64,000 nt of DNA, taken from Macrostomum lignano (lineage: Eukaryota). The stretch lies in assembly GCA_002269645.1 (NCBI GenBank), contig NIVC01001001.1, positions 321,934-385,933 on the forward strand. Direction: 5' to 3'. The notes beneath the pieces are model-generated. The model ran no database searches and was not told the origin of the DNA. It saw only the letters and a program-made list of their open reading frames with translations. Shown here in pieces: positions 1 through 64,000 of the stretch (its first letter is position 1; the number at the start of each line of letters is the position of its first letter). Both the position numbers and the translations under genes were made by a program.

Positions 1-1440
1 AAAGTCAGAAGCTACTTCAAAGTTCATGTACTTTACTCAATTTTTATTACATTCATTGTTGGCTCGCCACAGGGGGGGCGCTGATAGAAGCAGAGTCATG
101 TAAAAAATAAAAGTAGCACTATGTATACATATAAGAAAAGTCATGTCGAAGTTAAAAGATTCATTTGGGAATTGCTACAATGTCAAAGCTTGGTGGAAAT
201 CGTTATAGTGCTGTGATTCTTAAAGAAGGAAACACTAAAATGCCAAGGCTTAGGGGAGAAGAATTGCTGAGATTTCAAGGCTTTAGGTTGGGTTAAAGTT
301 AGGTTTAGGTCAGGTGTGGGTTGAGGGTTATATTTTATCGGGTTTCAAGGTTAACAGGGGATTTTTTTAGATTTCAAGATTTATGGGGGGCATCGCTGAC
401 ATGTCAAGGCTTACGGGGGGAATAGCTGAGATGTCAAGGCTCACGGGGGTATAAATGAGATTTCAAGGCTAAAGTCAGAAGCTACATGTAGTTTAATGAA
501 AACTTTTTATTACATTTTTGTTGGCTCCTCAGGGCTCACTGATAGAAAAAGCATAATGTAAAAAATAAAAGAAGCTTCATGTCGAATTTAAGAGATTCAT
601 TTGGGAATCCCCACGATGTCGAGGCTTGCAGGGAATCGCTATAACGCTGTAGTAGTGCTATAATGACTCAGAATTACTGAAATTTCAAAGCTTTAGGGTT
701 AGGTTAGGGTTAGGGTTAGGGTTAGGGTTAGGCTAGGGTTAGGGTTAGGGTTAGGGTTAGGCTAGGGTTAGGGTTAGGGTTAGGCTAGGGTTAGGGTTAG
801 AAGGTTGACAGATTTTTTTAGACTTCAAGGCTTATTTGGGGCATCGCTGAGATGTCAAGGGGGGGAGTTGATTTGTTAAAGCTTGTGGGGGGAATTACTG
901 GCATTTCAAGGCTTACAAGGGACTTCTGAGGTATATTGCAAAGAGATGCTACATGTAGTTTATTACAAAACTTGTACTGTATTTTTGGCTCCCTAACGCT
1001 AAGATACTAAGCTAAAAAATAATACTAGCTCTTCACAAACTTATGCAGATGTCAGGCTGTAGGGTTAGTGTTAGGGTTGGTATTAGGGTTTAGGTTTAGG
1101 GTTAGGTTCAGGGTTATTGCGTTAAGATTCGGGTTAGGGTTAGGGTTAGGGTAGCTTATAACTTGGCTCATTTAGCTTATTAAAAATGTTTATCATGGAA
1201 GCATCATGCAAAAATAATGGAAGCGTCATGCAAAAACAATGGAAGCGTCATGCCAAAAATCATAGAAGCATCGATCATGCAAAAACTCATGGACAAAATA
1301 TTGAATTTAGGGTTTTGGTTAGGGTTAGAATTTTGACAGGAGATTTTTTAAGATTTCAAGGCTACATGTAGCTTATTAAAAATACGTGTATTGCATTTCT
1401 TTGGCTCCCCAACGGGGGGCGTAGATTGCTAGTGTCAGAA
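1..1440 (+). repeat. Degenerate ~410-470 bp tandem repeat (3-4 units), each with TTAGGG-like tracts; subtelomere-like
   Basis: aaagtcagaagctac recurs at 1 and 471; gctacatgtag recurs at ~481, ~948 and ~1361. An internal ~30-bp subrepeat (atttcaaggct...ggggg) is present, with TTAGGG-like tracts at ~280-330, 693-800, 1055-1152 and ~1305-1330. Confidence 0.7.
693..800 (+). repeat. Interstitial telomeric repeat (TTAGGG)n with CTAGGG variants
   Basis: Direct reading: ttagggttaggttagggttagggttaggg...ggctagggttagggttag, about 18 hexamers. Confidence 0.95.
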
Positions 1441-1469
1441 CTATTTACATGCAAGGTCAAGATGATGAG

Positions 1470-1885
1470 GATAAAATGAAAGGGGAGGATGAAGGGAGAT
1501 GAAGGGAGATGAAGGGAGGATGAAGGGATAATAAAGAGAGGATGAAGAGAGGATGAAGAGAGGATGAAGGGACAATGAAGAAAGGATGAAGGGAGGATGA
1601 AGGGAGGATGAAGGGAGGATGAAGGGAAGATGAAGAGAATCTAGGGATAATGAAGGGAAGGTGAAGGGAGGATGAATGGAGGATGAAAGGAGGATGAAGG
1701 GATAATGAAGAGAGGATGAAGGGATAATGAAGAGAGGATGAAGGGAGGATGAAGGGAGGATGAGGGGAGGATGAAGGGAATCTAGGGATAATGAAGGGAA
1801 GGTGAAGGGAGGATGAAGGGAATCTAGGGATAATGAAGGGAAGGTGAAGGGAGGATGAAGGGAATCTAGAGATAATGAAGGGAGG
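1470..1885 (+). repeat. Purine-rich low-complexity repeat (GGATGAAGG/GA-like units)
   Basis: Repeated gaagggaggat/gaagagaggat units; this produces the spurious LPS-rich tail of ORF 1441..2022. Confidence 0.9.
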
Positions 1886-1910
1886 ACAAGAAGCTGAGAC
1901 GGCAACTCAC

Positions 1911-2393
1911 GCCCAGACGCGGCCAGGAAGTCCGGCAGTTCGAGTCCCCGGTCGCCCCAGGCCTCGGCCGAGTGGCGCTGCATGCCAGCCTCGATGCTGG
2001 CGAAGAAGTCGCGCAGCGTCATGGTCAGCGGCTTTGGGTGCCGCAGCAGCTCATAGTCGGCCTGACGAAGGCAGTAGGAGGCGGGTTAGGGGACAGCGGG
2101 ATTAAAATTGTGTGTAACTGCAGCGGCAAACAGTGCTCATGTTTGCCGACTGCAGGGTTAGAAAGTAAAAATAGAGTCAGCAGCAGGTTTGAATTTCACT
2201 TCAGCTGCTCACGTCAATGCAATTGGGGAGCGAGAATTCGCACTGCCGCCTTATATGGTGAGCGAAGCCATTTCTGAATGCAATAGCTGAGCTGGAAAAC
2301 TGATAGCTACTGGTATTGGATTGATTAGCAATAAATATGCGAGATGGGAATGCAAAAGTTGCTGTTAAACACTTATATGCTGACGGACAGACT

Positions 2394-2441
<48 letters not shown>

Positions 2442-2592
2442 GGCAGGCAGGCAGGCAGGCAGGCAGACAGACAGACAGCCAGACAGACAGACAGACAGAC
2501 AGACAGGCAGACAGACAGACAGACAGACAGACAGGCAGACAGACAGACAGGCAGACAGGCAGGCAGGCAGATAGACAGCCAGACAGACAGGC

Positions 2593-2629
<37 letters not shown>

Positions 2630-3121
2630 GGCAGACAGGCAGGCAGGCAGGCAGGCAGACAGACAGACAGGCAGGCAGGCAGACAGGCAGGCAGACAGGC
2701 AGACAGACGGGCAGACACCCGGACTCACAGGCGGTGCAAACACCCGATGAAACCCGATGAACGCTGCTCCACCGGACCCGCCGCCAGGTCGGCCGCCGTC
2801 GTTACCAGCCGCCGCTGTGATTCGCTTCAATTGCAGTCCGAAATTCGCGTCGCGGGACGCGTAGTTAGTGGGATAAAATACGCTGACGCTGGCCATCCGA
2901 TTGGCGCAAGCGGCCGAGGCTGTCCGGACCGTCTGCCTGTTGATGGGGACGAACAGGGAGTCGAGCCGGAGCAGGTAGCACCGGCCCTGACGGCCCATGG
3001 AGGACCAGAAGTAATCGCCGACTGACGCGGACAGGCGTTGACGCCGCGGCTGCGACAGACTTGCCGCGGCAAAGTAGATCTCCGAGTCATTGCGACTGAC
3101 CGCCTCTTCTAGTTGCTCCAT
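1911..3121 (-). CDS. Uncharacterised protein, first two coding exons (3121-2729; 2061-1911); gene continues leftwards
   Basis: GC-rich open frames. Exon 1 ends ccgcct|gtgagt (phase 0), exon 2 starts tcgtcag|gccgac in the same frame and ends gggc|gtgagt. Spliced product: MEQLEEAVSR...FIGFHRVFAPP-ADYELLRHPKPLTMTLRDFFASIEAGMQRH...LAASG. Family not recognised. Confidence 0.6.
2384..2715 (+). repeat. (GACA/GGCA)n microsatellite in the intron of the unknown gene
   Basis: Direct reading. Confidence 0.95.
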
Positions 3122-3202
3122 CGGTTATAGGAAGAGTTGCAGTGTCGATGGTCTGCCTGGTTTTAAATAAAAGCATTTGGGCAATTCTGTAGAAAATTCG
3201 CT

Positions 3203-3365
3203 GTCTGACAGGGGATACTTGTGTGTCTGACAGGGGATGCCTGTGTGTCTGACAGGGGATGCCTGTGTGTCTGACAGGGGATGCCTGTGTGTCTGACAGG
3301 GGATGCCTGTGTGTCTGACAGGGGATGCCTCTGTGTCTGACAGGGGATGCCTGTGTGTCTGACAG
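3203..3365 (+). repeat. 22-bp minisatellite (gtgtgtctgacaggggatgcct), ~7 copies
   Basis: Direct reading of tandem copies. Confidence 0.9.
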
Positions 3366-6300
3366 GATGTGTGTCTGCCTGTGCTTATCGAATTACACAG
3401 AAGAGAAGGTGTGCTTCCAACAGGAAATTCTTTTGTCACACTTGGTTCGAACATCAGCATTTATTACCATCGGTAGCATTTTCTGCTCAATTTTTTCCGA
3501 CGTAATGAGCGCTTAAAAAGATTGCGCGATTTCTTATAAATTCTAGTCGTCAGGCAGAAGAGCATGCATGCCCTGCCCGGCTGGCCTCAAGCTCTTAGCA
3601 AGGGGCGCGGACGCATGAAATCGTACTGTACCAACCAAGCCCGGCATTGCAAATGCAAGCGGCAAGAACTGTGAAGAACTGCTAGAGGCCGCGACCGCCT
3701 CCCCTGCCCCCCACCACCCCGCGGAGAAACACGCGAGCGCACGCGCGCCAAAGTGCAGTGCAGCAGCGGCAGCAGCTTGCATTCTAAGCCAATAAGAAGT
3801 GTAGAATGTAGGCCTTTTGACCCTCCCCGCCCTGACAAATAAATGTACAGTGTAGAGAAAATGCGCTCCTGACGTTCCCCCCCCGCGCTACAGGGGGAGG
3901 GGGTGATAATAAGATGGGGGTTGGCCAAGTTCAGGGCAAATCAAGTGTACACTGGAATGAGGGGCGGGGGGGCGATGGACCAGGAATGTACAATTTACAA
4001 TGTACATGTTTAGCCGTGTGGAATATTTCAAGGGCGGGCTTACAAAGCGCATTCATTTAAACCAAATCTAAAAGAAACGGGGGTTCTCCCCAACAGCTCC
4101 CCGCCTCGCTATGCACGCAACGGAGCCAACAACCCCCTGGGCCCCACCACCCCTCCCAACAAGCGCTCGGAACACCGCCTCAACACAGGCGCACACACAT
4201 GGTCGCAGCCGCCAACCCCCCTCTATTCCGATCCTTGGACTCGCCAGTCGACCATTTGAAAGCAAAAAAAATTGTGGAAAGAAGAGTCAGAACGGGAACA
4301 CACGCCGTCGTTTCAGTTGCTTACGTACCAATCTTCTTGGCTTTCAGTTTTTTGGCCAATATTTGATGCATAGTATGAGCAATTATGCAGGGGTACGTGT
4401 CATTGTATCGATATAACACGGTTTTAAACTTAGCTTAGAGAATCATTTTGATTAGAAAAGGAAATATTCGTCTTACAAAATTAGCGAAAAAGATACGCTG
4501 ATTTAAAATTATAATCCTTTAATAAAGAGGCCAATTTCCCGATGTACTCATGTACTCATTTACTCATGTAAAACGTTCTGACAACTGACGAATGGATGAC
4601 CGGATCGCAATAAAATTAATCATACTATAATACATTCGAAGAAAGCACCGTTTTCGGACTCTTAATCAAACTTTAACATTCTACTCTTTTGGGCTGACCA
4701 AAATTTGGAAATTTGATTAGTTGTCTAAAATGAACAAGTAACTAGTATAACTCCTGATGCCACCGTCACAGATTAATTATAACCAGAGATTAGTAAAATT
4801 CTGAACAAGAAAACAAGAAACCTAGTTTATCATTGTGTCGTATATCGAATCAAACGTTACAGAGAAGAGCAGAATAACTTACTTTAATCTGAAGTACGGT
4901 AGACTCAGCTTCGAATTATATTCAGAAAAATCTCAACAAATAACAGCAATGTCTGGAAGCTTATCTTAATCCTTTTCGAATCTGAATGTCTTGAAGAGGG
5001 TTCGGCAGTTTGCTAAAACTTCAATGCAATTTTGCTCAACATATAGGTACCTTTTTCACCACTAAATACGGGGGGGGACGCACGCACGTACACCTTAATA
5101 CAGAACATTACACTTTAAGCCAACGCGCCCACGGCTCTTAAAAAAATCAGGCGGACAGGGAGGCCAGCGAGAGCGTGCGGGTGGACGTGGGGAGAGGGGT
5201 GGGGGTTGGGGCTGCGCGGACGGGGTTGAGGGGGTAAGGGCCTGAGCTGGAACACTAGGAGCTGGAACAGGCCATGCAGAGGGCGACTGTACACCAGTGG
5301 GTAATGGGGTGGTTGGCCTGCTGAACATTAACTTGGAGGGTGAAATGTACACACAGACCATTATAGACGGGTGCAAAGCCAAGCGAAGGCTAAGCAAAAC
5401 GTTTCTAAAGCGTAGGAAAGTAAAAAAAGTAATAAAAGCAATTAGAGCACTTATTATTAATTAACTGGGGGATAAGCTAAACAGCGTACTACACTACCAT
5501 TTAGAGTAATTAAAATTAAAGCACAAAATTTAACAATTATCACTGGTTAGTGGTTCCTCAATTCGAACTGTGATATGAACTCAGGTTAAAGGCCATGCAG
5601 GTTCGGTGCAACTTCTAAAGACAAAATGAGCATATAAGCTCAGAGGTTAGACTGTACAGCAACTCGAAACCCAAGAGTACAGTACACTGATGCCCCTGTA
5701 CACTTAAGGACAGATGTACCGCATATCAATGCTAAACTGTTACATATATTTAAGCCTAACAGATTTTGCCACCTTGAAAATTTCTCACACTAATACACAC
5801 GCTAACACCGGGCCCTAAGCCTAAGCTGTTGCAGACAAAAATTCTGTGAAAATTGAGAAAAACAAGAAAAACAGAACAATCATTTACATAGTTTTGCTTT
5901 TCCGCGCTAGCACACACACGCACACAGGAACAGCAGTTGCAGAAACTCTTAAGAGAGGATATATAATAAGATTAATAGTAATGAAGCTTTATATATTATT
6001 GTTGCAAACTTTAAATAATTATAGGCAAACTGCAATTTAAATTTATATGCGCATATACACAATAATACAGTATTAGATTAGTGTAATCTGACTGATAATG
6101 GGAGGCCATAACTATTAAAACAAAAAAGAAACCATGTTTATCAATACACACAATTTAAACAGCAAAATGGCAGGTTTTTTGTTAAATGCAATAGCAAATG
6201 TCTATTAGATAAATATTACTGATATATCTAATAAACATTATTAATTACTCGCATTTCACACTGTCTTTTTACCATAGAAATTGTTTTTTTAGTATACTAT

Positions 6301-6875
6301 AGGACACAGCTACTGAGAGTAGTATAAGTAAGGCCTTGGTGCATTATAATTCAATATTTATTTAGTTATTAATAATACAGATATACTAGTAATCATCAGT
6401 TCAGAGGCATACACATATTATCTGTGCAAATTGTAAATGCAGTAAGAAACACTAAATAATAACAATAATAGCGTTAGATTATTAATTTAAGGAAATCATT
6501 GTACAATTTACAGATCATGATCTATCAATTTTATCGTTTCTTTTAATAGAGAAGCAATTATTAATCGAAATTTACAAAATATGGTACTAATAAAAAAGCT
6601 TTAAAAAACCTGCCTAAAATATGAAGGTAAATCTTCTGCAACCAAAATAAATATTGAAACTACAGTGATGGGCGCAAATAATGCCATTATAAACTGCCTG
6701 GCCGTTTGTATAAGTGATTCAGAACCAGAGCGCACACTCCAAAAGTACAATTATAAAAGGTACAATTATTAATATAATGTTGAAAAATTAAACCTAAAAG
6801 CCAGAATAAATATTAAAACATGTTTAGATATATTTGGTGCCATACTTTCCGCAACTTTTAATGATGATTATTCGC

Positions 6876-7212
6876 TGGGACGGGGTTAGAGAGTACAGTG
6901 ATGGCTGGGAGGGGTTAGAGAGTACAGTGATGGCTGGGAGGGGTTAGAGAGTACAGTGATGGCTGGGAGGGGTTAGAGAGTACAGTGATCGCTGGGAGGG
7001 GTTAGAGAGTACAGTGAGCTGGGAGGGGTTAGAGAGTACAGTGGCGGCTGGGAGGGGTTAGAGAGTACAGTGGCGGCTGGGAGGGGGTTAGAGAGTACAG
7101 TGATGGCTGGGAGGGATTAGAGAGTACAGTGGCGGCTGGGAGGGGGTTAGAGAGTACAGTGATGGCTGGGAGGGATTAGAGAGTACAGTGGCCGCTGGGG
7201 GGGTTAGAGAGT
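6876..7212 (+). repeat. 29-bp G-rich minisatellite (gggaggggttagagagtacagtgatggct), ~11 copies
   Basis: Direct reading; each unit contains the telomere-like GGGGTTAG. Confidence 0.9.
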
Positions 7213-7848
7213 TGACATATTCGTTATATTAGTTTTGGCCTCAAACTGACAAAAAGTGCATCCAAAAAAGAAAGTGCCAACGTACACAGAGTCTATACAG
7301 AAGATGAAGGAATATTCAAGTTCAGAGCTAATGGTATCTTTGAGAAAAATATTTTACAGACAGGAATAAACTAATTACACAAGTTGGCTTGATTGCACTG
7401 CGACTAATTAACAAATTTAAAAAAGCAATCGGCAAAACTGACCATTTTTTCAATTGAAGGATTTACTGTTATTGCAAGGTGCACTTAGCATTGAAGAAAA
7501 AGATATTGACAAGCTAGCAAAGCAAAGCAAAACAGGCAACGATTTTAAGAAGAATTTCTAATAAAAATCCGCTATAAATTTTATTGAATAATAAAAAAAC
7601 TGATTCAGAACAATAATTTACATAGCATATACACGCACTATACATAGTGGGGGTTATGATTACGTAAATATAACTTTTTTTATTAAATATTATAAATATG
7701 ATTTGTTGCTAAAAAGAGGCAGCGAGTGAGAGACAGGCAGACAGAAGAAGAATTAAAAACATCTAAAACTCTTTTCTTAAACAGGTTTCTCAAGTCTGTT
7801 TAACATTAGCATTATAATATTAATATTAAATTGTTAATTAGTGAATCA

Positions 7849-10800
7849 TCAGAGCGTAGTGTACGTGAGTTCCTGACGGTCCAGTCCAGATGCAGCGCCG
7901 CTAGCAGAGGAGGCTGAGACAGCGCCGCCAGCGGAGGAGACGGCCACGGTGAGGGCGGGAAGGCCGGAGACGGCCTGAATGGCGCCGCCGGGTCCACCGG
8001 AGATGGCGGCAGCGGCGGCAACGGAGCTGGCCAGCTGGCTGGGGTCGGACACCAGCAGCAGGTTGGTGAAGTTCGGGAAGCCCAGCTGCTGACCGCTGAT
8101 CAACTGGAAGGAGGGAGCCACGGCCGCTGCGGTGCCCCAGGGATCCGTTGGCGCACTCGGCGCCCCGCTGGCGCCGCCTCCGGCTGTCGCGGCGGCTGCG
8201 GCTGCGGCGGCCGGCTGATAATAGAGAGGCTGACACAGCTGCCACTCGCCTTGCTGGTTCATCACAGCGTATTGGGGAGTTCCGGCGAATGACGTGATGT
8301 TGGGGAGGCTGGCAATGACCGCCTGCTGCTGCTGTTGCTGCTGCTGCTGCTGTTGGTGATGCAGCATCTGCTGCTGCTGCTGCTGATGCACAAGCTGCTG
8401 CTGTTGAAATACCTGCTGGAAATAGAGAACATATTGTTCTACATCGGTATAATAACAATTGACAAAAACCTCCCAAGTCACAGAGAGTGTAAATGCCTGA
8501 CAATGAGAAAATCAGAGCCCCTGTACACCCTGTATGAGCGTGCACTTGTTTGCCATATCCATTAGACATACCTGTTGCTGCTGTTGCTGCTGCTGTTCTT
8601 GCTGCTTCATTGTGGCAACTTGTAGAAGCGCAGGCTGCTGCTGCTGCTGCTGTTGCTGGGCGGACTTGGCACCTCGACCTGATTTACTACGCTTTCCACT
8701 ATTCGAAGACGCCGGCCCACTTTGGCCAGATAAAGCAGCTTTGCTTTTGCCTTTGCCCTTGCCTTTGCCGCCGCCGCTGCTGCTGCCGGCGACGCCAATT
8801 TCGTCGGCAGCGACTTCGCCAACTGTAACGGCGCCTGTAGTAGCGTCGGTGCCGTTGGCGCCTGCGCCTGCGGCGGCTGCTGCCGCGGCTTCTGCTTTCC
8901 GTTTGCGTCGACGCTCGGCTTTGAGCACAGATTTGGGATCGGGCTGGCTCACCCGCATCTCAGTGTAGTCTGTGAATACCTGGCCAAGCGATGAGGATTG
9001 GCATTGATGAGATTGAGGATGTCACTGCTGCAGGTCTGTTACCTAGCCAGTACTATTCGTGAACGATGAGTAGATGCTAACAGGTAAATGAGCAGAGGAT
9101 GAGCAGACTCAATGAGCAGAGAAAGAGCAGAATCAATGAGCAGAAAATGAGCATACTCAATGAGCAGATTCAATGAGCAGAATCAATGAGCAGAACATGA
9201 GCATACTCAATGAGCAGACTCTACTCAATGAGCAGAATCAATGAGCAGAATCAATGTGCAGAGCATGAGCAGACTCAATGAGCAGACATGAGCAGATTCA
9301 ATGAGCAGAGCATGAGCACTCAATGAGCACAGAATTAAAAAGACGAGATGACATTAACACAGACAAGAGGTTTAATCGACTAATTTATCAGCTCACCAGC
9401 TCAGCGTCGGGCACAGGGCCTGTCCTGCCCAAGATTTGGTCTCGCATTTTGCGCAGAGCAATGTAGAACGGCAGTTTATCTGCAGCTCTGGGCAGCTGGG
9501 CGCACCTGGCACTGGAGGAGGGCATCACGAATACCGCGATGTCGTCTGTGCCAGACAGAGGGCCCGGCTGCTTGCCCATGTAGAAATTCTTGTTGCCAAC
9601 AAATGCCTCGTAGATGCCTGCGGGAGGGAGACGGCAGCTTCTCTGCAGTAGATTGAGAACCTCACCCTCACATCGTAGAGAGTCTCAGATAGAATAGAGA
9701 AAAATCTTAACCCCATGATTCTATAGGGGAGAATCTCACTCTTAAAATTTCGTAGAGAGGGTATCTCACCCTAAGATTGCATAGAATAGTCTCAGTCTCA
9801 CCCCTAAGACTGCATAGAGCAGAATCTCACCCATAAGACTGCATAGAGGAGAATCTCCCCCATAAGATTGCATAGAGTCTCACCCTTAAGATTGCATAGA
9901 GGAAAATCTCACCCCTAAGATTGCATAAAGGAGAATCCCACTCTTAAGGTTTGATAGAGACAGTATCTCACCCTGAGATTTTTAGATATAGACATTTAGA
10001 CTCTTAGAGGTTAAAAATCTTACCCATAGACTTAGTGTTAAGAATATCACCCATAGACTTTAAGGCTAGCAACCTGACCAGTATATGTACACCCGAAGAG
10101 CAAAGTAGTGCTAGCTTACCTTTGCCATTGAAGACAGCAATTTTCGGTTTGTGCCGTGTCAGCTTTGTTAACAGTATCTCAGCTGCTTCTTTCATCTCTT
10201 TCCTGCATTAAATATGATATAACAAAAACTGCTGTATAATGATTTTTTCGATACATATCGGCTAAAAATTAAACAAGCAGTTGTACAGGCTTCTTACCTG
10301 GTCAAATCGGCGGCCCCTTTGATCGGGCGGGTGACGACGTTGGTAAAACCGATGCCGAACTGACAGATCCGATAGTCGTCATGGCAACTAAGCTGGTCGC
10401 TGATAAGCCCGCTCTCGGTAAGACAGGACCAGAAGTGGTTGCCAGGGCCCGCATAGTGATGCCCGGAGTACACGGCAGATAACATGGGGTTGAGGCCGAT
10501 CTGGGAGGTCAGAGAGCTGCTTACCGTGAGACTGTGAGACGGCGACTCAAAGCACACAGGTACTCACCACTACAATGTCCAGGCCGTCAGCGAGGTAGTC
10601 TGGTAGGGCGGTGATGGTGCTGGGCAACGGCTGGTTTTGCTCGTCCACCAGCAGCTGGCTGCGGAACTTCTCGCAGTGGGGACAGGCGCCGATAGCGTTC
10701 AGCTCCAGGCGCTGGCGCTTCGTCAGCAGGCTGCAATTGGAGGGCTGGCTGTGTCAGCTGGGTCAGTGGCTGTGTCAGCTTGGTGTGTGGCTGTGTCAGC

Positions 10801-11923
10801 TGGGTGTGTGGCTGTGTCAGCTGGGTATGTGGTTGTGTCAGCTAGGTGAGTGGCTGTGTCATGCAGCTGGGTATGTGGCTGTGTCAGCTGGGTGTGTGGC
10901 TGTGTCAGCTGGGTGTGTGGCTGTGTCAGCTGGGTATGTGGTTGTGTCAGCTGGGTGAGTGGCTGTGTCATGCAGCTGGGTATGTGGCTGTGTCAGCTGG
11001 GTGTGTTGCTGTGTCAGCTGGGTATGTGGTTGTGTCAGCTGGGTGAGTGGCTGTGTCGGCTGGGTGAGTGGCTGTGTCAGCTGGGTGAGTGGCTGTGTCA
11101 GCTGGGTGAGTGGCTGTGTCAGCTGGGTGAGTGGCTGTGTCAGCTGGGTGAGTGGCTGTGTCATGCAGCTGGGTATGTGGCTGTGTCAGCTGGGTGTGTG
11201 GCTGTGTCAGCTGGGTGTGTGGCTGTCAGCTGGGTATGTGGTTGTGTCAGCTGGGCGGGTGGCTGTGTCAGCTGGGTGTGTGGCTGTGTCAGTTGGGTGG
11301 GTGGCTGTGTCAGTTAAGTAGGTGGCTGTGTCAGCTGGTTGGCTGTGTCAGCTGGGTGGCTGTGTCAGCTGGGTGGCTGTGTCAGCTGGGTGGCTGTCAG
11401 TTGGGTGGGTGGCTGTGTCAGCTGTGTGTGGCTGTGTCATTTGGGTGGGTGGCTGTGTCAGCTGGGTGGGTGGCTGTGTCAGCTTGGTGAGTGGCTGTGT
11501 CAGCTAGTTGGCTGTGTCAGCAGACAGCAAATGGGTAGCACCTGACCTTTCCACATTTTTGGCTCCAGATGGTATCACAATAGGTTTGTTCATAAGCTGC
11601 TGCTGCTGTTGCTGCTGCTGATGCTGCTGCAAAAGCATCAGGTGCTGCTGCTGCTGTTGCTGCGGAGTGGCCGGAGGGGTCGGCAGGTGCACAGAGGTCA
11701 CAGATGAGCTGGGCTGAGACACGGGACTCATGAGATGATTGACTTGATGTTGCTGCTGCTGTGGCTGCTGAATGATCACGCCAGACTGCTGTTCTCCGTT
11801 AACCATGCCGTTACCAGGGACATTTTGAACAATCACTGGTTGCTGCTGCTGCTGCTGGGCATAGGAGACCGCTGAGCCGGTGTGGTGATAAGCAGGTGTG
11901 AAAGTCTGTCCAGCTGCACTCAT
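7849..11923 (-). CDS. TDG: Thymine-DNA glycosylase (family-2 UDG) paralog A, ~673 aa; exons 11923-11547, 10730-10568, 10500-10298, 10202-10120, 9617-9397, 8979-8572, 8415-7849
   Basis: The spliced core [40 protein letters not shown]...GIGFTNVV...KIAVFNGKGIYEAF...VMPSSSARCAQLPRAADKLPFYIALRKMRDQI matches TDG motifs (GxNP, GHHY, GIGFTN, AVFNGK, MPSSSAR). All introns are GT-AG, phases are consistent, and total CDS length 2022 nt is divisible by 3. Confidence 0.93.
9085..9330. repeat. ~13-bp minisatellite (tcaatgagcagaa) in TDG-A intron 5
   Basis: Direct reading. Confidence 0.9.
9660..9980. repeat. ~29-bp minisatellite (tctcacccctaagattgcatagaggagaa) in TDG-A intron 4
   Basis: Direct reading. 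Confidence 0.85.
10740..11520. repeat. 16-21-bp minisatellite (ggctgtgtcagctgggtgagt) filling TDG-A intron 1
   Basis: Direct reading; source of the many WLCQLG/TQLTQP ORFs. Confidence 0.95.
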
Positions 11924-12182
11924 AATTGCTTAATAGTCAATAAAAAAATTCTGCTCGAGTTCACTTGTTTCTCTGCCGTACTGCGATGAAATTTTCTTTT
12001 TTCAATAAATATATTTTATCAATATTAAGGGTCGTTAAGGCCCGGTTTATCAGTTATAATCGAATATCGAGTTGCAACTTGGTAAAAGAATACAAGCAGC
12101 CTGAAATTGTGTTTTGTTAATGACGATTAATTCAAGTGTGTCTTTGAAAGCGAATTAAATAACAATTATAGAGGCAAGATTT

Positions 12183-12990
12183 CAGCCAACCACAAGAGCT
12201 GGGGTTGGTTGGGCAGCCAGTCAGCCAATCAGGGATGGTAAGGTAGGGCTCCAGCCAATCAGAGAGCTGGGGATAGTTAGGCAGGTTTCCAGACAATCAG
12301 AGAGTTAGGGATGATTGGGCAGGGTCCAAGCCAATCAGAGAGCTGGAAATGGTTGGGCAGGGTTCCAGCCAATCAGAGACCTGGAAATCGTTGGACAGGA
12401 CCCAGCCAATCAGGGATGGTTGAGTAGAGTTCCAGCCAATCAGAGAGCTGGGGATGGATGGAAAGGGTTCCCGCCAATTCGAGAGCTGGGAATGGTTGGG
12501 CAGGGTTCCAGCCAATCAGAGAGCTGGGGATGGACGGAAAGGGTTCCCGCCAATTCGAGAGCTGGGAATGGTTGGGCAGGGTTCCAGCCAATCAGAGAGC
12601 TGGGGATGGACGGAAAGGGTTCCCGCCAATTCGAGAGCTGGGAATGGTTGGACAGGGTTCCAGACAATCAGAGACCTGGGAATCGTTGGACAGGGACCCA
12701 GCCAATCAGGGATGGTTGAGTAGGGTTCCAGCCAATCAGAGAGCTGGCGATGGTTGGACAGGGACCCGGTCAATCAGTGATGGTTGGACAGGGTTGCAGC
12801 CAATTAGAGAGCTGGGGGTGGTTGGGCAGGGTTGCAGCCAATTAGAGAGCTGGGGATGGTTGGGCAGGGTTGCAGCCAATTAGAGAGCTGGGGTGGTTGG
12901 GCAGGGTTGCAGCCAATTAGAGAGCTGGGGATGGTTGGGCAGGGTTGCAGCCAATTAGAGAGCTGGGGATGGTTCGGTAGGGAGCCAGCC
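12183..12990 (+). repeat. ~38-bp minisatellite with one CCAAT box per unit (ccagccaatcagagagctggggatggttgggcagggtt), ~21 units, upstream of TDG-A
   Basis: Direct reading. cagccaatcag matches the NF-Y/CBF consensus. The array begins ~260 bp upstream of the TDG-A ATG. Confidence 0.85.
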
Positions 12991-14619
12991 AAGCAGAAAG
13001 CTCTGTGGGAGTGATACTAATGAATAGCTAGCAAATAGCACGCCGCCAAAGAAGCAAAAATGCAACACACAGTCGAGTCAGAAGACAGACAGCAAGCGCA
13101 TAGAACAGTAGAGACATGTGTATTTGAAAATTTCTCTGCAATACATAAACATTTCCGATTCATTTACTGAACTATATATAGAGGCCAGAGAATAATGAGA
13201 CACATATGAGTTAACATGATCATATTAATAAAGGATCCAAAATTACATAATTTCCTCAGTGCCTGTGCTAATCAAGCAGTTTACTTAATACTACACAGCA
13301 TTTCAATCGGTAAGCTGATTTATTATTTAGAACCAACAGTAGTACACAAGAATGATCCTATATAATGATATGAATTAAACTTCTCTCAAAACTGTAATAA
13401 CAATATGTATATAAGACAGCTAAGCATTAAAAAATGCCGCCAACAAAAATTATTAAAAAAGAAAAAAACACTTGATGTAGACGGAACCATAAAACGAATT
13501 ATAACAAATACTTCAGTAGTAATAAGCAGTACTAAAAATGAGTTAAATATATATGCCACAATAACACCGTTGCCATTAGTCAGCTTTCATGTAAATATAT
13601 AATTTAATGTACATATATAGCAAGCAGTGGATCTGTACAGAAGATGGAATGCATGCTTAGAGACAATAGAGCTGTGGACCAACATGTATACAGTTTATAT
13701 ATAATCATTTAAATGGGATTTAACTGGGTCGGGGCCTGCTGCGGTCGCCTTACTTAAAACCATTTTTTATACATTTCAGTATGTATTACTAATAACAGTA
13801 GAAAACTGAGAGACATAAAAACAAACAAGCAAAATTAAACAATGAAGCGGAGAAGCGAGTTCATAGCTACTATTAGTAACAAGTAGTGCATGAGAAAAAA
13901 ATGGGGAAATATAATTGTAGCACACAACAATTTTCAAGTTTGTTAATCAAAAAAAGCAGAAATGAAATTAACTCAACCAGCTCAAGTGCATACTGATTAT
14001 CTGTACAGAAAAATCAATTTTAATGTGAGTAAAACTTTCACAGCACAGCAGACAATCACTTGAAGCAGCATTAACCAGATTAAAGCATCAGTTGAATTTC
14101 CTTAAAAAAATTGGTTTCATTATTCAGTTAGCTGCAGAAGTCAGAATATAATATTAAACACTCAACAAATATTACAGAGGATTCTGTTGTATTAATGTTT
14201 AAGAAGTGCAATAAAAGTTTTAAAGCAATTCAAATAACACCAAACATGCACAGTTTGTTAATTACTATAGGCGTGATGCATTTAAAAACAAAAAATCAAT
14301 AATATATTTAATTTTATATTTATAGATAAATATATGATCAATGATAAAACAACTTGGCAGCAGAGGCTGGATGCGACAGATAAAATATGGCTAAATTTTA
14401 AAATAAACCCACAAAGGTTTCAAACATCAAAACGCGCAATTTTTGTTAAAACTACTTGTAGTAGTTCCTGGTTAATGCGTTTGACTTTCGCTTTAAAAGC
14501 AGCAGAGCTCCATTCTGTAAAGCTCAGATAGATCAAACCGATCAACTACTCATAGTAGAATGTCCCAATAATTTTTTTATACCGCAACTAAACCCCGCAG
14601 ATGCTACTAAAAATAGATA

Positions 14620-17600
14620 TTAGAGCGTAGTGTACGTGAGTTCCTGACGGTCCAGTCCAGATGCAGCGCCGCTAGCAGACGAAGCTGAGACAGCGCCGCC
14701 AGCGGAGGAGACGGCCACGGTGAGGGCGGGAAGGCCGGAGACGGCCTGAATGGCGCCGCCGGGTCCACCGGAGATGGCGGCAGCGGCGGCAACGGAGCTG
14801 GCCAGCTGGCTGGGGTCGGACACCAGCAGCAGGTTGGTGAAGTTCGGGAAGCCCAGCTGCTGACCGCTGATCAACTGGAAGGAGGGAGTCACGGCCGCTG
14901 CGGTGCCCCAGGGATCCGTTGGCGCACTCGGCGCCCCGCTGGCGCCGCCTCCGGCTGTCGCGGCGGCTGCGGCTGCGGCGGCCGGCTGATAATAGAGAGG
15001 CTGACACAGCTGCCACTCGCCTTGCTGGTTCATCACAGCGTATTGGGGAGTTCCGGCGAATGACGTGATGTTGGGGAGGCTGGCAATGACCGCCTGCTGC
15101 TGCTGTTGCTGCTGCTGCTGCTGTTGGTGATGCAGCATCTGCTGCTGCTGCTGCTGATGCACAAGCTGCTGCTGTTGAAATACCTGCTGGAAATAGAGAA
15201 CATATTGTTCTACATCGGTATAATAACAATTGACAAAAACCTCCCAAGTCACAGAGAGTGAAAATAGCCTGACAATGAGAAAATCAGAGCCCCTGTACAC
15301 CCTGTGTGAGCGTGCACGACTTGTTTGCCATATCCATTAGACATACCTGTTGCTGTTGTTGCTGCTGCTGGTGTTGCATTTCTTGTTTCATCCCTGCCAC
15401 TTGAAACAGAACAGTTTGTTGCTGTTGCGGCTGCTGCTGCTGTTGCTGCTGTTGAGCAGTTTGTTGAGCCACAGCTTTAGATTTTGTGCCTTTGCTTCGC
15501 TTTTTCTTCGGCTCGGCTGCTGACGTGGCGGCATTAGCGTTAGCGCCGCTTTGAACTGCGCAGCCAGCGGCGCCACCGGCTGCCGCTTCAGCGCCAGCAA
15601 CTGCGCCACCAGCTGCTGCGGCCGCCGCCTCCGCTTCGGCGGCTTTTCGTTGACGACGACGCTCGGCTTTGAGCACAGATTTGGGATCGGGCTGGCTCAC
15701 CCGCATCTCAGTGTAGTCTGTGAATACCTGGCCAAGCGATGAGGATTGGCATTGATGAGATTGAGGATGTCACTGCTGCAGGTCTGTTACCTAGCCAGTA
15801 CTATTCGTGAACGATGAGTAGATGCTAACAGGTAAATGAGCAGAGCATGAGCAGAGGATGAGCAGACTCAATAAGCAGACTCAATGAGCAGAATCAATGA
15901 GCAGAATCAATGAGTAGAATCAATGAGCAGAATCAATGAGCAGACTCAATGAGCAGAGGATGAACAGAATAAATAAGCAGAACATGAGCAGACTCAGGGA
16001 GCAGAACATGAGCAGACTCAATGAGCAGACTCAATGAGCAGAATCAATGAGCAGAATCAATGAGCAGAACATGAGCATACTCAATGAGCAGAATCAATGT
16101 GCAGAGCATGAGCAGACTCAATGAGCAGAGCATGAGCAGAATCAATCAGCAGAGCATGAGCAGAATTAATGAGCAGAATCAATGAGCAGAGCATGAGCAG
16201 ACTCAATGAGCAGACTCAATGAGCAGAATCAATGTGCAGAGCATGAGCAGACTCAATGAGCAGACATGAGCAGATTCAAAGAGCAGAACATGAGCACACT
16301 CAATGAGCAGACTCTACTCAATGAGCAGACTCTACTCAATGAGCAGAATCAATGTGCAGAGCATGAGCAGACTCAATGAGCAGACTCAATGAGCAGAATC
16401 AATGAGCAGAGCATGAGCAGACTCAATGAGCAGACTCAATGAGCAGAATCAATGAGCAGAATCAATGTGCAGAGCATGAGCAGACTCAATGAGCAGACAT
16501 GAGCAGATTCAAAGAGCAGAACATGAGCACACTCAATGAGCAGACTCTACTCAATGAGCAGAATCAATGTGCAGAGCATGAGCAGACTCAATGAGCAGAG
16601 CATGAGCAGAATCAATGAGCAGAGCATGAGCAGAATCAATGAGCACTCAATGAGCACAGAATTAAAAAGACGAGATGACATTAACACAGACAAGAGGTTT
16701 AATCGACTAATTTATCAGCTCACCAGCTCAGCGTCGGGCACAGGGCCTGTCCTGCCCAAGATTTGGTCTCGCATTTTGCGCAGAGCAATGTAGAACGGCA
16801 GTTTATCTGCAGCTCTGGGCAGCTGGGCGCACCTGGCACTGGAGGAGGGCATCACGAATACCGCGATGTCGTCTGTGCCAGGCAGAGGGCCCGGCTGCTT
16901 GCCCATGTAGAAATTCTTGTTGCCAACAAATGCCTCGTAGATGCCTGCGGGAGGGAGACGGCAGCTTCTCTGCAGTAGATTGAGAACCTCACCCTCACAT
17001 CGTAGAGAGTCTCAGATAGAATAGAGAAAAATCTTAACCCCATGATTCTATAGGGGAGAATCTCACTCTTAAAATTTCGTAGAGAGGGTATCTCACCCTA
17101 AGATTGCATAGAATAGTCTCAGTCTCACCCCTAAGACTGCATAGAGCAGAATCTCACCCATAAGACTGCATACAGGAGAATCTCCCCCATAAGATTGCAT
17201 AGAGTCTCACTCTTAAGATTGCATAGAGGAGAAACTCACCCCTAAGATTGCATAGTGGACAATCTCACCCCTAAGATTGCATAAAGGAGAATCCCAAGAT
17301 TTCATAGAGACAGTATCTCTCCCTAAGATTGCATAGAAAAGTCTCACCCGCTGCATAGAGGAGAATCTCACCCTTAAGATTGCATAGAGGAGAATCTCAC
17401 CTTAAAGATTGCATAGAAGAGAATCTTACCCCAAAGATTGCATAGAGAAGAATCTCACCCCTAAGATTGCATAGAGGAGAATCTCACCCTTAAGGTTGCA
17501 TAGAAGTCTCACCCCTAAGATTGCATAGAAGAGTCTCACCCGCTGCATAGAGGAGAATCTCACCCAAAGATTGCATAGAGGAGAATCTCACCCCTAAGAT

Positions 17601-19075
17601 TGCATAGAGGAGACTCGCACCCTAAGATTGCATAGATGAGAATCCCACCCTTAAGATTGCATAGGCAAGGCTCTATCCTGCAAAATAAATCAATATCTAC
17701 AAGCAATAAATCACTGCAGACTCTAATTACTCACCTTTGCCATTGAAGACTGCAATCTTCGGCTTGTGCCTGGTCAATTTTTCCAATAAAATTTCGGCAC
17801 CCTGTTTCATTTCTTTCCTGTAAACAATATTCAATATGGGGTAGAATTAAAACAAAGATAATTTCGATACATATCGGTAGTTGGAACGCTTAACTAAACC
17901 AGAGGAGACAGTAAACCATACCTGGTCAGCTCGGCGGCCCCTTTGATCGGGCGGGTGACGACGTTGGTAAAACCGATGCCGAACTGACAGATCCGATAGT
18001 CGTCATGGCAACTAAGCTGGTCGCTGATAAGCCCGCTATCGGTCAGGCAGGACCAGAAGTGGTTGCCAGGGCCCGCATAGTGATGCCCGGAGTACACGGC
18101 GGATAACATGGGGTTGAGGCCGATCTGGGAGGTCAGAGAGCTGCTTACCGTGAGACTGTGAGACGGCGACTCAAAGCACACAGGTACTCACCACTACAAT
18201 GTCCAGGCCGTCAGCGAGGTAGTCTGGTAGGGCGGTAATGGTGCTGGGCAGCGGCTGGTTTTGCTCGTCCACCAGCAGCTGGCTGCGGAACTTCTCGCAG
18301 CGGGGACAGGCGCCGATAGCGTTCAGCTCCAGGCGCTGGCGCTTCGTCAGCAGGCTGCAATTGGAGGGCTGGCTGTGTCAGCTTGGTGAGTGGCTGTGTC
18401 AGCTGGGTGAGTGGCTGTCAGCTTGGTGAGTGGCTGTGTCAGCTGGGTATGTGGTTGTGTCAGCTGGGTATGTGGCTGTGTCAGCTTGGTGAGTGGCTGT
18501 GTCAGCTGGGTGTGTGGCTGTGTCAGCTGGGTGTGGCTGTGTCATTTGGGAGGGTGGCTCTGTCAGCTGGGTGGCTGTGTCAGCTGGGTGAGTGGCTGTG
18601 TCAGCTGGGTGAGTGGCTGTGTCAGCTGGGTGGCTGTGTCAGCAGACAGCAAATGGGTAGCACCTGACCTTTCCACATTTTTGGCTCCAGATGGTATCAC
18701 AATAGGTTTGTTCATAAGCTGCTGCTGCTGTTGCTGCTGCTGATGCTGCTGCAAAAGCATCAGGTGCTGCTGCTGCTGTTGCTGCGGAGTGGCCGGAGGG
18801 GTCGGCAGGTGCACAGAGGTCACAGATGAGCTGGGCTGAGACACGGGACTCATGAGATGATTGACTTGATGTTGCTGCTGCTGTGGCTGCTGAATGATCA
18901 CGCCAGACTGCTGTTCTCCGTTAACCATGCCGTTACCAGGGACATTTTGAACGATCACTGGCTGCTGGGCATAGGAGACCGCTGAGCCGGTGTGGTGATA
19001 AGCAGGTGCGAAAGCCTGAGGCTGATGTGCAGATGCTGATGTAGACAAAGTCAGCGCCTGGCCAGCTGCACTCAT
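14620..19075 (-). CDS. TDG: Thymine-DNA glycosylase paralog B, ~674 aa; exons 19075-18669, 18354-18192, 18124-17922, 17817-17735, 16944-16724, 15727-15347, 15186-14620
   Basis: Same exon structure and core motifs as paralog A; GT-AG junctions; total CDS 2025 nt, open throughout. Confidence 0.93.
15835..16660. repeat. ~13-bp minisatellite in TDG-B intron 5 (about 3x longer than in copy A)
   Basis: Same tcaatgagcaga unit as 9085-9330. Confidence 0.9.
16985..17665. repeat. ~29-bp minisatellite in TDG-B intron 4
   Basis: Same unit as 9660-9980, longer array. Confidence 0.9.
18365..18645. repeat. 16-21-bp minisatellite in TDG-B intron 1 (shorter than in copy A)
   Basis: Same unit as 10740-11520. 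Confidence 0.9.
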
Positions 19076-21246
19076 CCTTTCAGCAGATTGTTTGATCGAC
19101 GAAATTGAGCAAAAATTAACTAATACCTTGATGGACTCAGGTGTAAGTGACTAACTAAGCTGGATTATACTTATTCAGTAATAAAGCAATAATTTTAGTG
19201 CTGTGCTGACAGGGTGATAGCGTCAAGTATCTCTGAGGGGATCCTTTGGGGGGGAAAATTGATTTGCGATCTGAAATAGGAATAGAAAATCTTATTTTAT
19301 TAATAGAATATTGCAATCATTAGCAATTTTTAATTGCTTGAACTTTATTTTTAAATAGTAAGTTTCAATAAAGTAAATGTCAAATGAGTGACACAGTTGT
19401 GTAGATAATTTTGATTAAATGCTGAAATTTTAATCTAAAAATGCAATTGATTGTGAAATTAAATTAATCAATTAAAGTACCTATCATAGGTAATACTAAC
19501 AAAATATAATTATACCATTTGCAAAATAAGTTCTTTTGAAATACTATAAAAATTATATAGTCACTCTGTCTTTTAGAAATCTTTGGTTTAAACATCTACT
19601 TATAGGTATTAGTGCAAAAAACAGGCCATATTGAGACTTAAATTTCTTGTAAAAATTGGTACCACAAAATTTAAGTCCAATATCCAAATCAAATGCTTCT
19701 TAAAGACTTAGTAAGTGATGAAATACCATGAAATTATGCTTAAATGTGTATCATAACAACATGTATGCAGGAAAATTTATCTGTATTGGTTCTGTAAAGT
19801 TTGAAAAAATAACACTTTTCTATTCTTTATAATAGTTTATGCTATTATATTGTGTTGAACTTATACAAAATATTTTTGTTTCAATATACTAAATATTTTG
19901 TTATACTATGCAAAATAGATTGAGGAATCATTTCTAAATGTATAGCCATAGGGGGAATGACTATATAAAGGAGTGAATTTTGAGGATTTTTGAAGACTTT
20001 GAGAAAAAACCGAAGTAGAGTCAAAGAGCTCCTCAAAACTATCAAATAAAGTTCAAGCTATATACAAACTTTTATAGAGTTAGATACAAGTTATTCCTTT
20101 CCAGATTTCTAAGAATTGTTGAAAGAAATTTACTAAAAGGAAATGGGAATAATTTAGAGTTATATAAAGAAGAAAAATTGCTATATGACACAAATCTTAG
20201 TGACACCTAGATTGGAAACCATTATATGTACCAGTAAAAGACTACTTAGACCATAATATATTAGACTGTTACAATAATATAGTAGACTAGTAAAAATTTA
20301 GAAATATAAATTAAATTATATAATTTTATCATACATAATTAATAACATTTATTATTTAATATAATAGTGTCAATTTCATCTTTAGAAAAGCCTACAATAG
20401 GAGTTCTGATACCAAAATATTAGGAAATATTGAAACAAGAACATTAGTGCATACAATGGATATTAATATCAAGTTGGTACTTCTTTCACTTGTTATTTGT
20501 AAAATTACCATAACAATCAAGACAGTTTTCTAACTATGCTAAATATTAATTGTACACCAATATGAACAATAAGAAAATTCCACATGGCTTTTATATGCCA
20601 GAAAATTTTTGCATGTAGGCCACCCTTTTGCATATAGATTATATATCAAAAACAAAATGACAATTGAATTATAAATGATAATCTTAGGCAGAAAACAAGG
20701 AAGTTAACAAATTAGATAAAGTCTATATTTTAGAGCATATTGATAGAATGCTAGAAAATTTTGGTAGGCCTATAAATGATATATTCTGGAATATGGTATT
20801 AGGTAAGCTAAGGTTGATAATAAGAACTACTAGATGTTACAATTGTATCAATATATAAAGAATAGGTTTAGGCCTTATATTAAATCTTTTAATAATTTGA
20901 TAGTGTCCCACATTTAGGATCATATTATTTGTACAAGGAATATCTAGCATACATTTGTAACAACTAGCATATATTAGGTTCATATTTTTTAAGTCTTACA
21001 ATGTACATCTTTATCTATAAAAATGAAATCTGTGTATGTGTGTGTCTGTGGCCAATTTTGTTTGCTATGGACTCCCAAACCACATAACCAAATTATACCA
21101 AAATTTACACCCACCTTAAACTTTACACCCATCTGTAGAGCAAATTATTGCCTTTCAAAACTGAATATATATTAATATAAGATGACTGTTTAAATGATAA
21201 AAAGGCATGATCATATAAAAATGTCAAATTTTTTTCATACTATAGG

Positions 21247-21930
21247 TAGAGCTGTCAAAATTAGAGATTTTATTCGAGATGAGATTCGAGACGAGAAAGG
21301 CTTATAAGTTGAGAATTTCGAGACAAGACAAGACAAAGTAAATCTAAAAAATATATTTCAGAATTGCATCTTGTCTTGCTCTTATCTTGCCTTATCTTGT
21401 CTTAAATTTCTTGATAAGATACAATTCTAAAATATATTTTTTAGATTTTCCAGAATACTTTCTTAATTCTAGTTTAAATTCTTTGCTATTTATTCATAAG
21501 AATTTATGCTTATAGCATATAGGCCCTTGGCCATACTATGTCTATTATTAATTCGTCAAAAGACCTGTGTAGATTGTCTTCAAGTCTGCTATGATACACC
21601 TTGCTGCAGAACTGAAATGATAACTAAAAAAGTGCATATGCAATGCAAACTTGTATATAACGACATTCGTTAAATAATTGCTCAACATTGGCTAGATTTT
21701 ACCATTTGAAAATTGCCCTATCAAGCGTGTTACAACAAACAGTTGTATTTATACGAAAATTTGCTCCCCTTTTTATATCTTATCACTTAAAAGCTTTTGA
21801 AAAAAGGTATCAGAAAAATTCTTGAATCTTGTCTCGAATTTCTTGACAAAATTTGAGATTTCTCGAGACGAGAAAAAATGTTGAGATCTTGTCTCGAATC
21901 TTGTCTTATCGAGATCTTGTGACAGCTCTA
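21247..21930. mobile_element. Non-autonomous hAT-type DNA transposon (MITE), 684 bp
   Basis: 11-bp TIRs tagagctgtca (21247) / tgacagctcta (ends 21930). The 8-bp flanks actatagg / actatagc match 7/8, consistent with a hAT TSD. Subterminal gagac/aagac repeats; no transposase ORF. Confidence 0.8.
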
Positions 21931-24824
21931 ACTATAGCGTATAGGAACGCAATCATTCTTTCATAAAAGTTTTCTTGAAATGATAGTCTTCTAAAACTAA
22001 ATATATACAGACTAACTATTTAAATGTTTTTTAATTAACTTAGGCCTATAAAATGTTTTTTTTCAGTTTGAACAGACAATTAAGACATTTTTTCAATGGT
22101 GATTATCTCCTAAAACTAATAAGTTTGGCCCTAAGGCTAAGCAATGATTGTCATGTAAAATTATTATATATATAACTAAACAATTATTTTTTTAATATAT
22201 TATAAATATTTAAATGAATGATAATAGTTTCATCAAAAATGAAAAAATATTTTTTTAATTTACGACTACGTCAATGTTTACATTGATACTAGACTAGAAT
22301 AAGCATTAACATACAGATTTTTAGGCAACCATTGGTATATTTCACATATTAGTGCATCTTGTTTGGCATACTTGGTATATATAGGCCTAGTATATAATCA
22401 AATATATTTTTTGTAACTTCTAGCATATCTATAGGCCTATGCCTAATATGATCCTGACTTCCATAGTCTATTTTGTTATAAGCCTAGTTATGCCAAAAAT
22501 ATGTTATAGTTATGGCTTATGCCATTTAATAATTAAATTTTATTAAAATCTGTTTTGAAGTCAAGGCTCATGACTTTAAACTAGGCCTATAAGGCTAACA
22601 TGATAATAGCTAGACTAAATAGGCTGAGCTATATATATGATCTAGATGGCTAGACCTATCTTATTGCATGGATGAGTAACACCAACAATAAATTGATATT
22701 AAATAGTGAGTAGGCCTGTGCCAGGTTGACATGCCCATATAATATAACATAAGCCTAAGCTATAAGGAAAGAAAGCCCAAGCATAATGCAAAGACCATTC
22801 TAGTAGGCCTAACAGTAGGCCTAGCAGGGACACCGGACAAGGCCACAAGGGTACATTGATCACAACTTTACAAGACAATGTAAACAAGTACCCAGTACCA
22901 GGAGGTACTACCACTACCATCTGATGAAATAGGTCCTAGCGGTATAAAGGGGTGCCACCGAATTCGTCAACATCTAATTCGTCAACTCTGGTATAAAGGC
23001 TAAGCCTAGGGCCTAATAAAGCCACAAGAGCTAGTCTAATCGACTAATCCAATTGTTTCTATGATGAATTATAAGAAAAAATGCAGAAATTGTTAAATAG
23101 CGCAATTATGTGGTCAAACATCGAATTGTAAGTTCAACGCACATTATGCACTAGAGGCTCTGTTTCGTAACAAAAGCAATCAAAAAAGGAAAATAAAGTA
23201 GCTATTTTTTTAGAAAATCTTTATACGATGTATAATTAAAATAAAAAGATAAATGTCAAGAAATTTTACTTTTAGCATTCCTTAATAACTGATAGTACAC
23301 TTTTATGCTATTTATGTTGATGCTTTCTATTATTTATACAATAAATTAAGCATAAAAATTAGTTTGTTGTTTAACTGCTTTATTCTTTGTGATTTACGGG
23401 CTCGATTCATGGATGAAGGAATATATCTATTCTATTCTTTCTATTCCTTCATCCATGGCTTGATTTTTTCGGCTTAGCGAGATGCTGTTGTGTTTCCTTA
23501 TCTTACAAAGCTAATAGACCATACACCATACCGTTGCAGTTTTACGACAAATCGAAAACAATAGATATATATATATAAATCGATACATATACCTGCAAAA
23601 GGGACACATGCCTGCGATTTATATATATATTAGGCACGGATCGAATCTTATCATCATTAATGCGTACATATACATGCAAAATTTCGTTTGCTTTTACGTG
23701 CCGGGTGCAGTTTCTGTGGTTACAGTACGTACACTGAGGAATTGGATGCCTAGCTCTAGATCTGAGGAATTGGGTGCCTCTAGATCTGACGAATTGCATG
23801 CCTCTAGATCTGAGGAATTGGCCATGTCAAGTTGACTTACTGTAAATTGTCCGGCCCGTCGTATAATAAAATAAAATGTACATGTATACATATACACAGT
23901 AGTACATGTACGTGCAAAAAACAGCATCAAAAAACGAGGATGTTTATGTAGCAGCAGTCAGGATGAAGGGCAACAGTGGGGTTGTTAGGGGCAGTGCAGA
24001 TGAAGAATATCAGTGAGGATGTGAAAGATCAGGGAGCTGGGTGTAGCGCAGCAGTCGACGCGGATTAAGATTCAAAGAGTCGAGGGTATGCTACAGTAAT
24101 AGCAGCAGTCACGGATTAAGATCAAGGATCGAGGGTGTAGCGCAGCAGACGTTGAATTAAGGATTAGGGATATCAGGGTGTAGCAGCAGCGGCAGTTACA
24201 TTAAGTGTAGTAGAGATGCCGGTGTAGATGAAGTTAGGTAAAAGCTAATAGAGTTTTTTTTCAGTAAATGCATATGACGTAAAATTCAGTAAACTTCAGT
24301 GGAAACTCATGCAATGTCATTACCCTAGGGAATTTTAGCACAGCAATTTGTTCCCAGGTCAACTCATGATTGAGCCTGCGATAAAAAAACTATGAACCAC
24401 GCGGTGGGGTTTATATGCAGGCTGAAATGTTCAGCTGACTAAAATCCCATTAAGCCTTGAATTGCAACTTTTTTTACGACACGCAAGGATGACAGACAGT
24501 TTGTCCTTGACTCTTCCTGACATGATGCAGGTTTATGCGGGCTTGTTCTCGAACCCATGCCCAGCATGCACACGCACATGATGCCTATATTAGTGTACAA
24601 TAATACCATGGTTATACACACAGCAGGTTCCAGAGGGATCCCAGCTCCAATGCAGGAAACCTGAATAAATTTACAAATTTTTAAACCTTTGAATTCATTT
24701 AAGCTCTGATAGTAACTGTATGGAAGTCCACATTGGGAGGCTGGTGTAAGTAATTCATTTATCGATGCTTTTCAAAGCTCTAATTTTATATCTAGAGGTT
24801 CATAGTTTAGAACTAAAGGCTGTA

Positions 24825-25490
24825 ATTCCAGATATAAAGCTCTAATTCCAAATTTACAGGCTGTAGTCTAGAAGCTGTAAATTCAGATCTAAAGACTACA
24901 ACTACAGATCTAGAGGCTATAGCTACAGATCTAGAGGCTATAGCTACAGATCTAGAGGCTGTAAATCCAGAACTAGAGGCTGTAAATCCAGAACTAGAGG
25001 CTGTAAATCTAGATCTAGAGGCTGTAAATCCAGAACTAGAGGCTGTAAATCTATAACTAGAGGCTGTAAATCTAGATCTAGAGGCTGTAAATCCAGAACT
25101 AGAGGCTGTAAATCCAGAACTAGAGGCTGTAAATCTAGATCTAGAGGCTGTAAATCCAGAACTAGAGGCTGTAAATCCATAACTAGAGGCTTTAAATCTA
25201 GATCTAGAGGCTGTAAATCCAGAACTAGAGGCTGTAAATCTATAACTAGAGGCTGTAAATCTAGATCTAGAGGCTGTAAATCCATAACTAGAGGCTGTAA
25301 ATCTAGATCTAGAGGCTGTAAACCCAGAACTAGAGGCTGTAAATCTAGATCTAGAGGCTGTAAATCTAGATCTAGAGGCTGTAAATCTAGATCTAGAGGC
25401 TGTAAATCCAGAACTAGAGGCTGAAATTCCAGAACTAAAGGCTGAAATTCCAGATATAGAGGCTTTAATTCCAGATCTAGAGGCTTTTAC
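24825..25490. repeat. 21-bp minisatellite (ctagaggctgtaaatctagat / ...ccagaa)
   Basis: Direct reading; source of the DLQPLVL ORF. Confidence 0.95.
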
Positions 25491-25909
25491 AGTACTGTAT
25501 GCAGTTCCTCCACGGCTAATGGTACATCGAACTCCCTTTTCAAAGCCTCGTTTGTAAGCCAGCTCAGCCCAGGCCGCATTGTGTATCCCATCGCCCCCAG
25601 AGGCGGATCAGCTTTTATTCCCCCCACCCGCCGAATCTCCCATCCGCTTTGCAGTTTCTATCGAATCCATCGAACCCAAATAATGAAAGGGCAATCCCAG
25701 CCAAGTGGGGAAGAGAGATAAAGGGGTGGAAGGGATATCCGGAGGATTAGGACCGTCTAATTTTATTGACAGAGAGAGAAGGGAAAGAGGTGGCAGTGAC
25801 GCAGCCTTCATCCTGAATATGCAGATCGGGGTTAGAAAAATTGTATTGCCAACTGCTGCTAGCACTGCGGCTGTAAGACTGCTGACTGACTGTGGCACTG
25901 GGATATTCG

Positions 25910-26095
<186 letters not shown>

Positions 26096-26381
26096 CCGCA
26101 AACTCCTCAACCGCACAGTGGCAAACACAGAAGCGAATGTAGAAAAACAGACAAATGAGCCGCATTTTTCCTAAAGCACGAACTTTTAGACGAATTCAGT
26201 TTTGGGAATCGAAACTGGAGCGGCCCGCTGGCATCGATCGATAAAGGGAGTTCCTGGGGCGTCGACAGAAATACCCCGGCTCTTCGTCACTCTTTTCGGT
26301 GAAACTCTGATCGATTTTCTGCTTTAAAATGATTATAGTGCTCTAAAAGAAGTTAAAGGGATACATTTGTATGGAAACTTT

Positions 26382-27272
<891 letters not shown>

Positions 27273-27460
27273 CGTCGCTGTTGGAAAGACATGACAGAAA
27301 AGCCGGAGGCTGTTTAAGCCAGTCTTGCAGTGGCTGGAACTTGTCAGCCAATAGAAACGAATGAAGGTATAAGTGCAGTATATAAACTCATTTACTCAGT
27401 TGGGTTTTTTGCAGCTTTATGTCTATACACAATAATATTGAAGGGCAGTGACAATTCCCA

Positions 27461-30400
27461 ATGTCCCAACACAGGCTGCTGTTGTTGCTGACTGCCGCTC
27501 TGATTGCAGCCGCGTCAGCTGCTCCGTGCTTCATCTACCGAGGCTGGAAGAATCCGTGCCACGAAGTCACCTGCCCGGACAATGCCCAGTGTGTGCCGGC
27601 ATTGAACATGCACAAGTACAAGTGCACCTGCCCCACGGACTGCTGGGACATCGGTGACAGCGATGATAGCGGACAGGTGACGGGGGCAGACAGTGAGAGG
27701 GAAAGCAATGTGAGATGAGACGGAGGGCAGAGTGTGAGATGAGAAGAGAGACTATGAGATGAGACAGATGGCAGAGTGTGAGATGAGAAGAGAGACTATG
27801 AGATGAGATGGAGGGCAGAGTGTTAGATGAGAAGAGAGACTATGAGATGAGACGGAGGGCAGAGTGTGAGATGAGACGGAGGGCAGAGTGTGAGATGAGA
27901 CGGAGGGCAGAGTGTGAGATGAGACGGAGGGCAGAGTGTGAGATGAGACGGAGGGCAGAGTGTGAGATGAGACGGAGGGCAGAGTGTGAGATGAGACGGA
28001 GGGCAGAGTGTGAGATGAGACGGAGGGCAGAGTGTGAGATGAGAAGAGAGAGTAGAGAAAAGTTTACACTGACAGTTTAGCTCAATGGACATAATGAAAC
28101 TGCATGGATGCAGTATAGGTATCTAGAGTTGAGATTCTAGAATATTATTTAAGCAACCCACGAGCCCGATGCCAAAGCGATACATGTACATTGTTCGAAT
28201 GCAGGTGTGCGGCAGCGATGGCATCACCTACGAAAGTCTGTGCCACCTTCAGCGCGCCTCCTGCCACGCCGCTGTCATGGTGACGCCTGTGTACCGCGGC
28301 GTCTGCGACCCCTGCGTCCTGGAAAGCAACGGGAGGCGGCGCTCCGTGTGCCCGCAGAATCAGCGCTGCGTTTTAGATGCTCTGAGGCGGCCCCGATGCG
28401 AGTGCAATTATTCGTGTAGGCGGCTAGATATACTACTACTGACTGATCAAGTAGAAAGTGTTGGGCATTTTGTGACTTTTTTGTAACCGCTGAGAAGTGT
28501 TTGATGTCCAGTTCCTAGTGGAATCTAGAGGCATGCAATTCCTCAGATCTAGAGGCATCCAATTCCTCAGATCTAGAGCTAGGCATCCAATTCCTCAGAT
28601 CTAGAGGTATGCAATTCCTCAGATCTAGAGGCGTCTTAATTCCTCAAATCTAGAAGCATGCAATTCCTCAGATCTAGAGGCATGCAATTCCTCAGATCTA
28701 GAGGCGTCTAAATTCCTCAAATCTAGAAGCATGCAATTCCTCAGATCTAGAGGCATCCAATTCCTCAGATCTAGAGGCATCCAATTCCTTCAGATCTAGA
28801 GGCATCCAATTCCTCAGATCTAGAGGCATCCAATTCCTCAGATCTAGAGCTAGGCATCCAATTCCTCAGATTTGGAGGCATCCAATTCCTCAAATCTAGA
28901 AGCATGCAATTCCTCAGATCTAGAGGCATCCAATTCCTCAGATCTAGAGGCATCTAATTCCTCAGATCTAGAGGCATCCAATTCCTCAGATCTAGATGCA
29001 TCCAATTCCTCAGATCTAGAGGCATCCAATTCCTCAGATCTAGAGGCATCCAATTCCTCAGATCTAGAGGCATCCAATTCCTCAGATCTAGAGGCATCCA
29101 ATTCCTCAGATCTAGAGCTAGGCATCCAATTCCTCAGATCTAGAGGCATCCAATTCCTCAAATCTAGAAGCATGCAATTCCTCAGATCTAGAGGCATCCA
29201 ATTCCTCAGATCTAGAGGCATCCAATTCCTCAGATCTAGAGGCATCCAATTCCTTCAGATCTAGAGGCATCCAATTCCTCAGATCTAGAGGCATCCAATT
29301 CCTCAGATCTAGAGCTAGGCATCCAATTCCTCAGATCTAGAGGCATCCAATTCCTCAAATCTAGAAGCATGCAATTCCTCAGATCTAGAGGCATCCAATT
29401 CCTCAGATCTAGAGGCATCCAATTCCTCAGATCTAGAGGCATCCAATTCCTCAGATCTAGATGCATCCAATTCCTCAGATCTAGAGGCATCCAATTCCTC
29501 AGATCTAGAGGCATCCAATTCCTTCAGATCTAGAGGCATCCAATTCCTCAGATCTAGAGTCATCCAATTCCTCAGATCTAGAGCTAGGCATCCAATTCCT
29601 CAGATCTAGAGGCATCCAATTCCTCAAATCTAGAAGCATGCAATTCCTCAGATCTAGAGGCATCCAATTCCTCAGATCTAGAGGCATCCAATTCCTCAGA
29701 TCTAGAGGCATCCAATTCCTTCAGATCTAGAGGCATCCAATTCCTCAGATCTAGAGGCATCCAATTCCTCAGATCTAGAGCTAGGCATCCAATTCCTCAG
29801 ATCTAGATGCATCCAATTCCTCAGATCTAGATGCATCCAATTCCTCAGATCTAGAGGCATCCAATTCCTCAGATCTTGAGGCATCCAATTCCTCAGATCT
29901 AGAGGCATCCAATTCCTCAGATCTAGAAGCATCCAATTCCTCAGATCTAGAGCTAGGCATCCAATTCCTCAGATCTAGAGGCATCCAATTCCTCAGATCT
30001 AGAGGCATCCAATTCCTCAGATCTTGAGGCATCCAATTCCTCAGATCTAGAGGCATCCAATTCCTCAGATCTAGATGCATCCAATTCCTCAGATCTAGAT
30101 GCATTCAGTTTCCCAAATCTAGAGGTTCTAGTTCCTCAGATCAATAGATTTCAGTTCCTCAGTCCTAGAGGCCTCCTTAAACTTACTTCAACAGCTCAAA
30201 CTCGCTTTCGCAGGCGACCGCATCGGCCCGGACGCTGGCGATCTGGTGTGCGCATCCAACGGCGTAACCTACTCAGACCAGTGCCGGATGAACCACGACG
30301 CCTGCCTTCGCGGCGTCAACACCACGAAGCTGTCCACCGGCGAGTGTCCAACCGGCAAATACTGCACCGAGTGCCGGCATCCTTACCAGCGCTGCCGAGT

Positions 30401-31262
30401 TGAGAATGAGCTGACAGGCGTGTCCACCTGTCACTGTCCGGAGTCCTGTCCGCCAGTGCTCAGTCCGGTTTGCGGCTCCGACAATAACACCTACGAGTCG
30501 CTGTGCCACCTGTACAGGCACGCCTGTCTGAACAATCTGCCACCGAAACAGCTGCTGCCAGTCCATCGCGGCAGCTGCAGCCGGGAGGGCCTGTGCGGCC
30601 GTGGCCGCAGCCAGCCCTGCCTGTTTGGCGGCGTCTGTCGGGTGCGCATCGAGGAGAAGTTGATGTCGCATCACCAGATTAGCTACAGCGGCAAGTTCGC
30701 CTGCGACCCGCCCGAATGCCTCTGGTCGGAGACGCCAGACGATGCTGAGCCGGCCGGAGACCGCTGGCTGCTGGCCGTGATTCTGTCCGCCGCAGGCGGA
30801 GAGTTCAGCGCCCAGGTGTGCGGTACGGACGGCGTCACGTACAAATCTGAGTGCCACCTGCGCCGGAGGGCGTTCGAATTGCGGCGCGACATTCGAGTCA
30901 GCGAGAGAAGCAGCTGCAATCCGTGCAGGAAGGTCACCTGTCCGCACTTCGGTCTGTGCCGCGTCAACTCGCGCGGCCAGCCGCAATGCCACTGTCCGAC
31001 TAACTGTCTGTACAGCCCTGGCGAGACCAGCGTCTGCGGCAGCGACGGTCGAATCCACGACTCCGGCTGCGAGCTGAGGCGAACCTCCTGTCGGACTAAG
31101 CAAGACATTCAGATTTTGCCGATCGAGATGTGTGGCCAGGGAGCTGCTGGCAGAAGGAGGCGTGGGAATAAAGAAAAGCGCAGCGTCGACCGAGGACGCC
31201 AACAGCATCAGCATCGGCTGCGGCATTATCGAAAGCGCAGTTTCCTTGTTGCTCAGCAGTGA
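27461..31262 (+). CDS. Secreted follistatin/Kazal-repeat protein (agrin N-terminus-like), 491 aa; exons 27461-27676, 28205-28415, 30214-31262
   Basis: Hydrophobic signal peptide MSQHRLLLLLTAALIAAASA. Five FS modules with Kazal cores VCGSDGITYESLCHL, VCASNGVTYSDQC, VCGSDNNTYESLCHL, VCGTDGVTYKSEC, VCGSDGRIHDSGC. Junctions cag|gtgacg, t|gtaggc...cag|gc restore a Cys codon; total 1476 nt. Confidence 0.85.
27712..28050. repeat. 24-bp minisatellite (gtgtgagatgagacggagggcaga) in Kazal-gene intron 1
   Basis: Direct reading. Confidence 0.9.
28520..30170. repeat. 24-bp minisatellite (gaggcatccaattcctcagatcta), ~65 units with higher-order variants, in Kazal-gene intron 2
   Basis: Direct reading; recurring 28-bp (gagctaggc) and 25-bp (tccttcag) variant units. 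Confidence 0.95.
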
Positions 31263-32106
31263 CGGAAGATTTTAGAAGCTATAAACCCTAGCGCTGGGGC
31301 AACAAAACTTCGTAGCCATGATCTACAAGATTCAATACCCAGATTTGCACACCACTTCCGATCGAAGCGACTATGAGCGGTAAACTATTTTAAACAAAAT
31401 TTTACTACAACAGTTTTGTTGACTTAACAAAACTACTCATATTTAATACTTATTCTCGTAGGCATGTAAAATTAAATTTATCATTAATAGCTTTAATAAA
31501 CAAACAATCAATCACCGCGAGGTTTTATTTACTTCGGTGGTCGGAAAACTTAGAAAAAATCAACGTTTGACTCTTTTAAGTCACGTGTATGTACATGTAC
31601 TCTACTACAAGGTTGCATTTAGGAGATGAAGATTATGTATGATACATCAATTATTACACACGAGTAACACTGTAAATTGCAATGCTTAGACAAATTGCAA
31701 GGGCGCGATGATATCGCATCAAGGACCACTGTAGTCCTTGTATCGCATCTGAATTAAAACGAGTCCACCAGAGCTGAACTTCACTATCTAACTTAATCTG
31801 CTTCTTGCAAAGAAAATCTCGAAGAAAAAGTATCGGGGTTTTAAAGGAATTTAAAGTAATTTTTAAGCGGCTTCACTCCGGATTTGCTGAAAGAAAATTA
31901 AGTCGTTAATTTCTAGAAACAGTCGAGCTATCCCGCGAATTTGATTTCGGCACTGTATTATCGCAGGCCCTGCGCCTCGAGGATAATTAACTTATTTTTC
32001 GAAACCATCAAAGTAAAAGCTTTTTCGTGCGAAATACCGACTTAAAAGTTATATTAGTCAAAGTACCATACATGTATCTATAGCATTTAGTCGATATCAA
32101 TGAAAA

Positions 32107-34217
32107 ATGATTTTGGACATCCTTTTAAGCGATTACAAACGAATACCAATCGTAACGAGGTCCTACTGTACAGCATGCTTCGTTACTACTTTGGCTGTTG
32201 TAAGTCTGCGCAATTGATTTTGATTTTCTATATCCCACCCAGTGTATGCGTGTATATTTATTTAAGTTGTATATTATGATTCATTTACTTTTCTCAAACT
32301 TGCTTTTCTACATTAGCTATTAGTATCTGGAATTCGTTGGTCCCCATCAGCTTTATTATAATCCGAAGTTGCTGCTAACAACAATGCAGGTAAATAAATT
32401 GTTTATTGTGTTGATTTTATGCAGAAATTATTAAGTACCTTATTTTCTTCTCAGTGAAGAGCAGTATGACTATTGGTATTACATGTTGTTATTGGTAAAA
32501 TTTGAAAGATTTCAACACAGGCTATATAAAATAAGATAACTTTAAAGAACTTACATGATAAATAATGGATAAAGGCATTTTTTACTTTGAATTTTTTGTT
32601 GCAATTAAATTACTTTTTCATTATTATTTTGAGATTTGTTGGTCTCAAGGATAGTAGTTAATTTCATATACAATATGCATAATCCAAGGTTAACTCTAAC
32701 TGTAACAACCCTATTAACACAAACTATAGAAATAAAAGGTAAAGAGCTATAACAAATTTTAGACAGATATATACAAAAGGATCAACAAATTTAAACTTAC
32801 TTCATTTGTTACAATATTCATTAATTTATGAAATTGAGTCAAAATGATCATATAAAATTTTCAGCAATTCTAATTATATTTTAGATTTGGCGACCAATAA
32901 CTTGTTTTCTGTTTCTTGGAAAGCTCAACTTCAGCTTCTTCTTTCGCCTCTTAGCCGTGTACCGCTGCTGTCGCATGCTCGAGGAGGACGTATTTCGGAA
33001 TCGCACAGGCGACCTCGTCTTTATGCTGGCATTCTGTGGCTTCTTTATTCTAGTGAGAGTTGATGCAATTTTAATTTTATGATCGGCTATAGGCTTGTAC
33101 TATAGTTCTAGGACTTAAAAGGACCAATATACAGAGACAGTATATAGGTGCAATTAGTGTCAAAGATTTCCGACAAGTTATGAATAATGGTTTGGTTGTC
33201 TCCGGGCACCATTCAACAGGTGTATTGAAGACTGACATCTTTCTACATGTACGTACGTATATGGACTTGATACTTGATAATTGAGGGCCAACCCAACACC
33301 CAAGGCACAGAGAGTGTGTACACCCTGCGTGAGCGTGTTATGTGCCTCAGAGCTGGTTTGTGGGACGTATACGATTCTTGATCAAAATTCACTTAATTTT
33401 CAGCTAGCAAACTGTTTCCTTGGCTCGGCATTCCTGGCGCAGTCCTTTCTCATGTCGATGATCTACCTGTGGTGCCGTAATCGCTGGTACAGGTTCATCA
33501 ACTTGCACCTAATTGGCCAGATCGCATTTCCGGCACTGTTTCTGCCGCTAATAATCTTATTGATATCGATGGTGCTGTATAAGTCTGCTTGCATGGCCAA
33601 TCTGCTAGGTGAGATTAGTTTAATTACAGGTTTTGCATGTACAATGGGATTATTGCACCTGTGCTAAATCATGAGATACAATAGCTTATGACCTTATGTT
33701 AACCGATTAAGTGTGTTAAAGCTTACAACCTGTACTGATTACAGTGTGAAGAAGATAGCGCGCTTTAGGATTTTTATTTTATTAGCTAGCCAGGTTGATT
33801 GGTTGTGTTGCATATCAAACCTGTTCTGATTATAGAGTGGGGTGGTTGGTTGTATCACGAATTAATTAATTTTTGTAAATTTTCGCACCTGGGCAACATG
33901 GAATCAGGGGCTTGTGTACCTTTGCTAGTTGGATTGGATACATGTACTATTATTATGCTTACACACTGCTGCGAATATATTTCATGCAGGCATATTAGTC
34001 GGTCATCTGTACTTCTTTTTCGACGGAGTATTTCCTCAACTTGGCCACGGATTTCAAGTGTTGCGCACTCCCCGATTTTTGTAAGCCCGGTCTGAATTTG
34101 AAGATTTTATTAACGAGCATAAAAAATTTAATAACATCCTTTCTTTATTTCCATTATTGCAGGCGTAAACTTTTCGATGAACATCGAGAGCCATTTACAG
34201 AACCAGGCATGAATTGA
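32107..34217 (+). CDS. DERL2: Derlin-2/3-like ER membrane protein (divergent), 225 aa; exons 32107-32199, 32324-32389, 32885-33052, 33404-33608, 33990-34080, 34163-34217
   Basis: Reconstructed [65 protein letters not shown]...[19 protein letters not shown]...[25 protein letters not shown]...[18 protein letters not shown]...[24 protein letters not shown] aligns with Derlin-2 motifs (IPxVTRxY, IWR, CRMLEE, GHxYFF, TP). Canonical splice sites; 678 nt. Mostly missed by the ORF track. Confidence 0.88.
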
Positions 34218-34770
34218 AGCAACTACTTTTAGTAGCACAAATACTGCACATAGAGTTTGCATTAAAAAAATTATTTTCTTAGATCAAATAGCTATTTACT
34301 AAGTGGCTTTACGAGTAGTCAGGTGTAAGAGCAGAGTTTAAATAATTTTTATTGCGTTATTTTTTACCATTGGTTTTATTTTTTAAACATAAATGAAATA
34401 AATACACCTTATTTTTAAAGTCTTTTAAAGTCTTTACTTTTTAAAGTCTATTTAAAAAAAATTCAACGCTCAAGCATTTATTGATGAAAATCTTACTTTT
34501 GTTTGTAAAATTTCTCATTATTATTAATAATAATATGTATTTGTCAGACAGTCAGGTTAAAAACAACAGATTGTTTCCGTGTGAGCCAATCGAATAAAAA
34601 ATTAATAGTAAAAAAACGCGAATAAAGACACAGAACTGAAGCTGTTTGTAAAATTGATATATTATATTTTCATATTTCACATTGGATTGAGAGATACGTA
34701 ATAAGAAATTAAAGCACAGAACGAAGCAGACAACATAAAATAAATGAAAGCTGATGAGCTCCAATCTTCT

Positions 34771-34880
34771 GGGTGCGTCGTGGCGTAGCGGTCAAGCGAA
34801 TGACGCGTGAAATTCTAAAGGTCCCGAGTTCGATTCAGCTAAAAAATCAATAATTTATTCGAGGTCGACTACTACTTACT
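34771..34880 (+). mobile_element. tRNA-derived SINE fragment
   Basis: Pol III A box tggcgtagcggt (34781) and B-box-like gagttcgattc (~34826); no clear tRNA acceptor-stem closure. Confidence 0.55.
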
Positions 34881-35389
34881 AAGTAGTACAACTGACAGGA
34901 ATAGCAAGCTAAAAATCGCATGAAAATTTAAAATACAGAAGCCAGAAGGCTGCACAAGGCAGGTAGACGCGCGTGGTTTGGTCAGTCAGAATTTTCCATG
35001 CGCAATAAACAAACCGAATAATCAAAGTTCAAAAAAATTACAGATGAACAACCAAACCAAATTTACAGGAGTATTTAAACAGGTCAGCAGAAACAGATTC
35101 AATCATGCTTGACTAGTGGAAAAATGACGATGATTGAACGCGGATCGCCAAATGATTGCCAGCCAAATGAATATTATACTGTATAATATAATATAGGTAC
35201 ACTCTGCGCCTTGGTGATCGGGGAACCTTCGGGTGTACTTTGGCGCAGGAACAGCCAAGCTACTATCATGTCAGCTGTACTACAGCTACGGTAATAAATG
35301 AGCATAGAAAACTCCATTGGAGTAGTGGTCAGTAGTCAGTAGCGCGAATGACAATAAAAAAATCTAATCTCGCTAATTAAACAATTCGA

Positions 35390-38300
35390 TCAGCACTGGG
35401 AAGAGCCGACATCATCGTACCAGGCCGAAGCTGCACCAGCTGCTGGGTGTCTTGCTGGCTCCCTGCCTGCAGCTGTCGCTGTGGTTGTCGGCTCAACGCT
35501 AATCCGAGTCAACCGTTCGAGATCTCGCTCGGTCAGGTGCAGCTGCTGGGGCGGCCGGCCGTCTCTGGTGCTGCTGTAGCCGCTGCTGCTGCTGACTGTG
35601 GACTCGGCGCCTGCAGCTACCGTGGACAGCCTGGTTGGCGTCTGCTGCTGACGAGAGGAAGGACCGGCGGCAGAGTTCGCGGTAGCCAACGCCTCGGCAG
35701 CAGTTCGCTCTTCTAAAACGCTCAAACGCTTCGAAATAAAAGCGGCAGATGAAGAAGTGGGAGGCTGAAGCGGCGGCAGCGACATGGCGGATGACAACTC
35801 GCTGTCCGACACTTCGGTGATTGTGGACAAATTCGGCTCGTAGACGGAGTCCTCGGCACCGGCCAGCAGCTGGAGCTGCTCATCACCGCTGCCGTATATC
35901 AGCTGATTCAGTGTCTGGCCTTCGTTCGGCTGCCAGGGCGCCTTGCTGGGAGGCGGCTGCGGCTGCTGTTTGGCCGAAGGAGCCTCCGGCAGGTCCGATT
36001 CGCTCTCTTGCGACGGGCGTCGAAAGCCGGGAGGCGGCGGCGGGGGCGGCGGTGGCTGAGGCTGAGACGGAGGTGGCGTGGCCGGTACAGCCGGGTCATT
36101 GTCGTCTATCTCGGCTAGAAGCTCAGTGTCCGCCGCAGTGACCGGCAGGAACTGGCCAGAGTGCACGCTGAGCAGCGACTCCTGCGAAGAGGAGGACACG
36201 GACTCGATCAGCTGCTGCTGTACAGGCGTGTTGGCCACGTCTTGAAGGCCTAGCAGAGCAGTGGCAGCCAGCTGCAGCAGTCGGCCAGCCTGCCTGCCTC
36301 CGCCGCCTCCGCTAAGCTGCAGTAGCACGAACTCCTGCCCAACTTCCAGCAGATCAAAGCCAAGCGACGACAACAACTCGTGACAACCGTCGGAGCCGCG
36401 CCATAGTTGCACAGGGACTCGCAGCTCCGCTGTGCCTGTCCGCGGCATTGTGCTGGACACTGTTGGCCGGCCTGAAGTCCGGCTGGACGTTGAAGTTGAA
36501 GCCAGCAGCAGGTCGACCAGCTGCCGCAGCTGCTGGCCAGACGAGGCTGCCAGCAGGCCGGACAGAGCGCCCAGCGACCTGTCTGGGAGGCCCAGCAGCG
36601 CCATCAGACACGCCGACGTCTGCGCCAGGCGTTCGGCCGGGTCCAAAGTCGGGAAGAACAGCACAGCGGCAGTCGACTCGTCGCTAGGCACGGCGTTGAG
36701 GTCGTCGGTCGTCTTGCCGACGCCGCTCGTCAGCCGGAATCCCAGCGCCGCCAGAAGGTTGCGCCAGTGTCGGCTGGAGGCCACCTGGCGACCGACTTTC
36801 TTTTCGACGCTTAACTGGCTGGTGTACATCGGCGTGCGACAGCCCTGCGGGGAGCGACAAAATATTTTGAGTTTCTCTTGTCAAAATTATCTAGCTTCAT
36901 CAGTCACTATGATTACTTCGCTTCTGCGTCAGTATCACCCCATCTCAATCTCACCCCATCAAAATCTCACCCCATCTCAATCTCATCCCATCTCAGTCTA
37001 ATCTAGTCTCGGTCTCACCCCAGCTCAATCTCACCACATCAGTCTCACCCCAGCTCAACCTACCCCATCTCAATCTCATCCTATCTCAGTCTCACCTAAT
37101 CTCATTCCATCTCAATCCCGCCCCAACTCAATCTCACTCAATCTCAGTCTCATCCCACCTTAGTCTCATCCCATCTCAATCTCACCTGGACAATCCGCTG
37201 CAGTGATTTCTCAATAAGATGTAGCAGAATTCGCAGCGCCTCTTTGCGCATCTGATCGGCGCCACCGCTGGTCCCGGCGCCAATTCCGGCGCCAATCAGA
37301 GCGGACAGCGAGCGCGCAATTGTTAAACTGCGCTTCCTCAGCCGAGCGGACGCGTCGCCAATCAGCGCCCAACCGGCCCAGCACTGGGGCGCCGCGCTAA
37401 TCTCGGCGCGCACCAGAGCTTGAGCCGCGCGTAGCGCCACCCCAGCCGGTTGATACTGCAACAGGCCGGTGTAGAAGGACTTCAACAGAGCGCGCGTAGC
37501 TTTGTCCGGCGCCGGCCAGAGGCACACGAGGCAGCAGCGAGCTCCGGCAGCAAGGAACGAACGGCACAGAGTCTGCAGACCGTCTGAGGTGGCCTGGCAA
37601 GCGGGGCTGACGTGGCCGCAGCTGAGCACTACAAGCCGGCAGGCGGGCAGCCGGGCCTGAGTCAGGTCATGCGGGGTGAGCAGTAGGTCGGATAGAGACG
37701 ACGACTGCAGGTTGGCGTCCTCTGCTGAAGATGCTTCGGCGAATTGCTGCTGCTGCTGCTGCTGTTGTTGGTCCTGTACAGGCGGCGCCAGAACAATGGC
37801 CGATTGCGACCAGCTGATATTGGCGGCAAAGTGTAGCAGTTCAATTGGTTGGCTGTCTTCTTTTTGGTCAGTCTGCTGCTGCTGCATCAGCTGCTGTAGC
37901 ACAGCTCGGCGAGTTGCTTGACGACCGAGCAGCGGCTGGGGAGCCGCGGCCAGCAGGTCGGCAAGGCTGCGGCACTCGTGCTCCGCCGGCGGTGCTGACT
38001 GGCACCAGAGATGTCGGTCGGCAACGCCGCGGGGCAGCCAGGGGTTGCCGACGATCAGCTGACGGTGCGGCTGTAGCGACTCCGCGGCCGCGGCGGCTGA
38101 GGCGTCGGCACCGTCCGGTGCGGAGGCGGCCTCGGCAACTGTTGCTGGGGAGTCTTTTGGCCTGGATTTGGAAGATTGGAATTCGATTGGACAGACGAGC
38201 TTGCAGGTCCTCAGTTGCTGGGCCAGCCTCCCAGATCCTCATCAGTTGCTGGTCCACCAGCCTCCCAGATCCTCATCAGTTGCTGGTCCACCAGCCTCCC

Positions 38301-41300
38301 AGATCCTCATCAGTTGCTGGTCCAGCCTCCCAGATCCTCATTTGCTGGGCCAGCCTCCCAGATCCCCAGCTGCTGGGCCAGCCTCCCAGATCCTCAGTTG
38401 CTGGGCCAGCCTCCCAGATCTTCATCAGTTGCTGGGCCACCAGCCTCCCAGATCCTAATTTTCTGGGCCAGCCTCCCAGATCCCCAGTTGCTGGGCCAGC
38501 CTCCCAGATCCTCATTTGCTGGGCCAGCCTCCTAGATCCTCAATTGCTGGGCCAGCCTCCCAGATCCTCAGTTGGTGGGCCAGCCTCCCAGATCCTCATC
38601 AGTTGCTGGGCCACCAGCCTCCCAGTTCCTCAGTTGCTGGGCCAGCCTCCCAGATCCTCAGTTGCTGGGCCAGCCTCCCAGATCCTCATCAGTTGCTGGG
38701 CCACCAGCCTCCCAGATCCTAATTTTCTGGGCCAGTCTCCCAGATCCCCAGTTGCTGGGCCAGCCTCCCAGATCCTCAGTTGCTGGACCACCAGCCTCCC
38801 AGATCCCCAGCATCTCATGATCCCCATCTCCCATGCAGCGCTCACCGATGCTGCAGCGGCAGAAGCTGCTGTCTGCAGTGCAGCAGGCAGTGCAGGCTGG
38901 GCGCCAGACTGATATTAAATCGGTCGCCGAGAGCCGCAGACGCAACGCTGGCACTGCTGGACTTCAGCAGGCTGAAAGGCACAAGGTAAAGGTCGCCCTG
39001 AGGCACAATGATGAGGCTTGGACGCTGCTGCTGCTGTTGTTGCGGCAGGTGAGGCTCCAACTCGGCGATAAGCACCGAGTACAGGTGGCCCAGAGCCCGA
39101 CGCCCGATGCCGCTCCCGCTGGCGCCGCTGCCGCCGCTTCGTCCGGAGGCGAGCGACAGCGAATCGGCGGCCGCGGCGGCTGCGGCGGCTTTCGCAGCGG
39201 CGGCAGGAGCGGCGAAGAAGCCGGCTGAGACGGAGGCCACGCTGTGGGCCTCGGAGTCCTCGCCGCCGCGCTCGAAGTCGGGGTCCAGCTGGTTCACGTC
39301 TGTCTGGCGGAATGCCACCAGCCCGTCTGCGGGGGTGAGCAGCCAGGTGTACAGGTATCCGGCGGCCAGGGAGAAGTACACCAGGCTGGAGTCGCAGTCG
39401 CGTACTAGGCGTAGCATCTCATCGTAGGTCATTGGGCCCTGCGGGTGAGTGATCGAATGATTAAGTGAGTGATATAGTGAGTGAGTGAGTGAGTGAGTGA
39501 GTGAGTGAGTGAGTGAGTGAGTGATATAGTGAGTGAGTGAGTGAGTGAGTGAGTGAGAAAGTGAGTGAGTGAGAAAGTGAGTGAGTGAGAAAGTGAGTGA
39601 GTGAGTGAGTGAGTGAAAAAGTGAGTGAGTGAGTGAGTGAGTGAGAAAAGGAGTGAGTGAGAAAGTGAGTGAGTGAGAAAGTGAGTGAGTGAGAAAGTGA
39701 GTGAGAAAGTGAGTGAGTGAGTGAGTGAGTGAGAAAGTGAGTGAGTGAGAAAAGAGTGAGTGAGTGAGTGAGTAAATGAGAAAGTGAGTGAGTGAGAAAG
39801 TGAGTGAGTGAGAAAGTGACTGAGTGAATGAGTGAGTGAGTGAGTGAGTGAGTGAGTGAGTGAGTGAGTGAGTGAGTGAGAAAGTGAGCGAGTGAGAAAG
39901 TGACTGAGTGAATGAGTGAGTGAGTGAGTGACTGAGAAAGTGAGTGAGTGAGAAAGTGACTGAGTGAATGAGTGAGTGAGTGAGTGAGTGAATCAGTGAG
40001 TGAATCAGTGAGTGAGTGAGTGAGCCCCCACCTGCAGGATGTCGCTCAGCTCCGCGTCGGCCTCCTTAGCCTGCCGGTCCAGCAGCAGGTCAACAAACGG
40101 CCTGGCCTGGCAAGTCTCTGCAGCAACGAGAGCCTCCTGGGGACGGCCGAGAGCGGCCAGGACTCGCTGCAGCGCCTGCGAACAGGCCGTCTGAGCTGAC
40201 AGCAGCGCAGCCCGCTGCTCGGAGGCCAGGCGTTGACGCTCGCCACGGCGGAGCTCGTCGAATAAGTCGAACGCCGACTGCAACTGCTGGCGAGAGTCAG
40301 ACAGGCGGCCGCTGGCCCAGAGAGAGAGGCCGAGCCGGTGGCGGAGCCGGGCCTCCTCCTCGCGGTAGCCGGTCTTCTCGGCGGCCTTAAGGTGGGCGGG
40401 TTCAATTAAGGTCATCGGGGGAATTTCAAGTCGGGGTGGTGTAGCCGCAGCCTAGCTTAAAGATCAAAAGGATTAGCCGCATCTTGGCCTCAAGATCAAA
40501 CGGATTAGCCGCAGCCTAGCTTAAAGATCAAAGGAATTAGCCTCAGCCTAAATTAAAGATCAAATGAATTACCCACAGCATAGCCTCAAGATCAAAGACG
40601 ATTAGCCGCATCTTAGATTAAAGATCAAAGGGGTTAGCCGCATCTTAGATTAAAGATCAAAGGGGTTAGCCGCATCTTAGATTAAAGATCAAAGGGGTTA
40701 GCCGCATCTTAGATTAAAAATCAAAGGGGTTAGCCGCATCTTAGATTAAAGATCAAAGGGGTTAGCCGCATCTTAGATTAAAGATCAAAGGGGTTAGCCG
40801 CATCTTAGATTAAAGATCAAAGGGGTTAGCCGCAGCCTAGATTAAAGATCAAAGGGGTTAGCCGCATCTTAGATTAAAGATCAAAGGGGTTAGCCGCATC
40901 TTAGATTAAAGATCAAAGGGGTTAGCCGCAGCCAAAAGATCAAAGGGGTTAGCCGCAGCCAAAAGATCAAAGGGGTTAGCCGCAGCCTAGATTAAAGATC
41001 AAAGGGGTTAGCCGCAGCCTAGATTAAAGATCAAAGGGGTTAGCCGCAGCCAAAAGTCAAAGGGGTTAGCCGCAGCCTAGATTAAAGATCAAAGGGGTTA
41101 GCCGCAGCCTGCATTTAAGATCAAAGGGGTTAGCCGCAGCCTACATTTAAGATCAAAGAGACTTGCCGCTTTAGCCCAGACTCACCTGCAGTCCGTCGCG
41201 CAGGTAGCGTATGGCCTCCCCGTATCCAGCTAGGCAGTGGTGAATGCGCCCCAGCGCTGTCAGAGCCGACAGCTTCGCCTGTTCCTTGGCCAGCTCGCCC

Positions 41301-41717
41301 GCGGATCTCAGGTGCCGCTCCTGATAGTCCAGCGCCAGCCGGTAGTCGCCCTGAGCCTCGTAGGCCAGGCCGATGTTGCCGAAGGCTCGGCAGCGAGCTT
41401 CGGGCAGCGAGTTCGACTCGGCTAGCCGAAGATCCAGCAAATGGAATTCCAGACTGCGGCCGAAATCCGACATCTGCTGGTAGACCCTGCCCAGGCCCGA
41501 GGCCGCGTCCGCCTCTGTGCTGGGCGAGCCCGCCTGGTGATGGCGGAGTTGGATGGCTGGCTGTCTGTCTGTCTGTCTGTCTTTCTGTCTGTCTGCCTTA
41601 GTGTCTGTCTGTCTGTCTGTCTGTCTGTCTTAGTGTCTGTCTTAGTGTCTGTCTGTCTGTCTGTCTGTCTGCCTGTCTGTCTGCCTGTCTGTGTGTCTGT
41701 CTGTCTGCCTGTCTGTG

Positions 41718-41758
<41 letters not shown>

Positions 41759-41897
41759 GCCTGTCTGTCTTAGAGTCTGTCTGACTGTCTGTCTGTGTGT
41801 GTGTGTCTGTCTGTCTGTCTGTCTGTCTTAGTGTCTTAGTGTCTTAGTGTCTGTCTGTCTGTCTGCCTGTCTGTCTGTCTGCCTGTCTGTGTGTGTG

Positions 41898-41950
<53 letters not shown>

Positions 41951-42057
41951 GCCTGCCTGTCTGTCTGTCTGCCTGTCTGTCTTAGTGTCTGTCTGTCTAC
42001 CTGTCTGTGTGTCTGCCTGTCTGTGTGTCTGTCTGTCTGTCTGTCTGTGTGTGGGTG

Positions 42058-42122
<65 letters not shown>

Positions 42123-45100
42123 TTCTGTCTGTCTGTCTGTCTGTCTGCCTGTCTGTCTGCCTTAGTGTCCCTCCAAGTCTCTCCAATATCACCTCAGTAA
42201 CTGTCCCAGAATCCCATCGCCATCATCGCGCACCTGTTTAGCCACCCTCAGCTGGTGGGTCAGGCAGCCAATCGCCTGCTCAAAGTTGCCGCTAGCAGCG
42301 TGCAGGCCGCCCATCTCGCCGTAGGCCGAGGCCATCCAGTCCAACCGCTGGGCCTCGTGAGCCACAACCAGCCGCTTCTCCTGGCAGACCAGCGCCTGCT
42401 GCAGGCTGCCGCTGTGCCGATGACAGGCGGCCAAGCCAGCCAGGGCCCGCTGCTGCCCAGTTAGATTAGCAATCCGCTGGCACAGAGCCAAATAGCGTTC
42501 GTAGCAACCAACGGCGCCTTCCCAGTCGCCAAGCGATTCGTAGCACATGCCTAATCGGCACAGAGCTTCGCCGCGTTCGCCGTCGACAGCCCGACGACTT
42601 GGCGGCAGACGGTCGAGCTGGGACAGCTGCTGCTCCAGGTAGCCAATGGCCTGTTCGAACTCACTGCTTGACACCTTGGCAGCGGCTAGTTGACCGCAAG
42701 CTCTGGCCTCCAGGGCTGGCTGGCCGGACTCCTGGGCCAGGCGGAGGGCTTCCTCGAAGCACCGAACTGCGGAACCGACATTGCTCAGCGCCAGGTTGGT
42801 GCCGCCCAGGTGGCACAGCGCCTGCGGCGGTTGGGGATGTGATAATTAATAATTAGTAACTCCAATTATAATTGTAACTGCTGGGCAATACGCATCTTCT
42901 AAATAATTAGGAAGCTTATATTGACCCATTAGGTAGCTTATATCGATCCATTAGGTAGCTTATATTGATCCATTAGGTATCTTATATTGACCCATTAGGA
43001 AGCTTATATTGACCCATTAGGTAGCTTATATTGACCCATTAGGTAGCTTATATTGATCCATTAGGTAGCTTATATTGACCCATTAGGAAGCTTATATTGA
43101 CCCATTAGGTAGCTTATATTGACCCATTAGGTAGCTTATATTGACCCATTAGGTAGCTTATATTGACCCATTAGGTAGCTTATATTGACCCATTAGGTGG
43201 CTTATATTGACCCATTAGGTGGCTTATATTGACCCATTAGGTGGCTTATACTGACTCATTAGGTGGCTTATATTGACCCATTAGGTGGCTTATATTGACC
43301 CATTAGGTAGCTTATTTTGATCAATTAGGTAGCATATATTGACCCATTAGGTAGCTTATTTTGATCTATTAGGTAGCTTATTTTGACCGGTAAGTAGCTT
43401 ACCTGACACACGGGTGCCTGGTCGAGCGGCGATTGGCTAAGCGTCAATTTAGAATCGCCCAGGTGAGACTGCCTCTCCAGACTGTACGTGGCACTACTGT
43501 GCCTGCCAGCCTCATCAACCACCTGCCTAGCCAATTCCAATTCTAATTGATGATGCCGTAGAGCGGCTAATTGGTTGCCAAGGCGACTGTGCGCTTCGCC
43601 TAGGCCGGCGTGAGCGGCCACTAATAGCCGAGGCCGATTGCCGGCAAGCTGAAGCTGCTCAGCCCGAAGCTCCATCGCTTGGGCGGTGTCACCCAGAGAC
43701 ATGCTGGCGTCGGCCAGATGACCGAGTGAGCGAAACTCCAGATCTGGCTGCTGCTGCTGCTGCAAGGAAAAGAGACAAAATTATATATTAAATTAGTATT
43801 ACGATAATAGCAATTGATTACACCTGCCCTAATGGGCTATTGCGCGGCGCATCTGAAGACTGCGTACGGCTGTTCAGTCCAAGGACTGGGGGGTCGCCAC
43901 ACGCACCCTCAATTACCCCAGCTAATGCTGGTACCCATTTTACAGCTGGGTGAACTGAAGAAACTGAAGTGTTAAGTGTTTCGCTCAAGGACACAAATTG
44001 TTCCGAGTGGGACATGGGTCGAACCCCCAAACTACCAATCGTGAGTATGACGCTCTAACCACTAGGCATACAGAACATTACATAGCTCATTAGACAGCAT
44101 TTATGATCAGTTGCTAGGCAGCCAATCAGAGCTGGATGGAAGTCTGCAAGGTCTGTTAGGTAGTTCCAGAAACACGAGGCAGTCTAATAATTCAATAATC
44201 AGTAATTTATTACTCAATGTTCATTGTTTTTGCAAAAACAAAAATAATGCAAAAAAGAGACAGACTGATGGCATCTTGCGAACTAAAATTCCAGCAGAAA
44301 CTGTTTTCTTAACGAAGGTTCACAACTGCCTACGACTGTCTGTCAGTCAAAAGCGTCGAGAGCACGAGATGCCTCAATGTGTCAAAAGGTGAACTCCATA
44401 GCATTGACGCCACAGCGTCAATTTCAACTTGAATGATTGGCGACCTAAAACTGCCAATGATTCAAACACGCCTGCCAACTTTGCTTCACTGCTAAGTGTA
44501 GGTCTCCAAATTTTAGAATGCAAGCGGCCCATTGCTAGCGATGCAATCATTAAACAATGACGCGTGTCCTTCGTATACTTCTGAACTTGTCCGGGAGACA
44601 GAAAGACAACGAACAGCAAAGACAATGAGACAAAAGACCGTGTTTGCTTAAGGCAATAGGATGACGGATAGTTTAAGAAATAAAATCTCTGGTATCGCAG
44701 TTCGGAATTTTTTGCACTGGCAAAAAAATGAATTTCGCCCATTTTGATGAAATTCGAAATCAGTTTCTGGTGGGTGCTGGGCAGCCAGCTGCTGACAGTG
44801 CTGGCTCAGTGCCCCGCTCCCTTCTACCTTGAGGCCGGCAGGTGCATATTCGTGAGCACAACTCAGGGCTTCACCTGGTGCGAGGCCAATCGGCAGTGCT
44901 CATCGATCGGAGGCGAGCTCATCAACTCGTACAGCTTGCTGAAGCTGCTGCCCAGCATGCCGAGTTTTCAAAACGGCAAGAAATACTGGCTCGGAGTGAC
45001 CGACTTGGCAGATGAGAGACACGCCAGCAAGGAGGGCTGGCAGACGGTGTTCGGCAGAGGCCAGCTGCCTCTCGAGGACTCTCTGTGGATCAACGGTGAC

Positions 45101-48100
45101 CCAAACAATAAAGGCGGTAAGCAGGACTGCGTAGCCACCTATACAAGCAGCGCTAAACTCGTCGACCTCTCCTGCTCTTACAAACGCGGATTCGCGTGCG
45201 AGTTCGCTGCAGCTGCTCCGATTGCGGCTCAACTCAACGGCCAGTGGAAGCGAACTCCGTTCAAGCGGTCCAGCTACAATCCCAGCTCTGAGTACTGCTT
45301 CACTGACCTGACCAACATCGACAGCGCTATCGAGTGCGTTGCCATGGCGATGAGATCGAAGGACAGCCAGCACGTGCTGTTCAATAAGAAACAAAAGAAA
45401 TGCCGCCTGCTGCACTTCACCGACGCTCAGGTGGAGAAGGCGATCGAGAGGAGCGCCGACTGGGTGAAGTTCGGCCTGACCTGAGAGGCGAGGAGGCTTG
45501 GAGCTGCTGGATCTGACCGCTGAACCGGCTGTGCAATCGAAATAGATACTTTAAGAATAGACTGAATACTCGTAGTTGGTCCGAACATTTCTAACTTTGA
45601 CCCGAATATTAAGGAGCATTGTGGGGTTTTTTTTACCTGTTTTGGTTGTGGTCCGTGGATTCTACAATAGCTTCACGTGGTTTTTGACCCCGTCGAAATG
45701 AAAAGAAACAATATATACGATGAAAATTTGAACCTGCATTCCCAAAATTGTTGTTAATCTGGTTTTAGTTTTTGATACATGGATCAAGGCTCGATTCCTT
45801 GGGCTTGGCCGCATTAGCACAAGTTTAATTCAAGCAATATTTGTATTACTAGTCCTTAAGTGGGTGACAGCAGCTTGCTCATAGCACAAACGTGCAATTA
45901 AACGTACTAATAGGCTGTACAGTCCAAGGACTGGGGGGTCGTCACCCACAGCCTCAATTACCCCAGCTAATGCTGGCACCCATTTTACAGCTGGGTGAAC
46001 TGAAGCAATGCAGAGTTAAGCGTCTTGCTCAAGGACACAAATTGTTCCGATTGGGTCAAGAATCGAACCCTCGAACTATCAATCGTGAGTATGACTCGCT
46101 AACCACAAGGCTACAACCCGCTGTGCACATGTCTGACGATTAGAAAGTCAGGGGCCGCTGTTTACACCCTGTGTGAGCTGTGTATGAGTGCCTGCGTACA
46201 GTATTGGCGCGCTTGTATGTAGCTCACCAGCTCATCGCCCCTAGCCAACTGCAGGCACTCTTGAAACTCTTCGGCCGCCATCTGCCAGTCGCCCAACTCG
46301 CCAAGGCACAGGCCCAGCTGGCAGCGGGCTCGCCAAATCGCCGAGCAGGATGACGAACAGACCGGCCGCTGCAGCAGCTGCAGCTCAGCCCGATGCCAGG
46401 TCTCGGCCTCTCGCCACCTGCCCAGCTGGTGACAGACGCAGCCGAGCCTGTGACAAGCGGCAGCCTCGCCCCGACTGTCGTTGATCTCTGAGCACAGTCG
46501 GCGCCATTCTGAGCACAGTTCCAATGCGGCTTGACAGTCGCCCCGACCGCTGGCCAGGAATCCGGCCATGGACTCCAGGGCTCTGGCTAGCAGCCGGTGA
46601 TTGGCCAGTTGGTCGCCGCTGTTAGCTCGAAGCTCGCGAGCCAAGTCCAGCTGTAGCTGCAGATGGTGGGCCGCCCGTTCCGGCTGTCTCAGCGATTGAT
46701 AAGCGGCGCCGAGGCGACCGTGGCAGGCGCATTCGGATTGGCGATCGTAGCACTGCTGGAGCAGTTCCAGCTCCTCGGTGTGGTAGCGAAGGGCCAGGTC
46801 TGGCTGGCGCATGGCTGAGTAGGAGCAGCCTGCAAACCGGGTTTTGGGGGTTTAGAAATCGGGATTTGTAGATTTGAAATCGGGATTTGTAGATTTGAAA
46901 TCGGGATTTGTAATTTTGAAATCGGGATTTGTAGATTTGAAATCGGGATTTGTAGATTTGAAATCAGGATCTACAATTTGAAATCGGGATTTGTAGATTT
47001 GAAATCAGGATCTACAATTTGAAATCGGGATTTGTAGATTTGAAATCGGGATTTGTAGATTTGAAATCGGAATTTATAGATTAGAAATCGGGATTCGTAG
47101 ATTTGAAATCGGGATTTGTAGATTTGAAATCGGGATTTGTAGTTTTGAAATCGGGATTTGTAGATTTTAAATCGAGATTTGTAGTTTTGAAATTATATTT
47201 GTAGATTTGAAATCGGAATTTATAGATTAGAAATCGGGATTCGTAGATTTGAATTCGGGATTTGTAATTTGAAATCGGGATTTGTAGTTTTGAAATCGGG
47301 ATTTGTAGATTTGAATTCGGGATTTGTAGATTTGAAATCGGGATTTGTAGATTTGAATTCGGGATTTGTAGATTTGAAATCGGGATTTGTAGATTTGAAA
47401 TCGGGATTTGTAGTTTTGAAATCGGGATTTGTAGATTTGAAATCGGGATTTGTAGATTTTAAATCGGGATTTGTAGTTTTGAAATTATATTTGTAGATTT
47501 GAAATCGGAATTTATAGATTAGAAATCGGGATTCGTAGATTTGAAATCGGGATTTGTAGATTTGAAATCGAGATTCGTAGATTTGAAATTGGGATTTGTA
47601 GATTTGAAATCGGGATTTGTAGATTTGAAATCGGGATTTGTAGATTTTAAATCGGGATTTGTAGTTTTGAAATTATATTTGTAGATTTGAAATCGGAATT
47701 TATAGATTAGAAATCGGGATTCGTAGATTTGAAATCGGGATTTGTAGATTTGAAATCGAGATTCGTAGATTTGAAATTGGGATTTGTAGATTTGAAATCG
47801 GGATTTGTAGATTTGAAATCGGGATTTGTAGATTAAAAAACGGGATCTGTAGATTTGTAATCGGATTTGAAGATTTAATATTGGGATTTGTGGATTTGAA
47901 ATCGGGATTTCTAGATTAGCACTTGTTACTTACCGATATTTCCAAGAGCTTTGGCCCTCCCAGGCCTATCATGCAGCAGTTCCGCCAGTCTCAAATGCGC
48001 CTTATGCAATTTGACAGCCGATTCGTAGTCGCCCAGAAGCTGATAGACCAGACCCAGGGAGCCGCAGGCGGCCGCCTCTAGCTCACGATTTGCGCAGCGT

Positions 48101-51100
48101 AGGGCGCAGTTTAACTGAGCCTCGTGCATGCGTCGCGATTCGGCAAGGTCGCCGTCTAGACGATGACAGGCGCCCAGGGCGCCGCAGGCGCGACCCTGAA
48201 GAAGCGGGTCGCCTAGTTGCTGAGCCTGGGCCAGGGCCTCCTCCAGGTGTGGCCAGGCCTGACCGGGTTCGCGTTTGGCCAGGTGATCGGAGCCCAGGTT
48301 AAGCAGGGCTCGGCAGCGCTCTTCCCGGCTGCCCAGTCTAGGAAGAAATATTTAAAAAATTGTCATTTTTAGGACTATGATACTACTTTTAGTAGAAAAA
48401 AAGTCAGAGAAAATACAAAAGCACATTTAAACTACCAGCATACAGCGCTATGATCAAACTACTAATAGTAGCGTTTATTATACACAAAATGAGGGTAGCC
48501 TTATCTATCAGGAGGGGGGGGTTGTATGTAGCCTAGAGGTTGGAGCGTGGACTCGCGGCTGAAAGGTCGGTTGTTCGATTCGCGACCCACTAGGAACAAT
48601 TTGTGTCCTTGAGAGCAAGACACTCAACTCTGCATTGCTTCAGTTCACCCAGCTGTAAAATGGGTGCCAGCATTAGCTGGGGAAAGTCCTTGGACTGAAC
48701 AGCCGTAGGGTATGGTACACAGCCACACATCCACCACAGCCCCCATTAGGGCAGGTGTAATCAACTATTACTATGATTATTATCAGTAATGAAGACAAAA
48801 CACAGACGAATTATTAAATCTATCTTATTCTTAACAGAAGCTACAAATCGTAAGTAGTTTAGCTCTCAAAGCAAGCATAATCGCAAAATATAATAGATTA
48901 ATTGAAACTACTGTGAAAAGATTAAATATTCATTAATTTAAGCTACTATTAGTAGCCTTTAACGAAATTACGATAAAAAGATAAAATAGAGCAATTTAAG
49001 CTACTACGAGTATTAGTAGTTTCAAACAGGTATCACTTTACAAAAAAATACAGCTAATTTTAGTTACATCAAAAACGTACTAAATTTTAACCTACTAATA
49101 GTAGTTTCAACCGAGCATTTATCTCACCTATTAGCCAATCGCAGCTGTTCGCTGTGGCACTCTAGCGCATTGTCCAGCTCTCCCATAGCCAGATAGACGC
49201 TGCCAACGCTGCCAATTTCCGCAGCTTCAAGCAACGGCAAGTCGCTCTGATGGCAGAGCAGAGCGCACTGCCGGTGGCTTGACAGCGCGTTGGTTAAATC
49301 TCCCAGGGCGCTGTACAGATGTCCCAGATTAGTCAGGGCGTGAATCGCTGTGTCGCGTTGGCGAAGCTTCAACGCGCAACGCAGCTGTTGTTTCTGATGC
49401 GCCAGAGCTTCGGCGAAGTCGCCTTGGACGAAGTGGGCGGCGCCAAGATTGCCGTGGGCGCGGCATTGGCCTTCCTCGTCGCCTGGAAGTGATGCAGTTT
49501 GGGTGGCAGATTTTATTTAATGAGGTTGCTTGGATGCTGGCTAATTCGGACATATAGAAATAAGGAAGCTCATGATGATGTGGAAGAGGAGAATCTGACT
49601 GAGGATGGGGCGGAAGGTGAGGATCTGACGACCTAAGTATGGGCTGGAAGTTAAGAGTCTGAGAACCTGAAGATGGGGCGGAAGCTGATGAATTGAAGAC
49701 ACGAGGTTGGGGCGGAAGCTGAGGATCTGACGACCTAAGTGTGGGGTGGAAGTTGAGTGTCTGAGGACCTGAGGATGGGGCGGAAGCTGATGAATTGAAG
49801 ACAAGAGGTTGGGGCGGAAGCTGAGGATCTGACGACCTAAGTATGAGGTGGAAGTTGAGTGTCTGAGGAGCTGAGGATGGGGCGGAAGCTGAGATTCTGA
49901 GGACCTGAGGATGGAGCGGAAGCTGAGGGACTGAGGACCTGAGGATGGGGCGAAAGCTGAGAGTCTGAAAACATGAGGATGGGATGGAAGCTGAGATTCT
50001 GAAGACCTAAGGATGGAGCGGAAGCTGAGATTCTGAAGACCTAAGGATGGGGTGGAAGTTGAGGGTCTGAGGAGCTGAGGATGGGGCGGAAGCTGATGAA
50101 TTGAAGACAAGAGGTTGGGGCGGAAGCTGAGGATCTGACGACCTAAGTATGAGGTGGAAGTTGAGTGTCTGAGGAGCTGAGGATGGGGCGGAAGCTGAGT
50201 CTGAGGACCTGAGGATGGGGCGGAAGCTGAGTCTGAGGAGCTGAGGATGGGATGGAAGCTGAGGATTTAACGATGATCATAGGTCCTGAAAATGAACCTA
50301 CACAATCCTAAACCATTCTCTTCTAGCTTAGTAGCAGCAAACAGCAATAAATAAATCAGACAGAGAGACAGTGCGCAGTGGACCAGTGGATTTCTAATCA
50401 AAAGATGAAATATCAGACATAGAGGCGGCATTGGGCCAGTGGACCCTAGCCGGAACACATACAATACAATAAGATATACATTTACAATATCCAGTTTCAT
50501 TTATAACCCACTAGGCCCTATTAATCTGCATTAACCGATCTTGGGAAAAGGGCAAGCAACAAACTGTGTGCGCTTCTTCGAGTGGCATTATATGACATAT
50601 CGGAACAAATAGCTGGGATGATAAAGACCCCGATAAAAAAACTATACCGAAAATGTACTAAACTCTGCAGCTGTTATAAATATACTGCAGTGCTTTCAGC
50701 TAAAGCTTACTTGACTATAAGATTTCACTCTTTTGATATCCAAATCTCACTACTCTTTTGATATCCAAATCTCACTACTCTTTTGATATCCAAATCTCAC
50801 TACTCTTTTGATATCCAAATCTCACTACTCTTTTGATATCCAAATCTCACTTTTTTGATATCCAAATCTCACTCTTTTGATATCCAAATCTCACTCTTTT
50901 GATATCCAAATCTCACTCTTTTGATATCCAAATCTCACTCTTTTGATATCCAAATCTCACTCTTTTGATATCCAAATCTCACTCTTTGATATCCAAATCT
51001 CACTCTTTTGATATCCAAATCTCACTCTTTTGATATCCAAATCTCACTCTTGAAATCTCACTCAAATCTCACTCTGTGATATCAAAATCTCACTCCGTGA

Positions 51101-54100
51101 TATCAAAATCTCACTCTGTGATATCAAAATCTCGCTCTGTGATATCAAAATCTCACTCTGTGATATCAAAATCTCACTCTGTGATATCAAAATCTCACTC
51201 TGTGATATCAAAATCTCACTCTGTGATATCAAAATCTCACTCTGTGATATCAAAATCTCACTCTGTGATATCAAAATCTCACTCTGTGATATCAAAATCT
51301 CACTCTGATATCCAAATCTCAATCTTGATATCCAAATCTCTCTCTTGTGATATCCAAATTGATATCCTACTCCATAGAATCTAAATCTCACTCTACAGGA
51401 TTAAAATCTTAGTCGATCGAATCGAAGTCTCACTCTATAGAATAAAATCTCACTCCATAGAATCTAAATCTCACTCCATAGAATCAAAATCTCACTCCAT
51501 AGAATCAAAATCTCACACTATAGAATCAAAATCTCACTCCATAGTATCAAAATCTCACTCTATAGAATCAAAATCTCACTCTACAGAATCAAAATCTCAC
51601 ACTATAGAATCAAAATCTCACCCAGCTGGTGCACCACACTGAGATCCTGCTGCATGTAGGTGACAGCCCGGTCAATACGACCAGCAGACCAGTGCGCTCT
51701 GCTCAAAGCGCTCAACACGGAGGCCTTCAATTTCAAACTGCTCGTGCCCAATTGCAGAGCGCATTCCAGCGCTGTGATGGCTTGCGGATGTTGGCCGAGG
51801 CTTTCCAGCTCTTGGCCGATAACGGACATGAGTACGAATGCACTGTTGGCCAGGTGCAGCTTGCAGAGCTGCTCGTAGACGGGTAGGAAGCGCTCTGTTC
51901 GGGTTGTAGATTGTAATTTTTTACATAAATTATTAACTAATGTATTACCTAATTACTGAGAGTTATCACCTAACTAGCGAGATAGACTAATTACCTAATT
52001 AGCAAAATAGACTAAATACCTAATTAGTGAGTTAGACTAATTACCTAATTAGCGAGTTAGACTGATTACCTTAATTAGCGAGTTAGCTTGATTACCTAAT
52101 TAGCGAGTTAGACTGGTTACCTTAATTAGCGAGTTAGCTTGATTACCTAATTAGTAAGTTAGACTAATTACCTAATTAGCGAGTTAACTTGATTACCTAA
52201 CTAGCGAGTTAGACTAATAATCTAATTAGTCAGTTAGCAGATTAATTACCTACTTAGTGAGTTGAAATGATTGTCTAATTAATTAGTTAGACTAATTGGC
52301 TAATTGGTAAGATCGATCACTTGGAACCAGCGCTGTATACCCAATCAAACCATACCATGCACTACTAAAAGTAAGTCACTTATACAGACCTCGAACAGGA
52401 GACGCCAAGGCGCAGTCAACCAATCCCTGAATCAGTGCCCGATCTTTCGGATCTTTGCCAAGGCCCTGGCAGAGAGCCGCTGCAGCATCAGCAAACTTGC
52501 CCAGACACTGCAGAGCCACGCCTTCACGGTAGTACGCCTGCGAATGAGTAGTAGACATGAGTGTGAGTCTGCCAGCATCTCCTCTGTCACTCCCACTGTG
52601 TGCTGTCAGCATCGGCCGCTTATAAATAGTCATACTTGGAGTTTATAATGTAAATTACGCAAATTACTTTCAGCAGCCTAGACAAGCAAAATGTTCATTT
52701 ACTGACTGACTGACCCAGAAACCGGGACTTCAAAACCAAAATAAAAATACAGACAGAAACGAGAATACCCCAGAGAAACTTTATCCAGTATTTTATAACT
52801 TAGCAACTATTCTAATGCAACCATAAAGATAAAGGTTTTCTCTTTGTAATGCCAGTTTCAAATGTGTTTTACTGAAATTTGTAGTTTTTTTCTAAACAAA
52901 AAATCTAACGTATTATACAATAAATTTTATAGTCTAATGACAAAAATTTTAGTAGCTTCAATGTAAAAAATACCCTATTTTGATTGAGAGGTTTAAAAAA
53001 GCTTAGAAACACAGTAACAATTATGTAGTAGGGTTAATGGAATAAGAAAAGAGCGAAAAAGTCCAACTAGAAGATTTATTTTTTAAATAGAATTTATTTC
53101 AACGCCGTTTTAGAGATTTATGAAATCCTTGAGCGGCAGCAAAGTCGGAGATCATATTTTTTACAGCTTATCATTGATTTTGCCAGTCTATTTGAGTTAG
53201 CCAAGCTAATCAAGGGGATAAAGAACTCCTCATTCAATGCAGCATCAGCCACTGCAACAGAACTTCGACCATAGACAATACAGCCAATCAATTCGACAAG
53301 TCTGTTAAAGATCGGCACCAATTAGGCCATAGACAATACAGCCAATCAATTCGACAATTCTGTTAAAGATCGGCACCAATTAGGCTATAGACAAGACAGC
53401 CAATCAATTCGACAAGTCTGTTAAAGATCGGCACCAATTAGGCTATAGACAATACAGCCAATCAATTCGACAATTCTGTTAAAGATCGGCACCAATTAGG
53501 CTATAGACAAGACAGCCAATCAATTCGACAAGTCTGTTAAAGATCGGCACCAATTAGGCTATAGACAATACAGCCAATAAATTCGACAAGTCTGTTAAAG
53601 ATCGGCACCAATTAGGCCATAAACAATACAGCCAATTGAGTGGACAAGACTGTTAAAGATCGGCACCAATTAGGCCATAGACAATACAGCCAATTAATTT
53701 GACAATTCTGTTAAAGATCGGCACCAATTAGGCTATAGACAATACAGCCGATCAATTCGACAAGTCTATTCAAGATCGGGACCAAGTGTTGTAATCAAGT
53801 CTTTATTTGTCTATGGTCAAAGTGCAGCTCTACGATGGCAGTGACTGCTGCTATTCGACATGGATTGGCTAAATTGTCAACTAGACTGACAAAATCAATA
53901 TTATAATGATTGTCTTGCCCTACCTTCTTCCGTTTTGACCCTCTATCGGCACAACTTTTAGATCGCCTGAATGGCGATAGCAGAGGCCGGTTTTCTCTTA
54001 AACTGGCTGATGCCGCGACTACTGTTGGCGTTGCGATAGCGCTGCTACTAGAAGCAGAACTCGGCTTGTTATTTTTCTTCTTCTTCTGCTCAGATCTGTC

Positions 54101-54463
54101 GCTGCTACTGTTGCCAACCAGGCGAAGAAAACGAAACGAAAATCTAGTCGACGTTGAAACAGAAGATGACGCAACAGATGACAAAGCTGGCTCAACAATT
54201 GCGCCGCTGTCAGCTCCACTAGAAGCAGCAGATTTCTCTGATAGAATCGATTTTCTCTGCTGTTGCTGCTGTTGTAGTTGTTGTTTCCGCAAACTTTCTG
54301 CAGACGTTGCAGACTGACGATTGCTAACAATTTTTGGCAGTCGAAAACTATAGAATCTATTTCTAAGCAGATCCGTCTGCTGATCAGAAGATTGCACAAC
54401 AGATTGTTGCACTAAGCTCGATGGAGCAGAGGCTGTAGAAACACCAGAAGACCACTTTAGCAT
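35390..54463 (-). CDS. TTC28: Tetratricopeptide repeat protein 28-like (TPR array + CHAT domain), ~2330 aa; exons 54463-53924, 52537-52390, 51894-51622, 49482-49128, 48337-47934, 46829-46228, 43759-43403, 42821-42234, 41533-41186, 40385-40032, 39438-38846, 38161-37186, 36844-35390
   Basis: Segments [13 protein letters not shown]...LASPVR, SVIGQEL...[22 protein letters not shown]...[92 protein letters not shown] all match recalled TTC28 sequence. Phases are continuous across the 13 exons (6993 nt). The first exon is the least certain. Confidence 0.9.
36935..37185. repeat. ~15-16-bp degenerate minisatellite (tctcaccccatctcaa) in TTC28 intron 12
   Basis: Direct reading; abuts the donor at 37185. 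Confidence 0.8.
38200..38815. repeat. ~28-35-bp minisatellite (ggccagcctcccagatcctcagttgctg) in TTC28 intron 11
   Basis: Direct reading. Confidence 0.9.
39445..40025. repeat. (GAGT)n microsatellite with GAAA interruptions in TTC28 intron 10
   Basis: Direct reading. Confidence 0.95.
40440..41165. repeat. 32-bp minisatellite (aagatcaaaggggttagccgcatcttagatta) in TTC28 intron 9
   Basis: Direct reading; period 32 (40621 to 40653). Confidence 0.92.
41560..42165. repeat. (TCTG)n microsatellite in TTC28 intron 8
   Basis: Direct reading. Confidence 0.95.
42915..43400. repeat. 22-bp minisatellite (ttatattgacccattaggtagc) in TTC28 intron 7
   Basis: Direct reading. Confidence 0.92.
43795..44072 (-). 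mobile_element. tRNA-derived SINE (CORE-like body), copy 1
   Basis: On the minus strand: A box tagtggttagagcg, B box ggttcgacc, body gtgtccttgagc...cacttaac...cagttcacccagctgtaaaatgggtacc. Homologous copies at ~45905-46114 and ~48522-48790. Confidence 0.85.
44747..45484 (+). CDS. Secreted C-type lectin domain + PAN/apple-like domain protein, intronless, nested antisense in TTC28 intron 6 (245 aa from ATG 44747)
   Basis: Signal peptide. CTLD hallmarks CPxxF...[18 protein letters not shown]...DPNN..GKQDCV..., DLSC...FACE. The C-terminal Cys pattern (C...SAIEC...F.....C.L) is PAN-like. Clean uninterrupted ORF. Confidence 0.85.
   Translation: MKFEISFWWVLGSQLLTVLAQCPAPFYLEAGRCIFVSTTQGFTWCEANRQCSSIGGELINSYSLLKLLPSMPSFQNGKKYWLGVTDLADERHASKEGWQTVFGRGQLPLEDSLWINGDPNNKGGKQDCVATYTSSAKLVDLSCSYKRGFACEFAAAAPIAAQLNGQWKRTPFKRSSYNPSSEYCFTDLTNIDSAIECVAMAMRSKDSQHVLFNKKQKKCRLLHFTDAQVEKAIERSADWVKFGLT
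45905..46114 (-). mobile_element. tRNA-derived SINE, copy 2
   Basis: Homologous to 43795-44072 (cagtccaaggactggggggtc, aattaccccagctaatgctgg, ttacagctgggtgaactgaag, ctcaaggacacaaattgttcc), same orientation. Confidence 0.85.
46850..47912. repeat. 21-bp minisatellite (gaaatcgggatttgtagattt), ~50 units, in TTC28 intron 5
   Basis: Direct reading. Confidence 0.95.
48522..48790 (+). mobile_element. tRNA-derived SINE, copy 3, in TTC28 intron 4
   Basis: tagcctagaggttggagcg (A-box-like), gttcgattcg (B box), and the same body gtgtccttgagagcaagacactcaac...cagttcacccagctgtaaaatgggtgcc. Confidence 0.85.
49570..50265. repeat. ~20/40-bp G-rich minisatellite (gaggatggggcggaagctga...) in TTC28 intron 3
   Basis: Direct reading. 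Confidence 0.85.
50720..51621. repeat. Graded 21-25-bp minisatellite (aaatctcactc core) in TTC28 intron 3, abutting the donor
   Basis: Three successive unit types: atagaatcaaaatctcactcc, gatatcaaaatctcactctgt, gatatccaaatctcac(ta)ctcttt. Confidence 0.92.
51950..52305. repeat. ~24-bp minisatellite (ttacctaattagcgagttagacta) in TTC28 intron 2
   Basis: Direct reading. Confidence 0.85.
53270..53790. repeat. 58-bp minisatellite with two CCAAT per unit, ~9 units, in putative TTC28 intron 1
   Basis: Unit aatacagccaatcaattcgacaagtctgttaaagatcggcaccaattaggctatagac; period 58 (53281 to 53339). Confidence 0.9.
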
Positions 54464-55375
54464 TTCGTCGATGTCGCAGTTGATGTCATGCCGAAGCAGA
54501 TGATATTCGCAGTTTTATTTGCTTGCTTCAAACTTTAGTTAACAGTCACTTTCCTTGTTTTTACTTCTGTTGAAAGCTGTAGCTTCACTCGATCTCTTTG
54601 TCTCAGCTTTTAGAAGCAGAAGAAATAAGAAGCAAAAAAAGACAGAGAAACAAATAGAAGAGAATGGAGAGGCGGAGGCGGAGCAGGCGCACAGCGTCGG
54701 TAAAACTAGAATAGAGAAGAAGAAAAAACTGTGTCTGTCTGCCTCCTGAGCTTCTTAGCCCTTAAATCGCGTGGGCGTCTTTGCATTTATAACTCCGACA
54801 GACCAGAAACTGACTGGGGTGGGTGGTTGATGAAGCCAGCCCATCTTCGTAGCTTTTGCTCGCATTGGTCAATTATTATATTAAAACTAGAAGAGACGGA
54901 CCCAATCTACTCGCATGAATCGCTAGCAGAATCTTGAAAAAACGACACTCTCTGTGTGGCCTTCAAGTGCCACGAAGCCATGGCAATATTGTATTCTATA
55001 TAATAGCATATATATTTAGCTACATAAAATGAAATCATTACAATGCAATACCATGCAGTTTTCATACAACTGAATTCGCACATTGCCACAGAATTATTTA
55101 TTCTATTTTAGCACTAGCCCTTTGGTCTGTGAGAAATTCTTTCTGCCAAGGAAAACTTTTCTACAAAATGTTAGCAATGCAAGAGAAAAGTCGGTTTGAG
55201 AAAGTCTAGTAGTCAAAGGAATTTCGCCGAGGTACTTAAAAATGGAATGCTAGAAAAGGCGGCACTGCTCAAGCAGTATGGAATGCGAATAAAAGTTGAA
55301 AAATAAGAAGCGTTAAGTTGAGATAATTTATGAGTAGAATATGAGCAGATAAACTAATAGATAAACAGATACGTA

Positions 55376-55395
55376 GACGGACGGACAGAGAGACG

Positions 55396-55454
<59 letters not shown>

Positions 55455-55475
55455 GATAGATAGATAGATAAATAG

Positions 55476-55506
<31 letters not shown>

Positions 55507-55537
55507 GATAAATAGATAGATAGATAGATAGATAGAT

Positions 55538-55587
<50 letters not shown>

Positions 55588-55697
55588 CAGATAGATAGAT
55601 AGATAGATAGATGATAGATGATAGATAGATGATAGATAGATAGATAGATAGATAGATAGGTAGATAGATAAATAGATAGATAGATAGATAGATAAAT

Positions 55698-55736
<39 letters not shown>

Positions 55737-55763
55737 GATAGATAGATAGATAGATAGATAGAT

Positions 55764-55810
<47 letters not shown>

Positions 55811-55815
55811 GATAG

Positions 55816-55846
<31 letters not shown>

Positions 55847-55851
55847 GATAA

Positions 55852-55885
<34 letters not shown>

Positions 55886-55913
55886 GATAGATAGATGGAT
55901 AGATAGATATATG

Positions 55914-55944
<31 letters not shown>

Positions 55945-55949
55945 GATAA

Positions 55950-55983
<34 letters not shown>

Positions 55984-56006
55984 GATAGATAGATAGATAG
56001 ATAGAT

Positions 56007-56050
<44 letters not shown>

Positions 56051-56053
56051 GAT

Positions 56054-56092
<39 letters not shown>

Positions 56093-56124
56093 GATAGATA
56101 GATAGATAGATAGATAGATGATAG
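55376..56124. repeat. (GATA)n microsatellite, left flank of the LTR element
   Basis: Direct reading. Confidence 0.95.
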
Positions 56125-59100
56125 TGTGGTGACTGCGTTTCGCTTTCTGTGCAGAGTGGGAGATGGGGGGGCTGTCTCTCTCTCTCTCTCTCTCTCTCGG
56201 ATTGTACTCGCGCATGTGCATACTCTGGAGCGCGAGCACACCAGAGGTAGCGGCTGATTGGTCAGCCTAGTCAGGCTGGAAAATAAACTGGTATTTATTG
56301 AGAGAGCTAGGCTTGGCCAGCTCTAAGAAGTTTTTTCTCTCTGCAAGCCACACAGACTTTGTTACAGTGGCGACGAGGTGACTAATGGCCACGGGCCTAC
56401 TGTGTAGCATCGGTCCATTTGAGCCTGAAAATGAGGACTGGCTGCAGTACAAGGAAAGAATGGAGCAAGTTTTCATTGCAAGCGACATAGAGTCCGAAGA
56501 CAAAAAGCGAGCTGTCTTCCTCAGTGTCTGTGGCAAGGAGACATTCAAGCTGATTTGCAGCCTGCTGGCCCCGAGGAAGCCATCGGAGACGAGCTACGCA
56601 GACATTTGCCAAAAACTAAAGGAGCACTGGAAGCCGGAGCCTTCTGAAATTGTGCAGCGTTTTCATTTCTATCAGCGCGTGCGGGCCAGCACCGAGTCAG
56701 TGGCGGATTTCCTGGCCAGTTTGCGGCGTCTGGCCGTGGACTGCAAGTTCGGAAACAGCTTGGAGTCGATGCTCAGGGATCGGCTGGTGCTCGGCATCCA
56801 GGACGATCGGATCCAGCGCAGACTGCTGTCGGAGCCGGAGCTGGATCTCGAGAAGGCGCTGAAGATCGCTCAAGCGGTGGAGCTGGCGGAAAAAGGCTGC
56901 ACGGTCGTCAGGAGCTCACAGGAGGTGGCTGGCCCTGCGGCGGCTGCTTCAGTCGATCGAGTCGACCAGGCCAAGGCGACCGGATCTGGTCGAGCCCCAC
57001 AGAAGTGTTTCCGGTGCTTGTCGACTCGACATCTGGCGGACAAGTGCCCGTTCATCAAGAAGGCATGCTTCAAGTGCGGCAAGCTCGGGCACACCGCAGC
57101 TGCTTGCCGTAGAGGCGCCGGAGTATCGGGTGCGGACTCCAAGCCCCGCGTGGGCGCCGTGCAAGAAGCAGAAGACGAGGACTGCAGCTCCCTTAACACC
57201 GTGCCCAGCGTTGCAGCCAAGGTGCCACCCTACTTGACCAAGGTACTGATCAACGGCGTGTCCTGCCAGATGGAGATAGACACGGGCGCCGCGGTGTCGT
57301 TGATCTCAGCCAAAGTCTACCAGGATCTTCTCGGAGGTATCCCTAAGCTCGGTGGGACCACGATTCGGCTGCGGAACTACGGCGGCCAACCTGTCAACGT
57401 GCTGGGACAGTTGAGCGTCACTGTGGAGATTCCAGGAAATGAAAAGAAACTGCTGCCTCTGGTGGTGGTCTCAGGAAGCGGCTCCAGCTTGATCGGACGG
57501 AACTGGCTGTCTGAACTAACCATGGACTGGAGAAGCATCAAGGAGCTGCGAGAGCGAGAACTGCCGGCTCAGGGAAATCAGCAGGTGGAGCAGCTGCTGC
57601 AAAAGTACAGCGCAGTATTTTCGGACGGACTCGGTTGCTACACAGGCGAACCACTGAAATTGCGGACGAAACCAGGTGCACAGCCCAAATTTTTCAAAGC
57701 TCGGACGGTGCCGTTCGCTTTGAAGTCCAAGGTGGAGGAGCAGCTGGACCGGGAGATCGAGCAAGGCGTTCTGCAGCCTGTCTCTAACTCCGAGTACGCG
57801 TCTCCTATCGTGCCGGTGCTCAAGGCGGATGGATCCGTCAGAATCTGCGCGGATTTCAAGCGCACGGTGAACCAAGACGTTGTGCAGGACTCCTACCCGC
57901 TGCCCAGAATTGAAGAATTGTTCGCAAAGCTAACAGGAGGCCAGAAATTCACCAAGCTAGACCTCAGTCAGGCGTATCAGCAACTGCCACTGGACTCGGA
58001 ATCACAGCGTCTGTGCACCATCAACACCTCCAAAGGGTTGCTCAGGTACACCAGGTTGCCGTTCGGCATCTCACCGGCAGTCGGCATGTTTCAGAGGACA
58101 ATGGACGGCTTGCTTCAAGGAAGACCGCACACGGCGACTTTTATCGACGATCTGCTGGTGACAGGAACTGATGACGCGAAGCACCTGGAGAACCTGGAAG
58201 CCGTTTTGCAGCGCCTACAAGATGCTGGGCTGAAGTGCCGAGCTGACAAGTGCCGGTTCATGCAGGAGTCCGTGAGTTACCTGGGCCACCGAATCGACGC
58301 CGGCGGTCTCCACCCGCTGGAAAGCAAGGTCAGCGCGATCGTTGAGGCGCCAGCTCCCCAGGACGTCACCCAACTCCGCAGCTTCCTGGGCCTCATAAAT
58401 TATTATGGACGATTCCTGCCGAACCTGTCCAGCTGGCTCGCTCCGCTGCACCGCCTATTGGACAAGGGCGCTGCCTGGCAATGGAACAGCCCGCAAGAGA
58501 GTGCGTTTCACCGCTGCAAGGAGCTCCTGCTGAGCTCTCAGACGCTAGTGCATTTCGACCCCGGTAAAGAGGTCATCCTGGAGTGCGACAGCTCGCCCTA
58601 CGGTCTCGGCGCGGTCATCTGCCACCTGATAGATGGCGTGGAGCGGCCCATCGCGTTTGCGTCCCGCACTCTGGCCGATGCGGAGAAGAACTACTCCCAG
58701 ACGGAGAAGGAGGCCTTGGCAGTTGTTTTCGGCGTCAAGCGATTCCACACCTATCTGTACGGCCGGAACTTCCAGCTGAAGAGTGACCACAAGCCGCTTC
58801 TAGGACTGCTTCACGAGAACAAGGCCATTCCGCCACTAGCATCTGCCAGGATTCAGCGCTGGGCTCTGCTGCTGTCTAGCTACTCCTATCGACTGCATTA
58901 CCGCAAGGGCGCCACCCTGCTGCGGGCGGATGCACTGAGCCGGTTGCCGCTGCGTCCAAGCCAGCGGAGGCGCCGGCGCCGGCTGAGGTGGTACTGCTGA
59001 TCGACTCATTCAACGAGGGCCCAGTGACTGCGGCTCAAGTTCGCTGCTGGACACGGCGAGACCCGCTACTCGGTCGAGTGCTCAGGTTCGTGCAAGAAGG

Positions 59101-60762
59101 CTGGCCGGAGGATCGGCGAGGGAGCGAAGATCTGCGGCCGTTTGCGTCTCGAGCTGCGGAACTTAGCGTGGAGGACGGCTGCCTGCTGTGGGGCACCAGA
59201 GTGGTGGTGCCGGTTCAGGGACGCCTGGCGTTGCTCGAGTGTCTGCACCAAAGTCACCTAGGAGCGTCCAAGCTGAAGTCGCTGGCCAGGAACTATTTTT
59301 GGTGGCCGGGAATGGACGGAGACATCGAGCGCTCTCGCAGCACTGCCGGCAGTGCAAACTGCATCAGCACAGCCCACCTCCAGCGCCGCTGCAGCCCTGG
59401 CCCTGGCCTGACAGACCGTGGTCAAGGGTCCACATGGATTACGCTGGACCGTTCGAAGGCAAGATGCTGCTGATTCTGGTCGACGCGCATTCCAAGTGGA
59501 TCGAGGTGCACATCTGCCAGTCCGCGACCAGCTCCGCTACAATCGATCGGCTCCGGCGGACTTTCAGCCAGCTGGGCCTGCCGGAGGTCGTGGTGACGGA
59601 CAACGGGCCCAACTTCGTGAGTCAAGAGATGGAGAGCTTCATGAGCAGCAATGGCATCCGGCATGTCAAGGTGTCGCCCTATCATCCGGCGTCCAACGGC
59701 CTGGCGGAACGCGCGGTACAAACGGTGAAGGCGGCTCTGGCAAAGGGACAGCCGGCGGCTCTGCAGACTCGGCTCGCTCGGTTCCTGCTGACCTACCGGG
59801 TGACTCCGCACAGCACGACTGGCGTTCCGCCGAGCCAGCTGATGATGGGCCGGCCTCTGCGAACACTGCTGGATCTGGTACGTCCGGACGTCTCGGCTGC
59901 GGTCACGCGACGACAGGAGGCACAGAAGCTACAACACGACAGGCGCGCCAGAGCGAGGTCCTTCGAGGAAGGCGACGACGTCGTAGTGCGGGATTTCACG
60001 GGTCAGCAGAAGTGGCTGCCGGCCAGCATCAGCCGACAAACAGCACCTTTGTCCTACGAGTGCCGGCTGCCTGATGATCGCATTGTACGCCGCCACGCCG
60101 ACCATGTAGCCTCTGCAGGCGTCGAACCGCTGACCTCAGGAAGCACGGAACTGCCAATTAATGACGAGCTGCGCTACGAATCGGCTGAGGCAGAAGTTCC
60201 GCCGCTGCTGCCGCCCACGCCGCCGCCGCCCACACAGCCACCGACCGCGCCGCCGCCGCCCACGCAGCCGCCGCTTCCTCCGACTCCTCAGGCACGGCGT
60301 TCGCAGAGGAACCGAAAATGCCCGGACAGGTTGACGTACAAGTGAACGTTTTTTTTTTTTTTTTCCCTGACAGACCTTTTTTTTTGTTTACAGCTTTCGG
60401 TGGTCTTCGATTTTTTTGTTTCTGTTATTGTTGTCGTGGTGCTGGGAAGTATTTTCTTTTCTCTTTTTTGTTTCTTTTTTGTTGCTGTTTTTTTCTTTTT
60501 TCATCTACGTGTGGAGGGATGTGGTGACTGCGTTTCGCTTTCTGTGCAGAGTGGGAGATGGGGGGGGCTGTCTCTCTCTCTCTCTCTCTCTCTCGGATTG
60601 TACTCGCGCATGTGCATACTCTGGAGCGCGAGCACACCAGAGGTAGCGGCTGATTGGTCAGCCTAGTCAGGCTGGAAAATAAACTGGTATTTATTGAGAG
60701 AGCTAGGCTTGGCCAGCTCTAAGAAGTTTTTTCTCTCTGCAAGCCACACAGACTTTGTTACA
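56125..60762 (+). mobile_element. Full-length Ty3/gypsy LTR retrotransposon (Mag-like), 4638 bp
   Basis: LTRs 56125-56366 and 60520-60762 (TG...CA) are identical except for one poly-G length. PBS-like gtggcgacgagg at 56367; PPT gtggaggga at 60511-60519; 5-bp TSD GATAG on both sides; gag-PR-RT-RH-IN order. Confidence 0.97.
56385..60345 (+). CDS. Gag-Pol polyprotein, interrupted by two apparent 1-nt deletions (~58950 and ~59330)
   Basis: Gag with two CCHC knuckles (CFRCLSTRHLADKC, CFKCGKLGHTAAAC), protease EIDTGA, RT KLDLSQAYQQ / RLPFGI / FIDD, RNase H ECDSSPYGLGAV...YSQTEKEALAVVFGVKRFH...DHKPL, integrase H..H..C..C, HMDYAGP, VTDNG, SNGLAER. Split over ORFs 56385-59000, 58988-59473 and 59188-60345. 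Confidence 0.93.
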
Positions 60763-60793
60763 GATAGAAAAATAGATAGATAGATAGATAGAC

Positions 60794-60833
<40 letters not shown>

Positions 60834-60850
60834 GATAGACAGATAGATAG

Positions 60851-60881
<31 letters not shown>

Positions 60882-60923
60882 GATAGATAGATAGATGATA
60901 GAAAAATAGATAGATAGATAGAC

Positions 60924-60959
<36 letters not shown>

Positions 60960-61022
60960 GATAGACAGATAGATAGATAGATAGATAGATAGATAAATGG
61001 ATAGATAGATAGATAGATAGAT

Positions 61023-61053
<31 letters not shown>

Positions 61054-61084
61054 GATAGAAAAATAGATAGATAGATAGATAGAT

Positions 61085-61154
<70 letters not shown>

Positions 61155-61159
61155 GATAG
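60763..61159. repeat. (GATA)n array between the 3' LTR and the third LTR
   Basis: Direct reading; the interruption pattern is near-identical to 61401-61765. Confidence 0.95.
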
Positions 61160-61400
61160 TGTGGTGACTGCGTTTCGCTTTCTGTGCAGAGTGGGAGATG
61201 GGGGGCTGTCTCTCTCTCTCTCTCTCTCTCTCGGATTGTACTCGCGCATGTGCATACTCTGGAGCGCGAGCACACCAGAGGTAGCGGCTGATTGGTCAGC
61301 CTAGTCAGGCTGGAAAATAAACTGGTATTTATTGAGAGAGCTAGGCTTGGCCAGCTCTAAGAAGTTTTTTCTCTCTGCAAGCCACACAGACTTTGTTACA
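61160..61400 (+). mobile_element. Third (solo-type) LTR copy
   Basis: tgtggtgac...gactttgttaca, identical to the other two LTRs apart from poly-G length (6 vs 7 vs 8 G); flanked by GATAG on both sides; no PBS or PPT adjacent. Confidence 0.95.
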
Positions 61401-61431
61401 GATAGAAAAATAGATAGATAGATAGATAGAC

Positions 61432-61471
<40 letters not shown>

Positions 61472-61488
61472 GATAGACAGATAGATAG

Positions 61489-61519
<31 letters not shown>

Positions 61520-61561
61520 GATAGATAGATAGATGATAGAAAAATAGATAGATAGATAGAC

Positions 61562-61597
<36 letters not shown>

Positions 61598-61660
61598 GAT
61601 AGACAGATAGATAGATAGATAGATAGATAGATAAATGGATAGATAGATAGATAGATAGAT

Positions 61661-61691
<31 letters not shown>

Positions 61692-61765
61692 GATAGAAAA
61701 ATAGATAGATAGATAGATAGATAGATAGATGATAGATAGATAGATAGATAGATAGACAGATAGAA
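61401..61765. repeat. (GATA)n array right of the third LTR
   Basis: Direct reading. Confidence 0.95.
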
Positions 61766-62629
61766 TCCACTAGAATCCAATATAATGAGCCAAGATACAC
61801 AGCAGTGGCATTAGAACACAGAGGGAAATACAACACAATGCTAATTTAACATGTAAAGTGGTTGAACTGCGCAAAAAAGGCAGCTCTCAAGAGTCACCAG
61901 TTCACAGCTATTCAGCTAGCATAAGAACTAACGGTGCCAAACTACAACAATGCAAACACTGCCGAGAGATAGTAGAGAACTAGAGAGGTTTGCAGTCTTT
62001 TAAGACAGTGTAAACGTTGACCTAAAAAAGACATGCATGGCTAATACCCAGCCATGGGAAAGTGAGAGTCAATTTTTTTTCAAAATCGCATAAGCAAATT
62101 GCTTTGCTGGATAGAAATTAAGGTAATCCGCACATACGTGTTTTATATGTTTTATAGACAAATTTTGCACGAAAAAATCTTAACCACACTACTGCAGGAG
62201 CAGTACCAGTAGTCTATTAAGGATTTTTAGAAAAAAGAGAGCGCTGCGCAATTAATAGGAAAGAAAATGACTGATAGCCAGATCTGACAGACTCCGTCAA
62301 GTGCTTTGCTAAGTTCTAAAATTATGTATGGGTGGAAAAAGATCTAACCTTGGATTGGGAGTGCTTTTGGACAGAAATAAGCGGCTTTAATTAGTCAATT
62401 TTTAACTTAGAAAAGCACTTAACAAAACGTTTTTTACCTGTCAATAATAATCAAAGCTTAAATGAAATATTGCCCTTTTCAGGACAGAAGCCTTAGAAAA
62501 TACGAGTTGCTATTATTCTAGTTCATAATATTCGACTAGCTAAATGCTTTGCTGCTTTATTTCGACTTAGAACTTTCTGGTTGATTCAAACAGAACTTTA
62601 ACGATATTTTATTACGAGTACATATTCTC

Positions 62630-63630
62630 CAGAGACTTGGGTATATTTTATCGAGATTCTCCAGACTTGGGTATATTTTATCGAGATTCTCCGAGACTTG
62701 GGTATATTTTATCGAGATTCTCCAGACAGTCTATAGGCGATTCTCCAGAGAGTCTATGGGCAATTCTCCGGATAGTCTATCTATGGCCGATTCTCCGGAT
62801 ATTCTATGGGCGATTCATTGGAGTCTATGGACGATTCTCCAGAGAGTCTATGGGCGATTCTCCAGAGAGTCTATCTATGGGCGATTCTCTGGATAGTCTA
62901 TCTATGGCCGATTCTCCGGATATTCTATGGGCGATTCATTGGAGTCTATGGACGATTCTCCAGAGAGTCTATGGGCGATTCTCCAGAGAGTCTATCTATG
63001 GGCGATTCTCTGGATAGTCTATCTATGGGCGATTCTCCGGATATTCTATGGGCGATTCTCCGGATATTCTATGGGCGATTCATTGGAGTCTATGGACGAT
63101 TCTCCAGAGAGTCTGTGGGCGATTCTCCAAATAGTCTATGGGCGATCTACAGATACTCTATGCGCAATTCTTCAGATGCTCTATGGGCGATTCTATAGAT
63201 AGTCTGATGAGTGATTCTTTGGATAGTCTATGGGTGATTCTTTGGATAGTCTATGGGCGAATCCCAGAGACTCTATAGGCGATTCTCCGGATACGATATA
63301 GGCAACTCTCCGAATAGTTTATGGGCGATTCTCCAGATAGTCTATGGGTGATTCTCCGGATATTCTGGGCGGTTCTCCAGATATTCTATGGGTGATTCTC
63401 CGGATATTCTGGGCGGTTCTCCAGATATTCTATGGGTGATTCTCCGGATATTCTGGGCGATTCTCCAGATATTCTATGGGTGATTCTCCGGATATTCTGG
63501 GCGATTCTCCAGATATTCTATGGGTGATTCTCCGGATATTCTGGGCGATTCTCCAGATATTCTATGGGCGATTCTCCGGATATTCTGGGCGGTTCTCCAG
63601 ATATTCTATGGGCGATTCTCTGATAGTTTA
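62630..63630. repeat. ~20-26-bp minisatellite (gggcgattctccagagagtctat / ...ggatattct) with a ~121-bp higher-order block
   Basis: Direct reading; an identical block starts at 62806 and 62927. Confidence 0.9.
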
Positions 63631-64000
63631 TAGACAGTTTAGGGCAATTCTACGAGTACAGTTTTTAAAATTCTTACTTTACGATATACAGTGTATATGC
63701 CCATACAAGGCTCTCAAAGAGTAAGGCCTTAATACTTTACTCAAAGCAAAGCCGAAAGCAAAACAGAGCTAAACCATTACTTAATACATAAACTCTATTA
63801 ACCAAATAGAGGTACTCAACGGCAGACAGAACAGAGACAATGGCAAACAAAAACCGTATTCCATTTTTTTCCTGTCCACATCGAAATCCACTTCTAGATT
63901 CTAGCCGTAGACTACGAGTTTTTGTGGAAAGCTCAAGAAGCAAGAGACCAATTAGGGGAGACCTCTCGAAGAGAGCAGCACTGTTTGGAGGTAACAATAA

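What the first reader, a model, noticed from the sequence alone, without database searches (positions are those of the whole stretch)
10298..10500. Both TDG paralogs have a rewired active site: GLNPM instead of G(I/L)NPG, and Ile at the human Thr197 position
Seen in sequence: exon 3 reads atc ggc ctc aac ccc atg (I-G-L-N-P-M) and ...aac gtc gtc acc cgc ccg atc aaa ggg (N-V-V-T-R-P-I-K-G) in both copies (copy B: 18124-17922). Established: family-2 UDGs (TDG/MUG) have GINPG. The equivalent position in family-1 UNG is the Tyr of GQDPY, which sterically excludes thymine's 5-methyl. Human TDG Thr197 helps Asn140 position the nucleophilic water. The catalytic Asn, GHHY, Asn191 and the Arg275 wedge (MPSSSAR) are retained. 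Inference: a bulky Met in the C5 pocket plus loss of the Thr could convert this TDG into a uracil-restricted enzyme that cannot excise T/5fC/5caC, or into a slow or binding-only reader. That would be an undescribed functional variant in an animal lineage.
Basis: partly seen in the sequence, partly recalled or inferred. Interest (0 to 1): 0.72.

Follow-up and report, generated by a model that had tools for sequence, protein, structure and literature searches.

The report
Flatworm TDG paralogs with altered active site
Two neighbouring, intact copies of a thymine-DNA-glycosylase repair gene in the flatworm Macrostomum lignano carry active-site residues seen in almost no other member of the family, which suggests a changed enzyme, but nobody has tested what it does.

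Summary
Exon 3 of two tandem genes on the minus strand (10500-10298 and 18124-17922) encodes IGLNPM and FTNVVTRPIKG. These residues align to human TDG as I139L, G142M and T197I.

Both genes have intact 7-exon GT-AG models (673 and 674 aa). They are under purifying selection (core dN/dS about 0.10) and fold as TDG (TM 0.84-0.90). A public M. lignano protein fragment is an exact substring of copy B.

Met at position 142 appears in none of about 430 family-2 sequences sampled. Ile at 197 appears in only one unnamed metagenomic eukaryotic clade. All other catalytic and base-contacting residues are kept.

The flatworm baseline is GINPS, not GINPG. M. lignano also has canonical TDG paralogs (GINPS, Thr197) elsewhere, so this is an extra, diverged gene pair and not the animal's only TDG.

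Published work places Gly142 at the C5 substituent, the abasic sugar and the base-exit channel. T197A costs about 32-fold in G·T activity.

The most likely reading is a slower glycosylase with a narrower substrate range. A binding-only reader, or a neutral coupled substitution, is not excluded. No function has been tested. Interest is modest.

The parts
7849..11923 (-). TDG paralog copy A, 673 aa. Seven exons: 11923-11547, 10730-10568, 10500-10298, 10202-10120, 9617-9397, 8979-8572, 8415-7849 (stop TGA).
   Evidence: The gene model was built from frame continuity. All introns are GT-AG and there is no internal stop. The core matches human TDG at E = 8e-54 and Pfam UDG PF03167. The exon 1/2 junction gives ...NVESLLTKRQR, which matches ...LESSLTKRQR of the M. 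lignano canonical TDG. The C-terminus ...ELTYTTL resembles ...KLVYTAL of other flatworm TDGs.
14620..19075 (-). TDG paralog copy B, 674 aa. Seven exons: 19075-18669, 18354-18192, 18124-17922, 17817-17735, 16944-16724, 15727-15347, 15186-14620 (stop TAA).
   Evidence: The public M. lignano fragment P0244 (UniRef100_A0A1I8JE10) is an exact substring of this protein.
10298..10500 (-). Exon 3 of copy A. It encodes motif A (GLNPM), GHHY, Asn157, FTN (Asn191) and TRPIKG.
17922..18124 (-). Exon 3 of copy B, with the same motifs.
10483..10494 (-). Copy A codons CTC AAC CCC ATG, encoding Leu(139) Asn(140) Pro Met(142) in human numbering. Met is residue 186 of the protein.
   Evidence: alignment.
10321..10323 (-). 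Copy A codon ATC, encoding Ile at the human Thr197 position (residue 240).
18107..18118 (-). Copy B codons for Leu-Asn-Pro-Met of motif A.
17945..17947 (-). Copy B codon ATC, encoding Ile at the Thr197 position.
9397..9617 (-). Exon 5 of copy A. It encodes motif B, VMPSSSARCAQLPRA, with the Arg275-equivalent wedge retained.
10746..11505 (.). A 21-bp minisatellite (about 37 copies) that fills intron 1 of copy A. The counterpart in copy B is 18370-18632 (about 13 copies). It is open in all frames but is not coding.
   Evidence: An in-frame stop follows exon 1, and the exon 1/2 junction is conserved.

Best explanation
The window is Macrostomum lignano genome. It carries a tandem pair of intact, selectively maintained copies of a lineage-specific TDG (family-2 uracil-DNA-glycosylase) paralog.

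Shown: the protein keeps the TDG fold. It also keeps every residue that in human TDG contacts the flipped base, wedges the DNA or carries out catalysis (Asn140, Ala145, His150/151, Tyr152, Asn157, Asn191, Gly199, Asn230, Met269-Arg275). Three positions that ring the flipped nucleotide have residues that are absent or nearly absent elsewhere in the family: Ile139->Leu, Gly/Ser142->Met and Thr197->Ile.

Inferred mechanism: it is still a DNA glycosylase, but a slower one with a narrower substrate range.
- Loss of the Thr197 hydroxyl removes one ligand of the nucleophilic water and the hydrogen bond that orients Asn140. The backbone carbonyl contact remains. By analogy with human T197A, the chemical step should fall by roughly one to two orders of magnitude but not be abolished.
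- Met142 puts a long hydrophobic side chain where the Gly142 backbone touches the C5 substituent and the abasic sugar, and where the excised base leaves. This should disfavour 5-substituted pyrimidines (T, hmU, fC, caC) relative to uracil, and/or slow the release of the base.

The canonical paralogs elsewhere in the genome (GINPS, Thr197) would keep the standard G·T repair. M. lignano is reported to retain DNMT1 and DNMT3, so it would need that repair.
For: Identity and fold:
- Human TDG chains at E = 8e-54 and Pfam UDG.
- AlphaFold2 model with pLDDT 92.4, matching human TDG structures at TM 0.82-0.91 and rmsd 1.4-2.1 A.

Organism: P0244 from M. lignano is an exact substring of copy B.

Intact genes: two 7-exon GT-AG models without stops, conserved to the flatworm-type C-terminus.

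Constraint:
- Copies A and B show dN/dS = 0.10 over 223 core codons (22 synonymous and 8 non-synonymous differences, dS 0.15).
- All listed catalytic residues are retained although the core has diverged 24% from the canonical paralog.

Rarity: there is no Met142 in 319 + 115 sequences. Ile197 is found only in one unnamed clade. Leu139 occurs in under 1%. Three of the only six residues of the core with family frequency of 2% or less lie in the active site.

Mechanistic premises from papers:
- Thr197 and the nucleophilic water; T197A is 32-fold down (PMC5137436).
- The Gly142 backbone NH contacts the 5hmU hydroxyl, and Gly142 is one of four residues around the abasic sugar (PMC3488261).
- Gly142 lines the base-exit channel, and simulation predicts that G142Y slows thymine release about 1000-fold without affecting flipping (PMC5778594).
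- A bulky residue at this motif-A position narrows specificity in other UDG families. The Tyr of GQDPY does so, and BdiUng A59Y loses hmU and xanthine activity (PMC5449639).

Context: canonical paralogs are present, and M. lignano retains DNMT1/3 (PMC9246332).
Against: - There are no biochemical data, and I had no expression data for these genes.
- I could not inspect side-chain geometry, because the tools do not expose model coordinates. Whether Met142 points into the pocket, into the exit channel or against Ile197 is unknown.
- Ser at 142 is common in invertebrates, and Ile/Val at 197 occurs in another conserved clade. Each position tolerates change, and the effect may be small.
- Met is flexible and could swing away, as was argued for A145S (PMC3488261).
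- The G142Y effect is a simulation, not a measurement.
- The relative-rate test does not show a consistent acceleration of this paralog. It gives 22 vs 10 against flatworm outgroups, 17 vs 14 and 13 vs 14 against annelid and chelicerate, and 7 vs 16 against human.
Confidence: 0.5

Rival explanations
1. Neutral or compensated pair. The polar pair Ser142/Thr197 of flatworm TDGs was replaced by a hydrophobic pair Met142/Ile197 that pack together. Activity and specificity are essentially unchanged, and the paralog differs from the canonical one only in regulation or in its long Q-rich tails.
For: - There is strong purifying selection, and every other catalytic residue is kept.
- Position 142 tolerates Ser or Thr in many lineages.
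- Position 197 is Ile, Val or Asn in another clade that keeps N140, HHY, N191 and MPSSSAR.
- Ile is beta-branched like Thr and keeps the backbone carbonyl contact to the water (PMC5137436; PMC3488261).
- There is no consistent rate acceleration.
Against: - Human T197A loses 32-fold in G·T activity.
- The hydroxyl at 197 is otherwise kept in about 98% of eukaryotic and 100% of the sampled bacterial sequences.
- The Ile197 clade has Gly142, so Ile does not require Met.
- Three rare changes clustered around the flipped nucleotide look directed rather than random.
Confidence: 0.25
2. Binding-only or very slow 'reader'. The protein still flips and holds G·U, G·T or oxidised-5mC sites but hardly cleaves or releases them. 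It would act as a lesion or mark sensor, or as a transcriptional scaffold, through its Q-rich N- and C-terminal regions.
For: - One water ligand is lost.
- A bulky residue sits in the exit channel, and for Tyr this is predicted to trap the base.
- The DNA-binding and wedge residues are kept.
- Canonical paralogs could carry out the repair.
- The disordered Q-rich extensions are long.
Against: - The catalytic Asn140 and the full base-contact set are conserved after 24% divergence from the canonical paralog. A pure reader would not need Asn140.
- In human TDG, T197A is reduced but not dead.
- Other flatworm TDGs with canonical sites have similar Q-rich tails, so the tails are not special to this paralog.
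Confidence: 0.15
3. A redundant copy drifting towards loss. The substitutions are mildly deleterious changes that are tolerated because M. lignano has several TDG genes after genome and tandem duplication.
For: - At least four TDG-family genes exist in M. lignano (two here, plus P0001 and P0169).
- Public gene models miss the catalytic exons of these two copies (P0006, P0244).
- I found no transcript-derived protein in the database search.
Against: - Both copies have complete ORFs and canonical splice sites.
- dN/dS is about 0.10 in the core, with 22 synonymous differences.
- The rare residues are shared by both copies, so they predate the duplication and have been kept since.
Confidence: 0.07

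Closest known systems
Human thymine DNA glycosylase (TDG; PDB 5HF7, 3UFJ, 2RBA, 4FNC and others)
   Same: - About 51-56% identical in the catalytic domain (E = 8e-54).
- The predicted fold superposes at rmsd 1.4-2.1 A.
- It has the same Asn140, Ala145, His150/151, Tyr152, Asn157, Asn191, Gly199 and Asn230, and the MPSSSAR motif with the Arg wedge.
   Different: - Leu for Ile139, Met for Gly142 and Ile for Thr197.
- Also Ser for Met144, Val for Ala146 and Ala for Pro153; the last is common in invertebrates.
- The flanking regions are long and Q-rich and unrelated to the human N- and C-terminal regions.
Canonical Macrostomum lignano TDG (P0001, UniRef 'G/T mismatch-specific thymine DNA glycosylase', and P0169) and other flatworm TDGs (Clonorchis, Schistosoma, Dibothriocephalus)
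   Same: - 76% (P0001) and 65-68% identity in the core.
- The Cys-containing N-terminal segment (CPxCEKF) is shared with the M. lignano canonical paralogs; the VFTDYTEMRVSQPDPKS...KAERRRKRKAEAAAA segment and, where the sequence is full length, the ...VYTAL-type C-terminus are shared with flatworm TDGs generally.
   Different: Where the exon is present in the model, these all have GINPS and TRPTKG (Ser142, Thr197). The window genes have GLNPM and TRPIKG.
E. coli MUG and bacterial mismatch-specific glycosylases (PDB 1MUG, 1MTL; D. radiodurans 2C2P)
   Same: Same family-2 fold (TM 0.74-0.92), motif A with catalytic Asn.
   Different: - Bacterial members keep Gly142 (113/115) and a hydroxyl residue at 197 (Ser 93, Thr 22 of 115).
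- Only 24-28% identical.
Family-1 uracil-DNA glycosylase (UNG), motif GQDPY
   Same: It has a large side chain at the fifth position of motif A, the structural counterpart of TDG Gly142. There it contacts C5 of uracil and excludes thymine (PMC5449639; PMC5778594).
   Different: - The window protein has Asn, not the catalytic Asp.
- It has MPSSSAR, not the HPSPLS motif with the catalytic His.
- It is a TDG by sequence and fold.
- Met is flexible and aliphatic, not a rigid aromatic wall.
Unnamed eukaryotic TDG clade from metagenomes and Logan assemblies (P0178, P0183, P0253, P0276 and others; VNINPGLYSV ... GLMNMxxKPIKSCQ)
   Same: It has Ile (also Val, Asn or Thr) at the Thr197 position, with Asn140, HHY, Asn157, Asn191, Asn230 and MPSSSAR all kept.
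   Different: - It keeps Gly142 and has Asn for Gly138 and Met/Val for Thr190.
- It is only about 41-49% identical.
- Its source organism is unknown.
Designed human TDG G142Y (molecular-dynamics study, PMC5778594)
   Same: A bulky side chain is introduced at exactly this position. The study predicts that it sits in the solvent-filled base-release channel and raises the barrier for thymine exit without disturbing flipping.
   Different: It is a computational mutant with Tyr, not a natural Met, and no activity was measured.

Membership tests
Family-2 UDG (TDG/MUG) | UDG-superfamily alpha/beta fold, with closest similarity to TDG/MUG | tested here: met
   - Pfam PF03167 at E = 9e-17.
- Human TDG chains at E = 8e-54 and E. 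coli MUG at 1e-16.
- AF2 model pLDDT 92.4; Foldseek top 21 hits are all human TDG (TM 0.78-0.91), followed by MUG.
Family-2 UDG (TDG/MUG) | Catalytic Asn in motif A (G-I-N-P-G, Asn140) | tested here: met
   AAC codon at 10491-10489 (A) and 18115-18113 (B). Aligned to Asn140.
Family-2 UDG (TDG/MUG) | Small residue (Gly; Ser in some invertebrates) at the fifth position of motif A (Gly142) | tested here: not met
   Met in both copies. Met occurs in 0 of 319 eukaryote-biased and 0 of 115 bacterial homologs.
Family-2 UDG (TDG/MUG) | Hydroxyl residue (Thr/Ser197) that coordinates the nucleophilic water and positions Asn140 | tested here: not met
   Ile in both copies. Thr or Ser in 245/249 sequences of the unbiased sample and 115/115 bacterial ones. 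The role of the residue is from PMC5137436.
Family-2 UDG (TDG/MUG) | Motif B, MPSSSAR, with the intercalating Arg275 | tested here: met
   VMPSSSARCAQ is present in exon 5 of both copies.
Family-2 UDG (TDG/MUG) | Base-contact residues Ala145, His151, Tyr152, Asn157 and Asn191 | tested here: met
   All are identical to human TDG.
Family-2 UDG (TDG/MUG) | Excision of U (and T) opposite G in double-stranded DNA | not testable with these tools
   This needs recombinant protein and glycosylase assays.
Metazoan TDG subfamily | [quoted passage not shown] | tested here: met
   FNGKG is retained; Asn occurs in 352 of about 358 homologs.
Family-1 UDG (UNG) | GQDPY with catalytic Asp, and an HPSPLS motif with catalytic His | tested here: not met
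   Motif A has Asn and motif B is MPSSSAR. UNG structures are not among the top fold matches. Only the bulky fifth residue of motif A is analogous.

The most novel reading that the evidence does not exclude
A glycosylase-derived reader. In Macrostomum, a duplicated TDG has been turned by Met142 (which blocks the base pocket and exit) and Ile197 (which removes the water-positioning hydroxyl) into a protein that flips and holds G·U/G·T lesions or oxidised 5-methylcytosines without efficient excision. It would act as a natural 'trap' variant used for signalling or chromatin regulation, in an animal that retains DNMT1/3.
Probability: 0.12. Interest if true: 0.7.

Novelty: new variant of a known kind. 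Interest (0 to 1): 0.36.

Why it matters
TDG is the enzyme that repairs G·T mismatches left by 5-methylcytosine deamination. In vertebrates it also completes active DNA demethylation.

The roles of Gly142 and Thr197 are known only from human mutants, crystal structures and simulation. A naturally selected G/S142M + T197I enzyme sits in the same genome as a canonical paralog. That gives a ready-made comparison for asking how the C5 pocket, the exit channel and the water-coordinating hydroxyl set specificity and turnover.

M. lignano is a genetically tractable regeneration model reported to retain DNMT1 and DNMT3. The biological role of a specialised TDG could therefore be tested there.

If the variant behaves like the canonical enzyme, the result is still useful. 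It would show that two residues called 'strictly conserved' are replaceable.

Tried and rejected
1. Orthologs with GLNPM/TRPIKG in other species. None appeared among 155 hits of the word-indexed search or the best 150 of 3403 hits in the exhaustive representative search. I therefore could not date the substitutions or run branch-site tests.
2. Source organism of the Ile197 clade. The cluster look-up gave no names. The one long contig (L001, 108 kb, JGI 3300071516) has uninformative neighbours. I gave this up.
3. Relative-rate test of the variant against the canonical paralog. It depends on the outgroup and is inconclusive.
4. Side-chain geometry of Met142 and Ile197. The structure tool returns only confidence and secondary structure, so I could measure no contacts or rotamers.
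5. Literature on Macrostomum TDG, or on experimental G142 mutants. I found only a simulation of G142Y.
6. Artefact or pseudogene explanations. I rejected these because both ORFs are intact, splice sites are canonical, the codons are shared, and dN/dS is about 0.1.
7. A third copy or an alternative exon 3 in the window. tblastn found none.
8. The 21-bp repeat after exon 1 as coding sequence. It is open in all frames. I rejected it because an in-frame stop follows exon 1 in copy A, and the GT...AG junction restores the conserved ...ES(S/L)LTKRQR.
Full report
**The observation.**

On the minus strand, 10500-10298 translates to IGLNPMLSAVYSGHHYAGPGNHFWSCLTESGLISDQLSCHDDYRICQFGIGFTNVVTRPIKGAADLT. 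The stretch 18124-17922 gives the same peptide with two conservative changes. Both copies lie on the minus strand, in a direct tandem duplication of about 4 kb (7848-11908 and 14619-19018, 80-98% nucleotide identity in blocks). tblastn finds no third copy and no alternative exon 3 in the window.

**What the genes are.**

The spliced core (exons 2-5) matches human TDG chains at E = 8e-54, E. coli MUG at 1e-16 and Pfam UDG PF03167. The HMMER alignment puts Met opposite human Gly142 and Ile opposite Thr197.

I built complete models for both copies: seven exons each, all introns GT-AG, no internal stops, 673 and 674 aa. The exon 1/2 junction restores ...NVESLLTKRQR, like ...LESSLTKRQR in the canonical M. 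lignano TDG. The proteins end ...ELTYTTL, like ...KLVYTAL in full-length flatworm TDGs.

An AlphaFold2 model of the catalytic domain has mean pLDDT 92.4. Its 21 best PDB matches are all human TDG (TM 0.78-0.91, rmsd 1.3-2.1 A), followed by MUG.

**Organism.**

The closest database proteins are from Macrostomum lignano. P0244 (UniRef100_A0A1I8JE10, 152 aa) is an exact substring of copy B, including its hypervariable linker. P0006 is a mis-fused model that joins the C-terminal halves of copy B and an A-like copy. The public models lack the catalytic exons, so the GLNPM/TRPIKG protein is effectively absent from protein databases.

**Rarity.**

| Sample | Position 142 | Position 197 |
|---|---|---|
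| Unbiased set: 120 closest homologs plus 132 additional proteins among the 150 listed 50%-identity representatives (130 proteins in all reach E <= 1e-30) | G 174, S 44, T 3 (of 221) | T 215, S 26, I 4, A 2 |
| After adding a search seeded with an Ile197 protein | no Met among 319 sequences | (biased by the seed) |
| 115 bacterial MUG-type proteins | G 113, V 1, R 1 | S 93, T 22 |

Leu at position 139 is also rare (under 1%). Only six residues of the 248-residue core have a family frequency of 2% or less, and three of them are these active-site positions. I treat that clustering as suggestive only, because the grouping was made after the fact.

1. Flatworm TDGs do not have GINPG. Where the region is present in the model, every other flatworm sequence has GINPS (or GLNPS), and so do rotifers and a copepod-like group. 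This includes the canonical M. lignano paralog P0001. A side chain at 142 is therefore tolerated, and the local change was most likely Ser->Met.

2. Ile at 197 has a natural precedent. An unnamed eukaryotic clade from metagenomes and Logan assemblies (VNINPGLYSV ... GLMNMxxKPIKSCQ) has Ile, Val, Asn or Thr there. It keeps Asn140, HHY, Asn157, Asn191, Asn230 and MPSSSAR. Cyclophyllidean cestodes have Ala.

3. The window genes are not the animal's only TDGs. P0001 (GINPS, TRPTKG) and P0169 (TRPTKG; its model lacks exon 3) are canonical M. lignano paralogs, 76-78% identical to the window genes in the core. Among the named species compared, the canonical and variant M. lignano types are each other's closest relatives (pairwise identities, no tree built). 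This points to a duplication within the macrostomorph lineage.

**Selection.**

Between copies A and B, the catalytic core (223 codons) has 22 synonymous and 8 non-synonymous differences. This gives dS 0.154, dN 0.016 and dN/dS 0.10 (0.094 over 247 codons). One synonymous difference lies two codons after the Met.

Divergence is mosaic: dS is 0.014 in exon 7, 0.04 in exon 1 and 0.15 in the core, and the linker in exon 6 is unalignable. That pattern suggests gene conversion at the ends.

All other catalytic and base-contact residues are identical to human TDG. A relative-rate test against P0001 depends on the outgroup. It gives 22 vs 10 unique changes with flatworm outgroups, about equal with Capitella and Tachypleus, and the reverse with human. 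I claim no acceleration.

**What the residues do, from papers.**

- Thr197: its hydroxyl and backbone oxygen contact the putative nucleophilic water, and its hydroxyl positions the Asn140 side chain. T197A lowers G·T activity 32-fold. The authors call the residue strictly conserved in TDG and MUG (PMC5137436).
- Gly142: it is one of four residues around the abasic sugar. Its backbone NH bonds the hydroxyl of excised 5hmU, and the 5-substituent sits between Ala145 and Pro153 (PMC3488261).
- Base exit: Markov-model molecular dynamics places Gly142 and Pro153 as the clamp of the narrow base-release channel. The same study predicts that G142Y slows thymine exit about 1000-fold without affecting flipping, and it notes that the UDG counterpart of Gly142 is Tyr (PMC5778594).
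- Other UDG families: in family 1 that Tyr blocks C5-substituted bases. In BdiUng (GQDPA), the A59Y mutant loses activity on 5hmU and xanthine (PMC5449639).
- Context: M. lignano is reported to retain DNMT1 and DNMT3 (PMC9246332).

**Interpretation.**

Shown: these are two intact, constrained, lineage-specific TDG paralogs whose active site differs at three otherwise near-invariant positions.

Inferred: the protein is still a glycosylase, because Asn140 and the whole contact set are kept under selection. Its chemical step is probably weakened by the loss of the Thr197 hydroxyl. Met142 probably makes its pocket or exit channel less permissive for 5-substituted pyrimidines, or slower to release product. 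I give this reading 0.5.

| Rival | Probability |
|---|---|
| Compensated polar-to-hydrophobic pair with no net functional change | 0.25 |
| Binding-only or very slow reader | 0.15 |
| Redundant copy in early decay | 0.07 |

It is only one of several outcomes compatible with the data.

**Comparison and novelty.**

By sequence, fold and motif B this is a family-2 UDG of the metazoan TDG subfamily. It fails two of the family's usual active-site signatures: a small residue at motif A position 5, and the Thr/Ser197 hydroxyl. It is not a family-1 enzyme, since it has no catalytic Asp or His motif.

I found no paper on Macrostomum TDG and none on a natural Met142 variant. I rate it a new variant of a known kind with modest interest. 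It is a clean natural experiment for TDG enzymologists, in a tractable flatworm. But it is one diverged paralog in a duplicate-rich genome, and the functional consequence is unknown.

Noticed in passing
window 55300-61800: An LTR-retrotransposon-like element on the + strand. ORF 56385-59000 has a zinc knuckle, aspartyl protease, reverse transcriptase and RNase H. ORF 59188-60345 has an integrase core. The element is flanked by 99.6% identical direct repeats (56125-56367 and 60520-60763) and by long minisatellite arrays (55384-56124, 60762-61764). I did not print or assemble its sequence.
   Followed up: partly
window 9087-9335, 9723-9980, 10746-11505; 15835-16656, 17014-17664, 18370-18643: Introns 1, 4 and 5 of each TDG copy hold their own minisatellite (units of 21, 29 and 13/24/37 bp). 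Copy numbers differ strongly between the two gene copies, for example about 37 against about 13 copies of the 21-bp unit. The 21-bp array is open in all three frames and could be mistaken for coding repeats.
   Followed up: partly
window 7849-8415 vs 14620-15186, and 8572-8979 vs 15347-15727: Divergence between the two gene copies is mosaic. Exon 7 is almost identical (dS 0.014) and exon 1 is close (0.04). The core is at 0.15, most of it concentrated in exon 4. The exon 6 linker is hardly alignable. This pattern fits partial gene conversion after an older duplication.
   Followed up: partly
public proteins P0006 and P0244 (M. lignano, UniRef) compared with window copies A and B: The public gene models for this locus are truncated or fused. 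P0244 is only the C-terminal part of copy B. P0006 joins the C-terminal halves of two tandem copies. They carry unrelated automatic names (DUF3591, TAFII55_N). The catalytic exons with GLNPM/TRPIKG are missing from the protein databases searched.
   Followed up: yes
homologs P0001-P0007, P0348, P0366, P0029-P0034 and others: Ser replaces Gly142 (GINPS) in all the flatworm TDGs, in bdelloid rotifers and in a copepod-like group. The textbook GINPG motif therefore does not hold across invertebrates. The cestodes Hymenolepis and Taenia have Ala at the Thr197 position.
   Followed up: partly
proteins P0178, P0183, P0253, P0276, P0279 and others; locus L001 3001-4665: An unnamed eukaryotic TDG clade known only from metagenomes and Logan assemblies. 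It has Asn for Gly138, Met/Val for Thr190 and Ile/Val/Asn at the Thr197 position, with all other catalytic residues kept. I could not identify the source organism.
   Followed up: partly
window 30246-31262 (+), 37150-37902 (-), 37845-38912 (+), 44744-45484 (+), 46162-46812 (-): Other coding fragments in the window by Pfam: four Kazal-type inhibitor domains, a CHAT domain, DUF6858, a C-type lectin domain and TPR repeats. I did not build gene structures for them.
   Followed up: no
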